The notes beneath the pieces were generated by a model. That model ran no database searches and was not told the DNA's origin. It worked only from the letters and a program-made list of their open reading frames with translations. From the IMG/VR virus record IMGVR_UViG_2778261463_000013, positions 1 to 21,415 of that record: a stretch of DNA of 21,415 bases; one strand, written 5' to 3'. This stretch comes from a virus (lineage: Duplodnaviria; Heunggongvirae; Uroviricota; Caudoviricetes). A program made the translations under genes and the position numbers. Shown here piece by piece: positions 1-21,415 of the stretch. How positions within the stretch are numbered: the first letter of the stretch is position 1; every line of letters begins with the position of its first letter.

Positions 1-99
1 ATGAGGCTGTTCCACAGAAACGATATTGAGATTGAACTGCATTTCTCCTCCGGTGAGGATAAGGTTAAATCATTGTTGATGAAAAAAACAAAGATTTAA
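1..99 (+). CDS. Short paralog (32 codons incl. stop) of the small ORF at 1171-1386; first ~72 nt are near-identical, then diverge. Starts at the window edge, so upstream context is unseen
   Basis: Bases 1-72 match 1171-1242 with few mismatches (MRLFHRNDIEIELHFSSGEDKVKS vs MRLFRRNDIEIELHFSSGEDKVKS); in-frame TAA at 97-99. Confidence 0.3.
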   Translation: MRLFHRNDIEIELHFSSGEDKVKSLLMKKTKI

Positions 100-167
100 T
101 TTATTGATATAAAGGATTTGTATCAGCGTATGTCCACGCAGTGACCACATTTTCGAGAGGTAGAGTA

Positions 168-196
168 AGCCCGCAACATTGCGGGCTTTGTCTTAT
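168..196 (+). terminator. Intrinsic terminator-like hairpin followed by a U-rich tract
   Basis: AGCCCGCAA/TTGCGGGCT inverted repeat at 168-187 followed by TTTGTCTTAT. Confidence 0.4.
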
Positions 197-238
197 AGTC
201 TGATCACTGTTTCAAGTCGGTGAGGACACCAAAAAGAA

Positions 239-272
239 AACCCGCAGTTTTTATGCTGCGGGTTTGTTTGTT
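239..272. terminator. Bidirectional intrinsic terminator-like hairpin
   Basis: 9-bp stem AACCCGCAG/CTGCGGGTT (239-247 / 256-264) with A-rich 5' flank and T-rich 3' flank. Confidence 0.45.
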
Positions 273-719
273 CATGTCTGTGAGATAGGGTGCCTTATCG
301 ACCTTACCCTGGCAACCGATTGACGGGGGATTGCTCCCCCGTCGCGGTTTCCTTACTTCTTACATTGTAAGAACGCCGCAAACTCCGCTCCCCAGAAGCT
401 CATCCGTATTTCGCACAGCGAACCGTGCAATATCCAGATGATGAGGATTGCCGTCACGCAGAACGTGATGGCCGTAAGCGATTTTTGCGACATAGCACTT
501 GCTCCTTTTCCGGAGAGGCGCTAACCTTTCACTTGTCAAGGTAATGCGGTTAGGGCCTCGGTTAAACAGAAATGTTTTCCGGGGCCTTTCCACATCCGGC
601 CTTCAGGTTTTCCCTCCGGCCATCAGCCGAAAGGCACCCGCGCGTAATTTAACTGTTTCTTTTTGTTGCGGCAATATTTCAGGTGTCAGTTGGGGTGGGC
701 TGTATCTTGTCTGATGCAT

Positions 720-752
720 AAAAAAATGCCCGCGCTTCGGCGGGCAAAAAAC
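720..752 (-). terminator. Repeated terminator module, copy 1 (minus-strand orientation: GC hairpin then U7)
   Basis: A7-T-GCCCGC-gcttcg-GCGGGC-A6; on the minus strand this reads hairpin followed by a T7 tract. Confidence 0.45.
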
Positions 753-919
753 AAGACTTTTCGTTTGTATATCATGGATAATGGACACCCTTCCTGTTGT
801 CAGGGGGAGGTACCCGTAGCTAATCTACTCACTTTGTGCCCGCAGCTCAACCCTGAAGTTTTCATGGAAAATCAGGGCTGCTTTGTGTGCGCCAGGGAAG
901 GCGCCTCGATGGCAGGCGC

Positions 920-953
920 AAAAAAAATGCCCGCTCTCCGGCGGGCAAAACAA
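920..953 (-). terminator. Repeated terminator module, copy 2
   Basis: A8-T-GCCCGC-tctccg-GCGGGC-AAAA; same stem as copies 1 and 3, different loop. Confidence 0.45.
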
Positions 954-981
954 TGATCTACGTCACATTATATTGATAACC

Positions 982-1005
982 GGGCATTCCTCCATGCCCA
1001 TTTTT
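982..1005 (+). terminator. Plus-strand terminator-like hairpin
   Basis: GGGCAT-tcctcc-ATGCCC followed by ATTTTTAATTT. Confidence 0.35.
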
Positions 1006-1170
1006 AATTTAGCCATTTTTCATTTTGTTCACAATATAGTTATCTATCATATTCATGAATGAAATTATAATTTCATCTATAGGTATAAATGATTTGTGTT
1101 AATATGTTTCTCCTGTCTAACTGTTTTCTCATTTTTCGATACTAGTATTTCTGATATATTCAGGGGGCGT

Positions 1171-1386
1171 ATGAGATTGTTCCGAAGAAACGATATTGAG
1201 ATTGAACTGCATTTCTCCTCCGGTGAGGATAAGGTTAAATCAATAAAGGTGAAACTAAGACATGCCCGGGATGTTCAGGCGTGTCAGTGTCTTATTGATG
1301 AACTCGTTGCTGCCGGAGGAACGCCAAAAAAACAAAAATATAATCTGCACGTGGTTCCTGATGACCCCATAACCACAAAAGAATAA
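1171..1386 (+). CDS. Small hypothetical protein (71 aa), moron-like: own AT-rich upstream region, bracketed by terminators
   Basis: ATG at 1171 preceded by AGGGGG SD-like sequence; AT-rich 1010-1170 upstream; stop TAA 1384-1386 runs directly into terminator copy 3; 5' end duplicated at 1-72. The track start at 1096 is a less likely upstream extension. Confidence 0.5.
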   Translation: MRLFRRNDIEIELHFSSGEDKVKSIKVKLRHARDVQACQCLIDELVAAGGTPKKQKYNLHVVPDDPITTKE

Positions 1387-1416
1387 AAAAATGCCCGCTT
1401 TCCGGCGGGCAAAAAA
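1385..1416 (-). terminator. Repeated terminator module, copy 3; probable terminator of the ogr transcript
   Basis: A7-T-GCCCGC-tttccg-GCGGGC-A6; lies ~110 bp downstream of ogr on the minus strand. Confidence 0.5.
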
Positions 1417-1528
1417 CAATTTAGGTCATATTTCATCATGGATAATTAAATACTTGCCCGTGGTTGCGGGAAAGTATCTGCCGTTAATCTACTTGCCTTA
1501 TGATGTCCTCTCAACCTGATTATTGTTC

Positions 1529-1780
1529 TTAAATATCAAGATTAATCTGAGTATTCCCCCTGTGAGATCCCGGAAAATCTTCCCACGGTATCCGCTCTGT
1601 ACCCTGCGGCGACGGGGCGCGTTTTGATGTGAATTTGTTAAAACCCTCCAGTGTGGTAAAGCCGATCCCGCATTCGAGGTTATTGCACTGGTAGTACTTC
1701 AGGCGAACTGTGCCTGAATCATTTTCATTGCGACTGGTGCGGATACGTGCGGATGCACCGCATAGGGGACAACGGAACAT
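1529..1780 (-). CDS. ogr: Ogr/Delta-family zinc-finger late-gene activator
   Basis: 83-aa ORF starting MFRCPLCG... with paired Cys motifs, resembling P2 Ogr as recalled; AAGGAG SD 6 nt upstream of the ATG; immediately downstream of D as in P2. Confidence 0.85.
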   Translation of the reverse strand: MFRCPLCGASARIRTSRNENDSGTVRLKYYQCNNLECGIGFTTLEGFNKFTSKRAPSPQGTERIPWEDFPGSHRGNTQINLDI

Positions 1781-1823
1781 GGCTTCTCCTTATCTGGCTG
1801 AGTGGAGATGGCTCATTTTAATT

Positions 1824-2915
1824 TTATCCGCCTGAATCTGCTATCCATTCGGGGATTTTCGCTTCCAGCTCCAGTTGTGTGGTGAAGCCGCTTTCATCTA
1901 TGATGTGCTCCACCCTGGCAATAATCCAGTCCTGATTGTCCACCTCGCTTTTAAAACCTGTTACCCTGCCGTGCATTTCGGGGTACAGGTCGGCACGACC
2001 CCGTGCCAGAGTGATGGAGAATGCCGCTGCTCCCCGCTGTAACTCCTGCCACTTTGCCGCAGCTGCACGTCGTGCGGTTTCTTCATTCTGGTAAGTCCTG
2101 CGCAGAACGTAGACGTTCCCTTCCGCGCCTTCCATGTAATCACCCTCCCGGCTGCTGCTCTTCTCCTGTTTCTGTTTCCCGGCTTCCCTGCGTCGCTTCA
2201 CGTTCACTTTTTTCTTTTGCCCGAACTTCAGATCGAGCCAGTGCGCCCGGACCCCCGTATACGCATCACGGTCAGCAATGCGAAAGCGGTGACTGTCGCC
2301 GCTGCTGCGGGTAATGGCGAACGAAGGCAGGGCTCTTCCGTCCGGCCCGGTTCCGCCACCCGGCAGAATGAATAACAGGCTGCCGTTTTTTACGGTGGCA
2401 ATCGCACCCAGCATTTCAGCCATGCGGGTCAGGAAGGATATATCGCTCTCTTCGGTCTGGTCAGCGTGGTCAATTTCGATATCCATGAGGATTTCGCTTA
2501 TCTGTGTCTTCAGGCCGTAGCGGTGAGCGATGGCTGACACAACCTGTTTTACGGTCACGTCGTGCCAGGATACCTCCCGCCTCACGTTGAACTCTTCCCG
2601 AAAATCTGCGCTGCTGGCGGTGATGATCAGTTTATCTGGAGGTCCTTCCCACGCAACCTCATCAACGACGTAGGTGCCCTTGTTAACCAGTGATTCTCCT
2701 CGCCAGCCAATCATCACTCTCAGGCGTGCGCCACGTGGTGGCAACTGTAACTGCCCGTCCGTATCGTCAAGGGTGAGGGTGACGCGGTCTGCCTCAAAGG
2801 CCCGGTTATCCGTCAGGGTCAGCGTCATGAGTCGCTCTGTGAGGTTTGCCAGTGTGTTGTTGTTGATGGTGATGTCGATATCCGGTGACGGAACGGTAAC
2901 TGACAGCTCTTTCAT
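1824..2915 (-). CDS. D: P2 gpD-like late control / tail protein D
   Basis: Track ORF 1824-2951; internal ATG at 2915 with AGGAGA SD gives 363 aa. Size and position directly upstream of ogr match P2 D; the start choice is inferred. Confidence 0.75.
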   Translation of the reverse strand: MKELSVTVPSPDIDITINNNTLANLTERLMTLTLTDNRAFEADRVTLTLDDTDGQLQLPPRGARLRVMIGWRGESLVNKGTYVVDEVAWEGPPDKLIITASSADFREEFNVRREVSWHDVTVKQVVSAIAHRYGLKTQISEILMDIEIDHADQTEESDISFLTRMAEMLGAIATVKNGSLLFILPGGGTGPDGRALPSFAITRSSGDSHRFRIADRDAYTGVRAHWLDLKFGQKKKVNVKRRREAGKQKQEKSSSREGDYMEGAEGNVYVLRRTYQNEETARRAAAAKWQELQRGAAAFSITLARGRADLYPEMHGRVTGFKSEVDNQDWIIARVEHIIDESGFTTQLELEAKIPEWIADSGG

Positions 2916-2979
2916 GGTGTTCTCTCCTGGTGCGTTCTGTAATGGTTTCATGCACCGCAGCGGCGTTGAATGGCTGTTT

Positions 2980-3003
2980 TGTTGTCGCTGTCAGGAGACA
3001 ACA
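2980..3003. promoter_or_regulatory. Ogr-type late-promoter dyad (TGT-N12-ACA within TGTTGTC-N10-GACAACA) in the D / FI' divergent intergenic region
   Basis: Perfect 7-bp inverted repeat arms read in the sequence; P2-family late promoters carry a TGT-N12-ACA activator site upstream of the -10 (established knowledge); ~75-85 bp upstream of the FI' ATG at 3077. Confidence 0.5.
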
Positions 3004-3076
3004 TCAAAGGGGTGAGATTACCGCGTGTGTGGGTAATGATTACGCAAAATCAACCAGCCAGACAAGGGTGAAACAT

Positions 3077-4132
3077 ATGAGTGAAACACGCTTTCATGGT
3101 GCGCGCGTAAGGGAAAGTACCGGCCTTGCCACCGCCATTAATGATGTGGATTCCAGTGTTATTGGTATTGTGGCTACGGCAGATGACGCGGATGAAACTC
3201 TGTTCCCGCTGAACAAACCCACACTGCTGACCCGCGTCAGTGATGTGCTGGGTAAGGCCGGCACAAAGGGGACGCTTTACAAATCGCTTAAGGCTGTCGC
3301 CGACCAGGTGAGCACGAAGGTGATTGTGGTGCGCGTTCCTGATGCCAGTTCTCAGGGCGCCCCGGATACAGGAGTTACATCATTCGGTCATCTGGATCCT
3401 GAAGACAGGGCATTTTTTGGTATTGATGAGTCTGAAGATGCACATCCTGTATACCCACACAAAACGCAGGACCAGTATGTCATTGGTGGCACGGATGGCG
3501 ACGGTAATTATACCGGTATGTATGCACTTCTGATAGCTGAACAGGATGATGCCATCGGTTACCGTCCGCGCATCATCGCAGCTCCCGGACTGGATACTGA
3601 AGCTGTCACAAAATCCCTGTGTGTAATTGCAGAAAAACTTCGCGCATTTGTCTACGCGGGCTGTCACAACTGCAAGAAGCCCGCTGATGCAATCAGCTAC
3701 CGCGCCAGATTTAACGAGCGCGAACTTATGCTGCTCTGGCCTGACTTCATCGCCTATAACCCGAAATCCGGCGCTAATGAGGTCTTCCCGGCTGCGGCGT
3801 ACGCCTGCGGTTTACGTGCACGTATTGACCACGAACAGGGCTGGCATAAATCGCTGTCCAACGTGCCGGTAACAAATGTGCTGGGTATTTCCAGCCCGGT
3901 GTTCTGGTCCCTTCAGTCCGAAGACAGCGATGCCAACAATCTCAACAACAAGGAAATCACTACCATCATTTGCCGTAACGGTTTCCGCTTCTGGGGCAAC
4001 CGTACGCCGGAAACGAAGGCGTATATCTTTGAGGTGTACACGCGAACCGCTCAGGTGCTGGCTGATTCCATTGCGGAAGCGCAGTTTGAAACGATTGATG
4101 CCCCGCTGACCCCTGCTAATGTGAAAGACGTG
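3077..4132 (+). pseudogene. FI: Tail sheath protein (P2 gpFI-like), 3'-truncated; reading frame runs on into antisense M sequence
   Basis: ATG at 3077 with AAGGGTG SD; product MSETRFHGARV...GWHKSLSNVPV...RNGFRFWGNRT...YTRTAQVLAD resembles P2 FI as recalled; similarity is lost at ~4125-4135, exactly where convergent M ends; the rest of the 442-aa track ORF (to 4258) is not sheath-like. Confidence 0.7.
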
Positions 4133-4909
4133 TTAACCACGTTTCGCCTTCGCTTTCGCCTTCGGCGTCGTGGTCTGTTCTCTGGTTGTATCTTTCTGTG
4201 CCGCAGGCTCCTGTGCGGCAGCGGCTTCATCCTGTCCGGCCTTTTTCAGGGCCCGTGAAAGCGTGGCAATCTCACGTTTTACCCCCGCATTCGGGTTAAG
4301 GTGCATTGCCTCACGGAACAGCTTCAGACTCACCGCCATGCTGTCGGCATCGGTCAGGCCACGACGGGCAAAGGCGCATGCCTTGCACAGCTTGGCGCGG
4401 ACCTCATCGGGCATGTCCCGGTTCGCGACAATTTGCCAGAGGGTGTCCAGCGGTTCGATGTAGCCGGACAAATCGGCGTGTGCATCCGTTCCGGCCTGTG
4501 TCAGAACAGGGTTGCAGATTTCCTCGGTCAGTACCGTGGCTGCCGTACGCCCGAAGTTGTCAGGCATCGTGAGGTTGTGGCGAACCACATAATCCCCGAT
4601 GCGCAGTGCAAGCGCCAGGTCGCCACAGTCCACGGCCCACACCATGAGTGTGGCTATCACCTCATCCTGCTGTCCGCCGTCGGCTTCCAGCGTGCCGTCT
4701 ATCCAGCCTGCAAAACCCGGCAGCATTTCACGCTTGAGCGCGGCCTTTGCCGCTTTTGCCTGGACGCCCTTTATGCGTTGCTGTGCCAGGCGCAGACGGT
4801 GAAGGACCTGCTCATGAGCCGTGCGGGCCACGATATCCTCGTTTTCTGCTGCCGTTCCTGCCCGTAAAGCCATCACGTGCTGGAAATGAGCCTGTGCCGG
4901 TGTCAGCAT
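4133..4909 (-). CDS. M: Terminase small (endonuclease) subunit, P2 gpM-like
   Basis: 258-aa ORF with ...MPDEVRAKL... region resembling P2 M as recalled; directly downstream of N with a 2-bp gap. Confidence 0.8.
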   Translation of the reverse strand: MLTPAQAHFQHVMALRAGTAAENEDIVARTAHEQVLHRLRLAQQRIKGVQAKAAKAALKREMLPGFAGWIDGTLEADGGQQDEVIATLMVWAVDCGDLALALRIGDYVVRHNLTMPDNFGRTAATVLTEEICNPVLTQAGTDAHADLSGYIEPLDTLWQIVANRDMPDEVRAKLCKACAFARRGLTDADSMAVSLKLFREAMHLNPNAGVKREIATLSRALKKAGQDEAAAAQEPAAQKDTTREQTTTPKAKAKAKRG

Positions 4910-4911
4910 GG

Positions 4912-6051
4912 TTAATCCTCCTCTTCCCCTGCATCCTTGTCTTCAGCCTGCGCTGACAGTGCTTTTATGTCCTCCCGGTACCAGTCCGGCGCGTCATGGT
5001 CATATGTGGCAAAGCTGATATTCTCAATCAGTGCGCACTTACCATGGTCCTCAACCACATAGCAGTCGTTAACGGACTGATAGATGGCGATACGGTTGTA
5101 TTCGGGCTCATCCTTCATGAGACGACGCATGGACCCCTTCTGCCAGTAAACCGACAGGTTGCTGAATGAGGTGATGAGCATTGACTGAGCCGGGAAAAAT
5201 GGCGCAAGGTACACATCAAGGCCGCCAATGGTCCGCGTTGACACAATGAGCTGTCCGGCAAGCAGTTCGGCATTCGCATTCTGCATGCTGATACTGTTCA
5301 GGACCGGCAGGCGCAGGGAGTTAAAGAGGTTTCGCCCCATGATGACAACGAGGTCGTCTGCGTCCTTGTGCCATTCGTCAAGCAGGGATGAGCGTGCATC
5401 CTGGACCAGTGCATCGGGATTGGCGTATCTGCCTGTGTATGCCACCGAATTGTCCATATTGCGCGCAGTCAGCATCACGTCTTTCATGACGCGTTGCGGG
5501 GCCTGGTCCCTGATATCCTGCAGCCACCCCTTATTGACGTCCTCAAGTCGCGGGTGTTTTTTTATATCCGAGACTTCCGCATGGTGCGTACCGTTAAAAC
5601 CTGTCATGATGCGATCAAGTGCCACCTGTCTGGCAATCTGGCGACTCACACGCAGCTGGAAGTCAGGGTGTCCGGCCCACATGTCAAGCTGAGGGTAGGA
5701 GATGAAGGTGTCGTAGTTCACCTGCTCGCACTCATAGCGTCGCGCTTTCATGTCCACCACATTCAGCGGGTTACGACGATTTGTACCGTCATAACTGCTG
5801 TTCGTGCGCGCAACCGGCCCGGTGGTGTCCAGGAGTACCTTTTCACCTTTCTGCTCTGTCACACCAATGCTGTTGGCTTTCTGAAGAAAATCATGGCTTT
5901 CCTTTGATGCGTTTTCAAATCTCTGCTGCACTGCCGGCTGTACCGAAAAGCGGGAGGAGAGCGCAGATATTGTGATGTTATTCATCTCCGCCTGTTGTGC
6001 CTGGTAAGCAAAAAGCTCGGCCCGCGCGGCATCGCTCATGATCAGATTCAT
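4912..6051 (-). CDS. N: Major capsid protein, P2 gpN-like
   Basis: 379-aa ORF; motifs such as ...VLLDTTGPVA..., ...YECEQVNYD..., ...MTGFNG..., ...DYVVEDHG... resemble P2 N as recalled; AAGAGGTGA SD upstream of the ATG at 6051. Confidence 0.9.
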   Translation of the reverse strand: MNLIMSDAARAELFAYQAQQAEMNNITISALSSRFSVQPAVQQRFENASKESHDFLQKANSIGVTEQKGEKVLLDTTGPVARTNSSYDGTNRRNPLNVVDMKARRYECEQVNYDTFISYPQLDMWAGHPDFQLRVSRQIARQVALDRIMTGFNGTHHAEVSDIKKHPRLEDVNKGWLQDIRDQAPQRVMKDVMLTARNMDNSVAYTGRYANPDALVQDARSSLLDEWHKDADDLVVIMGRNLFNSLRLPVLNSISMQNANAELLAGQLIVSTRTIGGLDVYLAPFFPAQSMLITSFSNLSVYWQKGSMRRLMKDEPEYNRIAIYQSVNDCYVVEDHGKCALIENISFATYDHDAPDWYREDIKALSAQAEDKDAGEEED

Positions 6052-6079
6052 CGGTTATCACCTCTTGTGGTTATTTCTG

Positions 6080-6916
6080 TCAGTAGTCAGCCAGTTGTCT
6101 GGACTGCCCGCCGGTTGCCGTAAAACGACTTTCCTGATCAGCGTCCAGTCCGCGCAGTCTGTTTTTCAGCTCTGCCAGCTCAGTGGACAGGGTGGCGATT
6201 TTCTGTCTGTCTGCCTGATGGCGCGATTCCAGTGCACTGAAGCGGTCGAGAAGGTCGGCATGCGATGAGGCTATCCCCTCAACGGCGTCATGAATGCGGG
6301 AGAACCGGGTGTCGTCAGCCCTGCGTCCTCGCCCAATCATGTTCATCACGCGGTTAAGCCACTGCGCACCTTCCTCGCTGCGGCGCTCCGTCAGTTCGAT
6401 CACTTCAGCCTCAATGGCGTCAGAGAACATCGGTGCTTCCGTCTGCTGATTATTGAAGGTCATGACCGAACGGCGCTGCTGCAGGGCGAACTGAAGACGC
6501 TCCGTGCCGATGCTTGCCGGGGTGTCTGTCATGGCAAGGCCAATAAGATACGGGGTGCCCGTAGGGGTGAAATTTCGTGCCAGCTCAATACTGGAGTAAA
6601 TTTTCTTACCCCGGGAGACCAGATTTTTCATGCGGTCGGTGGGTTCGATTTCCGCATACAGCGCAGTACGACCGACCAGCGGACCTTCGGTGATTTCTTC
6701 TGTGCTCAGTGCCGTCACATCACCCATGGCGGAAAATTCACTGGACGGAACCGGTGAAAGCCAGTGCTCCACGTTCACGCGTGCGCCGTAAATCTCAGGG
6801 TTGAAGTTACTGGCCGCCGCGCGCAAATCTGCGGCACTGATTTCGCGACCGTCTGCGGTGGGACCGGAAACGGCCACGCGGAATGTTTTACGGGATGTTT
6901 TTTTCTGTTCAGGCAT
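6080..6916 (-). CDS. O: Capsid scaffolding protein, P2 gpO-like
   Basis: Internal ATG at 6916 (MPEQKKTSRKTFRVAVSGPTADGREISAADL...) with GAGGG SD; matches the P2 O N-terminus pattern (FRIGVEGDTCDGRVISAQDI...) as recalled; the track's upstream extension to 7057 is unlikely. Confidence 0.85.
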   Translation of the reverse strand: MPEQKKTSRKTFRVAVSGPTADGREISAADLRAAASNFNPEIYGARVNVEHWLSPVPSSEFSAMGDVTALSTEEITEGPLVGRTALYAEIEPTDRMKNLVSRGKKIYSSIELARNFTPTGTPYLIGLAMTDTPASIGTERLQFALQQRRSVMTFNNQQTEAPMFSDAIEAEVIELTERRSEEGAQWLNRVMNMIGRGRRADDTRFSRIHDAVEGIASSHADLLDRFSALESRHQADRQKIATLSTELAELKNRLRGLDADQESRFTATGGQSRQLADY

Positions 6917-6984
6917 TGTCGGGCCCTCGTGATGATCGTTTGTCTCATGATGGCAAAACGGGGCAGGGACAGACAAAGTGCGTT

Positions 6985-7008
6985 TGTTGTAAGCGAATGC
7001 CGACAACA
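6985..7008. promoter_or_regulatory. Ogr-type late-promoter dyad (TGTTGT-N12-ACAACA) in the O / P divergent intergenic region
   Basis: Perfect 6-bp inverted repeat arms with 12-bp spacer read in sequence; placed ~65-85 bp from the P start (7071) and the O start (6916). Confidence 0.5.
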
Positions 7009-7070
7009 CCGGGCATGGCAGGAGGCCTGTAAGGGGTGAGTAAACTGCCTGAATCACATGAGGGGGAGAA

Positions 7071-8822
7071 ATGATTCAGGATACATTTGTTCGCCAGCGG
7101 GCACGCCAGCTGTACTGGCAGGGTTACCCTGTTGCGGAAATTTCCCGCCTTATGGGTATCAACCAGAACACGATCCATTCGTGGAAAAAACGCGACCAGT
7201 GGGATGAGACGCCCCCGGTTCAGCGTGTCACGCAGTCCATGGATGCGCGACTCATTCAGCTCACGGAAAAACAGAATAAAACAGGCGGGGACTTTAAGGA
7301 AATTGATTTGCTGACCCGTCAGCTTAAAAAGCTGCATGACGGTCTGCCGGATGAGACGGCAACAGGAAAGAAAGGCCGGGCGAAAAAACGCAAAAATCAT
7401 TTCACGCCGGAACAGATCGCGGCGCTGCGGGAAAAAATTACCGACAGGCTGGCCGGACACCAGCGCAAATGGCTTGATGCTATCGGTGCCTGTGAGCGTG
7501 CCGGAATTACTGACAGGATGATCCTGAAATCCCGCCAGATTGGGGCGACCTGGTATTTTGCGCAGGAAGCGCTGCTGATGGCGCTGCGTAACGATGTGGC
7601 ACAACCTTACCAGCGTAACCAGATTTTTTTGTCTGCGTCTCGTCGTCAGGCGCTCCAGTTTAAAAGCATTATTCAGAAGGCTGCATCTGAAGTTGATGTG
7701 GAACTGAAAGGGGGCGATAAAGTCATCCTCTCCAACGGTGCAGAGCTGCATTTTCTCGGCACTTCTGCGGCCACCGCGCAAGCGTACACAGGGAATCTGT
7801 ATTTTGATGAGTTTTTCTGGACGGGGCGTTTCGCAGAGCTGCGCAAGGTGGCTGCTGCTATGGCAACGCTGGATGGTTTGCGGTGTACCTATTTTTCCAC
7901 GCCATCAAGTGAAACACATGAGGCGTATGCATACTGGAACGGCGATCACTGGAATGAAGGGCTTCGTACTCATAAACGTCAGCATTTTGATGTGAGCTGG
8001 AATGCGCTTCATAACGGCCTTATCTGTCCTGACTATATCTGGCGGCAAATTGTGACGCTGGAAGATGTGGTCAGTCAGGGATGGACGTTAACCAACATTG
8101 ACAAAATCCGGCGCAATAACACTGAAGACGAGTTCCGCAATCTCTACATGTGTGAATTTGCTCGCGAAGGGGAATCGGCATTTAACCTGAATATCCTGAT
8201 TGGCTGCGGTGTTGACGGATACGACGAGTGGCCGGACTGGAAGCCGTTTGCACCGCGTCCGATGGGGAACCGCCCTGTGTGGATTGGGTACGACGCCAAC
8301 GGCAGTAGCGGGAACGGTGACAGCGGGGCGGTTGTCGTGGTGGTGCCGCCAGCCGTACCGGGCGGGCGTTTTCGCACCGTGGAGACGCGGCGGGTGCAGG
8401 GGCTGGAGTTTGAGGCGCAGGCGAAGGTGATTGAAGAGTTCACCTTTCGCTATAACGTTGAGCATATCGGTATTGACGTAACCGGCGGTCACGGGGATGC
8501 GGTGTATCAGATTGTGAAGCGCTTTTTTCCGGCAGCCATTCCCTACACCTTCACCCTGTCATCAAAGCGCACGCTGGTTCTGAAGATGCTGCAGCTCATG
8601 CGCGCCGGGCGGTGGGAGTACGACCGCAGCGAGCGCGAACTGGTGAGCGCCTTTAACGCGGTACGCAAAACAAAAACGCAGGCCGGATTTATCACCTACG
8701 AAACAGATCGCGCAAGAGGCGTAAGCCATGGCGATCTTGCATGGGCCACCATGCTGGCCGTTATCAACGAACCTGTCGGCGGTGAACATGATGCCGCCCC
8801 CTTCAGTGTTACGGAGTTCTGA
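7071..8822 (+). CDS. P: Terminase large (ATPase) subunit, P2 gpP-like
   Basis: 583-aa ORF, GGGGGAG SD; stop overlaps the Q start (TGATG at 8820-8824); size and synteny as in P2 P-Q. Confidence 0.9.
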   Translation: MIQDTFVRQRARQLYWQGYPVAEISRLMGINQNTIHSWKKRDQWDETPPVQRVTQSMDARLIQLTEKQNKTGGDFKEIDLLTRQLKKLHDGLPDETATGKKGRAKKRKNHFTPEQIAALREKITDRLAGHQRKWLDAIGACERAGITDRMILKSRQIGATWYFAQEALLMALRNDVAQPYQRNQIFLSASRRQALQFKSIIQKAASEVDVELKGGDKVILSNGAELHFLGTSAATAQAYTGNLYFDEFFWTGRFAELRKVAAAMATLDGLRCTYFSTPSSETHEAYAYWNGDHWNEGLRTHKRQHFDVSWNALHNGLICPDYIWRQIVTLEDVVSQGWTLTNIDKIRRNNTEDEFRNLYMCEFAREGESAFNLNILIGCGVDGYDEWPDWKPFAPRPMGNRPVWIGYDANGSSGNGDSGAVVVVVPPAVPGGRFRTVETRRVQGLEFEAQAKVIEEFTFRYNVEHIGIDVTGGHGDAVYQIVKRFFPAAIPYTFTLSSKRTLVLKMLQLMRAGRWEYDRSERELVSAFNAVRKTKTQAGFITYETDRARGVSHGDLAWATMLAVINEPVGGEHDAAPFSVTEF

Positions 8823-9877
8823 TGAGCAGAAAAAATAAACAACGACGTACGAACGCCCGCGCAGCGCAGGGCAGCCTTGCGGATTCCCTGCGAAGCGACC
8901 CGACACTAAGTGCCTTCACGTTTGAAGGACCTTACCGGCTGTCAGGGGCCGACCTGCTGGACAGCATGTACTGCGCCGACAACGGGCGGTGGTTTGAAAC
9001 GCCCGTTGACTGGTACGGACTGGCACGGGCTGCCCGCCAGACGTCCTGGCACCAGTCGGCGCTCAGCTTCAAACGTAATGTGCTGCTGGGCTGCTATATT
9101 CCACATCCTCTGCTGTCCCGCCAGGAGTTCGCCGGGGTGGCGATGGACTGGTTTGTGTTCGGTAATGCCTGTCTTGAGCTGCGGCGCAACATGCTTGGCG
9201 AACCGCTGGCCCTGCGCCGGGCGCTGGCGAAATACATGCGACGTGGCAGCGATATGAAATCATGGTGGTATATACAGGAAGGACAGGAAGAGTACCGCTT
9301 TCGTGAGGGGACGATATGCCACCTGATGAATCCTGATATCAACCAGGAGATTTACGGGATGCCGGATTACCTGGGCGGCCTGCTGTCTGCCAGCCTGTCA
9401 CATTCCGCCGATATCTTCCGCAAGCTCTACTACGATAACGGCTCACACGCGGGCTGTATTGTCTACATCGGTGCGGCGCAGGTTGACCGTGAAAGCATGG
9501 AAAAACTGCGGGAAACACTGCAAAGCGCGCGTGGTGGCGGGGCGTTTAAAAATCTGCTCATCCACGCGGCGGGAGGTGGTAAGGATGGCGTACAGATTTT
9601 GCCGTTTCAGCAAATCACCGCAAAGGATGAGTTCATGAACGTCAAGGCTGCATCGCGTGATGATGTGCTGTCCGTGCACCGTGTACCGCCGCAGCTGATG
9701 GGGGCCATGCCGGGTGAGAAGGGGTCATTCGGGGATGTGGAGAAGGCAGCCCGTGTGTTTGCCATTAACGAACTGATGCCCGTCATGGAAGCAATGAAAC
9801 ACGTCAACGACTGGCTGGGCGAAGAGGTGATCCGTTTTAACCCTTACGCACTGTTAGACACCCAGCCCATATCCTGA
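8822..9877 (+). CDS. Q: Portal protein, P2 gpQ-like
   Basis: 351-aa ORF translationally coupled to P; size and synteny match P2 Q. Confidence 0.9.
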   Translation: MSRKNKQRRTNARAAQGSLADSLRSDPTLSAFTFEGPYRLSGADLLDSMYCADNGRWFETPVDWYGLARAARQTSWHQSALSFKRNVLLGCYIPHPLLSRQEFAGVAMDWFVFGNACLELRRNMLGEPLALRRALAKYMRRGSDMKSWWYIQEGQEEYRFREGTICHLMNPDINQEIYGMPDYLGGLLSASLSHSADIFRKLYYDNGSHAGCIVYIGAAQVDRESMEKLRETLQSARGGGAFKNLLIHAAGGGKDGVQILPFQQITAKDEFMNVKAASRDDVLSVHRVPPQLMGAMPGEKGSFGDVEKAARVFAINELMPVMEAMKHVNDWLGEEVIRFNPYALLDTQPIS

Positions 9878-9903
9878 CGCGCTTCGCTTGTCTGCTGCTT
9901 CGC

Positions 9904-9928
9904 CGGGGCATAAAAAATTTATGCCCCG
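9904..9928. other. Perfect palindrome CGGGGCATAAA-AAA-TTTATGCCCCG between convergent Q and the hotspot gene; no flanking U tract
   Basis: 11-bp arms, 3-nt centre, read directly; sits where a P2-family cos region would be expected (downstream of Q). Confidence 0.4.
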
Positions 9929-9943
9929 ACTCTCCAGCTCTGC

Positions 9944-10654
9944 TTAACGAAGTGCTGATGGCGCTCGCTTTTTCAGGTGATTAGCGATGTGCTTTTTCAT
10001 GTGCATAACAACATCGCCCCAGGCTTCTTCGCTGGGTTTATTGATAAATACGCGAACAGAAATATCGTCTTCCACCCGGACTCTCAGAGACACCCGTTCC
10101 GCATCTACTGAATATAATTCAAGTGCAATAACCACGCTTACCGGGTAGCTGCTGTCAGATGACTTAACCCAGGTTCGCACGGCCATGCGGAAAATATTGT
10201 CTGGTGCAGATGCGATATTGTGGACTGAAAGAGGACTAAAATCCGCCGCTGTCTTACATGGCAAGCCTGTCTCCACGTAGCGGTGCAGGTCGCCATCATC
10301 GTCTTCCCAGTACATGGATGGAAGCCCCAGCCATTCTTCATAGAAATCAATCAGCCTTGCCGCTTCATCCCGCAAAATTTGAGCTGCCTCAGCGCGTTTT
10401 TCTTCAGCTTCACGATTGATCTGGCATAAATCATTAAAGTGGCTCATGACATTATCCTCTTTTGAGTTGATGCCTGCCGCTATTCTGACTTTGCCCGGGT
10501 TCTCCTGCAAGCTGGTTATTCCTTCAGATAATTTCACAACATCTCCAACCTTGTAGCCATCATCGCCGGGCGGATGCTTACGCAACCCCGCAACTCTGAC
10601 GACATATTCTCGCTGCCTCAGTGCGATTTTGACGGCCTTATCTTTCACCCCCAT
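9944..10654 (-). CDS. Hypothetical protein (~236 aa from ATG 10654; alternative 167-aa product from internal ATG 10447), stand-alone unit in the Q-A accessory hotspot
   Basis: Long minus-strand ORF; ATG at 10654 has no clear SD, while internal ATG at 10447 is preceded by a strong AAGAGGA SD with 7-nt spacing; N-terminal ~70 aa have an AbrB/looped-hinge-like residue pattern (weak impression); no recognised homolog. Confidence 0.5.
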   Translation of the reverse strand: MGVKDKAVKIALRQREYVVRVAGLRKHPPGDDGYKVGDVVKLSEGITSLQENPGKVRIAAGINSKEDNVMSHFNDLCQINREAEEKRAEAAQILRDEAARLIDFYEEWLGLPSMYWEDDDGDLHRYVETGLPCKTAADFSPLSVHNIASAPDNIFRMAVRTWVKSSDSSYPVSVVIALELYSVDAERVSLRVRVEDDISVRVFINKPSEEAWGDVVMHMKKHIANHLKKRAPSALR

Positions 10655-10707
10655 CAAATCAAGCTTTTACGTCTTTTTTACGCTCAGCGTGAGAAATACA
10701 GCCATTC

Positions 10708-10725
10708 TGTTGTGTCGCTGCAACA
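10708..10725. promoter_or_regulatory. Dyad TGTTG-N8-CAACA (satisfies TGT-N12-ACA) resembling the late-promoter element at 2980-3003 but with a shorter spacer
   Basis: Shares TGTTGT..TCGCTG..CAACATC with the D/FI' dyad; function and orientation not established. Confidence 0.3.
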
Positions 10726-10872
10726 TCGTTCAGGGAATGCTATTTACCCCCTGAAACGCGGGCTGTTCCCCCGTCACCTGCGCGCAGAAAAAGGCCTTTT
10801 TTCGTGCACGCACGGATCCCCGACGGATCCAGACGCCACACGGGCCGGAAGGGCAAAAAGTCGTTCAAAAAA

Positions 10873-10902
10873 ATTGTGCAAATTTGTGCACTATTGTGCA
10901 TT
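10873..10902. repeat. Three direct repeats of (A/T)TTGTGCA at exact 10-bp phasing
   Basis: aTTGTGCAaa tTTGTGCAct aTTGTGCAtt read directly; helical phasing suggests an operator or protein-binding array. Confidence 0.45.
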
Positions 10903-10907
10903 GAAAT

Positions 10908-10935
10908 AAACGCCCTGGAGGAGGGCGTTTTGCTC
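10908..10935. terminator. Bidirectional intrinsic terminator after the A-linked operon
   Basis: 9-bp GC-rich stem AAACGCCCT/AGGGCGTTT with GGAGG loop, T-rich on both flanks; immediately downstream of the stop at 10938-10940. Confidence 0.6.
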
Positions 10936-10937
10936 AT

Positions 10938-11339
10938 CTATTTATAGCCTTGCCCCTTACTGGCCAGCGCCCTGATGGCAGGGCGTGCCAACACCATATT
11001 TTGGCAATGATGAATTGCCCGGCAAAATTCATCTCTACCCATTGGATGCTCAACTGGCAATGTAAAATACAGGTTCCATGCATCGCCTAAAAGTTGGGCT
11101 ATCTTTTGTTCTTCAGATGTCAGCAAGCGGTACTCCCCATCCTTGATGTAGTCACTTGTGCCATCGACCTGCTGTTCTGCAATGTGGAAAGCACCTATTG
11201 GTTTTGCTTCCAGCGATGCCAAAGCAATCCGTGCCAGTTTTTCCGCTTCTTCGGCTGGCAGTACAACGTTGCTACCAGGTCCGTATGTTTCGCGCCACTG
11301 CCTGATTGTCAGTAGTCGCTCTTTGGTTATAGTGGTCAT
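10938..11339 (-). CDS. Hypothetical protein (133 aa), last gene of the A-linked coupled string
   Basis: ATG overlaps the upstream stop (ATGA at 11336-11339); followed by a terminator. Confidence 0.55.
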   Translation of the reverse strand: MTTITKERLLTIRQWRETYGPGSNVVLPAEEAEKLARIALASLEAKPIGAFHIAEQQVDGTSDYIKDGEYRLLTSEEQKIAQLLGDAWNLYFTLPVEHPMGRDEFCRAIHHCQNMVLARPAIRALASKGQGYK

Positions 11340-11545
11340 TTGTTAATCCTCAAAACTTTATGCCCGGGCGCAAAAGCACGAGTTTTGTCTTTGCTTATTC
11401 GCCAGCCATCCTTACGCGCCTCTTTTGCACAGCCAGTCCATGACGTACCGATATATTCACCGAAGTCTGGCGTTTGATATTTACCATTTGTACACTGGCG
11501 ACAATCACAATAGAGATGCATGGTGTAACTTGCGGCAATAGCCAT
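11336..11545 (-). CDS. Hypothetical small Cys-rich (zinc-ribbon-like) protein, 69 aa
   Basis: AAGGAG SD 6-7 nt upstream of the ATG at 11545; YCDCRQC...GC Cys pattern. Confidence 0.55.
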   Translation of the reverse strand: MAIAASYTMHLYCDCRQCTNGKYQTPDFGEYIGTSWTGCAKEARKDGWRISKDKTRAFAPGHKVLRINK

Positions 11546-11546
11546 A

Positions 11547-11861
11547 TCAGTCTCCTTTGATGCCAGTGTTTACAACCTGACAAGCCTCTTTGAGCACCCA
11601 GTCAACAGCGTCTTGCCATGCTCCGGTTTCGACTGGCGGATTCTCACGCTTTACCAGTTCATAGAAACGTACTGCTCTAACCAGTCCATCTGACGGTTTT
11701 GCCTGTAGTGCAGCCTGAGCTATGCGGTATACCTGGAGCATACAGGCGTCGTTGATATCCATTCCGAATGGAATATCTGATGACTGAGATTCCACATCTT
11801 CCAGCCTGGCAATTTCTTTACGTAAGAAGCCTTTCAGTTCCTGCTTCTGTTTCCTGTTCAT
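11547..11861 (-). CDS. Hypothetical protein (104 aa)
   Basis: ATG at 11861 preceded by GAAGGA SD; the track start at 11876 is TTG; 1-nt gap to the next gene. Confidence 0.5.
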   Translation of the reverse strand: MNRKQKQELKGFLRKEIARLEDVESQSSDIPFGMDINDACMLQVYRIAQAALQAKPSDGLVRAVRFYELVKRENPPVETGAWQDAVDWVLKEACQVVNTGIKGD

Positions 11862-11872
11862 ATATTTTTCCT

Positions 11873-12067
11873 TCAAAGTTCGGTTCGCTGACAGGGTTTC
11901 TCTTTACGGCAGACAATGACGCTTCCTTTGCTCGAGTCGGTGATTGTTACCGTGCCGTCATCACACTGGACAATGACAACGGTGTTGCTCTTTTTCGCTA
12001 CGCAGTTCGGCGTGGCTGATTGTGCGAATGGCGCGAAAAACAGCAGAAAAAGTAATATTCTGCTCAC
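11873..12067 (-). CDS. Hypothetical small secreted protein (64 aa): predicted Sec signal peptide plus ~43-aa mature part with 4 Cys
   Basis: GTG at 12067 preceded by GGGAGGA SD (8-nt spacing) and overlapping the upstream stop (GTGA); N-terminus SRILLFLLFFAPFAQSA is signal-peptide-like; the track's ATG at 12244 would overlap the upstream gene out of frame. Confidence 0.4.
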   Translation of the reverse strand: MSRILLFLLFFAPFAQSATPNCVAKKSNTVVIVQCDDGTVTITDSSKGSVIVCRKEKPCQRTEL

Positions 12068-12495
12068 TGTTGTTTCCTCCCGTTCTGTGCTGGTCTGGCG
12101 AATGAATTGCGTTGTGGTGAAAAGACCATTCGCGCCAGCGCGGCCTTGTGATTGACTGTGTTCAGTGTTCTGGCCAGTCCGCCGTTGTGCCTGCGTGTCC
12201 GCTCTTCGTGATATCTCTGCATGATTTTCCCGGCAGGCGTGCACGGCTCCGGTTCCTCCGGCGAACGGCGCGGACGAATGACGACAGTCCAGCTATGGCT
12301 CTCGCTGCCCGGCCGCCTGTTGAGTATGTCGGCGATGGTGGTCTCCGTGGTGCGATCGGGGCTGACTATCGTGATTTCCAGCTCGTCGCCCGGTTGTGGC
12401 CTTGTGGCAGGCCTGAACAGTGTCAGCACCGGCATACGCTGGCGCATGATGGCCTCAAACTGTGGGCGCTGCATGGTGCAGCAAAATCGCGTCAT
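12064..12495 (-). CDS. Hypothetical protein (143 aa), translationally coupled to A
   Basis: ATG overlaps the A stop codon (ATGA at 12492-12495); Pro/Arg-rich; no recognised homolog. Confidence 0.45.
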   Translation of the reverse strand: MTRFCCTMQRPQFEAIMRQRMPVLTLFRPATRPQPGDELEITIVSPDRTTETTIADILNRRPGSESHSWTVVIRPRRSPEEPEPCTPAGKIMQRYHEERTRRHNGGLARTLNTVNHKAALARMVFSPQRNSFARPAQNGRKQQ

Positions 12496-15002
12496 GCTCC
12501 CGCCTCCACTGGCTGCTCTGTGATGATGTGACGGGCTGACTCATCCCAGTACGCTGTTCCCCCGTTATCCAGACGCACACGGGCACCGTTACGCACGGAG
12601 ATGATGGCCGCGTCAGGCAACTGCACACCCAGCGCATCAAGTTCGCGGGCGATTTGCGTGTCCGTCGCGGTATCCGCAGGCACGACAATCCCCACCCTTA
12701 CAGGGGTGTCAGATGCCGGTGTGGTGTCGTTTTGTCCGGTTTTTGCGCCCGACGGCTGATTTTTAATCTGATTACGCAGTTTTCTCCGATCGCCCCTGCT
12801 TAACGTATTCAGCCAGCTTTCCAGGTTCTCTTCGGGAAGCGTCAGTCGTCCGGGGTCCTGCCTGTTTTCTGGTCCGTGATTGTCTGTTTTTTCATCCCGG
12901 GGACAGTTATTGCCACGAGTCCAAGGGGCGACGGGGTCGCCCTGAAGGTCAAAACCCTCGCCCGTGCGGTTGTCTGGTGTTGTTTCTTTTTTAACCAGTT
13001 TCCACTCGTCCGGATGGGTGCATATGGTGTACCGCTCTCCGAGCGACGGGGCGCAGATTCCGTAGATACGTTGAGGGAATTCACCGTAGTCGTTGGCTTC
13101 GTCTGCGGTTTCGTATGCGGTGCGGACCAGATACTGGTTGCGCGGAATGAGCACACCACCCTGTTTCATGATGTAGGTGGCAAAACATCCCACATCTGCG
13201 GCAGCCATAATGGCGTCAATATCGTCATGATCGAGGTGCTTCGGTGATGCCGGGTTGCGCTCCATCTGGCTTGCAAGGCGGCGGAGTTCACGCCATACCT
13301 GGCGGGGCGGAATGCCGAAAAACTGGAACTGACGGATGCGGTGAAGGCTTGCCCAGGCAATGGCGTTCTCCACGGTTTCCGCCATGGTTTTCCCGGATTC
13401 CTCATCAACGTAAGGTTTTCCGGTTTTCGGATCATTGTTGTGGAAAGCGCTGGCGTCCAGGTTCTTACCGATATAGGTTGCGATATAGCTTGCCGGTGTG
13501 CCTTTTTCCGGGTCTATCTTCTCGCATTTAAAGCGCGGTGAAATATCGTCCCCCAGTTCGTGGCGATCTGATTTAATTGCTGCTTCGCGCATAATTTCGA
13601 TGATGCGCTCTGCGTTCTCCGGGGAAGTGAATACCAGCATATGCCAGTGTGGCGTGCCGTCATGGTGTGGCTCAGCGGTTCGCACGCCGTACCAGCCCAG
13701 CCCCTCTTTTTTTATTTTTTTTCTTACGGCTGCGAAGAAGTCGTAAACCAGATAATCACTGGCATCTCGTACTGTGGCACCGTTGTATTTCGGGTTCAGG
13801 CTGCCGTTCTCGTTCACGCTGTGAAAGCGGGAAGGGGTGGTTACTGTGATGAAGAATGCGACGTCAGCCCGTAATTCGGCCACCATCTCCATCCCTCTGA
13901 CGCAGACCATCATTTCATTGCGGCGGTTGCGTGGATTACCCAGGCCAGCCCAGTACACGTCCTCCAGACTCAGGCGCTCGCCGTCTTCGTTTTCAATATC
14001 CCAGCTTTTGAGAAAGTCACGGGTGCGCTGGCGCTTCTCGCGGAACTCCAGTAGTGACTCATGGCTGATATAGGGGGATTGTTTACGTGACACTCTGCCG
14101 GCGGCGCGCAGTAACTCCTCCCGCCAGAGATCGGCGACGTGGCGTAACTGGTTGTTCCACCAGGTCGCGCAGGTGATGCGCAGTACCGCACCCGGAACCC
14201 GTTCAGGGTCCGGCGGTGTGCGTCGGTTGTGCCTGATTTCGAGTTCCGGCCAGTATGGCGGGACCACGCCCAGAATTAAGGCTGTGCGTGCCACCTTCTG
14301 GTAGGCCAGCAGCCAGATAACCGGGCTGTCATTATCCTTGCCTGTCCGTTCAAGAACTTCATCACATATGCGTTCAAATTCTGCGGCGAATGCCTGGGCT
14401 GTCAGTGTGGCGATGCGCTGGATTTCGTCACGGGTGAGTTGCGGCAGTGTGAGCAGTTCTTCAAGGCGATGGCGCACGACGGTGGTTTTGAATGCCGGCG
14501 TTGCAAAGCGGTCGTTAACCCTTTCAATACGTTTCAGGCGCGCACGCAGTCCACGGCGAACGAAATTATCGGCCACGTATGCGCTGTTGTTTTTTACACC
14601 TTCACTGCGGGCACTTTGCTGTTTCCGGTTCAGTCGTGCCAGATCACGGATCAACACACTGGCAAGAAACGAGGGCAGGGTGCGAAGTTCGGCTATCGCC
14701 TCCGATACCGCCGTTGGCGGATTTTCGCGTCTGTGTCGTGCCAGCTTATCCAGCCTTATCTGCCGCTCTTCGTCCCGGTGAAGGTGTGAATTAATTTGCT
14801 TACCTTTGTCCGTGGTTGTCAGGAAGGCCACGGTTTCTTCATCCAGCCGGGCCTCAGTGCGAATGTCTTCGGTGAGGTAGTCACGGATTGCCCGTTGTAA
14901 TGCGGTTGGCTTCTGCGGTAATGCTCTGCCGAATGTCTCAGGATCAATAACCGGCAGCGGGGCGTTCCACGGGTACGCCAGGTGCGTGTGGTGATGGCTC
15001 AT
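12492..15002 (-). CDS. A: Replication initiation endonuclease (rolling-circle HUH family), P2 gpA-like
   Basis: 836-aa ORF; HUH motif region ...HHDGTPHWHMLVF...; GGGGAG SD 8 nt upstream of the ATG at 15002. Confidence 0.9.
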   Translation of the reverse strand: MSHHHTHLAYPWNAPLPVIDPETFGRALPQKPTALQRAIRDYLTEDIRTEARLDEETVAFLTTTDKGKQINSHLHRDEERQIRLDKLARHRRENPPTAVSEAIAELRTLPSFLASVLIRDLARLNRKQQSARSEGVKNNSAYVADNFVRRGLRARLKRIERVNDRFATPAFKTTVVRHRLEELLTLPQLTRDEIQRIATLTAQAFAAEFERICDEVLERTGKDNDSPVIWLLAYQKVARTALILGVVPPYWPELEIRHNRRTPPDPERVPGAVLRITCATWWNNQLRHVADLWREELLRAAGRVSRKQSPYISHESLLEFREKRQRTRDFLKSWDIENEDGERLSLEDVYWAGLGNPRNRRNEMMVCVRGMEMVAELRADVAFFITVTTPSRFHSVNENGSLNPKYNGATVRDASDYLVYDFFAAVRKKIKKEGLGWYGVRTAEPHHDGTPHWHMLVFTSPENAERIIEIMREAAIKSDRHELGDDISPRFKCEKIDPEKGTPASYIATYIGKNLDASAFHNNDPKTGKPYVDEESGKTMAETVENAIAWASLHRIRQFQFFGIPPRQVWRELRRLASQMERNPASPKHLDHDDIDAIMAAADVGCFATYIMKQGGVLIPRNQYLVRTAYETADEANDYGEFPQRIYGICAPSLGERYTICTHPDEWKLVKKETTPDNRTGEGFDLQGDPVAPWTRGNNCPRDEKTDNHGPENRQDPGRLTLPEENLESWLNTLSRGDRRKLRNQIKNQPSGAKTGQNDTTPASDTPVRVGIVVPADTATDTQIARELDALGVQLPDAAIISVRNGARVRLDNGGTAYWDESARHIITEQPVEAGA

Positions 15003-15007
15003 TCCGC

Positions 15008-15421
15008 TTACTCCCCTGCTGTTGCCTTCTCAAATGCAGCCCGGTACAGCACAAGAAGGCGCTGGTATTCAGCGATAAAGTCTTCTGCTGTTTTAATCCC
15101 TTTCACGACCACGCTGTGGGTGGTCATTTCCAGAACGAGCACCATTTCTGACGATGACCAGCTGATAACGCTGCTGTCGCACCCGTTGATGTGGAACAGG
15201 CCCAGCACCATGCTGTGGTTCTGGTCTCTGACATCCACGCGGTAACGGTCATCAACGGTGAAGGAAAAATTCCCGTATGTGGTGGCGCTGCTGGCGGCCT
15301 GTTTACAGGCGCGGCGGTAATAGTCATGCAGGTCATTGAGACGGGAAGCGAGGCGTGGATCCACCGCCCACATCCAGTTAAAAAAATCCTGAATATCTGA
15401 AAGTCCCTTAACGCTCTTCAT
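15008..15421 (-). CDS. Hypothetical early-region protein (137 aa) immediately upstream of A
   Basis: GGAGG SD 6 nt upstream of the ATG at 15421; position equivalent to P2 orf80-83. Confidence 0.6.
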   Translation of the reverse strand: MKSVKGLSDIQDFFNWMWAVDPRLASRLNDLHDYYRRACKQAASSATTYGNFSFTVDDRYRVDVRDQNHSMVLGLFHINGCDSSVISWSSSEMVLVLEMTTHSVVVKGIKTAEDFIAEYQRLLVLYRAAFEKATAGE

Positions 15422-15489
15422 GAGAACCTCCGGAAACGGACGTGCGGAAGCCTCCCGCGTACGGGGGCGGGATGGCTCCGGGATGTTGA

Positions 15490-15717
15490 TTAGTGGTGGT
15501 AGTGCTGGTTAATGAGGTCCTGCAGCTTGCGCAGGTCATCCGCCAGGTAGCTGAATACAGCGGCGGAATACATGTTTGACAGTGCGTGGCTGCGCTCATG
15601 CAGCATATTGATGTGCATGATATGCGCGACGCGGAATGCGCGGGAAAGTCTGCGGTTGATTTCAGTCTGGATGTGACGACGCGCAGCGTATGCGCGCTGT
15701 TGTTTGCGGTTTGCCAT
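15490..15717 (-). CDS. Hypothetical small basic protein (75 aa)
   Basis: AGAGG SD about 10 nt upstream of the ATG at 15717; overlapping 207-aa track ORF in another frame judged spurious. Confidence 0.55.
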   Translation of the reverse strand: MANRKQQRAYAARRHIQTEINRRLSRAFRVAHIMHINMLHERSHALSNMYSAAVFSYLADDLRKLQDLINQHYHH

Positions 15718-15724
15718 GGTGTTT

Positions 15725-15960
15725 GGCCTCTTCGTTTGTGAGTTTTTGGATACTCACCATCCAGAGGTTGCAATTCTGGGTGGCGAGACGTACAGGGTTG
15801 CAACCACCGGCAAACGAAGAAACCGGCCCGACCGAAGTCGGCCCCGTACGCCCCACCATAATTCTGGTGCGAAAAAGACGTGGCGATACGGTACGCACAA
15901 AAAAACCGCTGGCGCGGTTGTGCGCTTCGTTTGTCAGCGGGGGTTGCAATCCCGGCACCC
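15725..15960. promoter_or_regulatory. Repeat-rich non-coding region: three GGTTGCAA(Y) sites, one a perfect 10-bp palindrome GGTTGCAACC, plus three copies of CTTCGTTTG
   Basis: GGTTGCAA at 15766, 15796 and 15942; CTTCGTTTG at 15730 and 15925 (direct) and 15811-15819 (inverted); no convincing ORF. Confidence 0.4.
15899..15925 (-). terminator. Possible minus-strand intrinsic terminator downstream of the multi-HTH gene
   Basis: On the minus strand, stem AACCGC/GCGGTT with 4-nt loop followed by T7; stem is short so strength is uncertain. Confidence 0.35.
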
Positions 15961-16040
15961 GTTTTATGAGGTGCAGCGGAAATGTAACCTGACTGATTGC
16001 GGCATGGCAAGCGGTTTTTTTGTGTGTGCATAGTGGTTAC

Positions 16041-16595
16041 TCAGTCCGGTAGCAGTTCGCAAAGCACGGTGTCAGCGGCGGTATATCGTGCGTAAAGCCG
16101 GGCGAGGACCCATCTTTTAAGGGATATCCCGGTCGTGTCCCGGATGTACTTTCTGATTTCGCTGAATGTCATCCCCTGTTCATCGCGCAGTTCAGTTACC
16201 AACTCCACCAGGTGATCGCTGTATCTGGCTCTGTGGTGGAGTTCCCCGTATTTCCTGAACCGGTACCCTCTTTTTCTCAGGTTCAGTCCCACCGTGGATG
16301 TCGAGCGCCCCAGTTCATTCGCGAGTTCCCGGATGGTTTTTGTGTGGCGATTCCTGATGAGCGTGTTGAGTTCTTTTGTATTCAGGGGGGGGTGTTTGGT
16401 GTGGATAACCCCCTGAGAGAGCAAAAGACGGATGCGGCTTCGTATTGCTGGCCCGGTTCTCTGAAAGTGTTTTGTCAGTTCTGGTACGGTGTGGGAGGGG
16501 TATAAACCGACCAGTAGAGCATCTTCCTGTTGTGTCCAGGCTCTGACATGCTTCGGTGGTACACCTGATACACCCATAGGTTTAAGTGCGGGCAT
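16041..16595 (-). CDS. Predicted DNA-binding protein with three HTH-like segments (184 aa)
   Basis: ATG at 16595 with GGAGA SD; segments ...TVPELTKHFQRTGPAIRSRIR..., ...TIRELANELGRSTSTVGLNLRKRG..., ...TFSEIRKYIRDTTGISLKRWV... fit HTH patterns, reminiscent of paired HTH domains of transposase N-termini or GcrA/Myb-like regulators. Confidence 0.55.
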   Translation of the reverse strand: MPALKPMGVSGVPPKHVRAWTQQEDALLVGLYPSHTVPELTKHFQRTGPAIRSRIRLLLSQGVIHTKHPPLNTKELNTLIRNRHTKTIRELANELGRSTSTVGLNLRKRGYRFRKYGELHHRARYSDHLVELVTELRDEQGMTFSEIRKYIRDTTGISLKRWVLARLYARYTAADTVLCELLPD

Positions 16596-16829
16596 AGTTG
16601 TTCTCCGTTGTTCTGTTTTGTGTCGGGGTAATGGTCCGGTTTTTTCGCCTTCAACCGGAAAAGAAGGGCGTGTTAGCATTGATGAATCCGCCGTTCAGTG
16701 GATCTGGCGGACACTTTGTTCAACACGCCCGGGGGTAAAGATGTCTGGCTGCAAAAATTCCACGAGCCAGGTTACCCTGCACTCTGCGCTGATTAGGGGC
16801 AGAGCGATGACGATGAGGGATAAAACACC

Positions 16830-17312
16830 ATGCAAAACAACCAACGTAAAAAATCGAGAGAACGGGATGAGGTCATGTTCCGTCTCTGGTACAGCTACTG
16901 GCTGGAGCGCATCGCGGCGGTGTTCAATCGTCGCCTTGATGCGATCATCAACATTTTGATCCTTGCGGCGGGTGCGTTCATCGTAGCCGGCTGGCATTTC
17001 GGCTGGGTGCTGGGGGCAGTGGTGGTGGTTCTCGGAGCCTGTAATTTCATATGTCGTTTCGGGCAACGTGCGCAGGCGGCGAGTGAGCATGCCCATCGCT
17101 ACAATGAGTTGATTACCAAAAGCGCCCTCCTCAGTACGGAAGCTCTGCTGGCACGCCTTCCAGAGCTTGAGATGCATGACTCTCCTGTCCTGGAATGCAT
17201 GGAAAATGTGGCGTACAACAAAGCCTGTATGTCTCTGAATATCAGTCATCGTGAATCTCTCTCTTTCGCTGAAAAGATGATGGCTGCCATTACGATCGGT
17301 TTGTCCCGATAA
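16830..17312 (+). CDS. Hypothetical membrane protein (160 aa), lone plus-strand gene inside the minus-strand early region
   Basis: GAGGGA SD upstream of the ATG at 16830; hydrophobic stretch IINILILAAGAFIVAGWHFGWVLGAVVVVLGA; overlapping minus-strand 211-aa ORF judged spurious. Confidence 0.5.
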   Translation: MQNNQRKKSRERDEVMFRLWYSYWLERIAAVFNRRLDAIINILILAAGAFIVAGWHFGWVLGAVVVVLGACNFICRFGQRAQAASEHAHRYNELITKSALLSTEALLARLPELEMHDSPVLECMENVAYNKACMSLNISHRESLSFAEKMMAAITIGLSR

Positions 17313-17351
17313 GTGCCCTGCGTGTGTCATCTGACGCTCGCCATGTTCCCG

Positions 17352-17564
17352 TCAGTCGTTCGGGTTTATGACGTAATCCACGACGTTTTCCACGCGGCGG
17401 CGTAATTCCCTGTGTATCTGGCCTGGTGTTGCTGGTTCGCCCGGTTGCCCCAGGCCTGCCACAAAATCGTCGATTTCACTCATAAGCAGGTTGCGCATTA
17501 CGGCGATATGGTGACGCGCCTCTTTGCCTGGTCTGCGTGCGTTGGTATCGTGTTTGCTGCTCAT
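17352..17564 (-). CDS. Hypothetical protein (70 aa)
   Basis: ATG at 17564 overlaps the upstream stop (ATGA); GAGG SD upstream. Confidence 0.45.
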   Translation of the reverse strand: MSSKHDTNARRPGKEARHHIAVMRNLLMSEIDDFVAGLGQPGEPATPGQIHRELRRRVENVVDYVINPND

Positions 17565-17770
17565 GTTCTTACCTCGCTTATTATCTCGAGTTCGCGCCAT
17601 GACTCTGTCAGGACGGTTATCTGTGACCCGTCCGTCAGGTGGACGTAAATCAGTTCGTCACCTGCCGGGCATCGGGTGGTGGTGGCTATGACACTGCTTT
17701 CCACTTCGTATTCCATCCCGGATGTATCGGTAAAAAGCGTTTTATTGCGTCTTCTCAGAATTGCAGTCAT
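17561..17770 (-). CDS. Hypothetical protein (69 aa)
   Basis: GAGGG SD 8 nt upstream of the ATG at 17770. Confidence 0.5.
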   Translation of the reverse strand: MTAILRRRNKTLFTDTSGMEYEVESSVIATTTRCPAGDELIYVHLTDGSQITVLTESWRELEIISEVRT

Positions 17771-17780
17771 GGTGTGGCCC

Positions 17781-18074
17781 TCAGTGCATTCGTGATGACG
17801 TGCCAGCCTCAGTGCTCTGAAGCTGACGTCTGAGGTTTTTCAGCTCCTGAGCCAGCCTGATGTTTTCTTCCCGGAACTCAGAAAGCGCCTGCACGGCAAG
17901 GGCGATGGCTATCGCTTCTGTCTGGTGCATCATGGCTAATAATATTTCTTCCGGATGTTCCATTAATTCACGGCTTAGTTTGTTTTTTTTCTTAATTAAT
18001 TTGTTTGTGCCTTCGATTATTTTGTTGACCTGTTCACTGTTATCAATGATTCGGTTTTTTTTATTATTAAGCAT
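17781..18074 (-). CDS. Hypothetical protein (97 aa), Lys/Asn-rich N-terminus, coiled-coil-like, in a markedly AT-rich segment
   Basis: Strong AAGGAGA SD 8 nt upstream of the ATG at 18074; local AT-richness at 17940-18070. Confidence 0.55.
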   Translation of the reverse strand: MLNNKKNRIIDNSEQVNKIIEGTNKLIKKKNKLSRELMEHPEEILLAMMHQTEAIAIALAVQALSEFREENIRLAQELKNLRRQLQSTEAGTSSRMH

Positions 18075-18154
18075 TCCTGATTTCTCCTTTTTGAGCGGGT
18101 CAACCCCTCCGCGTGAGCGGATGTTTCTGGTTGTTTCTGGTGTTAAACGCCTGT

Positions 18155-18280
18155 TTATTTACGGCGCTTATCGCCAGTAAATAACGATTCAATGGTGTTA
18201 ATGCTGTTAATTACCCGCATAATCCCCACAGCGTAAATAATGGCAAGGATAAGAATTAACCATGACATAAATACGCTCAT
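18155..18280 (-). CDS. Small hydrophobic peptide (41 aa), single predicted TM helix with basic C-terminal tail, translationally coupled to the upstream gene
   Basis: ATG at 18278-18280 overlaps the stop of the 80-aa gene (ATGA); translation MSVFMSWLILILAIIYAVGIMRVINSINTIESLFTGDKRRK; below the ORF-track size cut-off. Confidence 0.35.
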   Translation of the reverse strand: MSVFMSWLILILAIIYAVGIMRVINSINTIESLFTGDKRRK

Positions 18281-18519
18281 GCTTCCTCCTGAATTACAAA
18301 GGGGGTTATTACGTTTCCTTCAGACAGGTCTTTATTAATGGCCTGTAATTCCGTCAGAGCTTCATTATCTCCGGAACCAAAGGCGCAACAGGTCAGGCCC
18401 TTGATTGCTGTAGTCAGTGCTGCAAGTGAAACAGCGTCACCGTTAGTGCCACGGCTTGTAAGTCCGTAATGGTAATTCTGAAGCGCGTGGTTAATGAGTT
18501 CTTTATAGGCTCTTTTCAT
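18277..18519 (-). CDS. Hypothetical protein (80 aa)
   Basis: AGAGG SD 8 nt upstream of the ATG at 18519. Confidence 0.5.
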   Translation of the reverse strand: MKRAYKELINHALQNYHYGLTSRGTNGDAVSLAALTTAIKGLTCCAFGSGDNEALTELQAINKDLSEGNVITPFVIQEEA

Positions 18520-18557
18520 CTTGCTGCCTCTTCTGTCTTATTAAGACTCCTTTTGCC

Positions 18558-18896
18558 TTAGTAGTCGGTATGCTGAAAGCTGCGCCCCTCGATTAAGCGG
18601 TCGGCAGTTCGCAAGGCTTCGTGCAGTGTGAAATCCTGTCCGAACTGATTGTCGCCGCTGCTCAGTGCAAAAATGCGGTTTCCGGTAAACGGATTGCGGT
18701 GGCATCTGTGGATCACGAGTCCGGCCTGCTCAATCAGCCAGGTGTGTTGACCAGTCTGTTTTACAGCATGACCGCCCGGTGTTGCGTGTGTCTCGCTCAG
18801 GCTGTAGCGGGAGTTACTACGTGATGCACTGGTAGCGAAACGGTTAGCGTGACGTTCAGCACCATTACGAAAGCGTGAATTACGTTGCTGTTTCAT
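18558..18896 (-). CDS. Hypothetical protein (112 aa)
   Basis: ORF in operon orientation; weak SD. Confidence 0.45.
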   Translation of the reverse strand: MKQQRNSRFRNGAERHANRFATSASRSNSRYSLSETHATPGGHAVKQTGQHTWLIEQAGLVIHRCHRNPFTGNRIFALSSGDNQFGQDFTLHEALRTADRLIEGRSFQHTDY

Positions 18897-18920
18897 GTTA
18901 AAGACTCTGTACAGATTTAA

Positions 18921-19004
18921 TTATTCCGGCATAGCGGCGAACTCAAAATATTTGCGATTAAATCGCATCGCATTGTGTTCACGTTTTGCGGACTGCTGGT
19001 TCAT
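18921..19004 (-). CDS. Possible 27-aa basic peptide with strong SD
   Basis: GGAGG SD 9 nt upstream of the ATG at 19004; translation MNQQSAKREHNAMRFNRKYFEFAAMPE; very short, could be chance. Confidence 0.2.
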   Translation of the reverse strand: MNQQSAKREHNAMRFNRKYFEFAAMPE

Positions 19005-19147
19005 TTTCGTTTGCCTCCGCACATGAGAATTACGCCGCTTAAGAGGTAACCGAAGTTAATTGATAGTATTACAATTAACATAAGGTCCAATTTGTCCATG
19101 CCACACATAATTACCCTCATTGCAGTAGTTGTGGTTTATCAGGTTTC

Positions 19148-19354
19148 TCACCCGATAAACCAGATAACAAACGCTATAAACATCGCCCCAATAGCTGCCG
19201 GGAAAAGTCCTTTGGTATAAGCGGCGATATATTCAATGCTGAGTTCAATAAAGCGTTCTTCATGTCCCGTTAACTTACGAAACAAATAGATCGCTATTAC
19301 GCCTATCTCAATAAAAACAAGTGTCAGAATGGCGCTGATGATATTGCTGGTCAT
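19148..19354 (-). CDS. Small membrane protein (68 aa, two predicted TM segments)
   Basis: Hydrophobic segments IISAILTLVFIEIGVIAIYLF and AAIGAMFIAFVIWFIG; begins 8 nt after the Cox-like stop. Confidence 0.45.
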   Translation of the reverse strand: MTSNIISAILTLVFIEIGVIAIYLFRKLTGHEERFIELSIEYIAAYTKGLFPAAIGAMFIAFVIWFIG

Positions 19355-19362
19355 TTTCGTGT

Positions 19363-19884
19363 TTAGCCGGGCTGGTTGTTTTTGAGTTGCTCCAGTTTTG
19401 AAACTCTGGGGGAGTAAACCTGCTTACCTTTAACGGTCTGGCAGTCCTCCTTGTTTGCCGGTGAAAACTTTCTTTTCTTGCGGTCGTACGTCCAGTAGCT
19501 TTTCCAGTTGTGCCACTCTGGCGGTTCGCACTCCAGTAGTTCGTCGGCTAGTTCGTCCCAGGCTTTGGCGTTAAACCACCATGTACCGTCTGACTTTTCA
19601 TCTTCGGGATTTGAGCGCGTTTTGTGACCCGGCATCTGCCCGCGCTGAATGGCGGCGCGTAGCGCAGATTTTGTTACCCCCAGATAGGCAGCCCCTTTTT
19701 CCAGTGACACAAGTCCTGCGACTGGGCCGTCCAGTCGTAGGGTTGCGCCCTTTTTGTAGGACGGTCTGGTTTTGGTTTCCAGGTGTTCGTTGTCGTTGGC
19801 AGCTTCAATGAATTCATTGTCCGCGCCATCATCCTGAACCGGTTGAGCGCCAGATAACTCTTTGTCGGCAATAATCTCCCGCAT
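19363..19884 (-). CDS. Cox/AlpA-like excisionase-family HTH protein with extended termini (173 aa), divergent from C
   Basis: AGAGGA SD 8 nt upstream of the ATG at 19884; central region ...AYLGVTKSALRAAIQRGQMPG...GTWWFNAKAWDEL resembles the P2 Cox / AlpA HTH pattern; position as in P2. Confidence 0.55.
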   Translation of the reverse strand: MREIIADKELSGAQPVQDDGADNEFIEAANDNEHLETKTRPSYKKGATLRLDGPVAGLVSLEKGAAYLGVTKSALRAAIQRGQMPGHKTRSNPEDEKSDGTWWFNAKAWDELADELLECEPPEWHNWKSYWTYDRKKRKFSPANKEDCQTVKGKQVYSPRVSKLEQLKNNQPG

Positions 19885-19920
19885 TTGTTATCCTCTTGCA
19901 TTGGTGCGCTTGTTGCGCCT

Positions 19921-19964
19921 TTTGATGATTTTTGATGACTTGTAAAGATAACCGTACGGTTATC
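19921..19964. promoter_or_regulatory. Lysis-lysogeny switch operator region: direct repeats TTTGATGA x2 (10-bp phased) and perfect 18-bp palindrome GATAACCGTACGGTTATC
   Basis: Read directly in the 103-bp intergenic region between divergent Cox-like and C genes; P2 C binds directly repeated operator half-sites (established knowledge). Confidence 0.5.
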
Positions 19965-19987
19965 TTTTGTAGGAGATTAATCCCCAA

Positions 19988-20329
19988 ATGAGTATCTTGT
20001 CAATAGACTATGCGAAAAAGTTGCGTTTGATACGCAAGACGGAAGGGCTAACTCAAAAGCAATTTGCTGATATTACAGGGTTATCTCTGGCAACTGTCAG
20101 GAATTATGAGTCAGGGCAAAAGATCGCCAGAGCAAAGATTGTTGAGGCCGTCCTTCAAGTGGATCGGTTTGAAAAATATATGTTCTGGTTAATCAAAGAT
20201 AAGACGCTACCTGTTGCCGGTCAGATCGCCCCGGCTCTCTCTCTTGATGGCTCCACGCAGTCGGAGGACGATCAGGTTTCAACCCGCAATACCCAAAAAT
20301 CACCCCAATCAGGCCGCAATGCTGGCTGA
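19988..20329 (+). CDS. C: Immunity repressor, P2 C-like (HTH)
   Basis: 113-aa ORF, AGGAGA SD; HTH segment LTQKQFADITGLSLATVRNYESG; C-terminal GQIAPALSLDG...SPQSGRNAG resembles the P2 C C-terminus as recalled. Confidence 0.8.
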   Translation: MSILSIDYAKKLRLIRKTEGLTQKQFADITGLSLATVRNYESGQKIARAKIVEAVLQVDRFEKYMFWLIKDKTLPVAGQIAPALSLDGSTQSEDDQVSTRNTQKSPQSGRNAG

Positions 20330-20398
20330 CGCTGTATATTGAACGGGCGGCGTTCAGTAAGCAGGGGTTAACAGGTTTATCCGTCGGAGGTGCTGATC

Positions 20399-21177
20399 AT
20401 GTCGATTAAGCAACTCAAAGACGGACGTTATCAGGTTGATGTAAGGCCTCAGGGGGCGGGAGGAAGGCGGATTCGTAAGATTTTCACCCTGAAATCAAAG
20501 GCGCAGGAATTCGAAAGATACGTTCTTCAGAATTTCCACAATAACCCGTGGCAGGCAAGGCCCGCCGATCAACGGCGGTTATCAGAACTGATTGAGGTGT
20601 GGTGGATGCTTGATGGTCGTAATCAGGCATATGGTGATACCTACAGAACCAGACTGGAGAAGGTGATACGTGAAATGGGGGACCCGCGCGCCAGCCAGAT
20701 GACACGAAAATTCATGATTGAGTATCGCTCGGATAAGTTGCAGGCGGGACTGATGCCGTCCAGTATCAATCGCGACCTGTGCGCCTTATCTGCGATGTTT
20801 TCGTTGTTAATTGACGCGGAGGTTTATCATAACGAAAACCCTGTGCGCGGAATACGTAAACTCAAGGTTCAGAATACAGAAATGGCCTTTCTTTCAGATG
20901 ACGAGATTGATCGCCTTCTGAAACGGCTTGAGGGTGATGCACGACGCATTGCCATTCTGTGCCTTTCGACCGGGGCCAGATGGAAAGAGGCGTCAACGCT
21001 TCGCGGGGAACACATCGTGGGTAACAGGGTGACGTTCTTTAACACAAAGAACGGGAAATCGCGCTCGGTTCCTGTAGCTGATTCCGTTGTGCCGTTAATT
21101 AAAACCCGCCGGACCGGCCTGTTATATCAGGTTGATTATCTCAGTTTCAGGGAGATCCTTCAGGAGGTGAAGCCCGA
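20399..21177 (+). pseudogene. int: Tyrosine integrase, P2 Int-like, 3'-truncated (similarity lost after ...KPDL)
   Basis: ATG at 20399 (MSIKQLKDGRYQVDVRP...) with GGAGGTG SD; matches the P2 Int N-terminal and central pattern (...SSINRDL..., ...IAILCLSTGARW...); the C-terminal catalytic segment is missing and the frame continues into unrelated sequence. Confidence 0.8.
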
Positions 21178-21415
21178 CTTGCGCACGCTGTCGATAGCGC
21201 CATTCCAACAAAATCAGACGAAAAGGTTATCTGGAGCGCCTGTACAGTTAACTGTGGTAGTCGCTGCCCGCTACGTATGCACGTCGTGGACGGTGAAATC
21301 AAATATGTCGAAACGGACAATACCGGCGATGACAATTACGACGGCCTGCACCAGGTTCGCGCCTGCCTGCGTGGGCGTTCCATGCGTCGCCGTGTCTACA
21401 ATCCGGACCGCCTGA
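21178..21415 (+). CDS. dmsA: 5'-truncated DmsA-like molybdopterin oxidoreductase catalytic subunit, continuing beyond the window; no start codon or Tat-signal N-terminus
   Basis: Frame 1 translation ...RLAHAVDSAIPTKSDEKVIWSACTVNCGSRCPLRMHVVDGEIKYVETDNTGDDNYDGLHQVRACLRGRSMRRRVYNPDRL matches E. coli DmsA N-terminal region as recalled (Cys-rich Fe-S motif); this frame is open only back to 21136 and has no ATG. Confidence 0.7.

What the first reader, a model, noticed from the sequence alone, without database searches (positions are those of the whole stretch)
1..1528. Left boundary zone: triplicated terminator module, duplicated ~100-bp unit and duplicated small ORF
Three near-identical hairpins (A7-T-GCCCGC-N6-GCGGGC-A6) with different loops sit at 720, 920 and 1385. 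A ~100-bp segment after copy 1 (756-860) is ~60-65% identical to the one after copy 3 (1421-1520), sharing CATGGATAAT, TAATCTACT and CAACC(C)TGA. The 71-aa ORF has a truncated paralog at the window start. P2-family att sites lie just downstream of ogr and often duplicate the 3' end of a small RNA or tRNA, so this pattern fits successive integrations at one site, with the small ORF as a moron.
Basis: partly seen in the sequence, partly recalled or inferred. Interest (0 to 1): 0.45.

Follow-up and report, generated by a model that had tools for sequence, protein, structure and literature searches.

The report
Prophage cargo zone with repeated small-RNA-like units
The three repeated hairpins are not the phage attachment site. 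They are the terminators of three related small-RNA-like units carried as cargo by a rare, now defective, P2-like E. coli prophage, next to a hok/sok toxin locus, a small phage gene and the relic of another phage's attachment site.

Summary
In detail: three hairpins, a duplicated ~100-bp flank (59% identical) and a truncated copy of the 71-aa ORF. The att interpretation of the hairpins is wrong. In the full-length relative (E. coli LH50-c) the prophage ends are a 15-bp duplication of the serS terminator. It lies 2.2 kb left of the window start and again beside int. The module hairpin-unit-hairpin-ORF-hairpin-ogr occurs in only 31 of 5426 E. coli genomes. It travels with the prophage to four chromosomal sites (serS, copA, ihfA, zapB), so it is phage cargo between ogr and attP. 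Each hairpin terminates only on the minus strand. Each closes a homologous unit with a conserved sigma-70-like promoter (17-nt spacer), a 5' stem-loop, an A/U-rich linker (UAUC[C/A]AU) and a U7 tail. I read these as sibling sRNA genes (no Rfam match, no expression data). Window 73-160 is a relic pdxB-type att core and arm fused to the truncated ORF, so two phages did recombine here. hok/sok lies at 290-715. The 71-aa ORF is a real att-proximal phage gene of unknown function.

The parts
1..72 (+). Truncated 5' copy of the small gene S. The ORF at 1-99 reads on into att-derived sequence.
   Evidence: 94% identical to 1171-1242. The alignment shows that S homology ends at about 72-74.
73..88 (.). 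Relic att core of a pdxB-integrating (Chuche-type) P2-like phage: TTGTTGATGAAAAAAA.
   Evidence: Homologous to phage Chuche attP. In Chuche-type prophages next to pdxB the two junction matches overlap at query 251-270, which is this sequence.
89..160 (.). Relic P' arm with two arm-type repeat candidates: GTCCAC at 132-137 and GACCAC at 143-148.
   Evidence: About 90% identical to the Chuche P' arm (H115, 87). The same GTCCAC repeats occur at the 3' end of the Chuche int gene and in the serS-, copA- and raiA-type arms. Reading them as Int sites is inference.
162..193 (+). Plus-strand terminator hairpin that follows the relic P' arm.
   Evidence: (I3). Conserved in Chuche.
231..272 (.). Bidirectional terminator at the 3' end of the hok transcript.
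   Evidence: 238-265 on both strands. Homologous to the Chuche hok 3' end.
290..715 (-). hok/sok type I toxin-antitoxin locus. hok CDS at 353-493; leader and sok region at 480-639.
   Evidence: Pfam HOK_GEF 29 bits, above the 22-bit cut-off. PHROG 251 E=8.5e-22. Rfam sok 46 bits, E=1e-8, below gathering. RefSeq annotates a Hok/Gef family protein. The same locus sits next to ogr in P88-like phages.
720..815 (-). RNA unit type a. It ends in hairpin 1 (727-746) plus a T7 run. The 5' end is inferred from the -10 position.
   Evidence: Covariance model R1, 111 bits. Fold: 5' stem-loop, open linker, terminator. Terminator scan.
822..850 (-). Promoter-like site of unit a: -35 TTGAGC (850-845), 17-nt spacer, -10 TAGATT (827-822).
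   Evidence: Coordinates. Conserved across all units while the spacer diverges.
921..999 (-). RNA unit type d. It ends in hairpin 2 (928-947) plus a T8 run. Its 5' stem-loop is GGGCAU-GGAGGA-AUGCCC (999-982).
   Evidence: Model R1, 43.7 bits, E about 1e-8.
1006..1034 (-). Promoter-like site of unit d: -35 TTGTGA (1034-1029), 17-nt spacer, -10 TAAATT (1011-1006).
   Evidence: Coordinates. The same geometry holds in the three copies of repeat family D9, one of which has TAGATT.
1171..1386 (+). Gene S, 71 aa, unknown function. An att-proximal phage moron.
   Evidence: phrog_14142 E=4.9e-12. Homologues at 35-44% identity keep 13 invariant residues. Absent from deposited phages. RefSeq WP_001236182.1.
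1385..1479 (-). RNA unit type c. It ends in hairpin 3 (1392-1411) plus a T7 run. The same hairpin is the terminator and 3' UTR end of ogr.
   Evidence: Model R1, 88.8 bits. Fold z-score -3.4. Terminator scan.
1486..1514 (-). Promoter-like site of unit c: -35 TTGAGA, 17-nt spacer, -10 TAGATT.
   Evidence: Found by the consensus scan, 9 of 12 matches.
1529..1780 (-). ogr/Delta-type late activator gene. First core gene of the prophage to the right of the cargo zone.
   Evidence: Pfam Ogr_Delta E=4.9e-14. Annotation.

Best explanation
Window 1-1528 is not the phage-host boundary. It is the right-hand part of a roughly 3.7-kb cargo (moron) zone that a P2-like prophage, distantly related to the P88/Xuanwuvirus phages, carries between ogr and its attP P' arm. 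In the full-length relative the element sits in the serS terminator.

The three hairpins are Rho-independent terminators that work on the minus strand only. Each closes a homologous minus-strand transcription unit. A unit has a sigma-70-type promoter (TTGAGA/TTGAGC/TTGTGA, 17 nt, TAGATT/TAAATT), a 5' stem-loop, a 30-40-nt A/U-rich single-stranded linker with the motif UAUC(C/A)AU, a U-rich stretch, and the terminator with a U7 tail. I read the units as diverged sibling genes for 80-100-nt trans-acting, probably Hfq-binding, sRNAs. They would be expressed from the prophage, with the variable linker as the pairing region. In types a and c the linker contains CCAUGAU, which could pair with an AUCAUGG start-codon region. 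The unit nearest ogr also serves as the ogr 3' UTR and terminator.

The 1170-bp direct duplication (truncated S at 1-72, full S at 1171) arose when a pdxB-type relative joined its att core and P' arm to S. The join lies at a short microhomology, AAGG(G)TTAAA(A)ATC. Homologous recombination between the two related genomes then left only the left junction.

What is shown and what is inferred:
- Shown: location, mobility with the phage, terminator polarity, unit homology, promoter geometry, relic att homology.
- Inferred: transcription of the units, sRNA function, targets, and the order of recombination events.
For: **Real att site**
- K-12 has serS-...AAAAAGCGCCTGCGGGCGCTTTTTTTGTC...-dmsA with no insert.
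- LH50-c has CCTGCGGGCGCTTTT at the serS side and again next to int and dmsA. The 3.7-kb zone and the prophage lie between them.
- The total of about 37 kb is within the size range of P88-like phages, 33-37.6 kb.

**Cargo, not host**
- Window 716-1528 is found in 31 of 5426 genomes, never on plasmids.
- It always lies next to ogr, at serS, copA, ihfA (with hicAB) or zapB.
- Related phages carry other cargo in the same interval: hok/sok, or a methylase with com.

**Terminator polarity**
- The T-tract is on the minus strand only.

**Unit homology**
- A covariance model built from seven units hits 720-820, 1385-1484 and 921-1005, all on the minus strand.
- Nine hairpins and eight model-detected units occur in LH50-c.

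**Promoter**
- The -35 and -10 hexamers and the 17-nt spacing are kept in all types, while the spacer sequence diverges. One promoter is found independently by the scan.

**Structure**
- All types fold as 5' stem-loop, open linker, terminator.
- The stem-loop is kept with different sequences. Reading the sequences by hand: type a G-C and C-G pairs become A-U and U-A in type c, the inner CCUG/CAGG becomes CCCG/CGGG, and type d uses GGGCAU/AUGCCC. RNAalifold counts one compensatory pair on a slightly misaligned MAFFT alignment.

**No conserved ORF in the units**
- The plus-strand MDNGHPSCC... frame and the minus-strand MKTSGL... frame are broken or absent in other copies.

**Relic att**
-.
- SCU-115 equals LH50-c minus exactly this 1170-bp segment and has an intact S.
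Against: - There are no expression data of any kind. The promoters are moderate matches (8-9 of 12), and only one passes the consensus scan.
- The family is very narrow. Only about six distinct sequences are known, all from E. coli-type contexts. Covariation therefore rests on three or four independent lineages.
- Two fold z-scores are weak, at about -1.9 to -2.0.
- There is no Rfam family, no literature hit and no identified target (one search was uninformative).
- Near-identity of 1006-1780 between lineages that differ by 8% in gpD reflects recombinational mosaicism, not demonstrable purifying selection.
- The units could be multiplied copies of an ogr 3' UTR. Homology extends about 35 nt upstream of the -35, into the last ogr codons.
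Confidence: 0.6

Rival explanations
1. First reader's model. The hairpins are copies of the att core, being the 3' end of a host sRNA or tRNA, left by successive integrations of P2-family phages at one chromosomal site.
For: P2-family phages do integrate just downstream of ogr, and often in sRNA or terminator sequences (established knowledge; here the serS terminator). A relic att of another phage type does lie in the zone, at 73-160. Sequences upstream of the S copies weakly resemble P' arms (family D7).
Against: No hairpin copy is present at the int end, and none in the empty K-12 site. The true duplicated core is a different sequence. The hairpin module is found at four unrelated chromosomal sites, always attached to ogr. 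Copy number changes within the phage cargo from 4 to 9. The hairpin is absent from 5395 of 5426 E. coli genomes.
Confidence: 0.04
2. Non-functional debris. The units are decaying copies of an ogr 3' UTR and terminator, multiplied by unequal or homologous recombination between related or tandem prophages. The hairpins act only as terminators or insulators and as recombination joints between morons. No RNA product has a function.
For: The unit nearest ogr is the ogr 3' UTR. Unit homology reaches into the last ogr codons. The zone is plainly mosaic, with blocks 80-82% identical, an 1170-bp recombinant insertion and sharp identity breaks. Pseudogenised S copies occur in the same zone. The window's prophage is itself decaying.
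Against: Debris would not be expected to keep both promoter hexamers and the exact 17-nt spacing in four diverged types while the spacer and linker diverge. Nor would it keep a 5' stem-loop through compensatory changes and a wholly different stem sequence in type d. All terminators remain perfect 7-bp stems with T7-T8 tails.
Confidence: 0.28
3. Type I toxin-antitoxin-like repeats, as in ibs/sib or ldr/rdl. A small toxic peptide on the plus strand (starting at ATGGATAAT) is overlapped by an antisense RNA from the minus strand.
For: Tandem ~200-bp repeats next to a true type I system (hok/sok). The conserved linker motif AUUAUCCAUGAU is exactly antisense to a plus-strand ATG.
Against: The plus-strand ORF is 3 codons long in unit c and 16 in LH50-c unit 1. 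It reads through the hairpin in unit a and has no ATG in types b and d. It has no hydrophobic peptide and no plus-strand promoter or terminator.
Confidence: 0.04
4. A host repetitive extragenic element or MITE (REP/BIME, ERIC, RSA and the like) that happens to lie here.
For: Short, hairpin-containing, multi-copy and intergenic.
Against: It is present in 0.6% of E. coli genomes and only in this prophage zone. It is absent from K-12 and from 185,579 species representatives. It has no terminal inverted repeats. The hairpins are in direct orientation with a fixed polarity.
Confidence: 0.02

Closest known systems
Prophage-encoded trans-acting sRNAs carried as morons, and multi-copy 'sibling' sRNAs (OmrA/OmrB, Qrr1-5, the Sib RNAs). 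Comparison from general knowledge.
   Same: Autonomous promoter-RNA-terminator units of about 80-100 nt. They have a 5' stem-loop, a single-stranded A/U-rich region and a U-rich stretch followed by a terminator with a long U tail. Several diverged copies lie side by side on accessory prophage DNA.
   Different: No sequence or structure match to any Rfam family. Expression, Hfq binding and targets are untested. There are up to eight model-detected units in 3.7 kb, inside the ogr-att interval of a P2-like phage. I found no description of such an arrangement.
P2 attP/attB system. P2 locI overlaps the 3' end of the sRNA gene cyaR next to ogr (from memory, not tested here).
   Same: Same genome position logic: ogr, then att, then host. 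The real att of this lineage is a host terminator, serS, and also zapB with the same 15-nt core. The arms carry paired GTCCA(C/T) repeats.
   Different: In this lineage 1.3-3.7 kb of cargo lies between ogr and att.
P88-like phages (Xuanwuvirus: P88, P88_4B11, Chuche, 500465-2).
   Same: P2-type gene order, with hok/sok immediately beside ogr and variable cargo between hok and attP. Window 67-715 is 84-90% identical to the Chuche att arm and hok/sok.
   Different: Structural genes are only about 77% identical. None of these phages has the hairpin units or S. They have a different integrase and att site (pdxB).
hok/sok type I toxin-antitoxin loci.
   Same: Window 290-715 is a member. It has the Hok CDS, a leader with the sok region, and a terminator.
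   Different: It is a neighbour of the repeated units, not their homologue. The unit linker motif has no complement in the hok locus.

Membership tests
P2-family att core duplication (attL/attR) | The same core sequence is present at both ends of the prophage. | tested here: not met
   The hairpin sequence occurs only at 727-1411 in the window and not at the int end of LH50-c. The sequence duplicated at both ends is CCTGCGGGCGCTTTT. It is absent from the window, which starts inside the element and has lost attR.
P2-family att core duplication (attL/attR) | The core is host sequence, present once in prophage-free strains. | tested here: not met
   The K-12 serS-dmsA spacer has the serS terminator and no hairpin of this type. 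The module is absent from 5395 of 5426 genomes.
P2-family att core duplication (attL/attR) | Fixed chromosomal position, independent of the phage. | tested here: not met
   The same module is attached to ogr at serS, copA, ihfA and zapB.
Relic attP (core plus P' arm) of pdxB-integrating Chuche-type phage, window 73-160 | Homology to a functional attP that begins at the crossover core and continues into the P' arm with arm-type repeats. | tested here: met
   Alignment to Chuche attP. The lysogen junctions at pdxB define the core. Int binding was not testable.
Rho-independent terminator | G+C-rich stem-loop followed directly by a U-tract on the transcribed strand. | tested here: met
   7-bp stems with 6 G-C pairs, 6-nt loops and T7-T8 tails, on the minus strand only.
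Trans-acting (Hfq-type) sRNA gene | Own promoter and terminator delimiting a short non-coding transcript. | tested here: inconclusive
   Conserved -35, 17-nt spacer and -10, plus a terminator, in all unit types. No conserved ORF. This is sequence prediction only.
Trans-acting (Hfq-type) sRNA gene | Conserved secondary structure supported by covariation. | tested here: inconclusive
   The same architecture appears in all folds. Compensatory changes between types a, c and d were read by hand; RNAalifold counts one on the MAFFT alignment. There are too few independent sequences.
Trans-acting (Hfq-type) sRNA gene | Detected transcript, chaperone binding and a base-pairing target. | not testable with these tools
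   No transcriptome data were available. A crude duplex scan of the window was uninformative.
Any described RNA family (Rfam 15) | Score at or above the family's gathering threshold. | tested here: not met
   Only terminator-driven sub-threshold hits, RyhB and Trp/Thr leaders at E = 0.06-0.8.
hok/sok (window 290-715) | Hok/Gef family toxin CDS. | tested here: met
   PF01848 at 29 bits against a 22-bit cut-off. PHROG 251 E=8.5e-22.
hok/sok (window 290-715) | sok/hok leader RNA matching Rfam RF01794. | tested here: inconclusive
   46.2 bits, E=1e-8, over the full model length, but below the gathering score of 59.
Phage moron (gene S) | A gene present in some members of a phage group and absent from close relatives, at a module boundary. 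| tested here: met
   Absent from all deposited phages, including P88 and Chuche. Present next to the att arm or ogr in this lineage and in other Enterobacterales prophage relics.
Host repetitive extragenic elements / MITEs | Many dispersed copies in host intergenic regions. | tested here: not met
   115 places in 31 genomes, and all six genomes whose context was examined have them in this prophage zone. No hit in 185,579 species representatives.

The most novel reading that the evidence does not exclude
The ogr-att interval of this P2-like lineage is an expandable array of diverged sibling sRNA genes. There are three in the window and up to eight model-detected units in full-length relatives. 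They share promoter, 5' stem-loop and terminator but differ in the pairing region. That would make a phage-borne sRNA cassette system, shuffled by recombination at the common terminator, which reprogrammes host or competitor-phage translation; types a and c may pair at AUCAUGG start regions.
Probability: 0.35. Interest if true: 0.6.

Novelty: new member of a known kind. Interest (0 to 1): 0.38.

Why it matters
If the units are transcribed, this is an undescribed sRNA family. It would be an unusually dense array of sibling sRNAs carried as cargo by a temperate phage, with variable pairing regions between conserved promoter and terminator modules. That would give a compact natural system for studying how phage sRNA repertoires diversify and what they target.

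It also corrects the boundary call. In this lineage the prophage end lies kilobases beyond ogr, in a host terminator (serS or zapB). Prophage-boundary tools that stop at ogr would miss hok/sok, S and the RNA units.

If the units are not transcribed, the zone is ordinary recombinational debris in a decaying prophage.

Tried and rejected
- **Rfam scan of 1-2000 at E<=1.** Only sok and terminator-driven weak hits.
- **Phage collection searches.** The unit region by DNA and S by tblastn gave no match.
- **Pattern scans for more divergent units.**
  - IMG/VR: 2 loci.
  - Species-representative genomes: 0 loci.
  - Metagenomes: 5 true loci and 1 chance hit (L019).
  - All true loci had the same few sequence types, so no deeper covariation test was possible.
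- **Covariance-model search of loci that encode distant S homologues** (Sodalis, Symbiopectobacterium, Enterobacter, L015). No units, so S and the RNA units are not a conserved pair.
- **Function of S.** No Pfam or PADLOC hit. The AlphaFold model is low confidence (pLDDT 64; two strands and a helix), and Foldseek against the PDB has no hit below E=0.1. Function stays unknown.
- **Target search.** The motif ATCATGGATAA occurs in the window only inside the units themselves. The RNAduplex scan of ORF starts was uninformative. A whole-genome target search was not possible with these tools.
- **Purifying-selection test.** Comparing lineages gave a mosaic pattern that cannot separate selection from recent recombination.
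- **Literature.** No paper mentions the hairpin sequence or sRNAs downstream of ogr.
- **Rejected idea.** That the region upstream of each unit is a decayed ogr C-terminus. No ogr-like reading frame is there (sequence inspection).
Full report
**1. What is in the sequence**

The three hairpins exist exactly as described. TGCCCGC-N6-GCGGGCA lies at 727-746, 928-947 and 1392-1411, flanked by A-runs, and nowhere else in the 21.4-kb window. With up to 2 mismatches there are 4 matches, the fourth being the hairpin at 168-187, against 0.14 expected by chance.

The stretch after copy 1 (756-860) aligns with the one after copy 3 (1421-1520) at 59% identity (62 of 105). That is far above shuffled controls (score 72 against 19 +/- 7).

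Window 1-72 is a 94% identical copy of the first 72 nt of the 71-aa ORF at 1171-1386.

- A hok/sok locus at 290-715. The hok CDS is at 353-493 on the minus strand (Pfam HOK_GEF above cut-off, PHROG 251 E=8.5e-22, Rfam sok E=1e-8 but below gathering).
- A plus-strand terminator at 162-193 and a bidirectional terminator at 238-265.
- The polarity of the three hairpins. They have a T-tract only on the minus strand, so they terminate leftward transcription, including ogr at 1529-1780.

**2. Where the window comes from, and the real boundary**

Window 1-4136 is 99.98% identical to E. coli LH50-c and a few mostly poultry-associated strains. In LH50-c the order is:
- serS
- a 3.7-kb repeat zone
- ogr, gpD and the rest of a P2-like prophage
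- int
- dmsA

K-12 has an uninterrupted serS-dmsA spacer containing the serS terminator, AAAAAGCGCCTGCGGGCGCTTTTTTTGTC. In LH50-c the 15-nt CCTGCGGGCGCTTTT occurs just after serS, 2.2 kb left of the window start. It occurs again between int and dmsA.

So the whole element, repeat zone plus prophage, is bounded by a duplication of the serS terminator. None of the three hairpins is the att core. The element is about 37 kb, within the range of P88-like phages, 33-37.6 kb.

**3. The repeat zone is phage cargo**

The module 716-1528 (hairpin, unit, hairpin, S, hairpin, unit, then ogr) is present in only 31 of 5426 complete E. coli genomes. It is absent from deposited phages.

In those genomes it is always attached to ogr of the same prophage type, but at four different chromosomal sites:
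- serS/dmsA
- downstream of copA
- downstream of ihfA, with hicAB cargo
- downstream of zapB

The zapB junction carries the same 15-nt core as the serS junction.

The number of hairpins differs between lineages. There are four in the copA and ihfA forms, seven in the zapB form and nine at serS.

The nearest sequenced phages are P88, P88_4B11 and Chuche, about 77% identical in structural genes. They also carry cargo between attP and ogr: hok/sok directly beside ogr, plus a methylase with com or other genes. The ogr-att interval is therefore a moron hot spot in this phage group, and the window's first 1528 bases lie inside it.

**4. What the repeated unit is**

I aligned all units on the minus strand and collected every variant from genomes, IMG/VR and metagenomes. 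This shows a common architecture:
- a -35 hexamer, TTGAGA or TTGAGC
- a spacer of exactly 17 nt, whose sequence diverges
- a -10 hexamer, TAGATT
- about 95 nt of transcript
- the hairpin with a T7 tail

CAACC(C)TGA is the complement of the -35 region. TAATCTACT is the complement of the -10. CATGGATAAT is the complement of a conserved linker motif, AUUAUCCAUG.

The consensus scan independently calls the promoter of the ogr-proximal unit at 1514-1486.

A covariance model built from seven distinct units hits three places in the window, all on the minus strand:

| Unit | Window | Score | Promoter-like site |
|---|---|---|---|
| a | 720-820 | 111 bits | TTGAGC - 17 nt - TAGATT (850-822) |
| d | 921-1005 | 43.7 bits, E about 1e-8 | TTGTGA - 17 nt - TAAATT (1034-1006) |
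| c | 1385-1484 | 89 bits | TTGAGA - 17 nt - TAGATT (1514-1486) |

So the middle hairpin also closes a homologous unit, type d. Its promoter geometry is kept in its three LH50-c copies, one of which has TAGATT. All three hairpins are thus the terminators of three related minus-strand units.

Each unit folds into the same layout: a 5' stem-loop, a 30-40-nt open A/U-rich linker, a U-rich stretch, then the terminator.

The 5' stem-loop is maintained with different sequences:
- type a: GGGUACCU / GGGUGUCC, with inner CCUG / CAGG
- type c: AGAUACUU / AAGUAUUU, with inner CCCG / CGGG
- type d: GGGCAU / AUGCCC

Several changes are compensatory when read by hand. RNAalifold counts one on a slightly shifted alignment.

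No ORF is conserved in the units on either strand.

This is the anatomy of a Hfq-type trans-acting sRNA gene, present as diverged siblings. The linker differs between types. It is also the most variable part between lineages, for example in type d. That is what one expects of a pairing region.

There is no Rfam match, and I found no literature. Transcription, chaperone binding and targets remain untested. The family is narrow, with about six distinct sequences, so the structural evidence is suggestive, not conclusive.

**5. The duplicated ORF and the relic att site**

S (1171-1386) is a real gene.
- It matches phrog_14142 (E=4.9e-12).
- It has homologues at 35-44% identity with 13 invariant residues. 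They are either stand-alone (57 aa) or the C-terminal half of 128-133-aa proteins.
- These homologues also sit at the att-proximal edge of P2/HP1-like prophages or relics in other Enterobacterales: beside the raiA terminator, beside a yegQ-like gene in Enterobacter soli (identification from memory), and in Sodalis and Symbiopectobacterium.
- Its function is unknown. There is no Pfam or PADLOC hit, and the strand-strand-helix model is low confidence with no fold match.

The truncated copy at 1-72 ends where homology to the attP of phage Chuche begins. What follows is:
- the core TTGTTGATGAAAAAAA at 73-88
- the P' arm, with GTCCAC at 132-137 and GACCAC at 143-148
- the terminator at 162-193

Chuche-type prophages lie next to pdxB, and their two junctions overlap at exactly this core. 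S and the Chuche P arm share the microhomology AAGG(G)TTAAA(A)ATC at the joint.

The zapB-site relative SCU-115 is colinear with LH50-c except that it lacks exactly this 1170-bp segment: core, P' arm, hok/sok, unit a, unit d and the first 72 nt of S. It has an intact S.

The simplest history has two steps. First, a pdxB-type relative carrying hok/sok, unit a, unit d, S and unit c joined into S of a resident serS-type prophage. Second, homologous recombination between the two related genomes removed everything but the left junction.

**6. Rivals**

- **Att-core model for the hairpins.** This fails each of its defining tests (see the membership table).
- **Recombinational debris.** This is the serious rival. 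The units would be multiplied ogr 3' UTRs, with the hairpins acting only as terminators and recombination joints. The mosaic structure fits it. It does not explain why both promoter hexamers, the spacing, the 5' stem and perfect terminators are retained in four diverged types.
- **Type I toxin-antitoxin reading.** There is no conserved peptide.
- **Host-repeat reading.** The distribution contradicts it.

**7. Verdict**

- It is close to certain that the zone is phage cargo and that the hairpins are minus-strand terminators.
- It is plausible (about 0.5) but unproven that the units are functional sibling sRNA genes.
- Overall this is a new member of a known kind, prophage-borne sRNA-like morons, and of moderate interest.

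**8. State of the prophage in the window**

The prophage in the window is itself defective relative to LH50-c.
- A 13.7-kb deletion joins the sheath gene to gpM at 4132-4136.
- A 634-bp deletion at 21179/21180 removes the int 3' end, attR and the dmsA start.

Noticed in passing
window 4132-4136: Relative to LH50-c the window lacks 13.7 kb. The 3' end of the tail sheath gene is joined, through a 5-nt overlap, to the end of gpM. Tube, tape measure, baseplate, fibre and lysis genes are missing. No complete E. coli genome in the collection has this form.
   Followed up: partly
window 21179-21415: A 634-bp deletion relative to LH50-c removes the last 214 nt of int, attR and the first 124 nt of dmsA. 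This creates the fused ORF 20390-21415, whose stop is the last base of the window. The prophage is therefore locked in place and dmsA is truncated.
   Followed up: partly
A second, 82% identical copy lies at L001 10257-10700 in the full-length relative.
   Followed up: yes
window 848-880: Dyad symmetry CAACCCTGA-N15-TCAGGGCTG overlaps the -35 of unit a. It is conserved in types a and b and partly in type c, where its left arm lies in the last ogr codons. It could be an operator for an unknown regulator or an RNA hairpin in read-through transcripts.
   Followed up: no
window 1070-1113; L001 11249-11292, 11896-11939, 9823-9866: The region upstream of each S copy resembles att P' arms (repeat family D7; one copy keeps GTGTCCAC). 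S may once have sat directly next to an att arm, as its distant homologue does beside raiA in L015.
   Followed up: partly
L001 9800-9815, L011 ~3250-3270, L003 ~11195: The same 15-nt core CCTGCGGGCGCTTTT forms the junction at both the serS and the zapB terminators. Related prophages use copA, ihfA, raiA and pdxB 3' ends. This integrase group seems to target host gene terminators or 3' ends.
   Followed up: partly
L001 17442-19637 and the same gene in L009-L012: The tape measure gene is annotated as an incomplete pseudogene in every full-length relative, followed by about 1.1 kb without annotation. This may be an annotation artefact or a shared disruption.
   Followed up: no
L014 1-100 (IMG/VR contig): Reading the sequence by eye, an end resembling IS10 is inserted in one of the RNA-like units of a related element.
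   Followed up: no
L001 9976-10197: A 73-aa ORF (WP_089623492) lies directly after the P' arm terminator and is conserved in the copA-site relatives (WP_029490443). It has no family match. It is followed by a degenerate hairpin copy.
   Followed up: partly

Follow-up and report, generated by a model that had tools for sequence, protein, structure and literature searches.

A tail-less P88-like prophage of Escherichia coli probably derived from an intact relative by one microhomology-mediated deletion

Introduction

In bacteriophage P2 (NC_001895), the genes FI-FII-E-T-U-D-ogr are located on the same strand as the O...G genes. A different arrangement is found in phage P88 (Xuanwuvirus P88, Peduoviridae; NC_026014), where the FI-FII-E-T-U block is inverted relative to P2 and D and hok lie beyond it. 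P88 is a viable, plaque-forming phage that can be induced with mitomycin C (PMC5285337). The late promoters of P2 carry TGT-N12-ACA-type activator sites, and the P2 record assigns one site jointly to the divergent promoters pO and pP and another to pF.

Decay of a P2-family prophage by deletion is exemplified by the P2 remnant of E. coli K-12, a cryptic prophage that keeps ogrK and a fragment of gpD. Capsid-forming satellites (cf-PICIs), which possess their own head and packaging genes and no tail genes, are evolved lineages with helper-sensing and redirecting functions.

Here we describe a P2-family, P88/Xuanwuvirus-like prophage of E. coli that is located between serS and dmsA and is represented by a 21,415-nt stretch of DNA, analysed at its full length and termed the window. 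A preliminary description of this DNA assumed an ancestor with the P2 gene order and called for at least one inversion, in the sheath region, and two deletions.

Results

Gene content of the window

The window carries a P2-type head and packaging set (Table 1) consisting of capsid N, scaffold/protease O, terminase P and M, and portal Q, as identified by the Pfam matches Phage_cap_P2 (1.5e-115), Phage_GPO, Terminase_5/6N/6C, Phage_term_smal and Phage_portal. The N-O-P-Q module (4912-9877) is intact, and the early region beyond Q encodes a gpA of the rolling-circle type, Cox, the C repressor and an integrase of the tyrosine type. Further markers of the Peduoviridae are accordingly present (Ogr_Delta, Phage_GPA, Phage_Cox, HTH_3, and Int_N with Phage_integrase). 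The window thus has homologues of Q, P, O, N, M, D, ogr, A, cox, C and int of P2. At the DNA level, its identity to phages of the P2 type is low or not detectable.

D is the sole complete tail gene that remains. It starts with an ATG that is the reverse complement of 2913-2915, so that 2916 is the first intergenic base. As the preliminary description stated, L and the tail and lysis module are missing: L, X, holin, lysozyme, spanins, R, S, V, W, J, I, H, G, U, T, E, E′ and FII are absent, and a search of the rest of the 21,415-nt window, which is colinear with the early/head half of an intact prophage, revealed no L, no lysis gene and no other tail gene.

Table 1. Features of the window, with positions counted from its first nucleotide
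Feature	Position	Strand	Basis
ogr, ogr/delta-type late-gene activator, intact	1529-1780	-	Pfam Ogr_Delta E=4.9e-14; annotated in LH50-c as ogr/Delta-like zinc finger protein
D (gpD tail/baseplate hub), intact	1824-2915	-	Pfam Phage_GPD; equals LH50-c CDS L002 35484-36575
GTTGT-N12-ACAAC dyad	2981-3002	.	Exact match
FI, 5′ 83% (codons 1-353 of 427)	3077-4136	+	Pfam Phage_sheath_1, Gp18_domIII_N
Deletion junction, GTTAA microhomology	4132-4136	.	Breakpoint alignment
Tail of the FI′ ORF, 40 codons + stop, antisense to M 3′ end	4137-4258	+	Translation
M (gpM small terminase subunit), intact	4133-4909	-	Pfam Phage_term_smal; no difference from LH50-c gpM
N	4912-6051	-	Pfam; colinear with LH50-c
O	6080-6916	-	Pfam; colinear with LH50-c
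P	7071-8822	+	Pfam; colinear with LH50-c
Q	8822-9877	+	Pfam; colinear with LH50-c
gpA replication endonuclease (early region)	12492-15002		Phage_GPA
Second deletion junction (636 bp), integrase codon 260 joined to dmsA nucleotide 127	21179-21180	.	

Two E. coli draft assemblies together account for the window at 100% identity, with GCA_002468825.1 matching 1-14258 and GCA_002485525.1 matching 10399-21415. A near-identical prophage resides between dmsA and serS in many E. coli chromosomes. Close relatives were drawn from these chromosomes; a megablast search of 1400-6200 against phage records gave only ~79% matches to M.

Native gene order of close relatives

The most informative relative is the prophage of E. 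coli LH50-c (locus L002; NZ_CP100500.1, about 3,473,290-3,508,400), which shares with the window its dmsA-serS insertion site, its genes and the orientation of every block. According to its annotation, int, C, cox, ..., A, ..., Q and P are encoded on one strand, while the opposite strand encodes O, N, M, L, X, the lysis genes, R, S, V, W, J, I, H and G. The order then returns to the first strand for U, T, E′, E, FII and FI, and beyond this block lie D, ogr and hok. A PGAP pseudogene flag on the tape-measure gene raised the possibility that this prophage is itself already defective, which was rejected. The tape-measure ORF is open (1115 aa), and the LH50-c parent therefore looks complete.

The orientation of FI-FII-E-T-U opposite to both D-ogr and O...G is common to four records, namely the prophages of E. 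coli LH50-c, GF4 and B771, which are at least 99% identical to the window, and phage P88, with the inverted block situated between G and D. Every intact relative has D and FI in divergent orientation, and FI-U is natively convergent with O...G. The window retains the divergent D/FI pair of this Xuanwuvirus (P88-like) order. P88 itself has the same module order as the window and differs in being a complete phage with parM/partition genes and an invertible tail-fibre segment; its DNA identity to the window is only ~78-80%, over 33-45% of the window (megablast). In ICTV practice, the genus level applied to Xuanwuvirus corresponds to ~70% nucleotide similarity over full length.

A 13,714-bp deletion between GTTAA repeats

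Alignment with LH50-c, a complete relative of the kind that the preliminary description had proposed for defining the breakpoints, resolved the window into three blocks that are colinear with this prophage, all in a single orientation. Window positions 1-4136 correspond to L002 38398-34263 with one mismatch (at 3344), positions 4132-21180 correspond to L002 20553-3505 with four mismatches, and positions 21179-21415 correspond to L002 2870-2634. The segment lost between the first two blocks is L002 20554-34267, or 13,714 bp, which LH50-c keeps from L to the 3′ end of FI. It holds 19 annotated CDS (L, X, holin-like, lysozyme, Rz-like, lysC, R, S, V, W, J, I, H, G, U, T, E′, E and FII) in addition to the last 74 codons of FI.

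The sequence GTTAA is present at both intact breakpoints and as a single copy at the window junction. The FI-side breakpoint in the intact prophage reads ...GAAAGACGT GTTAA GCGCAATTCG..., the M-side breakpoint reads ...GGGGTCAGCC GTTAA CCACGTTTCG..., and the window reads ...GAAAGACGT GTTAA CCACGTTTCG.... DNA identity to intact FI stops at 4136, whereas identity on the M side starts at 4132. The M stop codon (4133-4135) lies inside this microhomology and M is unchanged, so that the sheath match ends where convergent M stops, just as had been noticed from the sequence. By calculation, ~0.5% of random joins would be expected to show 5 bp or more of identity at the junction. A short junctional repeat is the usual signature of short-homology illegitimate recombination.

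Because both flanks are 99.98-100% identical to one intact prophage and have the same orientation, a single deletion can account for the junction. We consider it highly probable, judging from these sequence comparisons, that the window represents a defective (cryptic) P2-family prophage with the P88/Xuanwuvirus order and that one microhomology-mediated deletion explains the whole arrangement. GTTAA in FI would have been joined to the GTTAA overlapping the M stop codon in one RecA-independent event, probably by replication slippage or end joining at the 5-bp repeat. The truncated gene (FI′) runs head-on into M because FI-U is natively convergent with O-N-M-L...G. That the endpoint falls at the M stop and leaves M intact may be fortuitous, or it might point to selection for keeping the head module intact. 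Given its remaining genes, the remnant is predicted to be unable to make tails, to make complete heads (as L is missing) or to lyse its host.

Distribution and diversification of the junction

NCBI and Logan assemblies of different runs contain 17 contigs that encode an identical 393-aa FI′ fusion. Two further carriers in which the junction 25-mer is present were found via a gpA look-up, namely L018 (GCA_048149345.1) and L021 (GCA_053151435.1, a 5.3-Mb contig), and the junction is therefore present in at least 19 public contigs. This support consists of draft or Logan assemblies plus the one 5.3-Mb contig. The junction is absent from the 5,426 complete E. coli genomes in RefSeq, and the exact junction 33-mer has no match among 2.9 million IMG/VR viral contigs or among JGI metagenome contigs. 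Because no viral or metagenome contig matches, there is no sign that the deleted genome is packaged into virus particles.

Position 7590 is A in all junction carriers scored (12/12) and G in every intact prophage examined. Likewise, position 18234 is T in both carriers that cover it and C in intact prophages. These linked SNPs support one origin of the junction. Carriers have since split into sub-lineages marked by 5943A or 9864G, and individual copies have acquired a nonsense mutation at 7536 that splits P (L011) or a frameshift at 10648 (L008).

L021 is a mosaic. Its M-N-O tract (4878-6358) matches the intact prophage L022, with the L022-like sequence ending between 6358 and 6675, and its positions 10548-10717 match another carrier (L005). 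A strictly clonal history fails because this genome combines the junction with an L022-like tract.

Alternative histories

The preliminary description was correct that the sheath gene is truncated and that, starting at 3077 on the plus strand, it diverges from D. The claim that the gene is inverted does not hold, since intact relatives natively have FI in this orientation; the apparent inversion arose because P2 was used as the reference order. Measured against P2 itself, FI does lie on the strand opposite D and M, and this is what favours a P2-order ancestor that underwent an inversion and two deletions. However, the FI-U block is already inverted in all close relatives, viable P88 among them, a single breakpoint pair is flanked on both sides by near-perfect identity to LH50-c, and the DNA of P2-type phages is barely recognizable in the window. 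One 13,714-bp deletion suffices relative to the LH50-c/P88 order, and the multistep history is extremely unlikely. Another reading holds that the tail and lysis module is truly present and that a collapsed or chimeric contig has produced the FI-M join. The window does come from draft assemblies, and none of the complete RefSeq genomes has the junction. Against this reading stand the recovery of the same junction in different projects and by different assemblers, once within a 5.3-Mb contig, and the existence of carriers with linked SNPs that have diversified since the deletion. Furthermore, only 5 bp are common to the two sides of the join, far below any assembler k-mer. An overlap of 5 bp is too short to mislead an assembler. 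An assembly artefact is effectively excluded. The junction might also be real and recurrent, with a site-preferring mechanism using the same GTTAA pair independently in different prophage alleles. L021 lends some weight to this idea, as it couples the junction to a capsid-region allele otherwise found in intact L022 and has a 6-bp indel 24 nt from the junction. In contrast, L021 carries the deletion-linked 7590A and 18234T, its FI side is identical to that of other carriers, its mosaic tracts are in part common to carrier L005, and the indel, which L022 lacks, sits in a hexamer repeat. B771, checked for an FI allele paired with the L022-type capsid allele, lacks that allele. The L022 contig does not reach the FI side, so the linked SNPs have to decide between recombination and recurrence for L021. 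This genome is most simply read as the result of recombination after a single deletion, and a second identical deletion is less likely; recurrence as a general explanation is highly improbable.

An alternative of another kind concerns function rather than history, and holds that the remnant has been exapted. It might be a helper-dependent tail-less element to which a P2-family helper would supply L, tails and lysis; by analogy with capsid-forming satellites, its replication, head and packaging genes would then be kept for mobilisation. Or it might be a defence decoy, in which an Ogr-inducible FI′ (353 aa plus the 40-aa tail) would be switched on by superinfecting P2-family phages and would poison their tail assembly. 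Consistent with such a role, the ORFs of A, Q, P, O, N, M, ogr and D are all open, the deletion stops exactly at the M stop codon, FI′ keeps a putative activator site and ribosome-binding site, and the element has been maintained in several strains, where it has also diversified. Yet only five SNPs separate the window from an intact phage, which points to a very recent derivative rather than an evolved satellite, and inactivating mutations have appeared in P and in another ORF among the carriers. Moreover, L is needed for head completion and is missing, the window copy is predicted to lack Int activity and has lost its att site, and the junction is absent from the viral and metagenome collections surveyed. 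The Pfam tables of the window list no satellite-specific genes. Although it resembles cf-PICIs in having head and packaging genes of its own and no other complete tail gene than D, the element is a one-step deletion derivative without L and without a working integrase. It does not qualify as a phage satellite in the sense of an independent, conserved and packaged lineage with helper-exploiting genes, and we judge exaptation very unlikely.

The truncated sheath and its expression signals

The ORF that begins at ATG 3077 is sheath-like on profile search, as the preliminary description had supposed (Phage_sheath_1, E=1e-19; Gp18_domIII_N, E=3e-10). It specifies 393 aa (3077-4258) and is identical to the 427-aa intact sheath at 351 of 360 positions, the match ending at residue 353. 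The sheath residues are followed by TTFRLRFRLRRRGLFSGCIFLCRRLLCGSGFILSGLFQGP, which is read antisense to M and ends at the stop codon 4256-4258. The C-terminal domain Phage_sheath_1C, which spans residues 314-408 of the intact 427-aa allele, is not detected in the fusion by Pfam. FI′ thus has an incomplete sheath domain set, and most of the sheath C-terminal domain is lost. In contractile sheaths, the C-terminal region joins in the strand exchange that links subunits. Because of this linking role, normal polymerisation of FI′ is not expected.

The D-FI spacer and ribosome-binding site match those of the intact LH50-c prophage, and the late-promoter dyad is preserved exactly, in agreement with the earlier claim that these signals are intact. 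Only two exact GTTGT-N12-ACAAC sites are present in the window, one in the D-FI spacer and the other between O and P (6986-7007). Both are also found in intact LH50-c, and each is located midway between divergent late genes. The shorter motif TGT-N12-ACA is not above chance (6 found versus 5.1 expected), and it is the extended exact dyad together with its position that is informative; the chance figure given by the search tool refers to matches with up to one mismatch. By analogy with the single site that serves pO and pP in P2, the 2981-3002 dyad is probably an Ogr-type activator site common to the divergent D and FI late promoters. A sigma-70 promoter scan of 2800-4400 returned nothing, which is expected for activator-dependent late promoters and is uninformative.

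With ogr and these signals intact, the suggestion that a truncated sheath could still be made is reasonable on sequence grounds. Ogr-activated late transcription would yield a truncated sheath of 393 aa, the last 40 of them a nonsense tail, and this product would be expected to be unable to polymerise normally. No terminator-like site was seen between FI′ and M, and transcripts from pF and pO would therefore be expected to collide. The complete 393-aa product corresponds to RefSeq entry WP_374222657.1, where the fusion is labelled as an ordinary tail sheath protein; this constitutes an annotation problem.

A second, younger deletion at the integrase and dmsA genes

Relative to LH50-c, 636 bp are also missing at 21179-21180. 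Integrase and dmsA are fused out of frame with a 2-bp overlap, which is not more than expected by chance. The integrase has lost its last 71 residues, including positions 125-168 of the Pfam integrase profile, the part with catalytic residues. The deletion also took the attachment region along with the promoter and first 42 codons of dmsA, and it thereby knocks out DMSO reductase subunit A as well. In LH50-c, by contrast, the 3′ end of int, att and the 5′ end of dmsA are all retained.

The possibility that this junction was artificial or made by an assembler was rejected, as it is present in both an NCBI assembly and an independent Logan assembly. The lesion was found only in GCA_002485525.1 and SRR5185883, both of which have 16392G. 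L018 and L021 carry the FI-M junction with int and dmsA intact, which places the 636-bp deletion later, as a nested event within the tail-less lineage. It is independent of the FI-M deletion. Capacity for excision has been lost from the window copy and not from L018 and L021, and in the window's sub-lineage the loss of integrase and att probably fixes the remnant in the chromosome.

Discussion

P2 is the wrong reference for this lineage, and the choice of a P88-type relative turns a seemingly complex rearrangement into one microhomology deletion. The element is a young, decaying P88-like prophage, and the process is already known and common. As in the K-12 P2 remnant, deletion has eroded a P2-family prophage, and ogr, D and truncated neighbours stay behind, locked into the host chromosome. 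Unlike that remnant, the present element is much younger and larger (~21 kb), most of its genes are intact, and its parent can still be found in circulation at near 100% identity. The locus thus provides a dated example of prophage decay, in which the tail/lysis deletion came first and was followed by point inactivations and the nested integrase/dmsA deletion.

The same prophage has also decayed independently elsewhere. In GF4, a fragment of W is joined to P, and in a further locus (L019) the same prophage is joined to lambda-like tail genes.

Additional deletion joining the integrase gene to dmsA

A second deletion is present in the window. Relative to intact relatives, 636 bp are missing at positions 21179-21180 (context 20399-21415), where nucleotide 127 of dmsA is joined out of frame to codon 260 of the integrase gene. 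Specifically, the deletion removes the catalytic C-terminus of Int, the att region, and the promoter and leader of dmsA. It is carried only by GCA_002485525.1 and SRR5185883, and is nested inside the tail-less lineage, whose members share the junction between the sheath gene FI and the small terminase gene M. The same dmsA-serS prophage has also decayed independently in other strains.

Candidate control elements of the late and early regions

Exact GTTGT-N12-ACAAC dyads occur only twice in the window, each located midway between the two members of a divergent late-gene pair (2981-3002 for D/FI and 6986-7007 for O/P). This placement suggests that a single putative activator site could serve both directions at each pair. 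When as many as one mismatch was allowed, no further copy of the dyad was found within the tail/lysis segment of E. coli LH50-c that corresponds to the junction deletion.

In the early region, two Rfam matches are flanked by replication genes on one side and the immunity region on the other. These matches suggest a predicted RNA-based regulatory or immunity element that resembles P1/P7-type systems.

Rfam matches in the early region of the window
Feature	Position	Strand	Score
C4 antisense RNA	15776-15863	-	79 bits, above gathering score
isrK	15899-15974	-	62 bits, above gathering score

Allelic variation and decay among related prophages

The junction carrier L021 (GCA_053151435.1) has a capsid-region allele tract (window-equivalent 4878-6358) in common with the intact prophage L022, which is evidence that resident prophage alleles have recombined. 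The same carrier has a 6-bp insertion within a hexamer repeat at window-equivalent 4160, 24 nt from the junction, that yields an M of 260 aa and a fusion of 395 aa.

In E. coli GF4, gpA is broken and a W fragment directly abuts P. The prophage of the relative GCA_900482235.1 is truncated near window 10187, where it is joined to lambda-like tail genes. Among other junction carriers, a nonsense mutation at window 7536 interrupts P in L011, and the reading frame is shifted at window 10648 in L008.

Annotation of tail genes and a repeated Hok/Gef-type region

The fusion of truncated sheath and antisense M (window 3077-4258) exactly matches RefSeq WP_374222657.1, whose name, 'phage tail sheath subtilisin-like domain-containing protein', gives no hint of truncation. 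The sheath gene also contains a variable insert (window 3343-3478) of 93 bp (31 aa) versus the 396-aa allele of GF4, and alignments of several genomes to the window are broken within this gene at 3342.

The tape-measure gene of LH50-c (L002 29646-32993) is a continuous ORF of 1115 aa despite being labelled an incomplete pseudogene by PGAP, as also in GF4 and the relative B771; approximately 1.1 kb is left without annotation there in all three.

The Hok/Gef-type region (window 1-1420) comprises about three diverged copies (~80-82%) of a ~0.5-0.7 kb module. Within it, an 84-nt small-ORF start is repeated (1-84 versus 1171-1254, 89%), and three copies of a terminator motif with a GC hairpin lie at 718, 919 and 1383.

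Follow-up and report, generated by a model that had tools for sequence, protein, structure and literature searches.

The Q-to-A interval of a P2-like prophage is a patchwork that includes a putative moron-type gene beside the portal gene

In the window, by which we mean the whole 21,415-nucleotide stretch of viral DNA analysed, the interval from portal gene Q to replication gene A is a patchwork rather than a single cargo block. With somewhat more confidence than doubt, we read it as a composite of conserved backbone DNA, a replication-linked gene (g1), a mosaic of genes appended to the early operon (g2–g5) and a moron-type gene (g6C). Anatomy, conservation pattern, coupling, predicted folds, selection and synteny are demonstrated here; expression timing and biochemical functions are what we infer. 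The four parts differ in history and in expected expression. A preliminary description had proposed a block of six cargo genes in place of tin/old. This does not survive the comparison, as g1 resembles P2 Orf91, g3–g5 form a lambdoid module and backbone DNA takes up about 440 bp. Its delimitation of the interval is correct, the gap from the Q stop to the A stop being exactly 9878–12491 (Table 1), and both anchors were identified through Pfam, PHROG and RefSeq annotation. The six small genes it called uncharacterised are also present as six ORFs, all on the minus strand and thus on the same strand as A. All six match PHROG families, among which there is no credible assigned function, and searches of Pfam, NCBIfam and PADLOC returned no credible match. 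Public records name all six proteins 'hypothetical', as does Table S5 of PMC9122126 (Rousset et al. 2022), which lists the NZ_CP033635 copy of the locus.

Table 1. Features of the Q-to-A interval and its flanks, in window coordinates.
Feature	Position	Strand	Remarks
Q, portal gene (left anchor)	8822..9877	+	351-aa ORF; identical RefSeq copy annotated phage portal protein
Backbone block after Q, with tQ hairpin	9878..9940	.	hairpin arms 9904-9914 and 9918-9928; 98-100% identical in ~85/88 loci
Inserted 583-bp module (promoter, RBS, g6C)	9941..10523	-	P88_4B11 alignment: 9 bp in place of 9941-10523
g6C, 167 aa	9944..10447	-	PHROG 5091 family; cytoplasmic, mildly acidic, pI 5.4
g6C signals, predicted promoter	10456..10510	-	-35 TTGCAG (10510-10505), 17-nt spacer, -10 CAGAAT (10487-10482)
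g6C RBS	10461-10456	-	AGAGGA, 8 nt before ATG at 10447
Remnant of 42-codon backbone ORF	10524..10654	-	false N-terminus of '236-aa' ORF by in-frame fusion
Conserved backbone block, probable cos/packaging region	10524..10900	.	85-92% identity in 78-82/88 related loci
Three TTGTGCA repeats, 10-nt spacing	10874..10900	.	repeat search; boundary of backbone and variable cargo
Terminator hairpin closing A-g1-g5 unit	10908..10930	-	perfect 9-bp arms, then UUUAUUU
g5, 133-aa two-module protein	10938..11339	-	N-module ends RIALASLEAKP; C-module PHROG 13916
g4, 69-aa basic protein, four Cys	11336..11545	-	PHROG 926, E=7e-37
g3, 104-aa two-module protein	11547..11861	-	N-module ends RIAQAALQAKP; C-module PHROG 26213
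g2, 64 aa, GTG start	11873..12067	-	PHROG 20764, E=4e-10; RefSeq calls same 195-nt CDS
g1, 143-aa basic protein	12064..12495	-	pI 11.3; predicted N-terminal ASCH/PUA-like barrel and long C-terminal helix
A, replication gene (right anchor)	12492..15002	-	PF05840, E=2e-104; PHROG 91 'nicking at origin of replication'

The interval is the already known cos-proximal Q-to-A hotspot of the P2 family, which is reported to house anti-phage systems (PMC9122126, PMC13586616). Related loci were retrieved through Q. Among the 74 with a portal at least 75% identical there are 32 architectures, with conserved flanks, varying content and interval lengths of 1.3 to 5.5 kb, which upholds the earlier claim of a variable accessory hotspot; the comparison across P2-like prophages that it had called for found the interval not to be invariant. 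Among 5426 complete E. coli genomes, only 22 carry the arrangement in full. With the P2 old/tin hotspot (PMC9122126) the interval shares its flanking genes, extreme variability and lower-GC cargo, and probably its adjacency to cos. It differs in carrying no recognisable defence gene and in being split by the probable cos region into two insertion sites. Orientation differs as well. In P2, old/tin form a separate unit on the strand opposite to A with their own cos-proximal promoter, whereas here the cargo lies on the A strand and g1–g5 are joined to the early operon.

The backbone of the interval was delimited with a coverage profile of 88 related loci. The block that follows Q is 100% identical in most of the listed related loci. 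Its tQ hairpin has perfect 11-bp arms and an RNA fold of -28.9 kcal/mol (z = -6.5), and the P2 record annotates the terminator tQ at the equivalent site. The hairpin lies 15 nt past the g6C stop and would also close this convergent gene. The second block probably contains cos. The linear P88_4B11 record starts and stops at the equivalent of 10856/10857, and P2 has its cos 168 bp beyond Q; the alignment of the block with P2 cos is not significant. The TTGTGCA repeats are kept in P88_4B11 and in the related loci L110, L113 and L115; they are part of the backbone and the property of no cargo gene. Given that the region 10658–10937 is kept in about 80 of the 88 relatives, with or without g6C, the 'repeat-bearing control region' of the preliminary description is backbone and not a private promoter.

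The stand-alone gene of about 236 aa to which that control region had been assigned exists as an ORF (9944–10654/10657), which RefSeq also annotates, but the true gene has 167 codons. The 236-aa product was rejected as an in-frame read-through, its homologues being 167 aa long from an ATG at 10447 with its own RBS. The PHROG 5091 profile (positions 1–163 of 164) aligns to residues 70–236 of the long ORF. Most full-length homologues have 167 residues and start with MSHF or MGHF, and the longer calls (169–234 aa) are non-conserved upstream extensions. The first 44 codons of the long ORF are homologous to a 42-codon ORF that adjoins tQ in P88-like phages; in tblastn, about 60 relatives have a match to residues 2–44 in an ORF that starts 75 nt past Q. 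The stop of this ORF was lost at the insertion junction, where VKLSD-stop became VKLSEG. The start codon of the remnant is not conserved, its dN/dS is 0.66, and a PHROG search with it gave no match.

The inserted module that brought g6C is not found in most P88-like phages. It is missing from 78 of the 80 portal-sampled viral contigs, the only two that have it being identical to the window, and its 6 matches among the 88 loci of the coverage profile are loci retrieved via g6C homologues. In E. coli it was found in 32 of 5426 genomes. The g6C promoter is predicted to sit within this insertion and not in the repeat region. In four loci with g6C proteins of 54–75% identity, both hexamers and the RBS hold their register while the spacer and flanks diverge; the hexamers score 8/12 against consensus, where the generic scan threshold is 9/12. 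Homologues of 167 aa lie 55–66 nt from the portal stop in every E. coli, Edwardsiella and Salmonella prophage compared. A homologue of 38% identity is portal-proximal in the A-to-portal interval of another P2-like prophage, with one 125-aa gene between, and a lambdoid prophage has one of 24% identity, flanked by antiterminator Q and the holin gene.

From this organisation, g6C is probably a self-contained moron-type gene, inserted between the probable cos region and Q. P2-like phages are described as picking up foreign genes between cosL and Q, as with ctx of phiCTX (PMC5694545). Like phiCTX ctx and ORF1-4 of the Ralstonia phage RSY1 (PMC5694545), g6C sits in this slot as a unit of its own, with the genes on either side undamaged; it belongs to a different protein family. 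The gene is under purifying selection (dN/dS 0.15 against L115), and its dN tracks that of the portal gene. In several enterobacterial lineages g6C and the portal gene have diverged in step, so g6C was not acquired recently.

Among the genes of the interval, g6C alone appears to have the anatomy of lysogenic conversion and would be the only good candidate for a function expressed in the lysogen. It is the only one we expect to be transcribed in a repressed prophage, with transcripts ending at the shared tQ hairpin. Its AF2 model (pLDDT 85, pTM 0.80) is an alpha/beta-sheet/alpha sandwich with no close fold match in structure comparison, which returned weak generic matches only. The residues invariant in 35 family members are hydrophobic or structural only. 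The wider family conserves no polar residue, from which g6C is predicted to be a non-enzymatic protein binder that might shut out a rival phage or alter the activity of a host protein. P2 Tin acts by binding T4 gp32. As an analogy only, Tin resembles g6C in being a single cytoplasmic prophage protein of the cos-proximal region; the two differ in size and in the side of cos on which they lie, and they share no similarity (best BLASTP E=0.75; hhalign probability 0.2).

A narrower account makes g6C alone an exclusion or defence factor, expressed by the lysogen, that binds a protein from an invading phage or satellite, with the rest of the interval as unrelated early-operon cargo. We regard this as possible, although doubtful. 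The insertion-module anatomy, the conserved predicted promoter and the purifying selection are all consistent with it, as are the accessory slots occupied in two phage types and a binder-like predicted fold without conserved catalytic residues, and with Tin the same region already provides one exclusion protein that is not an enzyme. Against it, g6C resembles neither Tin nor any PADLOC model, its fold matches are weak and generic, and the gene is rare, at the 32 genomes given above, with ISEc12 disrupting it in two. A role in host physiology, virulence or anti-defence would fit equally well. A broader proposal, that the PHROG 5091 family and its relatives of about 160–180 aa constitute a new class of lysogen-expressed single-protein exclusion factors, which bind phage or satellite proteins and whose fold has no characterised relative, we consider unlikely. 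If true, different temperate phages would keep the g6C family in their accessory slots, P2/P88-like phages between cos and portal and lambdoid phages between antiterminator Q and holin.

At the other end of the interval, the composite reading places g1 with the replication module. On its predicted fold and position, g1 appears to be the counterpart of P2 Orf91 and to travel with the A allele. It co-occurs only with A alleles that are 72–73% identical (L110–L112) and is missing where A is at most 50% identical. The two genes overlap in the ATGA at 12492–12495, which couples their translation. The fold, modelled with 14 closely related sequences behind it, is an ASCH/PUA-like beta-barrel whose best structure match, 3iuw, is the structure matched by the Orf91 sequence. 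Position after A, overlap with the end of A and the predicted barrel are thus shared with Orf91 (DUF3850/ASCH), to which g1 adds a disordered tail and a basic helix some 40 residues long. There is no sequence similarity between the two (hhalign probability 0.2), and Pfam at E<=1, with PF12961 and PF04266 sought, gave no match for g1, its N-terminal 75 residues or the L111 homologue. As part of the replication module, g1 would probably bind nucleic acid in early lytic development.

The claim that five genes are coupled to A is confirmed by overlaps or gaps of 1–11 nt from A through g5. g1 and g2 overlap in GTGA, gaps of 11 and 1 nt separate g2 from g3 and g3 from g4, and g4 and g5 overlap in ATGA. 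The unit ends in a hairpin with an RNA fold of -15.2 kcal/mol (z = -3.5). g2, with GGAGG 7 nt before its GTG, has a signal-peptide-like N-terminus (MSRILLFLLFFAPFAQS/A, read by eye) and four Cys in the predicted mature part. g3 matches PHROG 26213 and 660 and is 93% identical to a P88 gene. Its C-module is 58% identical to a gene upstream of the g4 homologue in the lambdoid phage 606R7, where that homologue lies between the g3-like gene and an 'Ea22' gene, and g4 DNA is 93–96% identical to Stx phages, the P1-like RCS47 and others. The PHROG matches of g5 split near residue 70, and the 'DNA ligase' label of phrog_13916, matched by its C-terminus, is dubious. In other P88-like phages the g5 C-module is found alone or fused to the g3 N-module. 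The halves of g3 and g5 exchange at a conserved RIALAxLEAKP joint, with the L038 protein joining the g3 N-module to the g5 C-module and that of L069 another N-part to the g3 C-module.

The order of g3–g5 matches that in 606R7 beside 'Ea22' and in Stx2 phage 86 downstream of exo/bet, and this is a mosaic module common to lambdoid exo-xis regions and a P1-like phage. Genes of exo-xis regions are expressed early and modulate lysogenisation and induction (PMC3824215, PMC7093339). With Ea22-type mosaic proteins (PMC7093339, PMC10834534), g3–g5 share gene order, an N-part with a swappable C-domain and residence in an early operon. g3 and g5 are nevertheless much shorter, lack the long coiled coil and lie in a P2-type early operon. 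Neither matches Pfam Ead_Ea22 (PF13935 / IPR025153), and BLASTP of g5 against lambda Ea22 gave no alignment, so the exo-xis analogy is one of neighbour synteny only; the sole link to the 606R7 'Ea22' gene is the short RIALASLEA motif. A consensus scan found no minus-strand promoter match for g1–g5, although internal promoters may escape such a scan. With no promoter of their own, g2–g5 would be expected only when the early operon fires, upon infection or derepression. This lower-GC cargo appended to the early operon may comprise early host-takeover, developmental-switch or counter-defence factors, in preference to genes of prophage immunity.

The early operon of P2 is repressed in lysogens; if the same holds here, g1–g5, lying in such an operon and without a promoter of their own, are a poor fit with prophage defence. 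This bears on the proposal that a novel locus for phage defence or superinfection exclusion fills the interval at the tin/old position, its six proteins making up one or more new defence systems expressed by the prophage, which seems to us unlikely. The site is a documented P2 defence hotspot (PMC9122126, PMC13586616), the region is hypervariable with lower-GC cargo, and g2 looks exported by sequence, as some exclusion proteins are. Published tests found activity in about one third of the hotspot systems that were cloned and in 6 of 8 P4 loci of unknown content (PMC9122126, PMC13586616), and as most of the unknown loci tested at this sister hotspot proved defensive (PMC13586616), the prior for defence lies above what anatomy suggests. 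The anatomy itself argues the other way, in that old/tin have their own opposite-strand promoter, g1 resembles Orf91, g3–g5 occur in lambdoid early operons and part of the interval is backbone. Nor do the searches point to defence. In PADLOC-DB 2.0 at E<=1 only g3 had a match, to PDC-M28C (E=0.016, 12 bits), which is meaningless, and the other six queries had none. Domain searches of the interval proteins found no nuclease, NTPase, TIR, SIR2, reverse-transcriptase or toxin-like domain. The interval therefore appears to hold no recognisable anti-phage system, and the earlier suggestion that this is the likeliest place for any novel defence functions in the window finds no backing in the domains of any interval protein. 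Of the checks suggested alongside it, the profile searches gave no credible defence match, and fold prediction gave an ASCH fold for g1 and no close match for g6C.

A further account treats the cargo as largely non-functional recombination debris, kept by linkage in a decaying prophage. The window's prophage is without 13.6 kb of essential tail and lysis genes; mosaic joints are abundant, the 236-aa ORF is an accidental fusion, and RefSeq carries only the first 45 codons of g5, flagged as a partial pseudogene. Together with the ISEc12 insertions in g6C, the 13.6-kb loss suggests that some interval genes may be inert passengers. As an explanation of the cargo as a whole, debris is very unlikely. 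Every ORF, g5 included, is intact, with RBSs and coupled starts, and 20 genomes that differ in host and country share the arrangement at 99.9–100% identity. In the two copies examined closely, those of CP033635 and LH50-c, the prophages retain the genes that are missing here. The low dN/dS of g6C and its co-divergence with the portal gene argue against debris too, as does the conservation of g3 and g4 across unrelated phage types. The cargo is lower in GC than the flanking genes: the 583-bp module has a GC of 0.484 and g2–g5 have 0.45–0.49, against 0.556 for P+Q and 0.562 for A, and g1 has a GC of 0.60.

The interval between portal gene Q and replication gene A comprises two separate insertion sites flanking the putative cos region, with different expression expected of each. 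As Q ends at 9877 and A at 12492, 9878-12491 is exactly the Q-to-A gap, and both the ORF layout and profile scans bear out the preliminary description of six uncharacterised ORFs lying within it (g1-g5, numbered from A towards Q, and g6C beside Q). That the interval is variable, as also described, is confirmed by comparison of 104 loci retrieved via the portal protein: 32 architectures occur among the 74 loci with a portal identity of at least 75%, and interval length ranges from 1.3 to 5.5 kb across relatives. A coverage profile over 88 related loci resolves only two variable stretches, 10901-12491, which is the classic A-side cargo site, and 9941-10523, which among the sampled relatives is confined to copies of the same prophage. 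About 440 bp of the 2614 bp interval is backbone, with 10524-10900 kept in 78-82 of the 88 loci at 85-92% identity and 9878-9940 kept in ~85 (identity mostly 100%, and at least 98% in all those listed). The two-site layout matters for catalogues that count all gpQ-gpA content as one 'system'. Segment 9878-9940, which includes tQ, the terminator hairpin after Q, is 98-100% identical in those ~85 loci though their portal proteins are only ~82% identical. It is far more conserved than the neighbouring coding DNA, suggesting either strong constraint or frequent recombination there. In prophages with g6C homologues (loci L110-L113 and L124), the A-to-cos cargo includes ParM/StbB partition genes and toxin-antitoxin-like pairs (TumE with an HVO_A0114-family protein, Gp49 with an HTH protein on the opposite strand, and HicA/HicB), which shows how differently the same slot is filled.

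Features of the Q-to-A interval and its flanking genes
Feature	Position	Strand	Remark
Terminase gene P	7071-8822	+	
Portal gene Q	8822-9877	+	
Long '236-aa' ORF	9944-10654/10657	-	
g6C	9944-10447	-	167 aa
g6C RBS AGAGGA	10461-10456	-	conserved in four loci
g6C predicted -10 CAGAAT	10487-10482	-	conserved in four loci
g6C predicted -35 TTGCAG	10510-10505	-	conserved in four loci
g5	10938-11339	-	
g4	11336-11545	-	
g3	11547-11861	-	
g2	11873-12067	-	GTG start behind GGAGG
g1	12064-12495	-	
Replication gene A	12492-15002	-	PF05840, E=2e-104

Block 10524-10900 is backbone and probably carries the cos region. The linear record of the P88-like phage P88_4B11 starts and ends, non-redundantly, at the equivalent of 10856/10857, and in P2 the tQ terminator is the sole feature of the 168 bp that separate Q from cos; on these two grounds the block is taken as the packaging region. 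Sequence homology to P2 cos was considered and dropped, as direct alignment of the two scored within the range of shuffled controls. Three TTGTGCA repeats with 10-nt spacing lie within the block at 10874-10900 and had been described as a control region belonging to the adjoining ~236-aa gene. That attribution fails: they sit in conserved backbone and are kept in P88_4B11 and in diverged relatives with other cargo, so that, cos or not, they are not the private control region of that gene. The repeats mark the precise point at which the conserved cos-region block gives way to variable cargo. P88-like phages share them, Edwardsiella having a GTGAAC variant, and they may serve as binding sites for terminase or a host factor.

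The gene nearest Q does stand alone, as previously described, but its size is 167 aa rather than ~236 aa. The PHROG 5091 profile (164 positions) matches residues 70-236 of the long ORF only, and full-length homologues are mostly 167 aa with an MSHF or MGHF N-terminus, other homologue calls (169-234 aa) carrying non-conserved upstream extensions. Residues 2-44 of the long ORF correspond to a 42-codon ORF found directly after tQ in P88-like relatives. By alignment, the 583 bp of 9941-10523 stand in place of 9 bp in P88_4B11, and the left junction falls at the last codons of the 42-codon ORF, where VKLSD-stop becomes VKLSEGITS. From there the frame stays open fortuitously for 25 codons until it reaches the following gene. 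The 42-codon ORF has a dN/dS of 0.66 and a start codon that is not conserved; neither it nor the 68-aa N-terminal extension matches any PHROG family, and the ORF is unlikely to be a gene. A toxin-antitoxin pair formed by this ORF and g6C was rejected because the small ORF occurs without g6C in nearly all relatives and evolves almost neutrally. In four loci whose proteins are 54-75% identical, a putative promoter and RBS are held in register upstream of ATG 10447 while spacer and surroundings diverge, the shared signals being a -35 of TTGC(A/G/T)(G/C), a 17-nt spacer, a -10 of CA(G/C/A)AAT and a purine-rich RBS. At the other end, the g6C stop lies 15 nt before the tQ hairpin (-28.9 kcal/mol, z = -6.5). 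As read from this predicted anatomy, g6C is a self-contained inserted gene, and the public gene model is corrected from 236 to 167 aa.

In the P88-like prophages of E. coli, Edwardsiella tarda and Salmonella, g6C homologues of 54-87% identity are invariably found 55-66 nt from the portal stop. In another P2-like prophage, a 38% homologue lies within the A-to-portal interval at the end nearest the portal gene, from which it is separated by one 125-aa gene; in a lambdoid prophage, a 24% homologue lies between the holin gene and the gene for antiterminator Q, the slot that stx fills in Stx phages. Non-synonymous divergence of g6C parallels that of the portal gene beside it, with a dN/dS of 0.15 where measurable; g6C is therefore a functional protein, long resident at this position rather than a recent pick-up. 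The space between cosL and the portal gene is a known pick-up place for foreign genes in P2-like phages, such as ctx in phiCTX (PMC5694545). The gene is rare, being present in 32 of 5426 complete E. coli genomes, with no tblastn match in 50,697 deposited phage records. In two of the complete genomes (NZ_CP158426.1 and NZ_LT599825.1) it is split by the IS21-family element ISEc12 (istA/istB) at the equivalent of ~10345-10351, with ~56 bp lost (locus L128, 2831-5133). These strains are natural g6C knock-outs and imply that the gene is dispensable for prophage maintenance.

An exhaustive profile search yielded ~50 representatives of the g6C family, almost all of them 155-185 aa long, with matches that mostly span the bulk of the sequence. 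No Pfam domain was found in any of the 35 members scanned, and a profile search with the wide family alignment in a word-indexed database gained no informative members. The remote homologues lie mostly on 1-3 kb contigs without gene context. The AlphaFold model of g6C is confident (pLDDT 85, pTM 0.80) and comprises a 40-residue N-terminal helix, an antiparallel sheet and a C-terminal helix, with zero matches in the viral structure library. Invariant positions across the wide family are hydrophobic and structural only, and we infer a cytoplasmic, non-enzymatic binder. BLASTP and hhalign detect no similarity to P2 Tin. g6C is a clearly delimited orphan module whose fold is uncharacterised. A phenotype would make g6C the founder of a new protein family with a novel fold; without one, the locus amounts to ordinary mosaic cargo.

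On the other side of the putative cos region, g1-g5 read as a single string coupled in translation to A. A and g1 overlap by ATGA, g1 and g2 by GTGA, and g4 and g5 by ATGA, while g2 and g3 are separated by 11 nt and g3 and g4 by 1 nt; the string is followed by a hairpin at 10908-10930 with perfect 9-bp arms and then UUUAUUU. The coupling to A noted in the preliminary description therefore stands. The five genes are not a single novel block, g1 being Orf91-like and g2-g5 cargo of lambdoid type.

g1 is a companion of the replication module and not hotspot cargo. Its GC content is 0.60, like that of the replication module, compared with 0.45-0.49 for g2-g5, and the protein is strongly basic (pI 11.3). 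Every g1 homologue in the fetched loci directly follows an A gene of the same clade (72-73% identical; L110-L112), with different genes making up the rest of the cargo, and none occurs where A is 50% identical or less. The family is restricted to E. coli. P2 Orf91, a DUF3850/ASCH protein, likewise overlaps the end of A and matches the structure 3iuw by sequence (E=5e-11), the same structure matched best by the predicted ASCH barrel of g1. A PDB sequence search returned nothing for g1, and BLASTP and hhalign found no sequence similarity between g1 and P2 Orf91. We propose g1 as a counterpart of P2 Orf91 by modelled fold and position, which does not amount to proven common descent.

Genes g2-g5 are mosaic early-operon cargo of lambdoid type, as seen in other temperate phages. 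DNA of the g4 region (11199-11563) is 93-96% identical to that of Stx-converting phages, the P1-like phage RCS47 and others, and in Stx2 phage 86 it lies downstream of bet/exo. The lambdoid phage 606R7 carries a g3-like gene, a g4 homologue and 'Ea22', matching the order g3-g4-g5. The only sequence common to g3 and g5 is the motif RIA(Q/L)A(A/S)L(Q/E)AKP, located at 11700-11725 in g3 and 11200-11232 in g5. In other P88-like phages (loci L038, L069 and L100), a 135-aa protein consists of the N-part of g3 joined at the motif to the C-part of g5, and an alternative N-part is joined to the C-part of g3. g3 and g5 are two-module proteins that swap halves at a conserved joint, with RIALAxLEAKP marking the site of recombination. 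The same half-exchanging, two-module design has been published for Ea22 proteins (PMC10834534). Membership of g3 and g5 in the Ead/Ea22 family itself was ruled out, as neither has a Pfam match to it and g5 has no similarity to lambda Ea22. PDB sequence searches returned nothing for g3, g4 or g5. The 64-residue g2, read from its sequence, has a signal-peptide-like N-terminus and four cysteines. Both public models of g5 look wrong: RefSeq keeps only the first 45 codons, as a partial pseudogene, and older annotations only the last 62. The ORF is intact at 133 codons, starting via its overlap with g4, and the partial-pseudogene model of g5 is replaced by one of a complete 133-aa ORF.

The two sites would also differ in timing. 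The promoter scan found no minus-strand promoter-like site within g1-g5, and in P2 lysogens the C repressor keeps the early operon, of which A and Orf91 are part, switched off. Together with the coupling to A, this suggests that g1-g5 would be made during infection or derepression. P2 old and tin differ in having their own promoter next to cos, on the opposite strand. Such timing would fit counter-defence or early accessory roles, such as the influence that exo-xis genes are reported to have on lysogenisation and induction (PMC3824215, PMC7093339), and would fit prophage immunity poorly. Of the genes in the interval, only g6C would be expected to be active in the lysogen.

Nothing identifies a defence system in the interval. 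Scans of all six proteins against Pfam, NCBIfam and PADLOC gave nothing usable, and the suggestion of novel defence or exclusion functions, sound as to location and variability, over-read the content of a locus that is real but was partly mis-described. Each protein matches PHROG families, none with a credible assigned function; the 'DNA ligase' label of phrog_13916, matched by the g5 C-terminus, is dubious. All public copies of the six genes are named 'hypothetical'. Plus-strand and alternative ORFs in the interval have no PHROG match, Rfam detects no RNA family there, and a full-text literature search for the protein accessions and phrog_5091 returned no paper. The hotspot concept and the cosL-Q insertion site are already known. 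Rousset et al. 2022 extracted all E. coli loci between gpQ and gpA (PMC9122126), and their Table S5 lists the NZ_CP033635 locus, identical to the interval studied here, as 'hypothetical x 6', including WP_000196517 (g1), WP_000086827 (g2), WP_001080487 (g3) and WP_000951718 (g4), with the same arrangement in several other genomes. The g1-g4 accessions are absent from the table of tested systems in that study (PMC9122126), so the locus is catalogued but uncharacterised. As P2-family hotspots have a proven record of yielding new anti-phage systems, uncharacterised cargo there is worth triage, and published success rates for unknown cargo in such hotspots keep a defence role for g6C plausible, if rather unlikely. 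The target has shrunk from 2.6 kb of 'six unknown genes' to one self-contained 583-bp g6C module worth cloning.

Taxonomically, the prophage is P88-like (genus Xuanwuvirus, family Peduoviridae, the P2 family). A chromosomal prophage 99.9-100% identical to 9878-12491 and its flanks is present in 20 of 5426 complete E. coli genomes, and two further E. coli genomes are 100% identical across 82% of the interval. In both copies inspected (NZ_CP033635 and LH50-c) the prophage adjoins dmsA. The LH50-c copy has the full gene set, and relative to it the window's prophage is without ~13.6 kb between M (terminase small subunit) and the tail sheath gene, the lost genes including those for head completion, lysis, baseplate, tail fibre, tape measure and tube. 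The junction lies at 4131-4136 (1-4131 against 4132-21415), where the sheath ORF (2930-4258, +) is ~80 nt short and runs up against the end of M. It occurs in none of the 5426 complete E. coli genomes, and the element is either a defective deletion derivative or an assembly join. Upstream of A, four early-region ORFs (137, 207, 212 and 211 aa; 15008-17330, -) have no significant Pfam match, one of them giving a weak winged-helix match. A 46-codon ORF (353-493, -) corresponds to a gene annotated as a Hok/Gef-family toxin just beyond the ogr end of the prophage. Segment 18832-19146 has no match in the NZ_CP033635 copy, its flanks being 97-99.6% identical there, and may represent a second small variable spot among the early genes.

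Follow-up and report, generated by a model that had tools for sequence, protein, structure and literature searches.

Does the string of five small genes that directly follows replication gene A in this DNA, one of them encoding an apparently exported Cys-rich peptide, form a new system, or is it the normal end of a phage operon? The window (i.e., the whole stretch of DNA analyzed; 21,415 nucleotides) is a P88-like (Peduoviridae) prophage of E. coli. The block of five genes recurs at 100% identity in prophages of 22 complete E. coli genomes; the head, tail, cox, int, and A genes are of the P2 type. The relevant features are listed below.

Gene A, 12492-15002, minus strand: rolling-circle replication endonuclease, 836 aa (PF05840, E 2.3e-104; phrog_91; PGAP "replication endonuclease")
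g143, 12064-12495, minus strand: 143 aa; ASCH/DUF3850-like beta-barrel (residues 1-75) and long basic helix (residues 87-124)
g64, 11873-12067, minus strand: 64 aa, GTG start; predicted Sec signal peptide (residues 1-17; 12017-12067) and 47-aa mature part
g104, 11547-11861, minus strand: 104 aa, two modules; phrog_26213 and phrog_660 matches
g69, 11336-11545, minus strand: 69 aa, small Cys/His protein (phrog_926, E 6.6e-37)
g133, 10938-11339, minus strand: 133 aa, chimeric; PHROG matches split by region
Putative terminator hairpin, 10908-10930, minus strand: 9-bp stem and 5-nt loop, from folding
Three TGCACAA repeats, 10874-10900, minus strand: 10-nt spacing, immediately beyond the terminator hairpin

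In the PGAP table for the identical prophage in SCU-115, the block lies between replication endonuclease gene A and portal gene Q. This interval corresponds to the gpA-gpQ diversity hotspot of P2-like phages, which was defined as extending from the replication endonuclease to the portal (Rousset et al. 2022, PMC9122126). An earlier note on this DNA had regarded such a peptide as unusual next to a replication gene. That view was not supported, given the known hotspot, the exact protein set and arrangement already tabulated there as "hypothetical x6" (PMC9122126, Table S5A), and the similar strings of genes found in P88-like prophages. The five genes are an ordinary mosaic tail of a phage early operon in a catalogued and well-studied variable hotspot and not a new system, which mostly closes the lead. 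More specifically, in this P88-like prophage of the P2 family, the block probably makes up the end of the early (replication) operon that is farthest from the promoter and fills the A-proximal part of the hotspot, with g143 inherited together with A and the rest consisting of exchanged accessory genes.

Proposed operon structure and putative terminator region

The five genes are co-oriented, tightly joined behind A, and end at a putative terminator, as the earlier note had described. The TGA stop codon of A overlaps the ATG of g143 (ATGA). The subsequent junctions are GTGA (g143/g64), an 11-nt gap with the SD immediately behind the stop codon (g64/g104), a 1-nt gap (g104/g69), and ATGA (g69/g133). 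All five genes have an SD located 6 to 8 nt 5' of the start (anti-SD duplex, -5.7 to -10.3 kcal/mol), the strongest of which (GGGAGGA) belongs to g64. RefSeq/PGAP coordinates were identical for the first four genes (g143, g64, g104, and g69), including the GTG start of g64.

On the basis of the junction sequences and SD energies, the block has the geometry of a coupled operon, i.e., stop and start codons that overlap or abut, with the SD inside the upstream gene. According to the gene table, most neighboring genes of this prophage overlap or abut; the junctions of the block are therefore not above the genome background. A consensus scan detected no minus-strand promoter-like or terminator-like sites inside the block, and a repeat scan of the same region gave nothing meaningful. 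There was no Rfam match (E <= 1) within 9800-12700, and the P2 cos sequence was absent from the window. The neighboring 237-aa gene exhibited no similarity to Orf97 of phage 186, which occupies the same position. The dN/dS values of four of the five genes (all but g133) were 0.08 to 0.41. Since these values are well below 1, we counted the four as real genes.

The hairpin at 10908-10930 consists of AAACGCCCU, the loop CCUCC, and AGGGCGUUU, followed by AUUUCAA; folding of the hairpin in its 61-nt context gave -17.5 kcal/mol (z = -3.0). Its U-tract on the minus strand is weak and interrupted (UUUAUUUCAA); the consensus scan did not list the hairpin because the T-run is too short for a simple scanner. 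The TGCACAA repeats, of which these three are the only copies in the whole window, jointly fold into a second hairpin with a T7 run behind it (10876-10891), and the scanner calls this stretch terminator-like. The first hairpin is kept in P88 and CREC-591, while in PhiR44_2 its position is occupied by another hairpin, a canonical terminator; the repeat stretch is invariant in four phages. The position of the terminator is conserved even where its sequence has been replaced, which we counted in favor of the operon structure.

With this organization, the five genes would be transcribed with A from the early promoter as far as the 10908-10930 hairpin. They would then be made after infection or induction and not in a repressed lysogen. 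To judge from the geometry only, the ATGA, GTGA, and 1-nt junctions may let terminating ribosomes reinitiate, aided by the SD of each gene; reinitiation would keep the mRNA covered with ribosomes and make expression of the small genes depend on how much A is translated. A translational requirement is annotated in the record of phage 186, in which translation of A requires that of orf84.

g143 and gene turnover behind it

The model of g143 superposes on solved ASCH structures (a beta-barrel with one helix), although it was derived from a shallow alignment and had a pLDDT of about 80 in two of five models and about 60 in the other three. At the sequence level, g143 did not match PF12961 or PF04266 in Pfam (E <= 0.1), and hhalign revealed no similarity to P2 Orf91 (probability, 0.2%). 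By eye, its region RQRxPxLTL aligns only loosely with the ASCH motif GxKxxExR. We also considered whether g143 is hidden in the longer A of P88, and we rejected this because only chance matches were obtained. In every context examined, g143 was joined to A, and its GC3 is similar to that of A.

As modeled, g143 is a counterpart of P2 orf91 at the level of the fold, by which only the two are linked, and it probably binds nucleic acid. It would represent this lineage's version of orf91, inherited together with A and combining a PUA-like domain of the DUF3850/ASCH type with a basic tail that is helical. Given the shared fold, and although no sequence similarity is left, coupling of a PUA-like protein to the rolling-circle initiator may be a conserved feature of the P2 family. 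The earlier note had ascribed a different gene set to P2. This is only partly correct: most of the P2 genes here are different (tin and old are on the other strand), but g143 shares both the Orf91 fold and the ATGA overlap with A. The note had named orthologues at this position in functional P2-like phages, with known replication-accessory roles, as evidence that would refute its reading, and these two shared features go part of the way.

The physical joining to A would be explained if all five genes were replication accessory factors working with A, and g143, which co-occurs with A everywhere and has a fold typical of nucleic acid binders, is consistent with this. The genes behind g143 argue against it. 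Prophages that share A and g143 (L004 to L009) carry quite different genes downstream, and the four downstream genes are missing after A in P88 and P2. Moreover, g64 is predicted to be exported, and the prophage of strain GF60 tolerates an IS21 insertion within the block, for which reason we counted the block as dispensable. A replication role for all five genes is therefore very unlikely.

The early-operon reading instead treats g64, g104, g69, and g133 as dispensable, horizontally exchanged accessory genes, whose exchange would have occurred partly at the conserved hinge-coding sequence RIAxAxLxAKP. The GC3 falls from 0.69 to values between 0.40 and 0.55 in these four cargo genes. They are lower in GC, and their DNA relatives (83 to 97% identity) are P88-like phages and, among Stx/lambdoid phages, the exo-xis region, with nearest relatives that change segment by segment along the block. 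The content at gpA-gpQ also differs in P88, PhiR44_2, and CREC-591, the last of which has a g104-g69-gX trio with the same junctions behind ParM-StbB-ClpXzf. The block thus illustrates how one set of small accessory genes travels among phages of the P2-like, lambdoid/Stx, and P1/P7-like types and recombines at a conserved hinge.

Modular proteins and a predicted exported peptide

In g104, the hinge RIAQAALQAKP closes the N-terminal module. Behind it comes a C-terminal module of 48 aa, which in the lambdoid phage 606R7 stands behind a different N terminus. The DNA of g104 is 91 to 92% identical to that of a gene downstream of a ClpX-type zinc-finger gene in P88, PhiR44_2, and CREC-591 (dN/dS, 0.14 to 0.28).

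Relatives of g69 formed 47 clusters in Escherichia, Salmonella, Shigella, Kosakonia, and Pantoea. The motif CxCxxC (C13, C15, and C18) is invariant and H62 nearly so, while several members have T or V in place of C39. Because only CxCxxC and one His are conserved, with no paired CxxC knuckles, g69 is not a classical zinc ribbon. No match was obtained for g69 in Pfam (including the zinc-finger families) or among PDB chains, nor for the g69-family profile in PDB. The description of this protein as zinc-ribbon-like was not supported, although a Cys3-His set is conserved. A VirK match that emerged when every member of the family was scanned against Pfam was dismissed as chance (E ~0.2). The DNA of g69 is 89 to 97% identical to that of lambdoid and Stx phages (dN/dS, 0.08 to 0.13), in which the homologue lies directly upstream of genes with a g133-type N-terminal module, some of them annotated Ea22.

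The two parts of g133 have different relatives. Residues 1 to 72, which include the hinge RIALASLEAKP, resemble the N termini of DUF551/EaA-type lambdoid proteins (92 to 94% identity by tblastn). Residues 73 to 133 correspond to the small phrog_13916 domain, and residues 73 to 123 are 45% identical to Pseudomonas phages. Close homologues of g69 and g133 are located between exo and xis/int of lambdoid phages; the matching DNA is next to DUF551 and ead/Ea22-like genes in Stx2 phage 86 and next to an Ea22 gene in 606R7. Neither g104 nor g133 matched Pfam Ead_Ea22 (PF13935) at E <= 0.1, and BLASTP of these proteins against a PF13935 neighbor (L004, 163 aa) gave an E value of 2.5.

PGAP labels g133 a partial pseudogene ("incomplete, missing C-terminus"), and apart from the identical prophages, the searches gave no diverged homologue that spans its full length. 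These observations, together with the chimeric makeup of unrelated modules, would fit a part of the block, mainly g133, being nonfunctional recombination debris. However, the ORF is intact over all 133 codons and is preceded by an SD, its C-terminal 62 aa span the whole phrog_13916 profile (E 5e-28), and the dN/dS values of the other four genes are well below 1. We thus consider debris quite unlikely and retain g133 among the exchanged accessory genes. The homology searches that the earlier note had proposed for all five products were productive in part: PHROG or DNA relatives were obtained for g104, g69, and g133 and relatives for g64, while the five proteins gave nothing above threshold in Pfam and NCBIfam and nothing in PDB sequence searches, and tblastn of g143 against sequenced phages gave no match.

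The N terminus of g64 consists of MSR, an 11-residue hydrophobic core (ILLFLLFFAPF), and AQS directly ahead of A18, which by hydropathy profile agrees with a Sec signal peptide. In all relatives with an intact N terminus, A/V-x-A/S precedes the mature part. The predicted signal peptide and four Cys reported earlier were supported (C22, C35, C53, and C59, retained in relatives down to 30 to 40% identity), but the mature part is about 47 aa (A18 to L64) and not about 43 aa. Assignment as a lipoprotein was rejected; there is no lipobox (L-[AS]-[GA]-C), and the first Cys is 5 residues past the predicted cleavage site. Structure prediction, which had also been proposed, resulted in a confident beta-meander, and g64 is a member of a small family of signal-peptide proteins in which the four Cys are conserved. 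The protein would be exported by Sec, cleaved after AQS, and folded in the periplasm, where disulfides would staple the beta-meander; the strand pairing in the model suggests C22-C35 and C53-C59 as the likely disulfides.

Relatives of g64 were detected in Erwinia jumbo phages, in a 109-kb phage-like contig, and in the post-A strings of P88/PhiR44_2-type prophages. Given the relatives in virulent jumbo phages, we infer that the envelope is the most probable site of action of g64, in the course of lytic growth. A further proposal, which we hold only tentatively and with low confidence, is that g64 founds an undescribed phage family of Sec-exported mini-proteins of about 45 residues. These would form a two-disulfide beta-meander with the motif PNC..QC(D/N)DGTVT..C..C, occur in temperate P2-like and virulent jumbo phages, and act in the periplasm during lytic growth (e.g., in superinfection exclusion or in blocking a function of the host envelope).

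Several known exclusion proteins are exported, as is predicted for g64. The whole block or some of its genes, g64 in particular, might be anti-phage or superinfection-exclusion cargo that protects the lysogen, similar to tin, old, or small envelope exclusion proteins. The location would suit such a role: the gpA-gpQ hotspot is rich in defense systems (PMC9122126; Moura de Sousa et al. 2026, PMC13586616), and about 15 to 32% of P2 proteins of unknown function are predicted to be antiviral (PMC13586616). Nevertheless, A and the five proteins had no PADLOC match at E <= 0.01 (the sole one listed had 12 bits and E 0.016), and all five proteins are small and without enzymatic domains. The genes are on the strand of A, joined to A, and without a predicted promoter of their own, so that they should be silent in a repressed lysogen, whereas P2 tin and old have their own opposite-strand transcript. 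With g64 relatives in virulent jumbo phages as well, protection of the lysogen appears unlikely.

Counter-defense or host takeover (e.g., inhibition of host or rival-phage systems) by the four downstream genes is a possible, if doubtful, variant that would agree with the placement in the early operon and with small, fast-exchanging proteins common to unrelated phage types. One remote relative of g64 is close to a Tad2-like/Sequestin gene, but this hint comes from a single contig, and no characterized anti-defense protein was matched in the libraries searched (Pfam, NCBIfam, PHROG, PADLOC, and PDB). For the accessory genes of the early operon, we speculate that they modulate host physiology, the lysis-lysogeny decision, or phage competition and are not part of DNA replication itself. 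The exported, Cys-rich g64 is a cheap candidate for a functional test.

Comparison with known phage systems

P88 (Xuanwuvirus), PhiR44_2, and related prophages share the head genes and the terminator region with this prophage at 86 to 96% DNA identity. They also carry the g104 homologue and similar strings of genes with the same junction types. They differ in having a 940-aa A, with ParM-StbB-ClpX-zinc-finger genes behind it instead of g143 and g64; the A protein studied here is 51% identical to P88 gpA over 742 aa.

The block agrees with the gpA-gpQ (tin/old) hotspot in general in the genes that flank it and in how readily its content turns over. Its five genes are without known defense domains and are read in the direction of A as an operon tail, unlike P2 tin and old, a cassette on the opposite strand with its own transcription. 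P2 orf91 and g143 have in common the ASCH/DUF3850 fold, the location directly behind A, and the 4-nt ATGA overlap with the stop codon of A; orf91 is shorter (109 aa versus 143 aa), and g143 adds the basic helical tail.

The lambdoid exo-xis region contains g69 and the 5' part of g133 at 93 to 97% DNA identity and exhibits the same modular protein design, and g69 there also overlaps the next gene by 4 nt. Neither g104 nor g133 reaches Pfam Ead_Ea22 or is similar to lambda Ea22 itself, and the host operon in lambdoid phages is pL, as opposed to the P2-type early operon in which these genes are found here.

Gene string behind A and its prophage setting

Prophages of 22 complete E. coli genomes match the window at 100% identity. 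The element in strain SCU-115 is a P2-family prophage that adjoins rraA, menA, and hslU and carries cox, integrase, A, portal, terminase, capsid, and tail genes; the closest relative of the head genes and of the terminator surroundings is Escherichia phage P88 (Peduoviridae, Xuanwuvirus). Five small genes, named here by product length, lie between gpA and gpQ (portal).

Gene string behind A and neighboring ORF
12492-15002, minus: A, P2-family replication endonuclease (836 aa; PF05840, E value 2e-104)
12064-12495, minus: g143 (143 aa), ATGA overlap with A
11873-12067, minus: g64 (64 aa), GTG start, GTGA overlap with g143
11547-11861, minus: g104 (104 aa), 11-nt gap after g64
11336-11545, minus: g69 (69 aa), 1-nt gap after g104
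10938-11339, minus: g133 (133 aa), ATGA overlap with g69
10908-10930, minus: putative operon-end hairpin (9 bp), 3' limit of the string
9944-10657, minus: neighboring 237-aa ORF

A Shine-Dalgarno (SD) sequence was present 6 to 8 nt 5' of every start codon in the block (anti-SD pairing energy, -5.7 to -10.3 kcal/mol), the strongest being that of the GTG-start g64 (GGGAGGA), and a sequence scan of the minus strand detected no promoter-like or terminator-like sites within the block. RefSeq/PGAP places the A-proximal four genes at identical coordinates, including the GTG start of g64, and lists g133 as a partial pseudogene. Together with the ORFs, the junctions, and the end hairpin, these results confirm the observation in the earlier note of five tightly joined small genes behind A. 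The junctions are not special within this prophage, in which most same-strand neighbors overlap or nearly abut (SCU-115 PGAP table). The hairpin is kept in P88 and in the P88-like prophage CREC-591; PhiR44_2 has a different, canonical terminator hairpin at the equivalent position. The best sigma-70-like match of the region (11306-11333, plus strand; TTGTCA-16 nt-TATAGT; 10/12) is antisense at the g133/g69 junction and probably arose by chance.

The early operon (15008-19900; read from positions 16209-21070 of L001) has no recognizable P2 gene B. Its products include a "derepression protein" (the corresponding gene of relatives matches PF25738) and a DNA-binding protein, and a single gene on the opposite strand is embedded within the early set.

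Products of the five genes

Among the relatives found, the g143 family occurred only in E. coli (62 to 99% identity). Its start was 4 nt before the A stop codon in every context read, and that A was always ~840 aa. GC3 was 0.69 for g143, 0.61 for A, and 0.40 to 0.55 for the next four genes; the dN/dS of g143 was 0.25 to 0.41. P2 Orf91, annotated as DUF3850, has the same ATGA overlap with the P2 A stop codon and matches 3iuw by sequence (E value, 5e-11). No sequence similarity between g143 and Orf91 is left in hhalign; at the level of the modeled fold, g143 corresponds to P2 orf91. The earlier statement that P2 has a different gene set here accordingly needs correction for the first gene. We propose that g143 encodes a PUA-like protein that is linked to A and probably binds nucleic acid. 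The genes beyond g143 vary, with an Ead_Ea22 protein gene in loci L004 to L007 versus MarR, TumE, and HVO_A0114 genes in L008 and L009, and a replication accessory set is a weaker reading of the whole block.

The predicted signal peptide and the four cysteines previously noted in g64 were borne out by sequence features. The N terminus comprises MSR, ILLFLLFFAPF, and AQS|A, with no lipobox. A word-index search returned 3 relatives and a full HMMER scan 11, of which 8 are small proteins of 66 to 90 aa. All members with an intact N terminus have a hydrophobic leader and an AXA-type site, and nearly all keep the four cysteines; the family motif is PNC..(I/V)xQC(D/N)DGTVT..C..C. Residues 21 to 64 were modeled with high confidence (pLDDT ~96) as a five-strand meander. 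C22 and C35 are located on two strands that pair with each other, and a loop is closed by C53 and C59; from the strand register, we infer the disulfide pairs C22-C35 and C53-C59. Relatives are present in post-A strings of P88-like prophages, in Erwinia jumbo phages, and in a phage-like contig of 109 kb that also encodes ribonucleotide reductase. A remote relative (P0074; food-metagenome contig L018, 166-2282) is three genes downstream of a gene encoding Tad2-like and Sequestin domains (anti-defense sponge). Since virulent phages are among the carriers of relatives, g64 more likely acts in lytic growth than in lysogenic conversion, and defense cargo expressed in the lysogen is a weaker explanation of the block.

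Three cysteines of g69 (CxCxxC) are invariant, His62 is near-invariant, and Cys39 is not conserved; no relatives were found in Pfam or PDB. This pattern lacks the two knuckles of a zinc ribbon, to which g69 was likened earlier. A Cys3-His metal site is possible. The g104 and g133 proteins each consist of two modules joined at a common hinge (RIAxAxLxAKP), and their N- and C-terminal modules recur elsewhere in other combinations; neither protein reached the Pfam Ead_Ea22 model. g133 is an intact chimera: residues 1 to 72 are 92 to 94% identical to the N termini of lambdoid DUF551/EaA-type proteins, and residues 73 to 133 span the full phrog_13916 profile. For g133, the searches yielded no diverged homologue over the full length. 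The dN/dS values of g104 (0.14 to 0.28), g69 (0.08 to 0.13), and g64 (0.39) indicate real genes, and recombination debris is likewise a weaker explanation.

Mosaic composition and flanking DNA

Nearest relatives were determined for each segment by local BLAST.

Nearest relatives by segment (DNA identity)
11855-12056, g64: P88-like prophage contig L010 (83%)
11547-11873, g104: P88 and PhiR44_2 (91 to 92%)
11320-11692, g69 and 3' half of g104: lambdoid phage 606R7 (89%)
11200-11558, g69 and 5' part of g133: Stx2 phage 86 (93.6%)
10524-10952, terminator and intergenic DNA: P88 and PhiR44_2 (86 to 87%)

With a different nearest relative for each segment, g64, g104, g69, and g133 are mosaic cargo. 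The matching segment of Stx2 phage 86 is in the exo-xis region, beside DUF551 and ead/Ea22-like genes. Pieces of the block were present in a further 185 phage records, including Stx phages, phiV10, D6, and RCS47; P7, too, has the N-terminal module of g133, according to a protein search. CREC-591 carries a g104-g69-gX trio after A-ParM-StbB-ClpX-zinc-finger, with the same junction types. In the otherwise identical prophage of strain GF60, an IS21-family element (L015, 6221-8528; istA and istB) between g64 and g104 truncates the 5' end of g104; the block is thus not needed for prophage maintenance.

The noncoding DNA at 10524-10952 is conserved in P88 and PhiR44_2, while the genes on both flanks differ. 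Directly after the putative operon terminator are three TGCACAA repeats (10874-10900, minus strand) with exact 10-nt spacing, the only copies in the 21.4-kb window; P88, PhiR44_2, and CREC-591 carry this stretch unchanged. The repeats resemble a putative phased protein-binding site and are possibly related to cos or packaging. The P2 cos sequence is absent from the window, and the cos region is presumably within 10524-10952.

The gene within the neighboring 237-aa ORF is probably shorter. phrog_5091 spans only residues 70 to 236, an internal ATG (10447) is preceded by an AGAGGA SD, related genes in L008 and L009 (67% DNA identity) encode 167 aa, and the PGAP choice of start differs between genomes. 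The ORF has no similarity to Orf97 of phage 186 at the equivalent position.

Proposed expression and known systems

The scan for internal sites suggests that the five genes share one transcript with A from the early promoter, which would lead to expression on infection or induction. Ribosomes may reinitiate at the overlapping or abutting junctions, and every gene has an SD besides; the phage 186 record provides a precedent for translational coupling at A. The earlier reading of the block was correct as an observation and supported only in part as an interpretation.

In the lambdoid exo-xis region, the genes that have been characterized alter the balance between lysis and lysogeny (PMC8614690, PMC7093339). 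Rousset et al. 2022 (PMC9122126) describe the gpA-gpQ interval as a hotspot for which they count 1,650 gene arrangements in E. coli, and Table S5A of that study enters the protein set of the block (WP_000196517, WP_000086827, WP_001080487, WP_000951718, and two more) as "hypothetical x6," with NZ_CP033635, which matches the full query at 100% identity, among the entries. The block itself is an ordinary, already cataloged case of a known hotspot, and its genes belong to known phage families of unknown function. Two points are new: g143 and P2 orf91 are equivalent at the level of the modeled g143 fold, and a small family of putative exported Cys-stapled miniproteins is delineated.

Follow-up and report, generated by a model that had tools for sequence, protein, structure and literature searches.

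Three neighbours in the early region of a P88-like prophage: an isrK-type RNA switch, an optional triple-HTH gene and an opposite-strand SLATT-like membrane protein gene

Introduction

Do a DNA-binding protein gene and a divergent membrane protein gene that lie side by side in the early region of a P2-like prophage belong together? The question is raised by a stretch of 21,415 nucleotides (IMG/VR record IMGVR_UViG_2778261463_000013; hereafter the window), which is a P88-like (Xuanwuvirus, P2 family) Escherichia coli prophage adjoined by dmsA. A first-pass annotation, made from the sequence alone, had read positions 15899–17330 as an inserted two-gene cassette in which a multi-HTH regulator, followed by its own terminator, is paired with a membrane effector of prophage exclusion or abortive infection.

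Results

The HTH and membrane protein genes assort independently

The two protein-coding genes of the proposed cassette are as follows.
16041–16595, minus strand: gene for a triple-HTH (Myb/homeodomain-like) DNA-binding protein of 184 aa (WP_077248670, "DNA-binding protein" in RefSeq)
16830–17312, plus strand: gene for a SLATT-like two-TM membrane protein of 160 aa (WP_029399959 in RefSeq), the core of an autonomous module that runs in the lysogeny direction

The two ORFs are as first described: a minus-strand ORF with HTH-like segments in three separate regions, and a lone plus-strand ORF with two hydrophobic segments that is divergent from it and convergent with an early ORF of 82 aa (17352–17600). 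In the 184-aa protein the Pfam matches, all weak, are to HTH_20 (about residues 35–65), HTH_24/HTH_38 (about 76–102) and HTH_32 (about 121–164). A profile of 17 homologues searched against the PDB found the tandem-HTH structure 2lvs (E 1.4e-5), the N-terminal HTHs of Mos1 transposase (E 9e-4) and, more weakly, B-Myb (E 0.03). The protein also matches phrog_323 ("transcriptional regulator, D5-like", E 5e-27) and is basic, with 31 Lys/Arg against 17 Asp/Glu. Its identity with the B-type replication protein of P2, which the first-pass annotation had allowed for, is not borne out: of 50,697 phage records searched with tblastn, 91 matched (Vibrio 87, Citrobacter 1, Stx-converting 2, Pantoea 1), no P2 record being reported among them, and when the annotated GpB of Yersinia phage vB_YenM_42.18 was compared by BLASTP, only 30 residues aligned, at 23.5 bits, which is no meaningful similarity.

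We considered whether the HTH protein could be a dedicated regulator or antitoxin-like partner of the membrane protein, the pair having entered as one cassette for exclusion or abortive infection. The genes are adjacent and divergent in the window and again in the diverged loci L008 and L015 (HTH proteins 46–48% and membrane proteins 62% identical), and the intergenic block that separates the two genes shows good conservation. Each gene is nevertheless found without the other, and all four combinations occur: HTH gene only (Shae_phiSM, L009–L014), membrane gene only (L004, L006, L016–L018, the lambdoid loci L019–L023 and all IMG/VR loci bearing phage markers except L024 and L025), both, and neither, as in P88 itself. 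Among 34 IMG/VR loci the HTH gene adjoins the membrane gene in only L024 and L025, which carry the window allele, and the conserved intergenic block persists in L006, where there is no HTH gene. Homologues of the HTH protein with 48–87% identity occupy the equivalent operon position with or without the SLATT-like gene, and no promoter or terminator of its own was found for the HTH gene within the early operon. We regard a co-inserted cassette as highly improbable. Judged by matches and distribution, the 184-aa ORF encodes a genuine DNA-binding protein with three HTHs and is an optional early-operon gene that is independent of the membrane gene.

The hairpin beyond the HTH gene belongs to an isrK-like RNA

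The hairpin that had been assigned to the HTH gene as its terminator is part of an isrK-like sRNA. This RNA has a promoter of its own and opens a series of elements that extends beyond the interval originally described.
15981–16010, minus strand: promoter of the isrK-like sRNA, TTGCCA-N18-TACATT
15899–15974, minus strand: isrK-like sRNA including an intrinsic terminator (stem 15904–15919 plus T-run); Rfam RF01394, 61.9 bits against a gathering score of 50
15776–15863, minus strand: C4-type antisense RNA, just outside the original interval and missed there; Rfam RF01695, 79.3 bits against a gathering score of 45
15490–15717, minus strand: gene for a P4-epsilon-like derepression (antirepressor) protein of 75 aa; PF25738, 28.2 bits against a cut-off of 27, and phrog_3688, E 1.5e-41

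The promoter, the sole sigma-70-like site found in 15700–17500, is situated downstream of the HTH stop codon and upstream of the sRNA. Its last base precedes the start of the Rfam isrK match by 7 nt, and the terminator was detected independently of that match. Downstream of these tandem Rfam matches stands the antirepressor gene, and short boxes are repeated or complementary across the module (ACAAACGAAG/CTTCGTTTG and TTGCAACC). The C4 RNA contains CTTCGTTTG (15819–15811), the complement of a 10-mer that occurs in isrK and at the Shine-Dalgarno of the next gene, where the box ACAAACGAAG at 15739–15730 overlaps the Shine-Dalgarno of the epsilon-like gene. RNA duplex energies compared with shuffled sequences were unconvincing (z about −1.3 to −2.4), and the case for the module therefore rests on the exact repeated boxes. 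All Xuanwuvirus-type loci scanned with Rfam contain isrK, C4 and the epsilon-like gene, irrespective of what stands upstream, and the module is conserved in the six relatives scanned. An ORF of 207 aa across the sRNAs, which gene calls in relatives suggested might be Pfam Phage_ASH, gave no match to that family. By these features of the sequence, the isrK-C4-antirepressor series is a conserved control module like those known from phage P1 (immI) and Gifsy-1 (isrK), and the 75-aa epsilon-like protein is its presumed target. We conclude that 15899–17330 is made up of three independent units, chance neighbours at a place where the early region of this P88-like prophage is variable.

The plus-strand ORF encodes a two-TM membrane protein

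The membrane gene is overlapped on the other strand by a longer ORF.
16695–17330, minus strand: shadow ORF of 211 aa antisense to the SLATT-like gene, judged not to be a gene

Differences among homologues concentrate at the third codon position of the plus-strand frame (for example 35/18/85 at positions 1/2/3), which marks the plus strand as the coding one. Position 3 of the 211-aa frame corresponds to plus-strand position 1, far less variable than plus-strand position 3, and amino acid differences are much higher in the 211-aa frame (for example 93 versus 48); it was rejected as a gene, and it has no PHROG, PADLOC or NCBIfam match. The plus-strand ORF matches phrog_6315 (E 1.3e-65), and its substitution pattern indicates a real gene under purifying selection. 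At this locus the wrong strand is annotated in at least one published phage genome.

The hydrophobic segments of the protein span about residues 37–54 and 59–75 with a 4-residue turn between them, and the N-terminal cytoplasmic segment that precedes this hairpin carries 9 Lys/Arg. A single-sequence AF2 model was poor (pLDDT 62) and was replaced by one built on a 90-sequence alignment, which reached a pLDDT of 95.9 and a pTM of 0.87 with helices at 2–52, 58–75, 77–99, 103–114, 122–135 and 146–155. The protein is accordingly predicted to be an inner-membrane protein with a cytoplasmic N terminus, a tight two-TM hairpin and a cytoplasmic helical C-terminal domain.

A word-indexed protein search returned few relatives even with a profile, and an exhaustive HMMER search was used instead, yielding 107 cluster representatives among 1.84 billion proteins. 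With tblastn against the 50,697 phage records the protein matched only two entries, both of one Yersinia phage, and single distant relatives used as queries found nothing in IMG/VR.

The membrane protein remotely resembles SLATT effectors

In the AF2 model and the hydrophobic segments we recognize the SLATT architecture, a two-TM hairpin with flanking helices in a small protein. At the level of sequence, the window protein reaches NCBIfam SLATT_1 with an E of 0.006 and 16.5 bits against a cut-off of 41, and lies under the curated cut-off of every SLATT model. Its relatives come closer: SLATT_4 is matched by 26 of the 90 (best 8.6e-7) and SLATT_1 by 5 of the 90, and every other NCBIfam family that was matched at all was matched by one relative only, so that none recurs. 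The Pfam SLATT models were matched by 0 of the 90 at E ≤ 0.01, and ten mid-distance relatives compared with NCBIfam gave nothing informative. The best fold neighbours among the viral proteins of BFVD are annotated SLATT proteins (probability 1.00, TM 0.63; 9 of the top 30), at weak E-values (5.6e-3) and in a kind of search in which helical hairpins match readily; no solved SLATT structure was found for comparison. Taken together, sequence and modeled fold suggest a remote resemblance to the SLATT pore-forming effectors.

The usual activators of SLATT effectors are a nucleotide-making enzyme or a reverse transcriptase. No CD-NTase/SMODS, SLOG or reverse-transcriptase partner stands next to the membrane gene in the window, L006, L008, L015 or L019–L023, where its flanks are ordinary phage early genes; in the IMG/VR loci neighbours were looked for with phage marker proteins only. 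In L020 a diversity-generating retroelement reverse transcriptase lies about 4 kb from the membrane gene and is not adjacent to it. PADLOC-DB 2.0.0 gave no defence-model match to the protein, the best E-values (0.013–0.04) being to unrelated models.

The membrane gene is oriented against the early genes

The membrane gene is found in P2-like and lambdoid prophages of several Enterobacterales genera, with relatives on metagenome and Polynucleobacter contigs. Among 5426 complete E. coli genomes the module is present in 34, and part of the surrounding region in 1221. In every locus where orientation could be judged, in both phage types, the gene lies on the repressor/integrase strand and against the early genes. 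It is opposite to gpA in all marker-bearing IMG/VR loci and in L004, L006, L008 and L015–L018; in the lambdoid prophages L019–L023, where identity is only 25–27%, it is the lone opposite-strand gene inside the early operons; and in Kosakonia and Brenneria it stands directly 5′ of the repressor gene on the same strand.

Two elements were recognized between the HTH and membrane genes.
16650–16679, plus strand: candidate module promoter, with −35 TTCAAC (16650–16655), an 18-nt spacer and an extended −10 TGTTAGCAT (16671–16679)
16635–16659, no strand assigned: inverted repeat TCCGGTT-N11-AACCGGA, overlapping the −35 region

The columns GTGnTAnnnT are invariant across seven aligned loci from five genera. 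Of 25 loci, 17 carry a single copy of the extended −10 motif, at −159 to −232 relative to the SLATT ATG, compared with an expectation of 0.21 copies in a shuffled region, and the candidate promoter region is conserved with or without the HTH gene. The candidate −35 matches at only 3 of 6 bases, and a promoter scan at standard stringency found no site 5′ of the membrane gene. On this pattern of conservation we propose 16650–16679 as a candidate promoter of the module. The block with the inverted repeat is kept in the window, L008, L015 and L006, the last of which is without the HTH gene, and a GCCGGG...CCCGGC repeat stands at the equivalent place in Kosakonia, Yersinia and Brenneria loci; it is possibly an operator or an RNA hairpin.

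A micro-ORF precedes the membrane gene in most relatives

A further element, also absent from the first-pass annotation, lies immediately upstream of the membrane gene.
16741–16823, plus strand: decayed remnant of a micro-ORF that precedes the SLATT-like gene and is intact in most relatives

The micro-ORF was found in 25 of the 34 IMG/VR loci and in nine other loci, and was unannotated in every record and gene-call set inspected. In relatives it encodes a peptide of 27–48 aa with the motif D-x-D-K-F-H-V-x-[RH]-K-P-A-P-x-P-E and an acidic tail, has its own Shine-Dalgarno, and stops 5–7 nt short of the SLATT ATG in enterobacterial loci and 11–16 nt short of it in the lambdoid L019–L023. Its differences are biased to third positions (for example 5/1/15), and its peptides match no Pfam or PHROG family. 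As far as gene neighbourhoods tell, the recurrent partner of the membrane gene is this micro-ORF and not the HTH protein. A polyproline stalling leader is not claimed, the motif being mostly P-x-P and not PP. A second lineage, L041–L047, is also without the micro-ORF and has the membrane gene intact, and because two E. coli lineages thus do without it, the micro-ORF appears dispensable; a role as antitoxin is unlikely on the same ground.

The state of the micro-ORF in the window raises the question of whether the whole allele is a decaying remnant in which the membrane gene is poorly expressed and the module inactive. Two inactivating lesions are present: a 1-nt deletion near 16755 puts the ATG at 16741 out of frame with the C-terminal part, and there is an in-frame TAG at 16794–16796. 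Read from the old ATG, the shifted frame stays open for 72 codons, past the start of the membrane gene, and could disturb translation of that gene. Against this, the 160-aa ORF is unbroken, with every family-conserved residue in place, a GAGG Shine-Dalgarno of its own stands about 9 nt 5′ of the ATG, the gene has likewise stayed intact in L041–L047, and the window allele is the commonest in E. coli, being that of 27 of the 34 carriers. We therefore consider an inactive remnant unlikely.

Discussion

The reading that we favor, at a probability of roughly one half, is that the locus combines three independent units, namely the isrK switch, the optional HTH gene and an autonomous opposite-strand SLATT-like module, and that the last of these acts in the lysogen in abortive infection or exclusion. 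One half of the original proposal survives in this reading: the membrane protein, SLATT-like and in anti-lytic orientation, fits an accessory gene of exclusion or abortive infection, and only its pairing with the HTH protein falls away. We accordingly treat the SLATT-like gene as a candidate prophage defence gene.

Judging from orientation, the early operon would be repressed in a lysogen and the module would therefore be transcribed from its own promoter, placing the protein in the inner membrane. On infection by another phage the protein might oligomerize as other SLATT effectors do, making the membrane leaky and causing the infection to be aborted or excluded. When the prophage itself is induced, transcription of the early operon would run antisense through the membrane gene and could shut it off, so that the prophage would avoid aborting its own growth. 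The micro-ORF carried by relatives probably has one of two roles, controlling translation of the membrane protein or providing it with a small peptide partner.

The same orientation could serve another end, with the protein acting as a membrane sensor of lysogeny or induction, as a lysogenic-conversion factor or as a modulator of lysis timing. Alignment with the repressor and integrase genes, and the place directly 5′ of the repressor in some phages, fit maintenance of lysogeny equally well; the PADLOC defence models are unmatched, and a partner sensor enzyme was not found. However, the gene is patchy in E. coli and shifts between slots and phage types, which is typical of accessory defence cargo and not of core lysogeny functions, and the characterized SLATT proteins have been described in conflict systems, as effectors or accessory parts of CBASS, DRT10, RADAR and AbiA (PMC9226505; bioRxiv 10.64898/2026.04.29.721553). 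A role outside defence thus seems to us rather doubtful.

Returning to the defence reading, we can take it one step further, and do so tentatively: the micro-ORF and the SLATT-like gene may form a self-contained prophage immunity module that has not been described before, with a membrane effector that needs no enzyme partner, translation gated by a conserved leader peptide and activity tied to the state of the prophage by antisense placement.

If stand-alone SLATT proteins do occur in many prophages, this would show that the membrane module can sense, or be controlled, by itself, aided only by a tiny peptide gene just upstream and by constant antisense placement. The candidate defence gene is compact, at about 700 bp, and easy to assay. 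The analysis also exposes gaps in annotation, in the overlooked micro-ORF and the call on the wrong strand, and corrects the reading of P88-like regions of this kind, in which the hairpin is an sRNA switch of the P1 immI/Gifsy-1 isrK type directly 5′ of the replication gene.

Comparison with known systems

The isrK-C4-antirepressor series shares its layout with isrK-orf45-anrP of Gifsy-1 and with immI (c4-icd-ant) of P1/P7: an isrK transcribed from its own promoter, a leaky terminator, a C4-type RNA and then the antirepressor gene, with short boxes that recur in the sRNA and at the Shine-Dalgarno of the target and have their complement in C4 (PMC4825925). It differs in that the antirepressor is a 75-aa P4-epsilon-like protein and not AnrP or Ant, and in its P2-like backbone, where the module lies directly 5′ of replication gene A. 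There is no overlap here between the 48-aa ORF lying across C4 and the start of the gene that follows, in contrast to orf45 and anrP. The HTH protein resembles the tandem homeodomain/Myb-like proteins (2lvs, the Mos1 N-terminal domain, PHROG 323) in its succession of short HTH units and its basic character, and departs from the 2lvs/Mos1 type in having three units rather than two, all of its matches being weak.

Temperate phages are known to carry single-gene membrane exclusion or lysogenic-conversion genes, such as rexB/sieB of lambda, sieA of P22, gp15 of HK97 and old, tin and fun of P2. Like these genes, the membrane gene is an accessory prophage gene with a small inner-membrane product that is apparently independent of the lytic programme. 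To our knowledge, every SLATT protein described so far is an effector or accessory that awaits the signal of a partner enzyme. The membrane gene occupies a place other than the cos-adjacent hotspot that Rousset et al. 2022 (PMC9122126) described for P2.

SLATT effectors include SLATT_4 in type I CBASS, SLATT_5 in DRT10/UG17 and the accessory SLATT proteins of RADAR, DRT3 and AbiA. With these the membrane protein has in common a length of about 150–200 aa, a helix-flanked two-TM hairpin and a setting in mobile elements or conflict. Unlike them, its gene stands alone with no enzyme partner, usually behind a micro-ORF of 27–48 aa and antisense to the early operons.

Distribution and strand polarity of the prophage region

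The noteworthy part of this region is its membrane gene, a stand-alone, SLATT-like and lysogeny-directed gene that is usually accompanied by a micro-ORF and is spread across prophages. The first-pass annotation had read it as one half of an inserted two-gene cassette at 15899-17330; that observation was largely right, and its interpretation as a cassette is wrong. Both ORFs exist in the orientations described and are annotated by RefSeq, one as a 184-aa 'DNA-binding protein' (the HTH protein, WP_077248670) and the other as a 160-aa 'hypothetical protein' (the membrane protein, WP_029399959).

Positions 15400-17700 match chromosomal segments in several E. coli isolates from chicken at 100% identity and ~20 further E. 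coli genomes at 97-99%. In NZ_CP128970 (RefSeq), the region is part of a prophage adjoining dmsA, with the order integrase, HTH repressor, Cox, small early genes and replication endonuclease (gpA). Among named phages, the closest are P88 and Citrobacter phage Shae_phiSM, which both belong to Xuanwuvirus (Peduoviridae). The markers placed by Pfam put the early lytic operon on the minus strand and the genes for repressor and integrase on the plus strand.

Genes and phage markers of the region
12492-15002, minus strand: gpA (Pfam, E 2e-104)
16041-16595, minus strand: triple-HTH protein gene
16695-17330, minus strand: 211-aa shadow ORF, exactly opposite the 160-aa ORF
16830-17312, plus strand: membrane gene
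19363-19884, minus strand: Cox (Pfam)
19988-20329, plus strand: C-type repressor (Pfam)

The membrane-gene module is carried by 34 of 5426 complete E. coli genomes (the window allele by 27 of those 34), whereas the surrounding region is matched in part by 1221. Because the P2 defence hotspot adjoins cos (Rousset et al. 2022, PMC9122126), the membrane gene occupies a different slot. The cos-adjacent position is window 9944-12495, the stretch separating the portal gene from gene A, which contains five minus-strand ORFs (109-237 aa; two overlap); a Pfam search gave no match for the five, and relatives carry TumE and HVO_A0114-like genes there.

The membrane and HTH genes occur separately

Comparison of window 16041-17352 with related loci (L002, L003, L006 and L009-L015) revealed a variable slot in P88-like prophages between small conserved early genes (DUF4754 and a 41-aa ORF) and the isrK promoter, filled across relatives by a Band_7 lipoprotein, Ea22-like genes, a MarR-like gene, a methyltransferase with a ParE-like gene, the HTH gene or the SLATT-like gene. 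The HTH gene is found without the membrane gene in Shae_phiSM (protein 85% identical) and in L009-L014 (52-64%). The membrane gene is found without the HTH gene in L006/L007, where it is 57% identical and directly adjoins the isrK promoter. Prophages of Yersinia, Kosakonia, Brenneria and Serratia also have it without the HTH gene, and among IMG/VR loci with markers only the window allele departs from this pattern. P88 has neither, a Band_7 lipoprotein filling the slot, and only two alleles, that of the window and a diverged one (L008/L015), carry both genes. With all four arrangements found, the inserted two-gene cassette does not hold.

The membrane protein is SLATT-like

The 160-aa protein has a basic N-terminal segment and two hydrophobic segments four residues apart. 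When four homologues were aligned by codon, differences accumulated at plus-strand position 3 (positions 1/2/3: e.g. 35/18/85 and 46/28/87), and reading in the plus frame gives far fewer amino acid differences than reading in the opposite one (e.g. 48 versus 93). The plus strand is therefore the coding one, as first proposed for this membrane protein, and the 211-aa minus-strand ORF was rejected as a gene. In Yersinia phage vB_YenM_42.18, the annotated ORF (gp08) is the shadow strand opposite the SLATT-like gene (L004 3788-4453).

An exhaustive HMMER search yielded 107 cluster representatives of 150-170 aa. The AlphaFold2 model, built from a 90-sequence alignment (pLDDT 95.9, pTM 0.87), begins with a long N-terminal helix that continues as TM1, turns tightly into TM2 and ends in four more helices. 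The window protein matches NCBIfam SLATT_1 weakly and below cut-off (E 0.006); among 90 relatives, 26 match SLATT_4 (best 8.6e-7) and 5 match SLATT_1, no other NCBIfam family being matched by more than one. The Pfam SLATT models were matched by none of the 90 at E <= 0.01, and a PDB search returned nothing similar. Among predicted viral structures, the best fold matches are annotated giant-virus SLATT proteins (probability 1.00, TM 0.63, E 5.6e-3), and annotated SLATT proteins make up 9 of the top 30. We conclude that this is a predicted two-TM protein remotely like SLATT and a possible member of that superfamily.

SLATT proteins are predicted pore-forming effectors or accessories of CBASS, DRT10/UG17, RADAR, DRT3 and AbiA (PMC9226505; bioRxiv 10.64898/2026.04.29.721553; PMC11381338). 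The inspected gene maps contain no nucleotide cyclase near the membrane gene, and their sole reverse transcriptase, ~4 kb off in L020, comes from a diversity-generating retroelement. This lambdoid prophage with a distant SLATT-like gene carries the retroelement next to its integrase (508-2245 and 1718-1905), recognized by an RT-15 RNA (136 bits), a bAvd gene and the reverse transcriptase gene.

Orientation and probable role of the membrane gene

In every locus with placeable phage markers (the window, L001, L004, L006, L008, L015-L018 and all marker-bearing IMG/VR loci), the membrane gene lies on the repressor/integrase strand, opposite gpA and the early genes. The repressor gene immediately follows the membrane gene in Kosakonia and Brenneria. 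Relatives of only 25-27% identity occur in lambdoid prophages (S24 repressor, Cro and O/DnaB-type replication genes), again as the lone opposite-strand gene within the leftward early operon. Six or more distinct backbones or insertion slots thus share this orientation, a recurrence that chance would hardly produce and that suggests expression in the lysogen. Upon prophage induction, convergent early transcription would then silence the gene.

The most likely role of the membrane gene is abortive infection or exclusion, to which we give a probability of about one half from family resemblance and genomic logic. The exclusion role envisaged in the first-pass annotation is thus kept as a likely reading for a SLATT-like, lysogeny-directed gene, and its pairing with the HTH regulator is given up because the two genes occur separately.

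A candidate promoter and a micro-ORF precede the membrane gene

An extended -10 motif, TGnTAnnnT, lies ~60-75 nt upstream of the micro-ORF and shows no variation among seven loci representing five genera. Of 25 loci, 17 contain a single copy at a consistent spacing; the expectation per shuffled region is 0.21.

Candidate promoter elements
16635-16659: conserved inverted repeat, overlapped by a weak candidate -35 (TTCAAC)
16671-16679, plus strand: candidate extended -10, TGTTAGCAT, from TGnTAnnnT conservation

A standard promoter scan of 15700-17500 did not pick up this site, and we therefore only infer it to be the promoter of the membrane module.

In most relatives the membrane gene is preceded by a micro-ORF that has a Shine-Dalgarno sequence of its own; the encoded peptide (27-48 aa) combines a conserved motif (…D-K-F-H-V-x-R/H-K-P-A-P-x-P-E…) with an acidic tail. 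The micro-ORF occurs in 25 of 34 IMG/VR loci and nine other loci, distant lambdoid ones included, and its stop lies 5-7 nt before the membrane-gene ATG in enterobacterial loci and 11-16 nt before it in lambdoid loci (L019-L023). Substitutions favor the third position (e.g. 5/1/15) and synonymous codon changes are frequent, which indicates that it is translated. The peptides matched no Pfam or PHROG family, and the micro-ORF is annotated in none of the inspected records and gene-call sets.

In the window the micro-ORF is decayed: a 1-nt deletion near 16755 puts the ATG at 16741 out of frame with the remainder, an in-frame TAG stands at 16794-16796, and the P-A-P-x-P-E motif has disappeared. In L041-L047, a second E. 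coli lineage, the micro-ORF is absent altogether and the membrane gene is intact. The micro-ORF is thus frequent but dispensable, which counts against an essential antitoxin and argues for a putative translational leader or accessory peptide. The frameshift leaves the old ATG opening a 72-codon frame (16741-16959, plus strand) that spans the ribosome-binding site and first 43 SLATT-like codons in another frame and might interfere with their translation.

The HTH protein and the isrK–C4–antirepressor module

The three HTH-like segments first noted in the 184-aa protein correspond to weak HTH matches in three separate regions. The protein matches PHROG 323 ('transcriptional regulator, D5-like', E 5e-27), and a profile from 17 homologues finds 2lvs, a protein with tandem HTHs (E 1.4e-5), Mos1 transposase at its N-terminal HTH pair (E 9e-4) and, at lower significance, B-Myb (E 0.03). 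A tblastn search of 50,697 phage records matched 91 (87 Vibrio phages, 1 Citrobacter phage, 2 Stx-converting phages and 1 Pantoea phage), with no P2 record reported among them, and the protein has no similarity to an annotated GpB; these results speak against the P2 B-type replication protein, the alternative originally raised. A full-length homologue (~36% identity) occurs at L005 4001-4549, ~8 kb from the left end of a Mu-like prophage inside the Stx1a-converting phage LC727895, making the family common to P2-like and Mu-like early regions. The gene is read within the early operon, without signals of its own, and is an optional early gene for a putative DNA-binding protein.

Directly downstream, Rfam identifies two minus-strand RNA genes.

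RNA features downstream of the HTH gene
15776-15863, minus strand: C4 antisense RNA (Rfam, 79.3 bits; threshold 45)
15899-15974, minus strand: isrK sRNA (Rfam, 61.9 bits; threshold 50)
15904-15919, minus strand: isrK terminator (hairpin and T-run), within the isrK match
16010-15981, minus strand: isrK sigma-70 promoter, TTGCCA-N18-TACATT, located past the HTH stop codon and ahead of isrK

The isrK promoter is the sole promoter-like site found by the standard scan in 15700-17500, and the hairpin formerly assigned to the HTH gene is the isrK terminator. The isrK–C4–epsilon unit was found in all Xuanwuvirus-type loci scanned with Rfam, regardless of the upstream genes, so the first 76 bases of 15899-17330 are part of a conserved module of known type rather than of the HTH gene. 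Neither the sRNA nor the HTH part is unusual in the P88-like group. A long shadow ORF of 207 aa, with no match in a Pfam search, crosses both RNAs (15408-16031, minus strand); in the E. coli assemblies of L011-L014 there is a 205-aa gene call over the sRNA region (~5547-6164), labeled Phage_ASH (weak) in three of the four loci.

The complete switch (15490-16010, minus strand) lies directly upstream of a 137-aa ORF and replication gene A. Since early-operon transcripts must read past the isrK terminator to reach gene A, it may gate replication as well as the antirepressor. A 75-aa P4-epsilon-like 'derepression' protein is encoded downstream of isrK/C4 (PF25738). The 10-mer ACAAACGAAG has two sites, 15934-15925 within isrK and 15739-15730, where it overlies the Shine-Dalgarno sequence of the epsilon-like gene, and its complement sits in C4 (15819-15811); a second box, TTGCAACC, is common to all three. 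The P1 immI operon has the same logic. The module likewise resembles the Gifsy-1 isrK–orf45–anrP locus, where a short sRNA activates antirepressor translation on its own read-through transcript (PMC4825925).

Follow-up and report, generated by a model that had tools for sequence, protein, structure and literature searches.

Does the 41-codon hydrophobic open reading frame (ORF) that follows an early gene of a P2-family prophage encode a Hok/Ldr-type membrane toxin, as the original prediction suggested by analogy, or is it an ordinary small gene of such phages? The DNA analyzed here, hereafter the window, is a stretch of 21,415 nucleotides. It carries genes for a P2-type major capsid protein, a GPO scaffold, both terminase subunits, a portal protein and a GPA replication protein, and also encodes Cox, a helix-turn-helix repressor and an integrase adjoining dmsA. 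The window is a P88-like (Xuanwuvirus, Peduoviridae, P2 family) prophage of Escherichia coli, and its closest phages are P88-like Xuanwuvirus members. The parts of the early region that concern the peptide gene are the following:

19363-19884, minus strand: cox (Cox domain at residues 56-129)
18558..18896, minus strand: DUF4761 gene (Pfam PF15958, E = 2.4e-58), the first member of the cassette
18277..18519, minus strand: 80-aa DUF4754 gene (Pfam PF15946, E = 1.7e-10; phrog_2549), directly upstream of the peptide gene
18285..18290, minus strand: AGGAGG Shine-Dalgarno sequence, 4 nt 5' of the peptide ATG and within the last DUF4754 codons
18277..18280, minus strand: ATGA overlap of the peptide start codon (ATG at 18280-18278) with the DUF4754 stop codon (TGA), a translational-coupling geometry
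18155..18280, minus strand: 41-aa peptide gene, stop codon included (MSVFMSWLILILAIIYAVGIMRVINSINTIESLFTGDKRRK), delineated from the ORF listing, homologues, AlphaFold2 and annotation; its product comprises a hydrophobic helix (about residues 3-21), a near-invariant R22, an amphipathic helix (23-35) and a DKRRK end
15002-12492, minus strand: replication gene A

Read 5' to 3' on the minus strand, the early block runs from cox through a gene for a 68-aa membrane protein, a short unannotated region, DUF4761, DUF4754 and the peptide gene to a 97-aa gene, after which come two small genes, a 160-aa membrane protein gene on the plus strand, further genes and, last, replication gene A. A candidate early promoter, Pe (TTGACA-16-ATTAAT, read by eye), lies upstream of cox; internal promoters are also possible. 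The order DUF4761-(optional gene)-DUF4754-peptide is common to P88, phiSM, P884B11, PhiR44_2, Chuche, O157:H7 and metagenome contigs. Gene order thereby places the peptide in a conserved DUF4761-DUF4754-peptide cassette within the early (Cox-side) block of P88-like P2-family prophages.

Several other features of this prophage are recorded here in their own right. Its Cox-family protein, at 173 aa, is about twice as long as those of phiSM, P884B11 and Chuche (95 aa); that of P88 has 141 aa. Between the repressor gene and cox, by the candidate early promoter, a perfect 20-bp palindrome found by eye (AGATAACCGTACGGTTATCT, 19946-19965) is a likely operator. A second small hydrophobic ORF (19120-19001, minus strand; 39 aa, or 35 aa from the start annotated in relatives; ...MCGMDKLDLMLIVILSINFGYLLSGVILMCGGKRK) has a basic tail and an ATGA overlap with the following short ORF (19004-18921, minus strand). 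This pair is absent from the RefSeq annotation of the prophage and is annotated, with near-identical sequence, as gp42/gp43 in Xuanwuvirus P884B11 and also in PhiR44_2; the second ORF is shortened in the window relative to P884B11. The predicted 160-aa membrane protein (16830-17312, plus strand) matches phrog_6315 and, below threshold, a SLATT domain (E = 0.006). Its gene faces against the early operon, the arrangement expected of an independently expressed accessory (moron) gene, and the first terminator-like site after it on the plus strand is a conserved hairpin at 18108, which is described below. Finally, at about position 4136/4137 the terminase small-subunit gene has a tail-sheath gene as its immediate left neighbor. 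The nearest RefSeq prophage has about 13.7 kb between these points, occupied by head completion, X, lysis, baseplate and tail-fibre genes, and the window's junction occurs in no complete E. coli genome. The window prophage has probably arisen by deletion, unless the contig was joined wrongly; with about 13.7 kb of late genes seemingly missing, this copy of the peptide may never be productively expressed.

Taken by itself, the peptide ORF does not rise above chance, as the surrounding 2.5 kb holds 35 ORFs of at least 25 aa; conservation is what sets it apart. Its GC content of 37% is the same as that of the other small membrane ORFs nearby and matches a composition rich in Ile, Leu, Phe, Asn and Lys. 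P88-type relatives have a weaker Shine-Dalgarno sequence than the window (GGGGA) and a longer spacing to the start. RNA folding around the start codon was no better than in shuffled controls, and no structure sequestering the ribosome-binding site was predicted (z = +0.77). Residues 3-21 form the most hydrophobic 19-residue stretch of the product (mean Kyte-Doolittle value, 2.58), and an AlphaFold2 model built from a 22-sequence alignment shows one continuous helix from residue 2 to residue 35 (mean pLDDT, 82) with a disordered KRRK end. The peptide, which has no cysteine in the window, is predicted to insert in the inner membrane. The uncharged N-terminus before the helix and the net positive tail suggest, by the positive-inside rule, that two or three N-terminal residues lie outside and the C-terminal tail in the cytoplasm.

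Conservation was assessed in 44 related loci (five isolated phages, two genomes, 27 viral contigs and 10 assembly contigs). All 44 carry, at the same place, an ORF for a hydrophobic peptide of 30 to 50 aa that starts one base before the DUF4754 stop; the overlap reads ATGA in 43 of them and GTGA in the other, where the A-to-G change still gives a start codon. Synteny and start geometry extend across Escherichia, Citrobacter and Salmonella elements. The original prediction had thus correctly described a small single-pass peptide gene with one helix and a KRRK end, coupled to the upstream 80-aa early gene by an overlap of start and stop; non-conservation in related elements had been named beforehand as refuting, and a homologue is present at every locus compared.

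The divergence among these homologues is informative as well. Searching with blastn, we found no DNA similarity between the window and P88 over DUF4754 and the peptide gene, whereas tblastn aligned the peptide to the P88 type over 41/41 residues at 51 to 54% identity (E = 3e-8 to 9e-8). Overall protein identity to P88-type peptides is 49 to 54%, against only 33% for DUF4754, and E-values of the profile search for the gp07-like family reach 1e-19. Nei-Gojobori estimates against P88-type genes give a dS of 1.0 to 1.9, a dN of 0.33 to 0.44 and a dN/dS of about 0.2 to 0.3 for the peptide gene, with a dN of about 0.8 for DUF4754. With 24 distinct peptide sequences pooled, the annotated frame has a pN/pS of 0.36 and the other five have values of 0.49 to 2.0; the annotated frame is also the only one open across the family. 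Within the P88 type, the pN/pS of the peptide gene (0.34) equals that of DUF4754 (0.32).

It could still be argued that the frame stays open owing to some other conserved DNA or RNA signal and that the ORF makes no functional protein. Within the P88 type the pS of the peptide gene is 0.18, about half the 0.39 of the adjacent DUF4754, which hints at additional constraint on the nucleotides or at recent recombination; alleles with frameshifts or truncations are common, and a conserved noncoding element lies just downstream of the gene. However, the annotated frame has by a clear margin the lowest pN/pS, and the window and P88-type peptides are still about 50% identical although synonymous sites between them are saturated. 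The Salmonella version, at 36% identity, keeps the architecture (FSW motif, helix and Arg after the helix). Further, the start codon and the overlap are always kept, and the truncations spare residues 1 to 28. We consider the noncoding explanation most improbable and regard these patterns as those of a real protein-coding gene under purifying selection.

The gene is neither overlooked nor rare. Contrary to the expectation that automated annotation would miss it, PGAP calls the ORF (WP_024211217.1) in every RefSeq copy examined, and the P88 homologue is annotated as gp07, “membrane protein” (YP_009113050.1). P88-type copies occur in 1,391 of 5,426 complete E. coli genomes and window-type copies (at least 90% identity) in 27 of the same 5,426; carriers include O157:H7 and ST131 strains. 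Profile searching yielded 129 clusters (90% identity), almost all of them of Escherichia origin. An exhaustive HMMER scan of 1.84 billion representatives returned 20 matches, all in the gp07-like family, indicating that the family is narrow and without detectable distant relatives. A word-indexed search with the single peptide found only seven close relatives, and it took a mixed alignment to recover the family; a contig scan with the window DUF4754 protein alone found no relative, and an alignment-based scan only two. The peptide matched nothing in Pfam (E ≤ 1), NCBIfam (E ≤ 0.1), PHROGs or PADLOC, and for the gp07-like family we found no Pfam or PHROG model and no solved structure. No informative PDB match came from sequence searches with the peptide, DUF4754 or DUF4761. 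No functional information was found in the literature on Xuanwuvirus, DUF4754, the peptide sequence or accession, P88 or phiSM, and a CFT073 Ribo-seq preprint held nothing relevant to the peptide.

Across the family, M1, F4, S6, W7, L10, I11, A17, G19, R22, I24, K28, I30, E31 and F34 are invariant or nearly so, and the conserved A/S13, A17 and G19 give a small-xxx-small spacing within the membrane helix, which is better conserved than the tail. Conservation in residues 22 to 36 has a periodicity that peaks at 105 degrees per residue, and the hydrophobic moment of this segment was reached by 196 of 5,000 shuffles for the window peptide and by 70 of 5,000 for that of P88. The alpha-helical periodicity of both conservation and hydrophobicity suggests that the tail is an amphipathic helix. 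Three C-terminal forms exist: one of 37 aa that terminates in FFTGE, the 41-aa form of the window with its KRRK end, and one of 45 aa. The P88 type stops four codons before the 41-aa class, with TAA in place of a Lys codon, and the 45-aa form arises from a one-base slip in a T run. The KRRK end, found in 17 of the 92 clusters of the set and only in the 41-aa class, is real but class specific, and the window allele belongs to this rarer class. Truncated alleles have 30 or 34 aa; one of those with 34 aa is present on 388 contigs with the early region otherwise intact. As an observation on how such alleles arise, the C-terminus has been remodeled repeatedly by one-base slips in T5-6 and A6-7 runs, which produced established 45-, 34- and 30-aa forms in early regions that are otherwise intact. 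Loci with remodeled peptides include the following:

L007, 2501-2638
L031
L047, 3001-3105

The constrained core of the peptide comprises about residues 1 to 28.

One alternative is that the peptide is a type I toxin of the Hok/Ldr kind. On that reading, an antisense RNA would control a peptide that damages the membrane and so stabilizes the prophage or makes infection abortive. In its dimensions, its one hydrophobic helix and its basic C-terminus, the peptide does resemble type I toxins, described as proteins of <60 aa with one transmembrane helix, some of which stabilize prophages (PMC12648545). The opposite strand also offers a promoter-like site at 18040-18067 and terminator-like hairpins at 18108-18121 and 18139-18151. 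However, what defines a type I system is an antisense RNA directed against the mRNA of the toxin (PMC8309996; PMC12648545), and the search for antisense signals that had been proposed along with the Hok/Ldr analogy gave no Rfam match at E ≤ 1 over 16500-20500 and no promoter-like site over the peptide gene in three lineages. The consensus scans, which a noncanonical RNA might escape, covered the window, P88 and locus L041; in the window they found promoter-like sites at a chance count (5 found versus 3.8 expected), and in P88 and L041 they found none facing the peptide gene. An RNA starting at 18040-18067 would end at about the peptide stop codon, covering the ribosome-binding site of the neighboring gene and not the peptide, and the terminator-like hairpin on the antisense strand would stop antisense transcription short of the peptide gene. 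The start inside DUF4754 leaves no room for a promoter or structured leader of the gene's own, and its Shine-Dalgarno sequence has no predicted sequestering structure. The operon is also expected to be silent in lysogens, the wrong logic for postsegregational killing. Neither Hok/Gef, Ldr nor any other toxin family was matched in Pfam (E ≤ 1) or NCBIfam (E ≤ 0.1), and PADLOC gave no match. The analogy drawn in the original prediction is not borne out, and we judge a toxin of this type very unlikely; it appears highly probable that the locus encodes a genuine hydrophobic peptide with one helix and is no Hok/Ldr system. A holin or other membrane protein of a lysis cassette was considered separately and rejected, since the gene lies between cox and replication gene A and not in the late region; a near-identical prophage has its lysozyme and LysC genes about 14 kb away, after gpM-L-X.

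DUF4754 lies directly upstream of the peptide gene in every context examined, and we infer from the ATGA geometry that the two are coexpressed from the same operon. An AlphaFold2 model of DUF4754 is a three-helix bundle (pLDDT, 87.2; helices at residues 3-23, 25-49 and 52-66), for which a fold search of the PDB returned nothing beyond designed proteins and helical bundles of a generic kind (E ≥ 1). Small peptides encoded in the operon of their partner are an established pattern, exemplified by UgtS (34 aa, with UgtL) and CydX (37 aa, with CydAB) (PMC12648545). With moderate confidence, we favor the view that the peptide is an early-lytic inner-membrane protein whose production is coupled to that of DUF4754 and which works through helix-helix contacts as the membrane-bound partner of DUF4754; the element of partnership with DUF4754 specifically is tentative. 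The peptide gene would be transcribed with the early operon from a promoter upstream of cox, so that its product would be made early in lytic growth and be silenced by the repressor in the lysogen. Ribosomes coupled from DUF4754 would translate it, and both proteins would appear together. The peptide would then enter the inner membrane, with its short N-terminus outside and its positive tail in the cytoplasm, and would act through helix-helix contacts and not as a free-standing addiction toxin. Serving the soluble DUF4754 bundle as a partner or anchor in the membrane, it might direct the pair to the host envelope or to a membrane-associated target.

The main competing possibility is that the peptide modulates a host membrane protein alone, with DUF4754 a mere neighbor; it could, for instance, inhibit cell division, act in superinfection exclusion or block a transporter or kinase. 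Binding to larger membrane proteins is a common mode of action of single-pass peptides of such length (PMC12648545). The conservation of the small-xxx-small positions and of a helical face would agree with such a role, the stronger conservation of the membrane helix than of the tail would suit an intramembrane target, and the peptide is better conserved than DUF4754. On the other hand, the invariant 4-base overlap and the strict co-occurrence with DUF4754 suggest a shared function, and family, PADLOC, HMMER and PDB searches revealed no similarity to any characterized modulator. We consider a stand-alone modulator somewhat unlikely. The coinheritance of adjacent DUF4754 and peptide genes is nevertheless no proof that the products bind each other, and the widespread 45-aa and 30/34-aa alleles indicate that the tail is not strictly required, which weakens the idea of the tail as a docking surface. 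Two sets of observations that might have spoken to the partnership were set aside. DUF4754 “long forms” of 103 to 116 aa, examined as possible DUF4754-peptide fusions of the Rosetta-stone kind, proved to be frameshifted into the wrong frame or error-ridden. At an O111:H- locus a truncated replication gene comes immediately after DUF4754; this locus is a decayed remnant and was rejected as a clean natural knockout of the peptide.

The region just downstream of the peptide gene contains a second conserved element and then changes abruptly in content, as the following features show:

18075..18154, minus strand: spacer from the peptide stop to the start of the 97-aa gene, holding the hairpin and the ribosome-binding site of the 97-aa gene
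18108..18121 (flanks at about 18095-18135): conserved palindrome or hairpin that separates the peptide gene from the variable slot, TCCGC-N4-GCGGA when read on the minus strand
17781..18074, minus strand: 97-aa Lys/Asn-rich gene in a variable slot downstream of the cassette and outside the conserved module

The first half of the 97-aa gene has a GC content of 29%, compared with 52.6% for the whole window, and no homologue was found among 50,697 phage records. In relatives, the same slot holds unrelated genes of 67, 136, 92 or 77 aa, with at least five unrelated fillers in all. The suggestion of recent foreign acquisition therefore fits this neighbor, on the strength of its low-GC half, its variable slot and its lack of a phage homologue, but not the peptide gene, which sits in the conserved cassette. 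The hairpin element, GAAAAC-A-TCCGC-N4-GCGGA-GG-TATTCGCACAC with an invariant GG, is present in 41 of the 44 loci, the Salmonella element included; its loop is variable and its stem nearly invariant. Covariation in the stem amounts to one C-G to T-A double change, so that a hairpin structure and a conserved palindrome are indistinguishable. A T-rich run follows the hairpin on the strand opposite the operon, where the element is terminator-like in three lineages; on this plus strand it resembles a weak intrinsic terminator. The switch in gene content between unrelated alternatives sits just past the hairpin. It might terminate transcription of the antisense strand, bind a protein as a palindrome, serve as an RNA processing site or mark a recombination boundary. 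If the hairpin is an antisense-strand terminator, antisense transcription would be kept out of the peptide gene.

Extending the favored reading of the peptide as a membrane-bound partner of DUF4754, one may speculate that the two proteins form a two-part, membrane-directed device of P88-like phages for host takeover or exclusion, with the hairpin perhaps acting as an antisense-strand terminator that protects the cassette against convergent transcripts where a recombination junction lies. As an example, a three-helix protein tethered to the inner membrane early in lytic growth might block division, an envelope process or incoming DNA. We regard this extension as unlikely. As the cassette is found in about a quarter of complete E. 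coli genomes, such a device, if real, would represent a very common uncharacterized phage function. If the pair does serve a membrane-directed early function, it would supply a defined module for the poorly understood early regions of P2-family phages. phiSM lysogenizes K-12 strains (PMC6456863), which makes the DUF4754-peptide pair easy to study.

In sum, the peptide is an ordinary, common and already annotated small phage membrane protein, and nothing supports a Hok/Ldr-type toxin; this check removes both the toxin-antitoxin label and the idea of an unannotated gene. The window peptide falls in the length range of Hok/Gef and Ldr and, like them, has a single hydrophobic helix followed by charged residues, but the family searches gave no match, the gene has no room for its own promoter or leader, the scans found no antisense RNA, and the gene sits in a phage early operon. 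Further, Hok proteins are about 50 aa long, with long C-terminal extensions that may contain cysteines (PMC12648545), while the window peptide has a tail that is predicted to be cytoplasmic and lacks cysteine. The P2 early operon (cox-orf78-B-orf80-83-A) is similar to that of the window in beginning with cox and ending with replication gene A. A putative rho-independent terminator is annotated after B, so that a hairpin lies between early-gene blocks as in the window, although the P2 hairpin has its T run on the sense strand and the T-rich side of the window hairpin is on the antisense strand. P2 has no hydrophobic peptide there, its Orf78 being basic and soluble, and has neither DUF4761 nor DUF4754. 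Like UgtS, CydX and KdpF, the window peptide is a single helix of 30 to 40 aa encoded in the operon of its presumed partner; it differs from them in having no sequence relationship, in belonging to a phage early operon and in that the partner would be a small soluble three-helix bundle and not a membrane enzyme or kinase. The P88 gp07/Xuanwuvirus family resembles the window peptide in position, in the ATGA overlap with DUF4754 and in helix architecture, the P88 type being four codons shorter and ending without KRRK.

Follow-up and report, generated by a model that had tools for sequence, protein, structure and literature searches.

Fusion of a 3′-truncated P2-family integrase gene to a 5′-truncated dmsA in an Escherichia coli prophage remnant

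The last open reading frame (ORF) of a P2-like prophage remnant lying between serS and dmsA of Escherichia coli begins as an integrase gene and ends over DNA that encodes, in a different frame, an N-terminal part of DmsA. This arrangement raises the questions of whether the joint between the two genes is genuine, what was lost when it formed, and what has become of the phage and host functions on either side of it. A sequence-only reading had proposed that a deletion took out the C-terminal part of the integrase, attL and the 5′ end of dmsA, locking the element in place and probably inactivating dmsA. The window referred to below is the whole stretch of DNA analysed, 21,415 nt in length (IMG/VR record IMGVR_UViG_2778261463_000013, positions 1 to 21,415).

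The prophage and its intact counterpart

Two public contigs match the window with 100 % identity: NNVD01000004.1 (GCA_002485525.1; 175,647 bp; the probable source contig, L003) over 11.0 kb, and a contig of the Logan assembly of SRR5185883 (18,579 bp; L004) over 8.5 kb. L003 and L004 are identical to each other across 18.5 kb. Judged by coordinates, the window most likely corresponds to NNVD01000004.1:1754–23168; it opens with an ATG and closes with a stop codon, in the manner of a gene-bounded provirus call. The P2-type genes found within it are ogr, gpD, sheath, terminase M and P, capsid N, scaffold O, portal Q, replication protein A, cox, C and int, as assigned from the RefSeq annotation of the 99.98 %-identical LH50-c prophage and from Pfam families on the called genes. 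Leaving aside the 636 bp described below, the window differs from the LH50-c prophage by five substitutions and one further deletion. The features needed for the argument are the following.

4132..4136, no strand: second, larger deletion junction, with 5-bp microhomology (window 1846–4136 aligns to L002 1–2291, and window 4132–21180 to L002 16001–33049, L002 being an intact lysogen)
19363..19884, minus strand: cox-type excisionase/repressor gene, annotated as 'Cox family DNA-binding protein' in the identical LH50-c prophage; Pfam Phage_Cox
19988..20329, plus strand: C-type immunity repressor (HTH), directly upstream of int and on the same strand; Pfam HTH_3
20399..21181, plus strand: int′, codons 1–261 of a 331-codon P2-family tyrosine integrase gene, delimited by the 261-residue prefix identical to LH50-c Int
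21179..21180, no strand: deletion junction, with 2-bp microhomology (TT) of both breakpoints, from the BLAST pieces and direct reading of the sequence
21181..21415, plus strand: dmsA′, codons 43–120, with 100 % DNA identity to annotated dmsA and running on past the window
21182..21415, plus strand: 77-codon out-of-frame tail of the int′ ORF, through dmsA, defined by translation

The gene order is that of P2 (integrase structures 5C6K and 5DOR), with cox followed by C and int, these two on the other strand, and att last. The attachment site of the window prophage, in contrast, is not a P2 site; it lies in the serS terminator and has the core CCTGCGGGCGCTTTT. A literature search on serS/dmsA as an attachment site for P2-like phages returned nothing relevant. 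Identical copies of the C repressor protein are found in 4470 blocks of the public collection, usually followed by a 331-aa int and then an 814-aa dmsA. At one other locus (L024; OZ039492.1, 4608061–4615402) the same C repressor and 331-aa int adjoin rraA, menA and hslU, without dmsA; this prophage family therefore uses, or was moved to, a second chromosomal site. No sigma-70-like promoter was found by a simple scan of 19700–21415.

At the opposite end of the window, the region beyond ogr is variable. An 84-nt direct repeat (window 1–84 and 1171–1254, 89 % identical) is a duplication of a small ORF's 5′ end, and its first copy is where the window begins. Three copies of a 37-nt hairpin unit, AAAAAATGCCCGC...GCGGGCAAAAAA, are located at 718–754, 919–955 and 1383–1419, and a hok/gef toxin gene is located on the minus strand at 353–493. 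Approximately 2.2 kb separates the attR core from the window start in LH50-c (L006 1815–4000). The source contig, with an inferred 1.75 kb or so to the left of the window, and NMLX01000020.1, with 1.8 kb (L007 1–1803), both stop short of attR, which suggests that a repeat to the left of window position 1 breaks short-read assemblies.

Of the 5426 complete E. coli genomes, 26 have the same prophage at the same site in the intact arrangement, and many of these 26 come from chicken or poultry sources. In them a 331-aa int is separated from the att core by 80 bp of phage DNA, and a further 195 bp of upstream DNA leads from the core to a full dmsA. LH10-b-1 (L001) may serve as the example, with int as 996 bp at 2500–3495, a 296-bp spacer and full-length dmsA from 3792. 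The intact prophage is inserted in the serS terminator, 195 bp short of dmsA, and leaves that gene uninterrupted. When the attR side (L006) and the attL side (L001) are set against an empty site of K-12 type (L005), the crossover falls within the terminator hairpin of serS; attB, attL and attR have the 15-bp core CCTGCGGGCGCTTTT in common. The same core has no match in the window, even with up to two mismatches allowed.

The halves of a 516-nt query span 1152 bp in every one of the 26 intact genomes, as against 516 bp in the window. In BLAST alignments to LH10-b-1, window 19147–21180 corresponds to L001 1247–3281 and window 21179–21415 to L001 3916–4152; what the window lacks is L001 3282–3917, a single 636-bp deletion relative to the intact lysogens (L001 and L002) and to the empty site (L005). 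The missing DNA is made up of 214 bp of int (codons 262–331 plus the stop), the 80-bp phage arm from int to the core, roughly 21 bp of the attL core region, 195 bp of host DNA upstream of dmsA, and 126 bp of dmsA (codons 1–42). The proposed removal of the Int C-terminus, attL and the dmsA 5′ end is borne out, as one loss of 636 bp, and alignment to the intact lysogens and the empty site sets the breakpoint at 21179–21181. The comparison is a deterministic one against intact loci and involves no statistical pattern, so chance is not an issue. A simple scan detected no terminator-like site at attL of the intact locus, and for this reason no claim is made that the deletion took out a terminator. 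The same kind of scan detected none between the C repressor and int′, or before the window end.

The two sides of the fusion

The last ORF of the window extends from an ATG at 20399 to a TGA at 21413–21415 and encodes 338 aa. Its first 261 residues are those of the 331-aa LH50-c Int, ending in ...FREILQEVKPDL, and it is unrelated to Int beyond that point; at the DNA level identity to intact int stops at window 21180, where the match had been said to run out, after EVKPDL. The description of the gene as P2-like was likewise sound. Intact Int shares 55.6 % identity with P2 Int and matches the P2 integrase structure 5C6K with E = 8e-95 over residues 47–327, and it also matches the HP1 integrase 1AIH.

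The fused ORF retains the N-terminal and core-binding domain (Pfam Int_N, residues 57–156, E = 2e-30), as well as Box I, TGAR(194)W, and the TK(217)NGKSR hairpin. By likeness to XerD K172, K217 is probably the beta-hairpin Lys of the catalytic domain. The intact allele has the motifs HVMRH (268–272), LGH (292–294) and TYAH (Y303); none of them is in the fused ORF, which lacks H268, R271, H294 and the Y303 nucleophile; in contrast to the P2 and HP1 (1AIH) integrases, the window copy stops at residue 261, short of the HxxR, His and Tyr. Pfam Phage_integrase aligns to the fused ORF over profile positions 2–81 of 172 with 26.3 bits, below the gathering score of 27.1, and to intact Int with 64.6 bits. 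Within the window int is read in frame 2 and dmsA in frame 1, and because the frames differ no Int–DmsA hybrid protein is made. No Pfam match was obtained with the 77-residue tail, the int-frame translation of dmsA DNA.

Other public E. coli alleles of the same integrase cluster (P0002, P0003, P0006 and P0014) are independently damaged. A 322-aa allele found on 10 contigs has an in-frame loss of nine residues (VMRHTFATH), which takes out the HxxR box, and two further alleles have frameshifted tails that may be real or may be sequencing errors. In JACXXY010000001.1 (L023), int, dmsA and several prophage genes are broken into many short ORFs; this looks like uncorrected long-read indel errors and not biology.

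On the host side of the joint, DNA identity to dmsA begins at window 21179 and continues to 21415, at 100 % to K-12-type dmsA, and the stretch is matched in 5424 of the 5426 complete genomes. The frame 21181–21414 encodes DmsA residues 43–120 (AHAVDSAIPTKSDEKVIWSACTVNCGSRCPL...), and Pfam Molybdop_Fe4S4 covers it over profile positions 1–55 of 55 (E = 3e-18), with the FS0 Cys motif kept. Both the profile match and the complete DNA identity establish the downstream frame as DmsA, as the sequence-only reading had it. That reading had started the frame at about 21175, with 'RLAHA', and here only the identity of the protein stands and not the start: true dmsA runs from 21179–21181, and the R and L of 'RLAHA' are encoded by int DNA. 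An imperfect cgNNtt common to both breakpoints is what makes the R-L pair look like the native 'RIAHA'.

The DmsA frame begins at A43, codons 1–42 having been deleted together with the SRRGLV twin-arginine motif. We take the DmsA leader to be 45 residues long, with its cleavage site assumed likewise; dmsA′ would then keep the last three Tat-signal residues and the mature N-terminus along with the FS0 Cys motif. Compared with E. coli DmsA, dmsA′ is identical to K-12-type DNA from codon 43 and retains the Fe4S4 (FS0) domain, but it is without the native upstream region, the ribosome-binding site, the start codon and residues 1–42 of the leader, and a nonsense codon in dmsB lies downstream. Comparison with the intact loci confirms the earlier statement that no start codon, twin-arginine signal, intergenic DNA or att core is left at the junction. 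The only in-frame start-like codons of dmsA′ within the window are codons 75, 78 and 110, all past the FS0 cysteines. In the source contig the dmsA frame remains open to its normal stop with one substitution, and Pfam Molybdopterin and Molydop_binding match the called dmsA gene there, outside the window.

Decay around the junction and its predicted consequences

Relative to the LH50-c prophage, 13,714 bp are gone at 4132–4136. The loss comprises the 3′ end of the sheath gene and the tail tube, tape measure, fibre, baseplate, lysis and head-completion genes, and at the joint the sheath gene is fused with DNA antisense to gpM (ORF 3077–4258). The complete tail, baseplate, lysis and head-completion modules of a viable P2-like phage are not present. 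This 13.7-kb loss of tail and lysis genes had made the prophage non-viable beforehand, and locking in place would be a late step in its decay. At least ten samples contributed the 17 public contigs that carry the fused sheath ORF, while the joint itself is in none of the 5426 complete genomes. Since the sheath fusion is on 17 contigs and the int fusion on two, the tail deletion is taken to be older and more widespread and the int–dmsA deletion later; the latter would have arisen after the tail deletion and within its lineage.

Downstream of the window, the source contig carries two changes that are derived with respect to both K-12 and LH10-b-1: DmsA A405E at L003 11870, and dmsB E21* (GAA to TAA) at L003 13172. 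The gene caller of the source assembly reported a shortened, 176-aa dmsB. Differences from LH10-b-1 number two in the 3.2 kb of dmsAB and three in the next 7 kb, a density that is not unusual, and an enrichment of mutations in dms was rejected on these counts. It is the type of the two dms changes (a nonsense codon, and Ala to Glu), not their density, that is suggestive, and the dmsB nonsense codon fits an operon free of selection. With a stop at codon 21 of dmsB besides the truncation of dmsA, the dms operon is dead for more than one reason.

Excision of a prophage requires Int, attL and attR (PMC6379469). Both the Int catalytic residues and attL fall within the 636 bp, and the element is predicted to be no longer able to excise; the view that it is locked in place is supported to that extent. 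A related Int supplied in trans would be no rescue, because one recombination site is gone. Grounded or cryptic prophages, recognized by the loss of the recombinase and/or an att site, are a known class (PMC6379469), and losses of both kinds are seen in the window sequence. The remnant is like the grounded prophages of E. coli in its lost cis site and recombinase, in its internal deletions, and in forming a fixed island with an immunity repressor and other genes. It differs from them in that a single small deletion is responsible for the grounding, in that the exact ancestral state is available in 26 complete genomes, and in that the deletion also reaches into the adjacent host operon, which it is predicted to inactivate.

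The DmsA signal peptide is required for assembly and Tat targeting, with DmsD binding residues 15–41 (PMC3912628), and ΔdmsA E. coli is unable to respire DMSO (PMC12096835). The DmsD-binding region, DmsA residues 15–41, lies within the 636-bp deletion. The start codon, ribosome-binding site, upstream region and residues 1–42 are all gone, which supports the suggestion that dmsA is probably inactivated; judged from the sequence, DmsABC is strongly predicted to be non-functional, so that the strain would be incapable of anaerobic growth on DMSO. Any dmsA′BC RNA would have to derive from read-through of the prophage C–int′ transcript.

Origin and meaning of the junction

The exact 338-aa fused ORF is on record on only two contigs, L003, from an NCBI submitter, and L004, from Logan, which were produced by different assembly pipelines but possibly from one isolate or even one read set, their independence being unproven. 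The junction is in none of the 5426 complete E. coli genomes, and its 41-nt sequence has no exact match in GTDB species representatives, IMG/VR or JGI metagenome contigs; its absence from those collections indicates that the allele is confined to one lineage. This scarcity, and the possibility of a single read set, are what could be said for an artefact, in which the isolate would be intact from int through attL to dmsA and the 636 bp would have been dropped by the assembler or through a library chimera. Several observations weigh against it. The same joint was obtained by the two pipelines in the interior of contigs of 175 kb and 18.5 kb. The missing 636 bp is single-copy in related genomes, with one place per genome, and since the breakpoints share only 2 bp there is no repeat to cause a collapse; a misjoin driven by repeats or k-mers is not expected, and repeat-driven misassembly was rejected as unlikely. 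Independent decay is also found nearby, in the dmsB nonsense codon, DmsA A405E and the 13.7-kb deletion seen in 17 contigs. An artefact is considered very unlikely, and at the level of the sequence the fusion of a truncated int to a truncated dmsA can be regarded as a confirmed observation.

Very probably, a single E. coli lineage lost 636 bp of its chromosome spontaneously, by illegitimate recombination at the level of microhomology, as a late step of decay. The ancestor would have carried a P2-like prophage in the serS terminator with the C repressor and int reading towards dmsA. An earlier step would have removed tail and lysis genes from the prophage. The deletion from int codon 261 to dmsA codon 43, most likely through illegitimate recombination, would then have persisted neutrally, or under weak selection for fixation of the prophage. 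Deletions next to prophages are known to arise by abnormal excision, as in specialised transduction, and attL, the assembly site of Int, IHF and Cox, is at the centre of the lesion; Int, with Cox, might have acted at secondary att-like sites inside int and dmsA. The breaks, however, GAAGCCCGACTT|ACCCAA and AGTCGGATT|GCGCAC, are unlike the core CCTGCGGGCGCTTTT, nothing resembling the core occurs in the window at two mismatches or fewer, and abnormal excision normally takes the prophage and one flank, not a small internal piece. An aberrant site-specific event of this kind is, if anything, less probable even than an artefact.

Two further explanations would make the fused ORF more than a by-product of deletion. 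In SSV1-type fuselloviruses, with their split int, and in Myxococcus phage Mx8, with intP/intX, attP lies inside the int gene. The likeness of the window to such systems is superficial: the int 3′ end is replaced by host-side sequence when the element is integrated, and here the int ORF is indeed open for 77 codons past the joint, with the window ending at its stop. In intact lysogens, nevertheless, int is complete and its stop lies 80 bp before attL, and 26 complete genomes show the full 331-aa int, the 80 bp, the att core and an untouched dmsA, while the tail of the fused ORF is without a family match and is simply dmsA out of frame. An attP within int, as in SSV1 or Mx8, is refuted by the position of the core in the intact lysogens, and the idea that the fusion is the normal lysogenic state can be given practically no weight. 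A selected chimera would instead have Int′ kept as a DNA-binding regulator or dominant-negative inhibitor, or dmsA′BC placed under prophage control. Int′ does keep its arm-binding and core-binding domains, and int′ lies behind the C repressor gene in the same orientation, no terminator-like site separating the two or occurring ahead of the window end. Against this, the allele is limited to a single lineage, a dmsB with a stop at codon 21 and a DmsA without start and Tat signal could not yield a useful DMSO reductase, and the unrelated ways in which other int alleles are broken fit neutral decay. Retention of the chimera by selection is extremely improbable. In its more specific form, the lysogen would produce Int′, which would serve as a domesticated DNA-binding protein, for instance titrating the att arm sites of incoming P2-like phages and so blocking their integration, with dmsA′BC RNA perhaps under a prophage promoter; nothing seen requires either, and this is a highly improbable, though marginally less remote, proposal.

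The spontaneous deletion is, in these terms, the ordinary and routine decay of a grounded P2-family prophage, spilling over into a host gene. The genes, the phage family and the process are all well known, and only this allele is undocumented; a literature search for the NNVD accession, GCA_002485525 and SRR5185883 yielded no paper. Its importance beyond annotation is small. For annotation, the 338-aa 'integrase' at 20399–21415 is a chimeric pseudogene of 261 Int residues and 77 nonsense residues, the 705-aa 'dmsA' called in the source assembly is a 5′-truncated pseudogene, and the provirus boundary at the end of the 338-aa ORF falls within host DNA. DmsABC has recently been tied to hypochlorite tolerance and bladder-cell adherence (PMC12096835), and an E. 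coli isolate predicted to be naturally dmsABC-null could, as a modest point, serve as a natural knockout. For the biology of these elements the locus offers a clean and fully reconstructible case, in which a prophage would have become permanently fixed and its decay would have destroyed the adjacent host operon.
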